From NCBI RefSeq assembly GCF_018336915.1, contig NZ_CP064927.1, forward strand, positions 44,602 to 68,601: 24,000 nt of DNA. Direction: 5' to 3'. Both the position numbers and the translations under genes were made by a program. Positions within the stretch are counted from its first letter, which is position 1. The number at the start of each line of letters is the position of its first letter. The stretch comes from Acaryochloris marina S15 (GTDB lineage: Bacteria > Cyanobacteriota > Cyanobacteriia > Thermosynechococcales > Thermosynechococcaceae). Of the stretch, positions 1-24,000 are shown in pieces. The notes beneath the pieces are model-generated. The model did no database searches. It had not been told where the DNA came from and saw nothing but the letters and a program-made list of their open reading frames with translations.

Positions 1-526
1 CAGGACAATCATCGTCAAACCTTTGGTTAAAGCTCAGGGGCTGAACAAAAGCCTTATGTTGCCAGGTAGTCAAGATTTGCTTCTGAGATAATCCACTGCG
101 CTCTGCAATCTCTTCTAGGGCTGGCTCTCTGCCTAACTCTTGACTAAGAGCGGTTGAGACTTTTGATATTTTGCGAAGATTGGTTAGTGTATTGCGACTA
201 ATCCCTGCCTCTCTACAAAAGCAGTCTCGAACTTCAGACCAAAGAGTTGGCACCAAATAAGTTGAGAATTTATTGCCAGTAGACAATTTAAATCCTCTTG
301 CCGCTAGGACGACAGCCATCTCTCCAGCAGAGTTTAAGATTCTGTGATCCACTTGAAAACCATAGCGCTTGACCTCTTTGGTGATCAGTCCTTTGTTTTT
401 ACGAATTAGCTGACGTGATGCCCGCTCGTCCCCAGCCTTGATTCTCAGAATCAGATCGTATTCTTCTTCACGGGTAAGGAGTTCGGTTTTTTGGGTTTGT
501 CTGTTGCGTGAAGTAGCACCTATCAT
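1..526 (-). CDS. RNA polymerase sigma-70 family factor, divergent; N-terminal ~175 aa only (gene continues past the left window edge)
   Basis: Absent from the ORF track (no stop in window). My translation of the reverse strand from the ATG at 526-524 gives MIGATSRNRQTQKTELLTREEEYDLILRIKAGDERASRQLIRKNKGLITKEVKRYG...NKFSTYLVPTLWSEVRD...LGREPALEEIAERSGLSQKQI. The layout matches sigma70 region 1.2/2.1 (EE..L...GD..A...L...N.gL), a region 2.3/2.4-like FSTY segment and a region 3-like helix. GAGGT lies ~10 nt upstream of the ATG. Confidence 0.75.
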   Translation of the reverse strand, partial: MIGATSRNRQTQKTELLTREEEYDLILRIKAGDERASRQLIRKNKGLITKEVKRYGFQVDHRILNSAGEMAVVLAARGFKLSTGNKFSTYLVPTLWSEVRDCFCREAGISRNTLTNLRKISKVSTALSQELGREPALEEIAERSGLSQKQILTTWQHKAFVQPLSFNQRFDDDCP

Positions 527-553
527 GGGCTTAACCTCAATAGATTCTTTTTC

Positions 554-697
554 GGTTTCTGAGGTCAGTGGCTCTCTGGTTGTTTTAGTAGGCGGTTAGA
601 GAGCCACTTGAATTATTAAATTGAACAACGGTGCTGAAGCACTGGCGGGTTTCTGAGGTTGGTGGCTCTCTGGTTGTTTAGTAGGCGGTTAGAGAGC
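554..697. repeat. Two copies of a ~50-bp direct repeat, each folding into a GGCTCTCT-N19/20-AGAGAGC(C) hairpin
   Basis: Copy 1 is 554-605 (ggtttctgaggtcagtggctctctggttgttttagtaggcggttagagagcc). Copy 2 is 648-697 (ggtttctgaggttggtggctctctggttgtttagtaggcggttagagagc). They differ by 2 substitutions and 1 indel by eye. Stems are 570-577/598-605 and 665-671/691-697. The repeats lie 28-170 nt upstream of the sigma-factor start on the reverse strand. Confidence 0.85.
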
Positions 698-1077
698 GGA
701 ATTGAATTGTGGGTAATCTGGCTAACAGGCTTCTAAATAATCGTTTGACTGGTAAGTTCTTCTTTAAGAGCGAGCTTGGGTATTTCCTTGGTCTACTCTG
801 CTGGTTGTTGCCGATTCTTATCTTCGTTAGGTGTGGTTGGTGATCTGGTGGGTTGGTAGGAGAGAGCCAAGCCAGGATTAAGTTGAGAAAATTTTCTGAG
901 AAAATCCGTGCCCAGCTTACTTCAGTACATTTTGTGTTGCTGTAAAGCTTGCGGGTCAAGGGGATTTGCGTTTTGAATATGATGTTGCCTATCATTTAAA
1001 TATGACCTTCTGAAGGATTCTAGGCTCTCTAATTACGTTTTGGTGGCAGATTAGGGGGTCGATTTTTTTATCGTGCC

Positions 1078-1200
1078 TTTAATATAGTAGGTATCGATGC
1101 GTAACGCTAGCGCGTGATAAGTTTTAACATAGTAAATATCAGTGCGTAATGCTAGTGCGTGGAAACTTTAATATTTATCGATACACACCGCTACGTATTT
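1078..1200. promoter_or_regulatory. Iteron-like ~45-bp direct repeats (two full units plus a partial third) upstream of the RHH gene
   Basis: Units start at 1078, 1123 and 1167, each with tttaa[t/c]at. U1 is tttaatatagtaggtatcgatgcgtaacgctagcgcgtgataagt. U2 is tttaacatagtaaatatcagtgcgtaatgctagtgcgtggaaac (~80% identical by eye). U3 keeps tttaatat..tatcgat then diverges. U1 contains the 8-bp palindrome cgctagcg. Confidence 0.7.
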
Positions 1201-1254
1201 TTTAGCTCATGACTACTGCTGTGTAACAGTAGTCATGGCGGAACAGCGGTGTGT
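1183..1254. promoter_or_regulatory. Nested inverted repeats immediately 5' of the RHH gene start (candidate operator or 5'-leader structure)
   Basis: Outer 10-bp arms are acacaccgct (1183-1192) and agcggtgtgt (1245-1254). Inner 11-bp arms are catgactactg (1208-1218) and cagtagtcatg (1227-1237), with an 8-nt loop. Both pairs are perfect reverse complements. The GTG start of the RHH ORF is at 1257. Confidence 0.7.
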
Positions 1255-1256
1255 AA

Positions 1257-1463
1257 GTGACTAGGAAGCGAAAGCCAGCCAAGGAAAAATTTGTGAAGCG
1301 CAATTTAAGCTTGCCGCCAGAATTTAATGATGACGTGGTTGAATACTGCGAAAGTCGGGAATATCCGGTTTCGTTTAGTGCTTTCGTCCGTCGTGCTATA
1401 GAAGAAAAGTGGGAGCGAGAAGGCCATACGCCTCAGTCACAAAGAGAAAATGAAGGTGAGTAG
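1257..1463 (+). CDS. Small ribbon-helix-helix (CopG/Arc/MetJ-like) DNA-binding protein
   Basis: 68-aa ORF with a basic N-terminus (KRKPAKEKFVKR). It continues with a beta-strand-like NLSLPPEF, helix DDVVEYCES and helix SFSAFVRRAIEEKW, the typical RHH pattern (k.v.l.Lp.e....l......g.S.s..iR.Ai). The start is uncertain: GTG 1257, or an internal GTG near 1290. Confidence 0.6.
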   Translation: MTRKRKPAKEKFVKRNLSLPPEFNDDVVEYCESREYPVSFSAFVRRAIEEKWEREGHTPQSQRENEGE

Positions 1464-2086
1464 GAAGTGTGATCGGCAGAGTTACGAATAAGCGAATCGT
1501 GATTTTTCGCTAGAAGCTATTCCCCGTAGGCAAACGCGGCAACAAGGTTCTAGTGATTTCGACTAGAAAATAATCTAAGAGTAAGCCTGGGTAATGACTG
1601 GCGTGGCATCTCTGCGTTTGACTATGGTTGCTCTGAAAATTTGTATAAGTACAGGGCTGTGATGTTGGTTGGAAGAATCGACTCAAGAATAAGGTTGTAA
1701 TTGCGCTTGCAGTTGTGTGAGCTAAAGCAAATACAAGAGCTAAGCTAAATAAACATGTTGCCTTGTCATAGCCTACAACAATATATTGCATAGAGAAAGA
1801 TTCTATTACTTCACTACAAATGTTTAGTTTTATTAAAAAGCACATATACTTTTTTGTTTATTTAGATCTGACCATATTGTAGAAAAACATATAATCTATA
1901 GTTAAAATATTCCATTTATTAATTCTTAAAACAACAGGCAGTGGATGTGATTAATCGTGTAGTAAGTTCTATTTGAAAATCACCTATGGTTTGAGCTAGA
2001 CAGCTAGAGGGATTTGCAAGCATTTAGCTGCTTTTGCCATAACCTCGTAACCCATATCTAGGTGTTATTTATTTGTAGTTGTATTT

Positions 2087-3493
2087 ATGAATGACAAGGG
2101 TTTAGGCGTCGGTGAAGCGATAGAGCTGATCGATAACTGGCTAGTGGCTAGGAATCGTAAACAGCTCACTTCAGCAGAGAAGCTTCTGATCTCTGCTGCT
2201 TGGGAGAATCGGAAATATGAAGATGTAGCGGAAGAATCAGGTTACAACCCTGATTACCTCAAACAAGCAGGTCAAGGTTTGTGGCGAACGCTTAGTCTTG
2301 TGATTGGCAAGAAAGTGACCAAGACCCGCCTAAGAAGTATGGTTGAGGGTAAAAAGCTGGAATTAGCTCGCCATCAATTGACGAAGAAATATTCTAAAGA
2401 AATGAGGGGTGAGCTTGAGCCTCCTGAGTTTACTGTTCTGGGTCGTCGCCCCCCTACGGTTGAACAGTATTTTGGGTATAAAGCAGAGCTAGCGATGCTT
2501 CGGCAAAGTGTACTAGAACGTCAATGTGTCTTAGTAGTAGGCCAGGCAGGTATTGGCAAGAGTTCACTCTGCTCAAAGCTGTTGGAGCAATTGAAGATAT
2601 CTGCTGATAATCATTTTGAGCAAGTGGTCTGGCAGAGTATGTCTAGCCATCAGAATCTTGATAGCTTGCTGGAGGAAATATTTAGATGCTTGAAATTAAG
2701 CCCCTATGACTCATCTAAGGATCTGACGGTTCAAGTTACTGAGTTAGTTGAATTCCTCCATCGTGAAAAGATCCTGATCGTACTTGATGGTGCGGAGGAA
2801 ATACTTAAAGAGGCAACCAACAATAATCAGTACGGTAAGAACGAAAACTATGGTTGGTTCTTAGAGCAGATAAGGGAGTGTTCCCATTCCTCTTGTTTCC
2901 TGATTACCAGTAGAGAGCCCTTTAAAGATCTGGAGTTCGCCGAAACGTCGGGCCAATCGGTACGCATCATGGATATCAAAGGACTAGGACAAGATGCATA
3001 TCGTTTTCTAGAATCCCAAGGACTGATGGATACGAATGATGGATTTAGATTATTAATCCATCGCTATCGGTCAAACCCGTTTCTTCTCAAATTAGTTTCT
3101 GCTCGAATCCGTAACTATTTTGGTGGGGATGTGAACGCCTTTATTCAATGCGATTCCATCTTAATGAGTGAGTCTGTCCAGCAAGCCCTGGATACTCAAT
3201 TTAGATTAGGAATTTGGACCGCATTAGAACGAGAATTAATGCAGATCTTGGCGCATTCCGATAAAAATGGAGAGGGGATCTCTTTTCAAGAAGTATTTCA
3301 GATGCTAAAACAGCAGAAAGGCGATTTATCCATGCATGAGTTTATCGCAGCAATAGATAACTTGGTGAGTCGTTCATTGTTGGAACGCTGCCAAGAAGAT
3401 AGTGAACCCTTAATCTTGTCCCTGCAACCCGTCATTCGGAAATATCTGCTTAAAGATCCATCAGGAGTGATACAAGAATCCCTTGCTGCATAG
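2087..3493 (+). CDS. STAND-class P-loop NTPase (NB-ARC/AP-ATPase-like) with an N-terminal HTH-like domain and no C-terminal repeat array
   Basis: The N-terminal ~90 aa (LTSAEKLLISAAWENRKYEDVAEESGYNPDYLKQAGQGLWRTLSLVIGKKVTKTRLRSMVE) match the sigma-r4/LuxR-like leader I recall at the N-terminus of many cyanobacterial NB-ARC-WD40/TPR proteins. Walker A is GQAGIGKSSL and Walker B is ILIVLDGAEE. The NB-ARC-like CFLITSRE segment is followed by a helical/winged-helix-like tail. The protein ends at 468 aa without WD40, TPR or LRR repeats. Confidence 0.8.
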   Translation: MNDKGLGVGEAIELIDNWLVARNRKQLTSAEKLLISAAWENRKYEDVAEESGYNPDYLKQAGQGLWRTLSLVIGKKVTKTRLRSMVEGKKLELARHQLTKKYSKEMRGELEPPEFTVLGRRPPTVEQYFGYKAELAMLRQSVLERQCVLVVGQAGIGKSSLCSKLLEQLKISADNHFEQVVWQSMSSHQNLDSLLEEIFRCLKLSPYDSSKDLTVQVTELVEFLHREKILIVLDGAEEILKEATNNNQYGKNENYGWFLEQIRECSHSSCFLITSREPFKDLEFAETSGQSVRIMDIKGLGQDAYRFLESQGLMDTNDGFRLLIHRYRSNPFLLKLVSARIRNYFGGDVNAFIQCDSILMSESVQQALDTQFRLGIWTALERELMQILAHSDKNGEGISFQEVFQMLKQQKGDLSMHEFIAAIDNLVSRSLLERCQEDSEPLILSLQPVIRKYLLKDPSGVIQESLAA

Positions 3494-3510
3494 TTGAAAG
3501 ATGATGAAAT

Positions 3511-5274
3511 GTGACCTGCTACTGTTTCAATCCTCGCTGTCAGACTAGGGAAAACTCAGATACCGATTTGGTGTGTCCATCTTGTGGCACATCACTACTT
3601 GTAAAAAATCGATATCGACTCTTGAACCCTTTGCGTCCAATCGATGGTCCTATTCCTCAAGCAATTGAAGTTTTTGAGTGTGAGGATACAACAGGAGGTG
3701 AAGGCATTGATCCGGGAACTCACCTGATCATCAAGATACTTTTGGTCAGCGATCGGTTTGAGTCCTATGACGCCAAGCGGGTTAATCTACTGTATCGAGA
3801 ATCGAAAGCTCTCCTCAATGTTGAACACCCTGGAATCCCTATTGCTCCCAAAAATGGTTTTTTCTGTCTGAATGACACGGGTATCGCTAAGGAAGTGTAC
3901 TGCCTGGTTCAACAGAAAATTGAGGGCCAGACGCTAGAAGAGTGGCTAGACGATCAGGGTTCCATTTCAGAGAAACAAGCATTGGATTGGTTGAATCAAC
4001 TCGCAGAAACCCTTCATGCCGTTCACCAAAAGGGATATTTCCACCGAGATATCAAACCCGCAAATATCATGATTAAGCCAGATGGGAAGCTGGTGCTTAT
4101 TGACTTTGGGGCAGCAAGAGATCTTACTGATACCTTTTTAGCAAGGATTAGCTCAGCTCCTTTAGAGAGTGACTACAAACATGAGCTAGAGGTCACGAGT
4201 ATTTTTACGGCGGGCTATGCTCCACCGGAACAAATGAACGGCAAAGGATTACCCCAAAGTGACTTTTATGCTCTTGGTCGCACCTTTGTTCACCTTCTCA
4301 CGGGTGTTCATCCCAATCGATTACCTGGAGATATTTACACTGGGAAATTGACCTGGCGAGATAAGGTCCCTCAGCTCTCCAAGCCTTTCGCTGATTTCCT
4401 CGATCAGCTGATGTCGATCCCACCGGGAAAGCGGCCCCAAAACACAGCATCCCTATTACTGTATTTACAATCTTCATTACCTAAAAAACTAAAACGCAAT
4501 AGACTTTTCAATGATCGACGATTTCAGTTTGGCCTTGGCATTCTATTCTTATTGCTTCTGGCAATAGGGTTTAAGTTAGGGACACAACGCTTGTCGCGCT
4601 ACTATTTCCTATTGGCAAATGAACAGCAGAGCAAAGGGAAGTTGGCAGAAGCCAGAGGCTACTACGAGCGGGCTATCCAGTTGAATTCAACTAACAAGAC
4701 TGCCTACAACAATCTCGGAGTGGTCTGTCAGCAATTACAGGATGTGGATTGCGTCTTAGAGAGCTATTACAAAGGACTGGACGTTAAGCCTAATGATGAG
4801 GTGCTATTTTACAATCTCGGCACCATCCATGAAGATGTCCAAGACTATGCCAAGGCAAGGCAGTATTACCAAAAATCGATTGATGCGAGTCAAGGACAAT
4901 ACCTAGCCCCAGTCAACAACCTGGCGAGGTTAGACCTGCTCGATAATAAGCCCCAAGCAGCCGAAGCTCGGATTCGGCAAGTGTTAGATCAATCTGACCA
5001 TGATCGGGTGATGGCATCCCTGTATAAAAATCTGGGATGGGCACAGTACCAGCAAAAACAATACGTTCAGGCCGTTGTAAGTTTAAAGAAGAGTATGCAG
5101 TTTAACCCTGAAGAGGTTAGTACTCACTGTCTATTGGCAAAAGCTGAGAATTCTCTGGGCCAACCTTCTGCAACTAATTGGGAAATATGCCTTCTTGCCA
5201 AGTCTGACCTGCCCGAAGTATGGGAATGGAGATATCAGTATATTCAGCAGAAAGAGAAGATAGTCAAGCCCTAG
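3511..5274 (+). CDS. Ser/Thr protein kinase with 4-Cys zinc-ribbon prefix, one transmembrane segment and C-terminal TPR repeats
   Basis: GTG start 17 nt after the previous stop; an in-frame TGA sits 2 codons upstream. N-terminus is CYCFNPRC...CPSCG. Kinase motifs are intact: IIK (beta3 Lys), YRESKAL (alphaC Glu), HRDIKPANIM, DFGAA, GYAPPEQ. The hydrophobic span is FQFGLGILFLLLLAIGF. After it come TPR-like repeats (AEARGYYERAIQLNSTNKTAYNNLG, VLFYNLGTIHEDVQDYAKARQYYQKSI, LYKNLGWAQYQQKQYVQAVVSLKKSMQFNP). Confidence 0.9.
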   Translation: MTCYCFNPRCQTRENSDTDLVCPSCGTSLLVKNRYRLLNPLRPIDGPIPQAIEVFECEDTTGGEGIDPGTHLIIKILLVSDRFESYDAKRVNLLYRESKALLNVEHPGIPIAPKNGFFCLNDTGIAKEVYCLVQQKIEGQTLEEWLDDQGSISEKQALDWLNQLAETLHAVHQKGYFHRDIKPANIMIKPDGKLVLIDFGAARDLTDTFLARISSAPLESDYKHELEVTSIFTAGYAPPEQMNGKGLPQSDFYALGRTFVHLLTGVHPNRLPGDIYTGKLTWRDKVPQLSKPFADFLDQLMSIPPGKRPQNTASLLLYLQSSLPKKLKRNRLFNDRRFQFGLGILFLLLLAIGFKLGTQRLSRYYFLLANEQQSKGKLAEARGYYERAIQLNSTNKTAYNNLGVVCQQLQDVDCVLESYYKGLDVKPNDEVLFYNLGTIHEDVQDYAKARQYYQKSIDASQGQYLAPVNNLARLDLLDNKPQAAEARIRQVLDQSDHDRVMASLYKNLGWAQYQQKQYVQAVVSLKKSMQFNPEEVSTHCLLAKAENSLGQPSATNWEICLLAKSDLPEVWEWRYQYIQQKEKIVKP

Positions 5275-5313
5275 GCTTGCATTTATCTCTCGCAACTAGA
5301 TAACTTATATCTA

Positions 5314-6228
5314 ATGCATAAACTACTTTTACGACCCTCTCTGCTTTTGCCTTTAATAGCTGTAAGCTCATCCCTTCCGCTTACAGCAAGGTCCAAGCCC
5401 TCTCAATCAGCCCGCTGTAAGCCAACCATCGCTCGAATGGTAACAGAGGGAGATAGAAACTTCCGTCGTGGGACATTACTATGTCCCCAAGATCTTGTAG
5501 CTCCAGCTCCAGGCAAGCGGCCTAGGCTATTCTGTCATAAGAGCGGAGCAGTGTTGGTGGGCCGGACTGGGCGAGTGGCCGAACTCTGTGCTGCTGACGC
5601 CAATAATTCGGCTCTTCGTGGGGGAAATGAGGGTAGCCTCAGCGTCAACACGAGGGGGAATGAGGATGAACTTAAACTCCTTGCCCCGTTTGGTCCAACT
5701 ATTATCCAACAACGCCCTGATCTAACCTGGAAGCCGATTGGAGAAGCAACTCACTATGTGATCAGTATTGAGGGCTACCACCTGAAGCTAAAGCAAACTG
5801 TATCAGAGACTCGTTTGCAATATCCTTCAAGCTGGCCAGCCCTGGAATTTGGCAGCGCTTATGAGATTGAAATTCTGGTCTATCAAGGCAAGCAGCCCAT
5901 TAGCGTGGGTCGGGCGACTATAAATCTCGTGATTGAGACAGATGCCGTTGCCATTCAAGAACAGGCTGCTGCGATTAAACGACTCCCTGTTCCTCTCAGT
6001 GAAGTTGCAGTAGAGCTAGACACTCTATACATGACTCGAAATTTATTTCATGAGTCCATTCAATTCTTAGAAAGTCTGAGAAAAAAAGGAAAAAGCAACC
6101 TCAAACTCAATCAGTTACTGGCAAAGCGATATTTCCAAGTGGATCATCCCGAGCTGGCAGAGGCGATCATAGAAGAAGCTCAATTGCCAACGAGAATAAA
6201 GTTGCCCCAGAAAAAAGGATGGGAATAG
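5314..6228 (+). CDS. Secreted DUF928-like protein
   Basis: N-terminal signal-like segment LLLRPSLLLPLIAVSSSLPL. The core LLAPFGPTIIQQRPDLTWKPIGEATHYVISIEG...LQYPSSWPALEFGSAYEIEILV matches my memory of the DUF928 pattern (L.P....T....PtF.W......y.f.l......l.....~Le.g..Y.w.v). So does the tail LDTLYMTRNLFHESIQFLESLRKKG...NQLLAKRY. The gene lies 39 nt after the kinase stop. Confidence 0.65.
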   Translation: MHKLLLRPSLLLPLIAVSSSLPLTARSKPSQSARCKPTIARMVTEGDRNFRRGTLLCPQDLVAPAPGKRPRLFCHKSGAVLVGRTGRVAELCAADANNSALRGGNEGSLSVNTRGNEDELKLLAPFGPTIIQQRPDLTWKPIGEATHYVISIEGYHLKLKQTVSETRLQYPSSWPALEFGSAYEIEILVYQGKQPISVGRATINLVIETDAVAIQEQAAAIKRLPVPLSEVAVELDTLYMTRNLFHESIQFLESLRKKGKSNLKLNQLLAKRYFQVDHPELAEAIIEEAQLPTRIKLPQKKGWE

Positions 6229-8627
6229 TCCTCAGATCGAATGAGCTTGAGTTGGGCTTGCTGTAATGCTTTAGCTTTGGACGAATTATCTTTGAGTTCC
6301 TGATAGAAGGCTGAAATGAGTTCTGTTGTTGCACTTGAATCGGCTAGCCATAGAGAGGCTAGCGTATTTCTAGAGCCTGCTTGTGTGGCTATTCCGGCTA
6401 AACCGAGAGCAGACTTCTTATCGCCCTTAGCCGTCTGACATGCGCTGAGGATCAGCAATTCCAAAGAGGCATGACCATTATGACGCTTCCTGTTGAGCAT
6501 ATTGTGGAATTCCAGGGCATTGATGGGCTGGTTGTAGGCCAGCAGCATTGTTTTTGAGAGATCTGAGCTAAATAAACCGTGAGTGGCGATGTGAACGACC
6601 TCTGTATCCTGACGTAGAGCGGTTTCTAGTCGATCTGTTGTGAACTCATGATTGAGTAATGAAGACTCTAAATTAGAGGCTTTGGCGACACCCTCAAGTT
6701 CAGCCTCCACTTCAGGCAAAGGATTGAGGTTGCTAGGGACGTTGGGCTGATTAAAGCTGGGGGCTGAATTCGAGAGTCCAGCAAACAGGACATTCATCTG
6801 ACTCAGATCTTTGGTCTGAGCTTGTCTGAGCTGAACGCTTAGAGCGGTCTGCACAGGGTATTTTTCAATCAGATAGGTTTGCCCATCATGTAAAAGCCCC
6901 ATCGGTAGATTTTGGAAGTGGCTATCTAGATGAAAGATGAGTGAACCTGATGTCGGTAGATATTGCTTGATGGGGCCTAAGATTTGCTGGTATAGTGCCT
7001 GGGAGCTTTTCTTGATTCGTGATTCAGAAATTAGATAGGTGTTGTCATTGTCCAGCATAACGACGAGATTAAATACCTCCTCCATCACGATCTCTGAATC
7101 GGGTTGATGGCGATATAGCCCCTCTGAGTTTTGGACAATGATGTCAACTTTGTCCTCTAATTGGAAAATGTGAATTCGGGTGGCCGAGTCAGATTGCTGT
7201 GGTTTATTCACATTGGTGACATTGAGCCTGCCACATTTTAGATAATTTTCTAGTTCAGCCACTTGCAGTTGTTGATGAGTGGAAAGAACCAGCTCAAGAT
7301 CAGGAGATGGCGAGGCTAATAAGAGTTGTAGGTATTCTGTATAGACAGGCTCCACACTTTCTTGATAGCTAAATTGAAGGTCAGACGTTGCCGAGATGAG
7401 CTTAGTTCTTACCTGCTCCAAATGTTGGATGCTGGTGTCATAGGCGGTCAGTGCTTGAGATCGGTTTCCCTGCTGCTGGTGGATCTGGGCGATGTGCCAT
7501 GACCATTGATACGCTAGGCTATCGTCTGTATTAGCCTGGGCTAGATTGAGCGCTTGTTTAAAGACTTGCATCGCATCCTCTTGCTGCTTTGATTGCAGAT
7601 AGAGTCTGCCGAGGGTGCCATAGGCTTGAGATTTCAGCCTGGGATCATTTAGGGTATTGGCTTTCAACAGGGCAGATTTAGCATGGTTGAATGCCTCAGC
7701 TAACAAAGAATTACTGATTTTAGAGGTGATCGGTTTTTGGTCTACCTCACTCAAGAGTTGGCTTAGTTTGAGCTGTAGGTTGATAGCCTCGGCTTCAGGA
7801 AATTGGCTGAAGTCATTAGAGATTAGATTTTTGATGAGAGGGTGGATGAGAGTTTGGGAGTCTTTGCGCAATTGAACGACGTCAAAAGCGTCCGAATCAT
7901 CGAGGCTAAGAATGAGCTGGAGGCTATTCAGTTGAGCATGGATGCGATGAGTTGGGCTGGACGCCAGGTTGCCATAAAGCTTGATTGCTGATTGAGCATG
8001 TAGTTTGGCATCAAGACCCAACTGGGCTTCAGTAAGAGTATCTCTCGTTAAAGTGCGTTGACTGATAGCTCGCTTATATTGAGCGTGATAGGTATTTGCC
8101 AGACTCAATCGGATATCACGATTGGAAGGCTTCAAGCTAGAAGCATGTTGGAGGATAATCTGTGATGATTCTAGTCGTCCCAGGATTTGCAGGTTATTCC
8201 CCAGGTTGTGAAGTGCGGCCAACTGTTGAGTGGTATCTAACTTGTTATTGATCTCTATCTCTAATAGGCTCTGGTTAAGTTGTCTTCCAGATTGACTCTG
8301 GCAGTATTCATAATCAAGAGTAAGGACTTTGGTCAGAGTGGTGCAAGCGCGATAGTATTGCCCCATCTTTTTCAGAGCAACGCTTTTGTTGATGGATGCC
8401 CTGTAAAAGCCGGGTGGGTGACTGGCTTTCTTGTAAATAGAATGTGCGTTATTAAAGAGCTTTAAAGCTGTTTGGGGCTTGTTTCTCTTCAGAGATTCTA
8501 AGCCCTGCTGGATCAGCATATCCCCTTGCTGAATCTGGGATTGAGATGCGAAAGCTGGAGCAGTAAAAGTCTGACTACAGACTAGACAGAAAAGGCTAAA
8601 AAGTTGATAGGAAGGGATTTTTTTCAT
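6180..8627 (-). CDS. Secreted TPR-repeat CHAT-domain (caspase-fold) protease
   Basis: Signal peptide MKKIPSYQLFSLFCLVCSQTFTAPAFA|SQ. The N-terminal half is TPR-like (ALKLFNNAHSIYKK..., AMQVFKQALNLAQ, ALTAYDTSIQHLEQ). The C-terminal CHAT domain has a catalytic-type His (VVHIATHG) and Cys (LLILSACQTA), and the typical end HPFFWGNFILVGN. The start is 6 nt downstream of the TPS gene stop. Confidence 0.9.
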   Translation of the reverse strand: MKKIPSYQLFSLFCLVCSQTFTAPAFASQSQIQQGDMLIQQGLESLKRNKPQTALKLFNNAHSIYKKASHPPGFYRASINKSVALKKMGQYYRACTTLTKVLTLDYEYCQSQSGRQLNQSLLEIEINNKLDTTQQLAALHNLGNNLQILGRLESSQIILQHASSLKPSNRDIRLSLANTYHAQYKRAISQRTLTRDTLTEAQLGLDAKLHAQSAIKLYGNLASSPTHRIHAQLNSLQLILSLDDSDAFDVVQLRKDSQTLIHPLIKNLISNDFSQFPEAEAINLQLKLSQLLSEVDQKPITSKISNSLLAEAFNHAKSALLKANTLNDPRLKSQAYGTLGRLYLQSKQQEDAMQVFKQALNLAQANTDDSLAYQWSWHIAQIHQQQGNRSQALTAYDTSIQHLEQVRTKLISATSDLQFSYQESVEPVYTEYLQLLLASPSPDLELVLSTHQQLQVAELENYLKCGRLNVTNVNKPQQSDSATRIHIFQLEDKVDIIVQNSEGLYRHQPDSEIVMEEVFNLVVMLDNDNTYLISESRIKKSSQALYQQILGPIKQYLPTSGSLIFHLDSHFQNLPMGLLHDGQTYLIEKYPVQTALSVQLRQAQTKDLSQMNVLFAGLSNSAPSFNQPNVPSNLNPLPEVEAELEGVAKASNLESSLLNHEFTTDRLETALRQDTEVVHIATHGLFSSDLSKTMLLAYNQPINALEFHNMLNRKRHNGHASLELLILSACQTAKGDKKSALGLAGIATQAGSRNTLASLWLADSSATTELISAFYQELKDNSSKAKALQQAQLKLIRSEDYSHPFFWGNFILVGN

Positions 8628-8633
8628 CTTTCC

Positions 8634-11051
8634 TTATGACTTCTTACACATTGAGGGATCTGATGAGGTGTGTGTAGATTGAGTCTTAGTTTTTGTGATC
8701 AGGACTGTTTTGCCATTATCTTTAGTCCATCCAGTTGCTTCCACTATTGGGTTCTCTATTGGCGGTGGGGCAGTCTGCGATTTGAATGCTAATTGGAAGG
8801 TAGGAATACCCAGTATCGAATCTGTTTCTGCAAAATGACTGGGTTCTACTTGCAAAGCACCTGGCCCCATAGCAACGAATTTACTGTCTCCAGTGGAGGG
8901 GTTGCAGTCTGAGATGAGTTGAGGTGGACGCTCAACATCTGGTTTAGGTGCAGTTGTCTCTTCAGCTCCGGTTTCTTCGACATCAAGGTTGATATTGCCA
9001 TCTAACTGAAGTCCGGCGTCCGAAGATACGCTGAATTCCACCTTGGGGCCAAATATAGCTGCTTGGGCTGTGATTGAAATATTTCCCCCTTGACCTTTCT
9101 CTGCCTCCGCAGTAAAACTGCTTTCTCCTATAGCTACAACTAAATCAGAGATGGCTGTGATATTTCCTCCCGTGCCTTTTTGGGTGGCTGATGCTGTAAT
9201 TGAGCTGTCTTTGAGTAAGATGAAGTCAGCAAAAATAAAGACATTACCACCCTCACCACCAAAAGTTGCTGCACTAATGAGACTATTGTCCTCAAGGGCA
9301 ATAATGTTTGCAGAAATCTTCAGCTCTCCAGCATCGCCAGTGCCTTCATTACGGGCAGATAACTGCCCCCCATACTTGAGAAGTAGCCGGGGAGTATTGA
9401 TGGTGACACTTCCAGAATCTCCACTGGGAAGTGGGGGAAGTTTAAGAAGCTGTCGAAGTACCGGATCTACTTGAATGGCGTTAGCGGCAATTGAGCTAGG
9501 TAGACCCATTCCAGAACTACCACGAATTTCAATATATTCATGGGCATTTATTTCCAATTTGCCACTATTCCCTGAACTTGAAATCGAAACATTAACTTCT
9601 CCGCTGTCTTCTAGGATTAACTTAGAGGTATTAATCACTAAATTCCCGGAACTTCCTGATCCAAGACTTGCAGATGATAGGTTACTTGGTTGCATAAATA
9701 TAGGCTCAAATCCGGTCACCTCGACTAAATCAGCAAAAACCGAAACCTTACCACCATCCCCTCTGCCAAAAGTAGCAGAAGATAAACGTCCGCCTTGACT
9801 AATTGATAGTTGAGAAGTAGAGATATTGATATCTCCAGCCTTACCCGAACCGAAAGTAATAGTATTAATAACACTGACTCCTAAAGGATTGATTGGTGAG
9901 GTCCCTTCAAGATCCAGGTATTTGGAGGCTTTAATCGATATTTTTCCTCCATCAGTTGAGGAAAAAGTTCGAGAGGATAATCTACTCCCATCGCGTACTA
10001 CTATGGCGGGAGAAATTAGGGTGATTGGAGCGCCAGAGCCTGAATTAGTCGATTCAGAATATAGTCCTGAAGCCAATATTTCAGGCAATGAGGCATCGCC
10101 GATATCTATTAATTCTGTTGCGACTACTTTTAGTTCCTTGTCTGCGACTACTCCTTGGTTGTTCATCAAAGCCGCTGAACCCTTTAGGAACTGAATATTT
10201 CGCCCATGTACACCGATTAATGCACCACCTTGTCCAGTCGTTTCAAGTAGTGATCGGTTTGTTAAAGTGATTTCCCCAGTAGACCCTCGATCATAGATGA
10301 AAGACCTTTGGGTGTTAGAGGTGTCAAATTTCACCTGACTTTGTTTAACACTCCCTATCTCAATTCGACCTCCAGGGGCACGGATAATACCACCATCTAA
10401 AAAAACATCTCCACCTACCAAGGCAAGAGTTTTACCTGGCAACACTTGCAAGCCTCTGGGGTTATCCTTTCCCGATACAGGAAAAAATAGGTTAGCAGAA
10501 AGTTGATGTCCACTATTAGTAACGCGAATATTCCCAGGATTACTACCTAACTGAATACCTACGGGTGTTGCTACCGTCAGTAGGGGAGGAGATTGAGGGG
10601 ATAAAGCGCTGAATTGCATTCCATCAACAAATTCAATGCTATTTGCAGTAGTTCCTAGAAAAGAGCCACCGATATCTAGTTGAGCGTTCGTGCCAAATAC
10701 AATCCCATTAGGATTTAAGAGAAACAAGTTAGCAGTACTATTGGCCTTAAGGATACCGTCAATACTCGATATCGACTTGCCCGTAACACGACTAAAAATG
10801 TTTTGGATATTGGCAGCATTTTTAAAATAAGCTGTTCCACCTGTTGGCACAGAAAAATTTTGGAAGCTATGGAAAAGATTTCTTCCTCTCACAGAACCAT
10901 CCTCAATAAGGAATATATTTCCTTGATTAGTGACGCGAGAATTAACAGAGCGATCTGGAACAATTTGCCCTTGAGCAGATGTTGTCCCTAGTAGACTTAG
11001 CAAAATTACTGCTATAGCTGTTTTTTGCAGTGAAAACTCTAGGATTTTCAT
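8634..11051 (-). CDS. Two-partner-secretion (TPS / haemagglutination-activity) domain exoprotein with beta-helix repeats
   Basis: Signal peptide MKILEFSLQKTAIAVILLSLLGTTSAQG. TPS-domain motifs are GRNLFHSFQNFSV, IFSRVTGKSISSIDG and LFLLNPNGIVFG. A long Gly/Ser/Asn-rich repetitive beta-helix-type region follows. ATG 11051 is preferred over the track's TTG 11066; either is possible. Confidence 0.9.
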   Translation of the reverse strand: MKILEFSLQKTAIAVILLSLLGTTSAQGQIVPDRSVNSRVTNQGNIFLIEDGSVRGRNLFHSFQNFSVPTGGTAYFKNAANIQNIFSRVTGKSISSIDGILKANSTANLFLLNPNGIVFGTNAQLDIGGSFLGTTANSIEFVDGMQFSALSPQSPPLLTVATPVGIQLGSNPGNIRVTNSGHQLSANLFFPVSGKDNPRGLQVLPGKTLALVGGDVFLDGGIIRAPGGRIEIGSVKQSQVKFDTSNTQRSFIYDRGSTGEITLTNRSLLETTGQGGALIGVHGRNIQFLKGSAALMNNQGVVADKELKVVATELIDIGDASLPEILASGLYSESTNSGSGAPITLISPAIVVRDGSRLSSRTFSSTDGGKISIKASKYLDLEGTSPINPLGVSVINTITFGSGKAGDINISTSQLSISQGGRLSSATFGRGDGGKVSVFADLVEVTGFEPIFMQPSNLSSASLGSGSSGNLVINTSKLILEDSGEVNVSISSSGNSGKLEINAHEYIEIRGSSGMGLPSSIAANAIQVDPVLRQLLKLPPLPSGDSGSVTINTPRLLLKYGGQLSARNEGTGDAGELKISANIIALEDNSLISAATFGGEGGNVFIFADFILLKDSSITASATQKGTGGNITAISDLVVAIGESSFTAEAEKGQGGNISITAQAAIFGPKVEFSVSSDAGLQLDGNINLDVEETGAEETTAPKPDVERPPQLISDCNPSTGDSKFVAMGPGALQVEPSHFAETDSILGIPTFQLAFKSQTAPPPIENPIVEATGWTKDNGKTVLITKTKTQSTHTSSDPSMCKKS

Positions 11052-11089
11052 TATTTCAGAACTCAAGTATGTATTCTCTAGTTCAATTT

Positions 11090-12556
11090 TTAGATAGCGA
11101 ATGATGAGGGGAATTCACGACGATGAAGAATCTCATTAAAATCTTCCCATTCTTTTTGTTCCCAGGGAGTGGATTTCATCGTTGCTGCTTGAACTTTTTC
11201 CATGAAAGGTCTGCGAACTTTCTCATACTTGTTAAATGCATCGGCGATCTTATTTTTATTGTCTAAGCTATTTTCTTGAATCAGCTTAGTAATTTCGGTA
11301 GCAATAAATGCAGCATCTTCTAGTCCTTGATTCGCGCCTTGAGCTATGAAAGGAGGCATTGCATGAGCAGCATCCCCTAGTAAAACTATACGCCCGTGAC
11401 TCCAAGCAATTTGAGAATCAACCGGGGTAGTCACTGGATGAATGTAATATAGGCGATGAATTATTTTTTCAGGATTCGATAAACGTAACAGCTTTGTGCA
11501 AATTGAAGGAAAATCACCATTTTTCAATGCCTTTACTCCTAGTTCAATAAGCTCAGATGGTGATTTATCTTTCCAAGAATCCAAGTCTATAGAAGCATGG
11601 AGTAAATATCCAATAGTGTTATCTGGTCTTCGCATCAAGACCAGACGTAATTGCTCTAAATCTTGGGAATCTAACTTGATAGAATTATTATGAAGGGTTA
11701 CAAATGGATCTCCTTGAAAGCATTTAGCCTTCAGTTCTTCAATCATTGAAATCGGTATATTATTTATTCCAAAACAACCAATAGCAGCAACACCGGAATA
11801 TTGAGGTTGTGCCCATTGCCTTAAATCTGTTTTGGAATAAAGCAATTGTCGAATTGTTGAATTAACACCATCTGCTGCAATCACTAATTTGGCATATAAC
11901 GATTTTTGGTGGTCAGATTCTTGATTGGCTTGAGTCGAGTCGGAAGGATTTACATTGGATGGCATCATTTCCCAATGAGCAAATGGATTACGTGAGGTTG
12001 ATGCATCTGAAATCGTATTGACTTGCACCCATCCATCTTCTTCCTCAACATGAACGCAACGATGGTTTGCTTGAACAATATCTGGAGGGAGCAAATTTCT
12101 CAATGTTGTTTGTAAGTCAAACCAAGATAAAGAAACTCGTCCCTCTCCATAGCGCTCAAACCAACTTTCAAAATCCGTAGGAATCGAAAGAGTAATTTCA
12201 CCTTGTAAGTTTTTTTGAATCCATTTTCCTTTCTTAGCTGCTGGCTTCTCTTTTTTAACCTCGTTTGGGCTACTTGAAGACTTCTTTTCAACTGGAAGCT
12301 GATGTGCTTTTGAAGCTGTCTCCTTGATTTTCTCGTAGGCTTCTGAATCGGTATACTTAATTGCTTTTAATCCATTGGGTAATAGATCAACAACTTGCCC
12401 AACTTTACGAAATTCACTGGCTTGATCGATGACGAGGATATTTGTGATGCCTCTCTTTCGTAAGCCAATCGCTGTTGCCAAGCCCACTGGACCTGCACCT
12501 ACAATCAAGACATCATAAATTTTCTGTGGAGAACCTGAACCACTGATATCAGTCAT
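11090..12556 (-). CDS. FAD-dependent (class A flavoprotein) monooxygenase
   Basis: Rossmann dinucleotide motif YDVLIVGAGPVGLATAIGLRKRG, DG motif AADGVNSTIR, and C-terminal FAD motif GRIVLLGDAAHAMPPFIAQGANQGLEDA. The Lys/Ser-rich insert VEKKSSSSPNEVKKEKPAAKKGKW is unusual. The gene ends 23-38 nt upstream of the TPS gene on the same strand. Confidence 0.9.
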   Translation of the reverse strand: MTDISGSGSPQKIYDVLIVGAGPVGLATAIGLRKRGITNILVIDQASEFRKVGQVVDLLPNGLKAIKYTDSEAYEKIKETASKAHQLPVEKKSSSSPNEVKKEKPAAKKGKWIQKNLQGEITLSIPTDFESWFERYGEGRVSLSWFDLQTTLRNLLPPDIVQANHRCVHVEEEDGWVQVNTISDASTSRNPFAHWEMMPSNVNPSDSTQANQESDHQKSLYAKLVIAADGVNSTIRQLLYSKTDLRQWAQPQYSGVAAIGCFGINNIPISMIEELKAKCFQGDPFVTLHNNSIKLDSQDLEQLRLVLMRRPDNTIGYLLHASIDLDSWKDKSPSELIELGVKALKNGDFPSICTKLLRLSNPEKIIHRLYYIHPVTTPVDSQIAWSHGRIVLLGDAAHAMPPFIAQGANQGLEDAAFIATEITKLIQENSLDNKNKIADAFNKYEKVRRPFMEKVQAATMKSTPWEQKEWEDFNEILHRREFPSSFAI

Positions 12557-12598
12557 GGATATAAATATTTTATTGAGTTTTAAAACAGAAAGGGGACG

Positions 12599-13096
12599 AT
12601 GGAACCAGAAATAAGCAGCTATTCCCCTGCAACCTCATGTACCGAACGATACCACTTTTCGGAGACGACTTTGCGATCTCAACATTCCCTCAAACTGACC
12701 ATCAGCCTCACTCCCGAACACCTTGGGTTTCTCGCTTACACATTCCCCAACGAAGATCCTGAAGATGCCCTGATCAAACTCCTCGATAGCGCACGAAACC
12801 GAGCCATTCGCAGAGCAGAACAGCAAGTGAGAGTCCTACATCCAGGCCAAGAAGGAAGCAAAGACCAATCCGTGAGCCTAGTTGATGATGTGGTGGAGAA
12901 TCCGATCGGTGAGTTACAGGAGTTATGCCAGCATCAGCAAATCTCAATGCCCAGGTACGAGTTCGAGGAAATTTCGGAGGGGTTTCGTTGTATGGCACAG
13001 GCGATGGGATTACGGGGAGTTGGCGAGGGTACATCGAAGAAAGAGGCGAAAGCGGAGGCTGCGAAGAGACTGCTTGGCAAAGCTGCTCCAAATTAA
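12599..13096 (+). CDS. Small protein with a C-terminal double-stranded-RNA-binding motif (dsRBD) and an RHH-like N-terminal segment
   Basis: The C-terminus ENPIGELQELCQHQQISMPRYEFEEISEGFRCMAQAMGLRGVGEGTSKKEAKAEAAKRLLGKA follows the dsRBD pattern (P...L.E.c.....P.Y......F.......g....G.G.SKKeAk..AA..LL). The N-terminal LKLTISLTPEHLGFLAYTF...EDALIKLLDSARNRAIRR looks strand-helix-helix. AGGGGA lies upstream of the ATG. Confidence 0.6.
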   Translation: MEPEISSYSPATSCTERYHFSETTLRSQHSLKLTISLTPEHLGFLAYTFPNEDPEDALIKLLDSARNRAIRRAEQQVRVLHPGQEGSKDQSVSLVDDVVENPIGELQELCQHQQISMPRYEFEEISEGFRCMAQAMGLRGVGEGTSKKEAKAEAAKRLLGKAAPN

Positions 13097-13169
13097 GCTT
13101 TCCCCTGAAATCCCCCAGACCATATCCCCAAAAGCTACACTAAACCAGCCTTAGCACTGGATATCTGCA

Positions 13170-13790
13170 ATGCCTCCCCAACTCATTTCCCTGAAGTCCA
13201 AGCCACCAGCCGACCTCCCGGTGAAACCCTCGACAAACACCGAAGCACCCCCCGCATACCCAGACAAGACATCATTCCCGACCATCGACCGGAAAGACGA
13301 TCTGCCAGTGAAGCGCAAGGCGACTCCACAGCCTGAAGACGATGATCGCATCACTGAACCCACTCCCAAATACGACCGCAGCGAACCCACCGACACACGA
13401 AGAACACAGCGAGGGTATTCAGCTCGGCAAACACCAGGAAGAGTCCGACCCCCCAGAGTATCCAGAGACTTTGAGTCCAAATTCCACGCACTTGAGAAGC
13501 GTCAAAAGACTCTGATTGAGCAGACCAAGCAAAAGGGGCAGCTTGAGTATCTGACCGTTTCCCAAAGCAGTTCAGGGAAGTATTGGATCACCGTCGAGGG
13601 CAGCGGCAAGCCCTTCATCAGAATTTCGTTTGAAACGCCTGAATTTTGCTTTGAGTGTGCCTTGGAATTAGAAGACACATTCGATGTGTTGCAGGTTTTG
13701 AGTCTGCGGCCAGGGGAAACCATTGAACGGATTGAGGAGATGATCGGGGTGTGGTTGGATCGGGAGCGGGTGGCGAAGGCTTGGGGTTGA
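13170..13790 (+). CDS. Hypothetical protein: proline/charged-rich disordered N-terminal half plus a conserved ~90-aa C-terminal domain of unknown function
   Basis: 206-aa ORF. The C-terminal part (FETPEFCFECALELEDTFDVLQVLSLRPGETIERIEEMIGVWLDRERVAKAWG) has a decayed paralogous copy at 23150-23317 with mostly conservative amino-acid replacements. That supports a genuine protein family. I recognised no known domain. Confidence 0.5.
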   Translation: MPPQLISLKSKPPADLPVKPSTNTEAPPAYPDKTSFPTIDRKDDLPVKRKATPQPEDDDRITEPTPKYDRSEPTDTRRTQRGYSARQTPGRVRPPRVSRDFESKFHALEKRQKTLIEQTKQKGQLEYLTVSQSSSGKYWITVEGSGKPFIRISFETPEFCFECALELEDTFDVLQVLSLRPGETIERIEEMIGVWLDRERVAKAWG

Positions 13791-13890
13791 TTAGGGGAAG
13801 CTATTGGACGACTTGAGAATTAGCAAGCAACTCAGTTCGAGCGTTATTCCATGTGTGTACTTAGCTAAAACCTTTGACCTGCAACATCCC

Positions 13891-14421
13891 ATGAAAACAC
13901 GAATCATTCAAAAACATCTCAGGAGCTGCTCGAAAGATGAACTCATAGAGATGTTTTTAGAACTGGCTAAGGATAATGCCGCCGCTGAACGTTTCTTAAA
14001 CTCAAAAGTTGGCATCACAACCTCAGACCACAACTTTGATGAATACAAGGCGTATGTTCGCTCTGAATTTTTCCCTGTTGGGGATCATGGAGGTGGCAAC
14101 CCATCAATCGCATATCAGATGGTTCAGAAAGTCGAAGCAGAAGCAACAAGTTCTAATCAGGTGATTAATTTCATCTACTTTTGTGTTGAGGCAGGTGTGG
14201 AGTATACACTGGCCTACGGAGATATCGATGAGAAATTCTATATGGCATTTGAAGATTTGTTTGAACGGGCGGCCAAACTAGCATCTAAAAATAGATTGCA
14301 AGATAACTACTTTTCTCAGGCAAAGAATATTGTCCGAAGTACTTCTGAAATGGGTTGGGGCTTCCATGATGAGCTTTCACGAATCTTCAAAAAGTACTTT
14401 ATATCTGCGAAATATAGCTGA
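13891..14421 (+). CDS. Conserved hypothetical protein (resembles my recollection of the DUF6155 family)
   Basis: ATG 13891 (MKTRIIQKHLRSCSKDELIEMFLELAKDN...) is preferred over the track's TTG 13804. The pattern LKK.L...sKeELI....EL..., then EFFP, then FYMAFEDLFERA matches the remembered family layout. The assignment is unverified. Confidence 0.5.
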   Translation: MKTRIIQKHLRSCSKDELIEMFLELAKDNAAAERFLNSKVGITTSDHNFDEYKAYVRSEFFPVGDHGGGNPSIAYQMVQKVEAEATSSNQVINFIYFCVEAGVEYTLAYGDIDEKFYMAFEDLFERAAKLASKNRLQDNYFSQAKNIVRSTSEMGWGFHDELSRIFKKYFISAKYS

Positions 14422-14605
14422 GTAGCTGAGTTTATCATCATGCTGTTCGTCGTTTTTTGATGTTTCAATTTCCACACTCTTTTTATAATTGCTAAGATCA
14501 AGTGCTGCCCTCCTCAAGCCTTGAAATTATTCAGAAAGTGAACAAGACAAGAAAATAGTGACTTTAACTTTCATGACAACAGAATATTCTTGGGCAGAAA
14601 ATCAA

Positions 14606-15031
14606 CTATTGAAGATACATTGCTGAGCTATTAAAAGCGTCTTCTGGTGTGCCCTGAAAAGTACCGTTATTGAACACACAAGGCTCATACTTGTTGTTAC
14701 TGTAGGTATAAAATGCCATTGCCCACTTTTCCGCATCGCCACTGTAGCGCAAGCGGCACAGATGGATCGGCACTGTCCTCAAAAACTCAATCCGCTCTTC
14801 CCGCGTGCAGCCATAGAATTCCTCGTTAAAATTCTCCGCTGGTACCTCGGGTTCTAAGTAGGCATCGATATAGCAAAACTTGTCTCGAAAGCGCACGTCA
14901 ATCCGATTGTATTTGCCAGCATAATGCTCTGCCGCATAGGCCAGTATGCGCTGTTTGATCGACTCTTTCAGTCGAGTTGGAATTTTCATGCCGCCTGAAT
15001 GCGGATCGTATACCCAGGATGCCATTGCCAA
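14606..15031 (-). CDS. Conserved hypothetical protein (141 aa)
   Basis: Clean 141-aa ORF with non-repetitive, globular-looking composition (WVYDPHSGGMKIPTRLKESIKQRILAYAAEHYAGKYNRIDVRFRDKFCYIDAY...LCRLRYSGDAEKWAMAFYTYSNNKYEP). I could not name a domain. Confidence 0.55.
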   Translation of the reverse strand: MAMASWVYDPHSGGMKIPTRLKESIKQRILAYAAEHYAGKYNRIDVRFRDKFCYIDAYLEPEVPAENFNEEFYGCTREERIEFLRTVPIHLCRLRYSGDAEKWAMAFYTYSNNKYEPCVFNNGTFQGTPEDAFNSSAMYLQ

Positions 15032-15087
15032 AACGCCTACTCGTCGATATTTAATAAGATTAGGTCATCACGACTTGGATCATAACC

Positions 15088-16272
15088 GGCAACTGATTTC
15101 GGGTTTTAATCCAGTTGATCTGACAAATCGGCTGTTTAACCTAACATGAATAACAAAGAAAGAAGAAACAGGCAATTGCATCACCTCACTTTGAGAATTC
15201 ACCCCATAATTCCGTTTTCTATGCATGAAAAACTGGATCTCAGTTACAGAGACCTCTAGAATTTATAGATTTCATATTGAGCTTACCCTTGGCAAAAATG
15301 CCGAAGATTGATCATCGTGTATGCCAAGCTTTTCAGGGCATAGTGCAACTTACTGATCCACTCGAATCGCAGTAGCAAGCGCTTGAATTTATCCTCCCAG
15401 GCAAAGACTCGCTCAATGGTATTGAATCTTTCTTGGAAGATGGATGAATCGAACAGCCTTTTTGGACCTGGCTTTGGCGTCTTTCTCCCCCGAAGATTTT
15501 CATTGATATTTGGCACCATCCTTCGATTGAAAATGGCCTTGCGATTCTCACGACTATCGTACACGCCATCCAAGCTGACGACAGTCCCAATCAAGTCTAT
15601 ACCTATGGTTCGGGCTGTACTCATTACTTGCGTCAGTGCCGTTTTGAATAGAGGTGACTCGTTCCGGTTACCAGGAGCAGTGATAAAGGGAGAGATCACA
15701 TTGCAATTGCGATCACAAAAGGCAACCACTTTGTCACCCTTCATGTGCTTGTGTCCACTGAATCCCAGATTGTCGCCCCCTTTCTTGGCTGCAGTGGTTG
15801 TCCCATCTCCATGAATAATGCTGGCATCCAACTTTCCTTTTTCATTAAGCATTGAGACTGACGCCTTGAAAATGTCTTCAAAACACCCATGGGTTTCATA
15901 GCGTCGAAAGGCTCGATAAACACTGGAGTGGTTAATTTCCGGTCGCCCATTTTTGTCCTTTTCAATGGGTAGCTCACTCCACTGACATCCCAAGTGCAGC
16001 AACTTCAAAATGTAGTTGAAGATGGCATGCAAAGAGAGCTTTGGTTGAGGTCCCCGAGTGCCGATGTGCAAATGGGGTAAGACAAATGTCTCAAACTGCT
16101 CAAGGGTTAAGAATGTTGGAATCCATTTATAGGGCTTAGTTTGAGGCATCTGCACTCCTAACGAACGGTAAACTAAATGACTGGCGTCATTTTAGTCTGC
16201 AACGATAGAAGGCTATGCAGGGAAGGGTTTTAGGTGATCTGAACCATGGAGTAAAACCCGAAATGAGTTGCC
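15088..16272 (-). mobile_element. IS5-family insertion sequence (~1185 bp) with ~25-bp terminal inverted repeats
   Basis: Left end 15088-15112 is ggcaactgatttcgggttttaatcc. The reverse complement of the right end 16248-16272 is ggcaactcatttcgggttttactcc (23/25 identical), with weaker similarity continuing ~10 bp inward. It encloses the transposase ORF. I found no clean target-site duplication. Confidence 0.85.
15283..16155 (-). CDS. IS5-family DDE transposase
   Basis: 290 aa. The N-terminal part is DUF4096-like (LTLEQFETFVLPHL...PKLSLHAIFNYILKLLHLGCQWSELP...SSVYRAFRRYETHGCFEDIF). DDE-type motifs are IIHGDGTT, VSLDGVYDS and NTIERVFAWEDKFKRLLLRFE. Confidence 0.9.
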   Translation of the reverse strand: MQMPQTKPYKWIPTFLTLEQFETFVLPHLHIGTRGPQPKLSLHAIFNYILKLLHLGCQWSELPIEKDKNGRPEINHSSVYRAFRRYETHGCFEDIFKASVSMLNEKGKLDASIIHGDGTTTAAKKGGDNLGFSGHKHMKGDKVVAFCDRNCNVISPFITAPGNRNESPLFKTALTQVMSTARTIGIDLIGTVVSLDGVYDSRENRKAIFNRRMVPNINENLRGRKTPKPGPKRLFDSSIFQERFNTIERVFAWEDKFKRLLLRFEWISKLHYALKSLAYTMINLRHFCQG

Positions 16273-16373
16273 AAATGCCAAGGAACCAGTGTAATTTTTC
16301 CTAAAAAGAGAGAATAGCACGGTAGAGCTAGACTTGAGTACAGTCATTCTTTTTTCTAAGGAAATTGCGGGAT

Positions 16374-17684
16374 ATGTCACTTAGGAGATTCTCTAAAGGA
16401 ATAGTGGTGTTAGTCGTTCTGACAACGGGGCTATGCAACTCAGTGGGGAGAAAGGATGCAGTTGTGCTGGCAAGTCCAGCTAGTGAGGATTCTACACATC
16501 TAGCACAATCAGAGCAGCCCCAAGTGGATGGAGGCTATGCAGAAGCCCTGCGTCAAATTCGAGTGGCGAAAGAGACACAAGCAACTGAACTAGATTTGGC
16601 GTTCCTATCACTGACTCAACTGCCACCAGAAATCGGACAGCTTACCAATCTGCAATGGCTATCCCTCTCGAGCAACCAACTGACCCAACTGCCACCAGAA
16701 ATCGGACAGCTTACCAAGCTGCAATGGCTAACCTTCTCGGGTAACCAACTGACCCAACTGCCACCAGAAATCGGACAGCTTACCAAGCTGCAATGGCTAT
16801 CCCTCTCGAGCAACCAACTGACCCAACTGCCACCAGAAATCGGACAGCTTACCAAGCTGCAATGGCTAGGACTTTGGAAAAATAAACTGACCCAACTGCC
16901 ACCAGAAATCGGACAGCTTGCCAATCTGCAATGGCTAGGACTCTGGAAAAATAAACTGACCCAACTGCCACCAGAAGTCATACAGCTTACCAATCTGCAA
17001 TGGCTAGGACTCTCGGAAAATAAACTGACCCAACTGCCACCAGAAATCGTAAAGCTTGCCAATCTGCAAAGGCTAGAACTCTCGGAAAATAAATTGACCC
17101 AACTGCCACCAGAAATCGTAAAGCTTGCCAATCTGCAATGGCTAGGACTCTCGGAAAATAAACTGACCCAACTGCCACCAGAAATCGGACAGCTTACCAA
17201 TCTGAAAGAGCTATACCTCGAGAAAAATAAACTGACCCAACTACCACCAGAAGTCGTACAGCTTACCAATCTGCAAACGCTATCCCTCTCGAGCAACCAA
17301 CTGACCCAACTGCCACCAGAAATCGTAAAGCTTACCAATCTGCAAACGCTATTCCTCTCGTACAACCAACTGACCCAACTACCACCAGAAATCGGACAGC
17401 TTACCAATCTGCAATGGCTATCCCTCCAGTTCAATCAACTGACCCAACTGCCACCAGAAATCGTAAAGCTTACCAATCTGCTATCGCTAGAACTCTCGGG
17501 CAACAAACTGACCCAACTGCCACTAGAAATCGTAAAGCTTACCAATCTGCAAACGCTATTCCTCTCGAAAAATAAACTGAGTAGCCTGCCAATAGAGATA
17601 GAAAAGCTGCGTCGATCAACAAAGATAATTGTGGAGGGCAACCCATTACCCCCTGACGTTCTTGAACAATATAAACCGCGTTGA
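16374..17684 (+). CDS. Secreted leucine-rich-repeat (LRR) protein, 15 x 23-residue repeats
   Basis: N-terminal hydrophobic signal-like segment GIVVLVVLTTGLC. A cap AEALRQIRVAKETQATELDLAFLSLTQLPPEIGQL follows, then repeats LTQLPPEIGQLTNLQWLSLSSNQ. ATG 16374 (AAGGA ~12 nt upstream) is preferred over the track's TTG 16365. Confidence 0.9.
   Translation: MSLRRFSKGIVVLVVLTTGLCNSVGRKDAVVLASPASEDSTHLAQSEQPQVDGGYAEALRQIRVAKETQATELDLAFLSLTQLPPEIGQLTNLQWLSLSSNQLTQLPPEIGQLTKLQWLTFSGNQLTQLPPEIGQLTKLQWLSLSSNQLTQLPPEIGQLTKLQWLGLWKNKLTQLPPEIGQLANLQWLGLWKNKLTQLPPEVIQLTNLQWLGLSENKLTQLPPEIVKLANLQRLELSENKLTQLPPEIVKLANLQWLGLSENKLTQLPPEIGQLTNLKELYLEKNKLTQLPPEVVQLTNLQTLSLSSNQLTQLPPEIVKLTNLQTLFLSYNQLTQLPPEIGQLTNLQWLSLQFNQLTQLPPEIVKLTNLLSLELSGNKLTQLPLEIVKLTNLQTLFLSKNKLSSLPIEIEKLRRSTKIIVEGNPLPPDVLEQYKPR
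16611..17645 (+). repeat. Tandem 69-bp coding repeat array (14 near-identical units plus 1 degenerate unit)
   Basis: The unit ctgacccaactgccaccagaaatcggacagcttaccaatctgcaatggctatccctctcgagcaaccaa recurs head-to-tail with a 69-bp period from 16611. Unit 15 (17577-17645) is degenerate. Variation clusters at a few codons (IGQ/IVK/VVQ; WLSLSSNQ/WLGLWKNK/WLGLSENK). Confidence 0.95.
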
Positions 17685-18041
17685 TTTTTGTTTAGGGAAC
17701 TGCTTTTTAAGAAATTACCTTGGTCTATAGCTCGAATGCTAGATTGAGCAAATCGGAGAATAGAAAGTATCAAAGGTTTAGAGTTTTTCTGTTGTAAACC
17801 TATCCAAGAAAAGATTTCAAGCTTTTTAGACTGTATTTTTATTGCGAAGTTATTACGCGAACGACAAGTCTTATATTCACAAACCCTATAATGACTACCT
17901 AGTAAGGGTTTAGGTGCTATGATCAGTTTTTGCGCGAATCGTTGTCATACCCCACTTTCTTTCGTCCAGGGAAGATCGGAGTGATCCAGTGATGCTGTGG
18001 AATTTTAGAAGAAAATAGTTATTGATTAACTCCAAATAACA

Positions 18042-18258
18042 GTTAGTGTCCCTATTTATTCGCCACGGCTTTTGAGTCGATCATGCTTGGCATGATCCCT
18101 GCGTGAGACGAGAAAGAATATTACTAAACAGCTCTCCTCATTTGGGAAAGCATCACTTTTATCAGCCATATTTCTGAAGTTCTGGAATAGCAGTTCGAGT
18201 GCATTAAAGGTACGAATCAGCGAATAGATGGATTCATCAAAATCATAGAAGCTCAATC
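18042..18258 (-). pseudogene. Truncated IS256-family element: terminal inverted repeat plus the last ~66 codons of a transposase
   Basis: 18042-18064 gttagtgtccctatttattcgcc matches the IRs of the full copy at 19213-20587. The 66-aa ORF 18056-18256 (FYDFDESIYSLIRTFNALELLFQNFRNMADKSDAFPNEESCLVIFFLVSRRDHAKHDR) aligns with the C-terminus of the 437-aa transposase. DNA identity is ~80% by hand alignment, and similarity stops abruptly near 18258. Confidence 0.85.
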
Positions 18259-18355
18259 CTTGAACCAGTAACGATTTTATTCATAGCAGCAATAACAATC
18301 AAATTAGCTAGATGAGAAACATGCATACTGTAATCGTGCTAACGCGAAAAGTAAT

Positions 18356-19186
18356 ATGGGGCCTGTTGAAAAAGCACTCTGGTTTATTGAAAGCCACTTC
18401 AATAAAAAACTAACATTATCGGCTATTGCAAACGCAAGTGATGTCTCTCGCTATCACTTGACACGAGTGTTTGGTATCGCAACGGGATATTCCGTAATGC
18501 GGTATGTCCGTAGTCGACGTTTGACTGAAGCCGCCCGTGCGCTCGCTGTTGGTGCTCCTGATATTCTTGCTGTAGCACTCGATGCGGGCTACAGCTCTCA
18601 TGAAGCTTTTACGCGGGCCTTCTGTGCTCAATTCGGTATCATGCCCAAGCAAGTTCGCGCAAAGCGTCATCTCGACTCAATTCAGATGGTGGAGCCTATT
18701 GTAATGAATGAAAATCTGATTGTTAAGCTCGAATCCCCGTACATTACATATGCTGATACTTTCCTCATCGCTGGACTAAGGGATCGTTATACATTTGAAA
18801 CTAATCACGGCATTCCTCTGCTGTGGCAATGCTTTGGACCCTATATAGGACATATCCCAGGGCAGGTTGGAACAGTGACCTATGGAGTATGTTGCAATAG
18901 TGATGGTGCAGGAAACTTTGACTATATTGCCAGTGTAGAAGTTTCCTACTTAGCAGACCTTCCTGATGACTTCAACTACGTACAAATTCCTGCACACAAA
19001 TACGCTGTGTTTTCTCACCGAAATCATATTTCTACCATTCGTAATACTGTTTATACCATTTGGAATCAATGGTTACCCCAATCAATATACAATCCATCCG
19101 AAGCACCGGAGTTCGAGCGCTATGATGAGCGTTTCGATCCTCAACTAGGAACAGGTGTGGTAGAGATTTGGGTACCCATAAATTAA
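18356..19186 (+). CDS. AraC-family transcriptional regulator with C-terminal GyrI-like effector-binding domain
   Basis: AraC HTH region: LTLSAIANASDVSRYHLTRVFGIATGYSVMRYVRSRRLTEAARAL...ILAVALDAGYSSHEAFTRAFCAQFGIMPKQVR. GyrI-like pattern in the C-terminal half: YGVCCN...FDYIASVEV...VQIPAHKYAVFSH...IWNQWLPQS...PEFERYDERFDP..GTGVVEIWVPI. Confidence 0.85.
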   Translation: MGPVEKALWFIESHFNKKLTLSAIANASDVSRYHLTRVFGIATGYSVMRYVRSRRLTEAARALAVGAPDILAVALDAGYSSHEAFTRAFCAQFGIMPKQVRAKRHLDSIQMVEPIVMNENLIVKLESPYITYADTFLIAGLRDRYTFETNHGIPLLWQCFGPYIGHIPGQVGTVTYGVCCNSDGAGNFDYIASVEVSYLADLPDDFNYVQIPAHKYAVFSHRNHISTIRNTVYTIWNQWLPQSIYNPSEAPEFERYDERFDPQLGTGVVEIWVPIN

Positions 19187-19212
19187 ATCTAAATGGGTTC
19201 TCCAGGAATTAG

Positions 19213-20587
19213 GTTAGTGTCCTGATTTATTCACGATGCTTTTTGAAGCGATCATGCTTGGCATGATCCCTACGAGAGACGAGGAAGAAAATCGCTAAAC
19301 AGCTCTCCTCATTGGGGAAAGCACCAATTTCATCAGCTTTGGTTCGGAATTCCCGGAACAGCCTTTCTAGGGCATTGGAAGTACGAATCAGCGAATGAAG
19401 GGATTCATCAAAATCATAGAAACTCAAGGTCAGGGCAAAATCTTTGATAAAGGTTCTGACCGCATCGGGTTCAAGGTCTGTCCATTTCTGTGCAAACACG
19501 AGCAACATCACAATCGCTTCTTCCCAGTCTGGCGCTTTATAGATAGCATAGGCATCGTGTTTAATTTGTGAATATCGCAGCTTCTTGGCTTCAGAGTGGG
19601 ACAGTTCTTGTCCTTGAGCATCCAGGTGTGGCAATTGCTCATATCCCAAATGCCGGAGCATCGCTCGAACCTTATGAGTAATGCATCGCTGATGTTGTGC
19701 GAGGGGAAACAGAGCACGAATCACCTTAGGCAACCCAGTCGTGCCATCACTGACAATCAATTTCACCGAATAGGGTTGCAATCCCCGTTGCCACAGATGC
19801 GCAAAGAACAGTAACCAAGCTGCCTCCGATTCTTGCGTCGCCATTTCATAATGAAGCACCGTTTGGGTGCCATCGGGCCACACTGCCATAGCGACTAGAA
19901 TGACTCGGTCTTCCGCATGACGTAGTTTCCGGATATGCCCAGCTTGGTCTTCCCAAAAGTCTTCTGAGGAACACTGAACACTAGCCCAAACACCATCGAC
20001 AATCAGAATAGGAGGGGTTTCCTCAAGACGAGTCTGACGGCTTTGAAACATTTGCTTCTGAGCTTTTAGCGTAATTCGGTTAATGGCATTAACGGATAAG
20101 ACTGCTCCTAGAATCTCATAGAGAGCTTCTTGCAGATCCCGAAGCGATAACCCCATAACGTACAAGCCGAGGCAAAAATCGAGGAGACTACCGAGAGCTC
20201 GTTGGTAACGTTCTAAAATCTGCCACTCTCGGTCTGCATTCCCTTTCCGTAGCTTAGGGACAGACAGCTGAGCAATACGGCCGTATTGAGTATCGAGGAC
20301 CCGTTGATAGTAGCCTGAACGTCGAGGTCGATCCCCTTGAACCTCTGATAGATAAGCTTGAACTTCTTCGTCTAGTGCTGACTCTACTGCGTTCTGGGTG
20401 ACTCGGTTTGCTTCAAGGCGAAGGGTTGCTTCTAGGGCTTTGTTAATAGAGGCATAGGAACTTTGAGACTGAATACGGATAATCCGCTGCTCGCGTTGGG
20501 CAATGTTCATCAAGGAATGCTCTGAATTATCTATTACCAAAGCATTTCAGCTATCTCAGCTCATGGCGAATAAATCGGGACACTAAC
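19213..20587 (-). mobile_element. IS256-family insertion sequence (~1375 bp), apparently intact
   Basis: The 19213-19235 end is gttagtgtcctgatttattcacg. The reverse complement of the 20565-20587 end is gttagtgtcccgatttattcgcc (about 20/23 identical). It encloses a full-length mutator-type transposase. The immediate flanks (ggaattag / aaataaca) are not a duplication. Confidence 0.9.
19227..20540 (-). CDS. IS256-family (Mutator-type) transposase
   Basis: 437 aa, with characteristic segments: LSVPKLRKGN, ILIVDGVWASV, LIVSDGTTGLPKVIRALFPLAQHQRCITHKVRAMLRHL and the C-terminal NALERLFREFRTKADEIGAFPNEESCLAIFF. The start is TTG 20540 or ATG 20510. Confidence 0.9.
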   Translation of the reverse strand: MVIDNSEHSLMNIAQREQRIIRIQSQSSYASINKALEATLRLEANRVTQNAVESALDEEVQAYLSEVQGDRPRRSGYYQRVLDTQYGRIAQLSVPKLRKGNADREWQILERYQRALGSLLDFCLGLYVMGLSLRDLQEALYEILGAVLSVNAINRITLKAQKQMFQSRQTRLEETPPILIVDGVWASVQCSSEDFWEDQAGHIRKLRHAEDRVILVAMAVWPDGTQTVLHYEMATQESEAAWLLFFAHLWQRGLQPYSVKLIVSDGTTGLPKVIRALFPLAQHQRCITHKVRAMLRHLGYEQLPHLDAQGQELSHSEAKKLRYSQIKHDAYAIYKAPDWEEAIVMLLVFAQKWTDLEPDAVRTFIKDFALTLSFYDFDESLHSLIRTSNALERLFREFRTKADEIGAFPNEESCLAIFFLVSRRDHAKHDRFKKHRE

Positions 20588-20697
20588 AAATAACAAGTAT
20601 TGCGATCAGGTACTCCATACCAGTATGAGAAAAAAATATCCTGGGAGTCGGACCAAATCTTGGTAGTCTCCCGGTCCACACTTATCTTGATCTATTG

Positions 20698-21054
20698 ATG
20701 TCTCAAACTTTCTCAGCTAATCGACGCAGATTTTTAGTCTTGTTGAAATATACGGGATTAGGAACTCTAGGTTCAGTGATCGCTCACTCTCTTCATTCTT
20801 GTGAAGATATAACTACCCGTCCTTTACCCACATTTTTCCCAGAGTTATTGCCGACTAATGAAATTTTCACGGTTGATGCAAAGGGTAGAATTATCCATCG
20901 GCGTTCACTCCCCCAACTGCAGATTCTCAAAGAAGACCTTGGCAGCAACATAACATTAGAGATGGTGTCCATTCCTGGAGGAACTTTTACTATGGGGTCT
21001 CCTTCACATGAGCTAAAAAGATGGGATATTGAAGGCCCCCAACACGAAGTCACT
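20698..21054 (+). pseudogene. 5' part (120 codons) of a Tat-signal formylglycine-generating-enzyme (FGE-sulfatase/SUMF1) family gene, interrupted by an IS
   Basis: Twin-arginine leader SANRRRFLVLLKYTGLGTLGSVIAHS. The FGE domain starts LEMVSIPGGTFTMGSPSHE...GPQHEVT. The reading frame then runs into IS sequence at 21055, which gives the junk tail GRKQRIGDAWLKEK... Confidence 0.85.
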
Positions 21055-22540
21055 GGGCGTAAGCAAAGGATCGGGGATGCATGGCTCAAAGAAAAACGGG
21101 TCAAGGACAATAGATCCTGTACCCGAACCAAAAAACTATCATGACCCTACCATCGCAATTGCTAACCGTGCTAGCCCATGACGAATTTCTAGAACAAACT
21201 GAAGCACTCAAAGTATCAACCAGCCTGAGTCAGATGGTTTATATCGTTCTGCAAATGGGCTTGTTTCTAGCTCGCTGTCTTCTGGAGGATGAACTCTCAA
21301 GGCGCGCGAAAGCAGTATTTGTATGGCCTGTATGTACTACCTGCGGAACCCGCTTACATTCGAAGGGATGGGAATCTCGTCAGATGCAGACACTGGTAGG
21401 CACTATCTCTTGAAAGCGACGGGTGGGCCGTTGTCCCAAAGGATGTCCAGGCAGTCTGTTGACTCCCCTGGATCAAGCCATTGGGATTGCCCCCTATCAG
21501 CACAGCAGCGAAGAACTGGTGCGTCTGGGCTGCTTGTTGAGTCTGTTCATGCCCTATGAACTGGCCAGTTGGATGCTGGGTCAGTGGAGTGGTCTATCCG
21601 TGAGTCCATCCAGTTTGTGGAACTGGGTGCAATCCGTGGGTAACAAAGCTCAGCAGGAATTAGAAGCTCAACTCAACGCTCAATCATCAGGGACTCAGGC
21701 CCCTTGTGAAGCGATTTCAGAGATGTTATCTGCTCTACCTTTGGCCATTGCCGCCGATGGTGTGATGGTCCCCTTTCGCCCCACCCCGAACTCACCCAAG
21801 GGAAAAATCCAGTGGCGAGAAGTCAAAGTCGCCATCTTAGCTCGCCTGGGAACACGGGTTACCCGAGCTAAAAAGGAGGTCCCCCAATTACTGCGTCGAA
21901 GACTGGTGGCAGTATTGGGCGATATCGACCAGTTCATCCCTTTACTTCAACTCGAAGCTCACAAACAAGACTTTGAATCTGCTCCAAAAGTCATCTGGCT
22001 CAGTGATGGGGGACGAGGCTTCTGGCGAGTCTATCGCACCTTGTTCTCTCATTGTGCTGTGGCAGTCCTCGACTTTTTTCATTCAGCAGGCCATCTGGCA
22101 CGAGCAACTAAAGCGATGTTTGGAGATGCCCGCTCTGCTCAAGCCCAAGCCTGGTTCCGGCACTGGCGACACCAATTGCGACACGGGCAACACCTACTTG
22201 TATTACGGTCCTTGACGATATTGATTCACTCACAACTGTTAACGGGAAAGTCTTTTTCAACGTTGCTCCAGGTGCAGGCTTATTTCCAACGCCATCATAA
22301 CCACATCCGTTATCGGCACTTTGAACAGCAACAGATTCCTCTCGGGTCAGGAATGGTTGAAAGTGCATGCAAGTGGTTGATTCAGCAGCGCTTTAAGGGA
22401 GTTGGCATGCGCTGGAGTGAGGATGGTTTCAACCATTTACTGATCTTGAGAATTGCCTGGGTCAATGAACGGTTTGACTCCTTATTCCCAGAGGTGACCA
22501 TTCCGAAAACTAAGGCATCCCCGATCCGCTAAATACGCCC
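21055..22540 (+). mobile_element. ISKra4-like insertion sequence (1486 bp) with imperfect ~26-bp IRs and a 9-bp target-site duplication
   Basis: Left end is gggcgtaagcaaaggatcggggatgc. The reverse complement of the right end is gggcgtatttagcggatcggggatgc. The direct repeat gaagtcact flanks it at 21046-21054 and 22541-22549. The family name comes from memory of the transposase layout (moderate confidence); the element boundaries are seen directly. Confidence 0.85.
21141..22532 (+). pseudogene. ISKra4-like transposase, one reading frame interrupted by a single in-frame TGA (21411-21413)
   Basis: ORFs 21141-21413 and 21423-22532 are in the same frame (offset 282 nt). The reading is ...CTTCGTRLHSKGWESRQMQTLVGTIS*KRRVGRCPKGCPGSLLTPLDQAIG... 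The CxxC and CxxxC pairs on either side of the stop look like one zinc ribbon. The total would be 463 codons. Confidence 0.75.
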
Positions 22541-22549
22541 GAAGTCACT

Positions 22550-23149
22550 GTTCCCTCGTTTTACCTGGGCAGATATCCAGTGACCCAGGCCCAGTGGAAA
22601 GCCATCATGAGGACTAACCCTTCTAACTCTAAAGGTGCTAATCGGCCTGTAGAGCGGGTTTCTTGGAATGATGCCACTGAATTCTGCCAAAAGCTCTCTC
22701 AGAAAAGCGGTAAACTCTATCGGCTGCCAAGTGAAGCAGAATGGGAATATGCTTGTCGAGCTGGAACAATCACTCCTTTCCATTGTGGTGAGACCATCAC
22801 CCTAGATTTAGCGAATTACTACCCTTCTAGAGGTTATGCCTCTGGCCCAAAAGGACACTCTCTGAAAACGACCACAGACGTCGGCAGATTTCCCCCTAAT
22901 GCCTTTGGTTTACATGACATGCATGGAAATGTAACTGAATGGTGTCAAGATACTTTGCATAAAAACTATGAAGGTGCCCCCACTGATGGAAGTGCTTGGG
23001 AGGATAACTATTACTACGAAAGAATGCGGAGAGGAGGCTCCTGGCTCAGCAACTCGGATGGCTGCCGTTCAGCAACTCGCTCTTGGCTCAAACCATACGA
23101 TAGTGAAAACAACACCATTGGCTTTCGGGTTGCCTTAGTCGCATCCTAA
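22550..23149 (+). pseudogene. 3' part (199 codons) of the IS-interrupted FGE-sulfatase/SUMF1 family gene
   Basis: In frame from 22550: VPSFYLGRYPVTQAQWKAIMRTNPSNSKGANRPVERVSWNDATEFCQKLSQKSGKLYRLPSEAEWEYACRAGTITPF...GLHDMHGNVTEWCQD...RGGSW...CRSATR...IGFRVAL. These are classic FGE-sulfatase domain motifs. Removing 21055-22549 joins it in frame to 20698-21054, giving 319 codons. Confidence 0.9.
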
Positions 23150-23317
23150 GAATTCCGTTTGAAATTCATGAGCTTAGTTTTGAGGCAGCATTTGAGCTAA
23201 AAGATACGTTTGATGTGTCACAGGTGGTCGAGTTGCCGACTGGAGCGGATAGAGCGTATTGATGAGATGGTTTTGGTGTACCTGAATCGATAGAGAGTGG
23301 CGAGGTTTGAGGGGTGA
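23150..23317 (+). pseudogene. Decayed fragment paralogous to the 3' end of the gene at 13170-13790
   Basis: 23150-23317 aligns with 13621-13790 (gaattccgtttgaaa... versus gaatttcgtttgaaa...). The translation FEIHELSFEAAFELKDTFDVSQVVELPTG, then a frameshift, then LERIERIDEMVLVYLNR*RVARFEG* compares with FETPEFCFECALELEDTFDVLQVLSLRPGETIERIEEMIGVWLDRERVAKAWG*. Homology begins immediately after the FGE gene stop codon. Confidence 0.75.
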
Positions 23318-23368
23318 ATGAAGAGTGGCCGGATGTATAGGTACGGTTGTGTTTTGGGAGTTGTAGTT

Positions 23369-23944
23369 ATGACTGCTGTGGAATTGTTGGAGCGTTATGC
23401 TGCTGGGGAGAGAGATTTCAGTGGAATTAGTCTCCGAGGGGCTAATCTGATTAGAGCTAACTTACAAAGGATAAATTTGTCTAATGCCAAGTTGGGGCGA
23501 ACTTTGCTCATTGCGGCTAATTTGAGTGACTCCAATTTGGAAGGCATCAACTTGGAAGGAGCCGATTTGACTCGTGCCAACCTGAATCGGGCTAGCCTGA
23601 CTAATGCTGTTGTTAATGGAGACGCCATTGGAACTTTCTTCGAGCAAGCTAATTTGTCTAATGCTCGGATGTTTAGAGCGACTTTGGATGGCGCCACCTT
23701 TTTTCAAGCTAATTTGCACAGGGCGAATCTGGCTTGTACTAGTTTGATTGGGACTCGATTCTTGCATGCTAATTTGCGAGATGCCGATCTCCAAGAAGCC
23801 AGAGGGGTTGCTGACTTCACTGAAGCCGATCTCTTGAATACTATCCCTGACCATCCTGCTGAGATGAAAGATTTCGAGAAAAGATTGGGCACTTCCATTT
23901 TTTATCGAACTATTATGCCCAATGGAACAATTCGTAGTACCTAA
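23369..23944 (+). CDS. Pentapeptide-repeat protein
   Basis: MTAVELLERYAAGERDFSGISLRGANLIRANLQRINLSNAKLGRTLLIAANLSDSNLEGINLEGADLTRANLNRASL... is the canonical A(D/N)LxX pentapeptide array with the typical ELL.RYaaGeRdF leader. ATG 23369 (GGGAG ~9 nt upstream) is preferred over the track's ATG 23318. Confidence 0.9.
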   Translation: MTAVELLERYAAGERDFSGISLRGANLIRANLQRINLSNAKLGRTLLIAANLSDSNLEGINLEGADLTRANLNRASLTNAVVNGDAIGTFFEQANLSNARMFRATLDGATFFQANLHRANLACTSLIGTRFLHANLRDADLQEARGVADFTEADLLNTIPDHPAEMKDFEKRLGTSIFYRTIMPNGTIRST

Positions 23945-24000
23945 ATTTAGGCGATCTCTGAGAAATAATTTACCAGGCCATGCAGGGAACGATCCGCACC

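Follow-up and report, generated by a model that had tools for sequence, protein, structure and literature searches.

Organization of the locus

The window, by which we mean the whole 24-kb stretch of DNA that was analysed, derives from a 210-kb replicon of Acaryochloris marina and contains the following features.

1..526, − strand: 5′ part of the sigma-70 gene of the plasmid (translation and Pfam Sigma70_r3)
2087..3493, + strand: cytoplasmic HTH-STAND NTPase, 468 aa (Pfam NB-ARC 3e-12, NACHT 2e-10, nSTAND1)
3511..5274, + strand: membrane Ser/Thr kinase, 587 aa (Pkinase 1e-25, TPR_1 2e-22, NF045510 4-Cys prefix)
5314..6228, + strand: P3, predicted secreted, 304 aa (leader, Cys-rich N-domain, FN3/Ig-like sandwich at ~125–205, TPR-like helices at 208–289)
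6180..6228, no strand assigned: 49 bp shared by the 3′ ends of the convergent P3 and CHAT genes, encoding the P3 tail QLPTRIKLPQKKGWE and, antisense to it, the CHAT C-terminus
6180..8627, − strand: TPR-CHAT protease, predicted secreted, 815 aa (CHAT, PF12770, 4.4e-52; TPRs; leader MKKIPSYQLFSLFCLVCSQTFTAPAFA)
8634..11066, − strand: TPS-domain (TpsA-like) exoprotein, 810 aa (TPS, PF05860, 3.4e-63; TIGR01901 2.5e-25; alternative ATG at 11051)
11090..12556, − strand: FAD-dependent monooxygenase, 488 aa (FAD_binding_3 3e-23), in an accessory 'oxygenase slot' upstream of TPS

All six open reading frames had been placed at these positions (TPS from 11051) in an earlier note on this DNA. We recovered each of them, together with the reported + strand spacings of 17 and 39 nt, the 49-bp overlap, and the − strand gaps of 6 nt and fewer than 40 nt, the latter ranging over 23–38 nt with the choice of TPS start (TTG 11066 or ATG 11051). 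Profile searches, which the note had proposed for all six proteins, matched Pfam families for five (STAND, kinase, CHAT, TPS, and FAD monooxygenase). A CyRepA1 replication gene lies just past the left end of the window; an identical contig (L091) reaches further left and encodes a CyRepA1 N-terminus that is 66% identical to the CyRepA1 of pREB2.

A five-gene core conserved across cyanobacteria

We compared the window with fetched loci that carry an orthologous TPR-CHAT with at least 34% identity (L001–L026, clade A) and with 61 loci of a sister CHAT clade (clade B), whose CHAT is 30–33% identical to that of the window. The HTH-STAND, TM kinase-TPR, P3, and TPS genes were all present at every clade-A locus with enough flank; the full five-gene set occurred in only 1–2 of the 61 sister-clade loci. 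This linkage extends over Acaryochloris, Nostocales, Leptolyngbya, and other orders, and the same set was found on annotated plasmids of Acaryochloris, Nostoc PCC 7120, N. punctiforme, Nodularia, Fischerella, and L. boryana, with a reciprocal plasmid search starting from STAND returning the same loci. The set stays intact despite inversion of STAND, inversion of CHAT (L011), insertion of ShlB, and IS insertions. The kinase and STAND genes, 17 nt apart in the window, are neighbours in the examined clade-A loci and annotated plasmids, save for IS or integrase insertions. Thus, the earlier proposal that a STAND NTPase and a kinase are joined to CHAT and TPS was borne out at all CHAT-orthologous loci with enough flank; the proposal had been staked on such clusters having a STAND or kinase neighbour, and in a neighbourhood test they do. 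Judged from these sequence comparisons, the adjacency of the two convergent units is not accidental, and the five genes very probably form one functional unit.

The sixth gene behaved differently from the cassette proposed earlier. Orthologues of the FAD monooxygenase were found by tblastn only in L001 and pMB04, a cytochrome P450 adjoins TPS instead in pREB2 and MBIC10699, and the same side of TPS is occupied elsewhere by a P450 or another FAD oxidoreductase. From this distribution, the FAD monooxygenase is a lineage-variable accessory, confined to a sublineage and outside the core of five genes.

Overlap of the P3 and CHAT genes recurs, at 26–59 bp, in 15 of the 26 clade-A loci fetched. The P3 tail motif was found in 13 clade-A loci, whose overlaps are 34–43 bp, and among the 26 loci it is confined to those having the overlap.

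Clade-B loci carry DUF928 and a CHAT-CHASE2 membrane protein in place of the P3, kinase, and STAND of the window clade, and they do have the orphan CHAT/TPS/DUF928 trio to which the earlier note had referred. TPS-CHAT fusion proteins also exist (P0057, P0083–85). By sequence comparison, the module is a variant of a widespread cyanobacterial TPS/(ShlB)/TPR-CHAT/DUF928/CHAT-CHASE2 envelope cluster in which CHAT-CHASE2 has been replaced by a kinase and an HTH-STAND protein.

Predicted architecture of the core proteins

The STAND protein consists of a predicted N-terminal HTH_VMAP-M9-type helix-turn-helix, an NB-ARC NOD, and an ARC/winged-helix tail. An HTH-like head had been suspected, and a precomputed PF26355 (HTH_VMAP-M9) match on an identical copy of the protein supports it. 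Both Walker motifs reported previously, GQAGIGKS (A) and ILIVLDG (B), are present; G152, G155, G157, K158, and D234 are invariant in an orthologue alignment, and the GxGKS, hhhhD, and 'YR(G/S)NP' motifs are kept among orthologues. With its Walker A/B motifs, ARC/GxP motif, and winged helix, the protein belongs to the NB-ARC clade, and its PDB profile matches are NB-ARC proteins and plant NLRs. A hydrophobicity scan of the window protein and its orthologues revealed no TM segment. By Pfam and alignment, the winged-helix region is the last part of the protein, with no C-terminal TPR, WD40, or LRR sensor repeat behind it, and 14 orthologues end likewise. Pfam and NCBIfam searches gave no SARP/Trans_reg_C or TPR match.

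The kinase has, in order, a 4-Cys prefix, a Hanks kinase domain predicted to be cytoplasmic, a single TM segment at 338–356 (Kyte-Doolittle 2.11), and ~230 aa of TPRs predicted to be periplasmic. The TM position is kept in 16/16 orthologues, and prediction thus agrees with the one span and non-cytoplasmic TPRs described before. Residues K75, E97, H178-R-D180, N185, D198-F-G, and E240 (APE) are invariant in the same 16 orthologues, confirming that the catalytic residues are intact, and the four Cys of the prefix are also invariant in the orthologue alignment. The protein is a Hanks-type Ser/Thr protein kinase in which all diagnostic residues are present.

In an alignment of 15 CHAT homologues, H683 and C730 are invariant, so the His/Cys dyad noted previously is intact, and the protein is predicted to be a caspase-haemoglobinase-fold enzyme. 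Its candidate substrates, by inference only, are the TPS C-terminal domain and P3. Signal peptides had been assigned to TPS, CHAT, and the 304-aa protein P3; hydrophobic N-terminal leaders were seen in 11/16, 14/16 (above threshold), and 16/16 orthologues, respectively, and the export call for all three is based on hydrophobicity, AXA-like sites, and conserved cysteines. The combined picture of an extracytoplasmic branch, a TM kinase, and a cytoplasmic STAND protein, as envisaged in the earlier note, agrees with predicted topology.

The TPS exoprotein has the N-terminal TPS domain and NPNG motif of a TpsA protein of two-partner secretion; the domain is conserved and includes NPNGI ('LLNPNGIVFG'). 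Region-wise conservation and a C-terminal alignment showed that the beta-helix shaft is variable and that the Cys-bracketed C-terminal domain is conserved, with a 'CNP...GPG...EAxGW...C' pattern in the last 130 aa common to Acaryochloris through Nostoc. No ShlB/POTRA_2 open reading frame was detected within the 24-kb window, and a complete two-partner secretion pair at the locus was rejected on this ground. ShlB does occur within the homologous module of pREB6, pMB08, pNPUN02, Nodularia, Fischerella, and L014; thus, TpsB is presumably supplied here in trans.

P3 had been labelled DUF928. No match to DUF928 (PF06051) was obtained in Pfam even at E ≤ 10, nor in NCBIfam, and a true DUF928 protein from a sister locus, used as a control, scored 1.4e-58. 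An hhalign comparison of P3 with DUF928 gave a probability of 70% (E 4e-5, 147 columns; controls 0.4–0.7), PF06051 was matched by 8 of 85 P3-family relatives (best 7e-6), and the slot of P3 beside the CHAT gene is the position of DUF928 in the sister cluster. The label would therefore hold as remote homology only, and P3 may at best be a remote DUF928-like adaptor. The AF2 model of P3 had a pLDDT of 68.6, with ~77–89 per 10-residue block over residues 131–290; in the PDB, the MtxA C-terminal domain (4z29, E 5e-7) was the closest match, and FN3 domains came next. The cysteines of P3 are conserved, as is its leader.

Linkage to CyRepA1 plasmids and divergence of the module

CyRepA1 was present at 18/26 clade-A loci compared to 1/61 clade-B loci. 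Dozens of plasmids, PCC 7120 alpha and N. punctiforme pNPUN02 among them, carry the module near CyRepA1; in 31 of the 34 plasmids listed in both searches the distance between CyRepA1 and P3 is 4.5–7.6 kb. In pREB6 the module adjoins ParB instead, and in Fischerella, L. boryana, and pREB6 it is kept though CyRepA1 is not adjacent. The window contains one copy of this conserved five-gene module of large cyanobacterial plasmids, which adjoins a replication gene. This CyRepA1-linked plasmid module is a new finding relative to the earlier note; the plasmid linkage and a fast-diverging mosaic, both invisible from the window alone, alter the likely biology.

Median identities were 82% for CyRepA1, 55% for CHAT, 55% for the kinase, 47% for P3, 41% for TPS, and 40% for STAND, a cross-family comparison rather than a formal test of diversifying selection. 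Pairwise identities of CHAT, the kinase, and P3 co-vary (Spearman 0.78–0.84). Identity jumps block-wise between loci, indicating a mosaic module, and two copies within one strain (L006 versus L010) are 95% identical in Rep and 38% identical in TPS. Several plasmids per strain carry their own copy in Nostoc sp. C052, C057, ATCC 53789, and UHCC 0302 and in A. marina MBIC11017.

These features could mean that the module serves the plasmid on which it lies, imposing or signalling the presence of that plasmid through exclusion, through policing of neighbours that lack the plasmid or are equipped differently, or through a link from envelope contact to plasmid gene expression or copy number. Its fixed place beside CyRepA1 (or ParB in pREB6), the several plasmids per strain each with a copy, and proteins far more divergent than Rep even within a strain would fit such a role. 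However, the identified domains include no recognisable toxin/immunity pair, the TPS C-terminus is conserved rather than polymorphic, and the rep linkage could merely mirror a recombination-cold region of the backbone. Many small CyRepA1 plasmids also lack the module, which argues against its belonging to the replication machinery as such. We consider a competition or maintenance role rather improbable; it concerns biological role, and can coexist with a signalling mechanism.

Shared backbone could also have brought together two unrelated units beside rep, a TPS/CHAT/P3 surface locus and a STAND/kinase regulator pair. The entire region is backbone-linked, and TPS identity is weakly correlated with that of the other module genes (Spearman 0.35–0.5), both of which speak for this reading. 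Against this, the association is kept at 25–40% protein identity across cyanobacterial orders with differing flanks, holds where CyRepA1 is not adjacent, and outlasts internal rearrangements, and the sister CHAT clade has neither the STAND/kinase pair nor CyRepA1. Joint inheritance of unrelated units is scarcely probable.

A possible route from envelope to cytoplasm

Domains, topology, and gene linkage suggest the following steps. A TpsA-like filament would be exported in trans by TpsB, whose gene occurs in many of the sister loci, and would display its variable shaft on the cell surface. The filament, and plausibly its conserved C-terminal domain, would be the target or partner of the periplasmic TPR-CHAT and the FN3/TPR adaptor P3, and the periplasmic TPRs of the kinase would read the resulting extracytoplasmic state. 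The kinase would then phosphorylate the sensor-less HTH-STAND protein, as AfsK does AfsR, and STAND would in turn switch transcription in an NTP-dependent manner; its plausible targets are the module's own genes or nearby genes of the plasmid (sigma-70, CyRepA1). An envelope-to-cytoplasm signalling or recognition module with the kinase acting on HTH-STAND in the manner of AfsK and AfsR has, in our judgement, slightly less than an even chance of being correct. Its parts stand differently: kinase-to-STAND signalling across the membrane may equally be right or wrong, and CHAT proteolysis as the sensed event is doubtful. The full relay put forward earlier, in which CHAT cleavage would be sensed by the kinase TPRs and passed to STAND, is pure inference.

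The same genes could work in the opposite direction, with the kinase and HTH-STAND as dedicated regulators that answer a cue from the cytoplasm or membrane by setting expression or secretion of TPS, CHAT, and P3, and with the exported proteins being the output (adhesin, biofilm, or surface remodelling). The five-gene linkage fits this arrangement equally, and an HTH-STAND protein is a natural transcriptional output device. TPS loci of other bacteria, moreover, typically have dedicated regulators, such as BvgAS for FhaB. However, the large TPR domain of the kinase is predicted to be non-cytoplasmic in 16/16 orthologues, which argues that the kinase reads something outside the cytoplasm, and CHAT-CHASE2, the sister component that was replaced, has an extracytoplasmic sensor domain. 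We therefore regard inside-out control as unlikely.

An anti-phage or abortive-infection system, with STAND as invader sensor and CHAT as death effector, would draw on a vocabulary found in many defence systems that use STAND NTPases and CHAT proteases (Kaur et al., 2020; PMC7159879), and the module is plasmid-borne among abundant mobile elements. The kinase matched PADLOC PD-T4-6 Ser/Thr-kinase models at 1e-90, but this match, like those to mad6 and MkoA, is generic and the other five proteins had none; a catalogued PADLOC defence system was rejected because no several-component match to the models of one system was obtained. In addition, CHAT has a secretion leader and would be apart from the cytoplasmic STAND, STAND has no sensor repeats, and the terms 'TPS', 'two-partner', 'hemagglutinin', and 'DUF928' are absent from Kaur et al. 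(PMC7159879). A defence function is accordingly highly unlikely.

Within the preferred envelope-to-cytoplasm reading, fast divergence in recombining blocks beside a conserved Rep makes it likelier that the signal concerns recognition or conflict than housekeeping, and the mosaic hints at the same. One speculative and distinctly unlikely form is plasmid-encoded self/non-self recognition, in which each large CyRepA1 plasmid would have its own diversifying 'identity' module, with the filament and the caspase-like protease and adaptor reporting contact or envelope status through the TPR-kinase to a plasmid-specific HTH-STAND that controls the sigma factor, Rep, or the module. If so, co-resident or competing plasmids could sense and answer each other or neighbouring cells.

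Comparison with known systems

The literature searched contained no description of the five-gene module, consistent with the earlier statement that no characterised system has this composition. Its parts resemble several known ones. Bordetella FhaB/FhaC is a two-partner secretion system with proteolytic maturation by SphB1, CtpA, and DegP. Like FhaB, the window protein is a TpsA that combines a TPS domain with a beta-helix, and its C-terminal domain could stay in the periplasm and be processed by a dedicated, putative protease; unlike FhaB, that protease would be a caspase-fold CHAT rather than a subtilisin or PDZ enzyme, and TpsB is missing from the locus. The TPS-domain filament also recalls that of CdiBAI in having a variable region, an association with mobile elements, and a fast rate of divergence, but here it is the shaft that varies, the C-terminal domain being conserved from order to order, and the window has no CdiB. 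Contact-dependent inhibition (CdiA/CdiB/CdiI), which calls for a polymorphic C-terminal toxin with an immunity gene behind it, was rejected in view of the conserved C-terminal 130 aa and of the gene downstream of TPS, which encodes the 815-aa CHAT.

The STAND/CHAT conflict systems of multicellular bacteria described by Kaur, Burroughs, Iyer, and Aravind (2020; PMC7159879) share the HTH_VMAP-M9, NB-ARC STAND, TPR, and CHAT vocabulary and a cyanobacterial enrichment. They are located in the cytoplasm and include vWA-MoxR or effector-associated domains, whereas the window CHAT is predicted to be exported and is tied to TPS; no vWA or MoxR domain was found in any window open reading frame, and HTH_VMAP-M9 alone is held in common with the vWA-MoxR (VMAP) ternary systems.

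In AfsK/AfsR of Streptomyces, a Ser/Thr kinase phosphorylates an HTH-NOD-TPR STAND regulator, and phosphorylation and ATP modulate AfsR (PMC10936776). The window likewise has a Hanks-type kinase gene near one for a protein with an N-terminal HTH and an NB-ARC-type NOD. Unlike AfsR, however, its HTH is of the VMAP-M9 rather than the SARP type and it has no TPR sensor, the TPRs being instead on the kinase and, by prediction, outside the membrane; the pair also sits in a plasmid secretion/protease cluster. The resemblance is an analogy and not membership.

The sister envelope cluster TPS-(ShlB)-TPR-CHAT-DUF928-CHAT-CHASE2-(DUF1822), known only from annotation, shares TPR-CHAT, TPS, sometimes ShlB, and a small secreted protein beside CHAT. 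Compared to this cluster, the window has the TM kinase-TPR and HTH-STAND for CHAT-CHASE2, P3 for DUF928, and the linkage to CyRepA1 (18/26 versus 1/61 loci).

Gene content of the window

The six open reading frames that an earlier note on this DNA had described as one envelope cassette were all found where that note had placed them, and searches of Pfam and NCBIfam agreed with its family calls for five of the encoded proteins but not for the 304-aa product of the third gene, which had been called DUF928 and is referred to here as P3.

Genes at the left of the window (coordinates, strand, description)
1-526, -, N-terminus of a plasmid sigma-70 gene, inside which the window's left edge falls
2087-3493, +, HTH-STAND NTPase gene (NB-ARC/NACHT/nSTAND1; Pfam/NCBIfam)
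3511-5274, +, Ser/Thr kinase gene (Pkinase, 4-Cys prefix, C-terminal TPRs; Pfam, NCBIfam)
5314-6228, +, P3 gene (304-aa ORF)
8627-6180, -, TPR-CHAT gene (CHAT 4e-52, plus TPRs; Pfam)
11066 or 11051 to 8634, -, TPS gene (TPS 3e-63; Pfam)
12556-11090, -, FAD monooxygenase gene (FAD_binding_3)

We measured gaps of 17 and 39 nt between the forward-strand genes and gaps of 6 nt and, depending on the choice of TPS start codon, 23–38 nt between the reverse-strand genes; the convergent P3 and CHAT genes have 49 bp in common (6180-6228), also as claimed. The window proteins correspond to annotated Acaryochloris marina entries QUY46163-QUY46176 on a 210,325-bp replicon. Megablast found no plasmid in PLSDB near-identical to the locus, an Rfam scan matched no family in the window, and matches in promoter and terminator consensus scans did not exceed the shuffled expectation.

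Elsewhere in the window, a gene (12599-13096, +) divergent from the FAD monooxygenase gene encodes a 165-aa protein with a dsrm double-stranded-RNA-binding motif (2e-7). The right half is rich in mobile elements, with an IS4/IS5-family transposase (15283-16155, -) and a Mutator-family transposase (19227-20540, -), and an FGE-sulfatase-like gene (20695-23149, +) is apparently interrupted, its parts at 20695-21144 and 22580-23149 being separated by about 1.4 kb that contain a 369-aa ORF of unassigned family. An LRR protein (16365-17684, +; LRR_8, 3e-78), an AraC/GyrI-like regulator (18356-19186, +) and a pentapeptide-repeat protein (23318-23944, +) are also encoded here; these three genes are conserved beside the module in no other locus.

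Five linked genes and a sister clade

Using a CHAT alignment, we fetched 80 loci from species-representative genomes and scored their content by tblastn with the six window proteins and by all-against-all clustering of ORFs. Every locus with CHAT at least 34% identical and enough flanking sequence (L001-L026, the window-type loci) carries STAND, kinase, P3, and TPS genes, so the adjacency of these genes withstands the refutation test proposed in the earlier note and is not accidental. These loci come from Acaryochloris, many Nostocales, Leptolyngbya, and metagenome-assembled genomes of Synechococcales, Chroococcales, and Thermosynechococcaceae. Close homologues of P3 are few, and on every one of their contigs STAND-kinase-P3 converges on CHAT-TPS, with differing flanks. 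The module stays intact despite inversion of STAND (about half of the Nostoc loci) or of CHAT (L011), insertion of a gene for the TpsB-type transporter ShlB between TPS and CHAT, and IS or integrase insertions, and the identities of CHAT, kinase, and P3 covary across loci (Spearman 0.78–0.84). A reciprocal search of PLSDB with STAND recovered the same loci, with STAND and P3 2–5 kb apart on plasmids common to both searches, and the two best Acaryochloris STAND matches that we opened, pMB08 and pREB6, are full modules.

The cassette shrinks from six genes to a five-gene core in these comparisons. Orthologues of the FAD monooxygenase occur only in L001 and pMB04, which rules it out as a core member. 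In pREB2 and MBIC10699, a cytochrome P450 gene takes its position, co-directional with and 3 nt from TPS; elsewhere, the neighbor of TPS is a P450 in several Nostoc, another kind of FAD oxidoreductase in pNPUN02, and a VOC protein in PCC 7120. A P450 is found in 6/26 window-type loci vs 0/61 loci of the sister clade described below. The position beside TPS thus resembles an 'oxygenase slot' that recurs but varies in content.

Oxygenase slot beside TPS (locus coordinates)
Window, 11090-12556
L089, a further locus, 19697-21019
L092, a further locus, 20105-21481
L088, Nostoc sp. PCC 7120 plasmid alpha, 16980-17483

The sister clade comprises 61 loci with CHAT of 30–33% identity, among which L040 alone has the STAND/kinase/P3 trio (2 kb off) and L084 has STAND alone. 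These loci encode DUF928 (37/61), a CHAT-CHASE2 protein (36/61), TPS (42/61), ShlB (10), and DUF1822 (12), and the orphan CHAT/TPS/DUF928 cluster that the earlier note had mentioned is present in this clade. In the CHAT-CHASE2 protein, which is annotated as a membrane protein, the CHAT domain precedes a CHASE2 sensor domain. When the two arrangements are compared slot by slot, P3 stands at the place of DUF928, and kinase-TPR plus HTH-STAND stand at the place of CHAT-CHASE2, so that one transmembrane transducer has been exchanged for another within an otherwise homologous exported set. This exchange is the strongest comparative argument for transmembrane signalling as the shared logic of these clusters, and the module gives the orphan CHAT/TPS/DUF928/CHASE2 family a comparative handle.

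Active sites, topology, and export

The catalytic residues claimed to be intact are kept across orthologues. Kinase residues K75, E97, HRD, N185, DFG, and APE, together with four N-terminal cysteines, do not vary in 16/16 orthologues, and CHAT H683 and C730 are likewise invariant. One strong transmembrane segment is predicted in the kinase at 338-356, constant in position in 16/16 orthologues, in agreement with the single span proposed earlier, and STAND has none. The 'HTH-like head' of STAND is a recognised domain, because an identical copy of the protein has a precomputed match to PF26355 (HTH_VMAP-M9). STAND has a minimal architecture of HTH, NB-ARC, and winged helix, with sensor repeats absent both here and in 14 orthologues, and its closest solved structures are NB-ARC proteins and plant NLRs. 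Hydrophobic leaders are present in orthologues of P3, CHAT, and TPS, as the proposed N-terminal signals would require, and predict export; P3 also has conserved cysteines of a kind typical in exported proteins.

The TPS protein combines a conserved TPS domain and a variable shaft with a Cys-bracketed C-terminal domain that is conserved from Acaryochloris to Nostoc. CDI systems deliver a polymorphic toxin, whereas here the C-terminal domain is conserved and the shaft is the variable part, which argues against CDI-like toxin delivery. Fusions of TPS and CHAT in single proteins of ~940–1020 aa among cyanobacterial relatives (P0057, P0083-P0085) tie the two exported proteins together; in such fusions, the caspase-like protease would itself be a two-partner-secretion passenger. 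The window has no TpsB gene, but ShlB is encoded in paralogous and orthologous modules elsewhere, and export of the window TPS protein thus presumably uses a transporter in trans.

P3, a putative remote DUF928-like protein

The 304-aa P3 has no DUF928 match even at E ≤ 10, and the lack of a Pfam match rules out direct membership. Profile–profile comparison aligned the P3 family with DUF928 along 147 columns that cover the DUF928 domain, at 70% probability and E 4e-5, compared to E ~0.5 for unrelated controls. A word-indexed second profile search gained a Coleofasciculus subgroup only; an exhaustive HMM search revealed the family, with 4419 relatives, 114 of them at E ≤ 1e-30, that are mostly leader-bearing proteins of 280–370 aa with about six cysteines. 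Among 85 relatives, PF06051 was matched in 8, fn3 in 3, and TPR_12 in 29. In the AF2 model of P3 (pLDDT 68.6; about 77–89 per 10-residue block over 131-290), a beta-sandwich precedes a helical repeat domain. The top PDB match is 4z29, the C-terminal domain of MtxA (E 5e-7), with FN3 domains next. Based on the profile comparison, the domain matches of relatives, the model, and the PDB match, P3 is predicted to be a secreted FN3-plus-TPR-like adaptor that is remotely DUF928-like and lies outside Pfam DUF928.

The NCBI version of P3 (QUY46165.1) starts at Met42 and has 263 aa, without the leader and Cys35. The region upstream of that start, including the near-invariant Cys35, is conserved in the homologue alignment, and the 304-aa form is therefore preferable. 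Giant proteins of 2000–6800 aa (P0123, P0130, P0180, and others) contain 10–32 copies of the middle beta-sandwich domain of P3, which is thus a widespread extracellular repeat unit. A C-terminal P3 motif, 'QLPT(R/K)xKxxQ' (Q(L/P)PTxxKxxQ), was considered as a TPR-binding peptide or sorting signal. Across the window and L001-L026, it is confined to loci in which the P3 and CHAT 3' ends overlap, and it corresponds to the conserved CHAT C-terminus W(G/A)xF(I/V)LVG read in antisense; it is therefore a by-product of overprinting and provides no independent evidence.

Linkage to plasmid replication regions

An identical contig that reaches further left, L091, places next to the sigma-70 gene a CyRepA1-family Rep gene (L091 1-429) whose product shares 66% identity with its pREB2 counterpart. 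CyRepA1, built from DUF3854 plus DEXDc, is a Rep protein of cyanobacterial plasmids (PMC10079941). It lies inside the fetched locus in 18/26 window-type loci vs 1/61 sister-clade loci. The order CyRepA1-(sigma-70)-STAND-kinase-P3 converging on CHAT-(ShlB)-TPS recurs in A. marina pREB2, 'Moss Beach' pMB04 and pMB08, Nostoc PCC 7120 alpha, N. punctiforme pNPUN02, and Nodularia pUHCC0039a, with CyRepA1-sigma70-STAND in pREB2, pMB04, and pMB08 as in the window plus L091; in pREB6, the module neighbors are two ParB genes. Combining three PLSDB searches, CyRepA1 and P3 are 4.5–7.6 kb apart in 31/34 plasmids listed in both, and in several strains three to five plasmids each have their own module copy. 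Mere co-inheritance with the plasmid backbone is an unlikely rival explanation for the association of the module genes with one another. Among the records recovered, 132 have CyRepA1 vs 50 with P3, and many smaller CyRepA1 plasmids have no module, which therefore lies outside the replication machinery.

The sigma-70/STAND intergenic region contains two ~50-nt direct repeats (554-604 and 648-697, 94 nt apart), each with a GGCTCTCT...AGAGAGCC hairpin, an imperfect iteron-like repeat run (TAATATAGTAGGTATCGATGCGTAACGCTAGCGCGTG and variants) at about 1080-1200, and a palindrome at 1205-1240; judged from sequence, these features may represent a plasmid origin, partition sites, or binding sites for a regulator. 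A 56-aa ORF (1293-1463, +), also called on L091, has a ribbon-helix-helix-like sequence pattern, an assignment without Pfam support. On PCC 7120 plasmid alpha (L088, 243-255 kb), a TnpB-type IS splits the kinase gene, the 4-Cys prefix is annotated as a separate 50-aa CDS, and a second TnpB copy lies between STAND and CyRepA1; this module copy may therefore be non-functional.

Mosaic divergence beside a conserved Rep

Among ten Nostocales loci, median identity was 82% for CyRepA1, 55% for CHAT, 55% for kinase, 47% for P3, 41% for TPS, and 40% for STAND. Identity also jumps in blocks: L012 and L026 are 96, 95, and 95% identical in kinase, P3, and STAND vs 59 and 35% in CHAT and TPS; L006 and L008 are 92 and 84% identical in CHAT and P3 vs 51 and 40% in TPS and STAND; and L006 and L010, from the same strain, are 95% identical in Rep vs 38% in TPS. 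These values indicate that the module recombines in a cassette-like manner and diverges fast, next to a Rep that stays conserved. Such mosaic fast divergence, seen here by identity comparison rather than a formal selection test, is found more typically at recognition or conflict loci than in housekeeping signalling. A role in plasmid competition or maintenance is a rival reading here, and the module may be relevant to how one cell keeps several large plasmids whose Rep proteins are nearly identical.

Discussion

Full-text searches, including neighborhood discussion in the CyRepA papers, found no description of the module or the sister cluster, and 'TPS', 'two-partner', 'hemagglutinin', and 'DUF928' occur nowhere in the text of Kaur et al. 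2020. Anti-phage defence is another conceivable role; PADLOC yielded generic kinase matches only, and the module is not a known defence system. If the module works as proposed below, it would provide three firsts: coupling of an extracytoplasmic caspase-fold (CHAT) protease to two-partner secretion, signalling from a eukaryote-like kinase to a sensor-less STAND transcription switch across a membrane, and a conserved non-replicative function fixed to the replication region of large cyanobacterial plasmids. Genetically tractable models carry the module, on Nostoc sp. PCC 7120 plasmid alpha and on N. punctiforme pNPUN02, which makes it directly testable.

Our results establish the module's gene content, the conservation and linkage of its genes, the integrity of its active sites, its predicted topology, the replacement of slots relative to the sister clade, the link to the replicon, and the mosaic divergence. 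In the mechanism that we propose, the TPS filament would be carried to the cell surface, the periplasmic TPR-CHAT protease and P3 would work with or on it, and the resulting state would be sensed by the periplasmic TPRs of the kinase, which would phosphorylate the sensor-less HTH-STAND protein and thereby let it switch transcription. Signalling might instead run inside-out, with the kinase and HTH-STAND regulating the surface locus. Every sub-block of the module has a known analogue; what appears undescribed so far is how the blocks are assembled, together with the export of CHAT and the linkage to the replicon. The kinase AfsK phosphorylates the HTH-NOD STAND regulator AfsR, altering its ATPase activity, oligomerisation, and DNA binding (PMC10936776). 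AfsK is encoded near AfsR, and this pair is the closest characterised analogue for both the kinase-to-STAND and the STAND-to-transcription steps.
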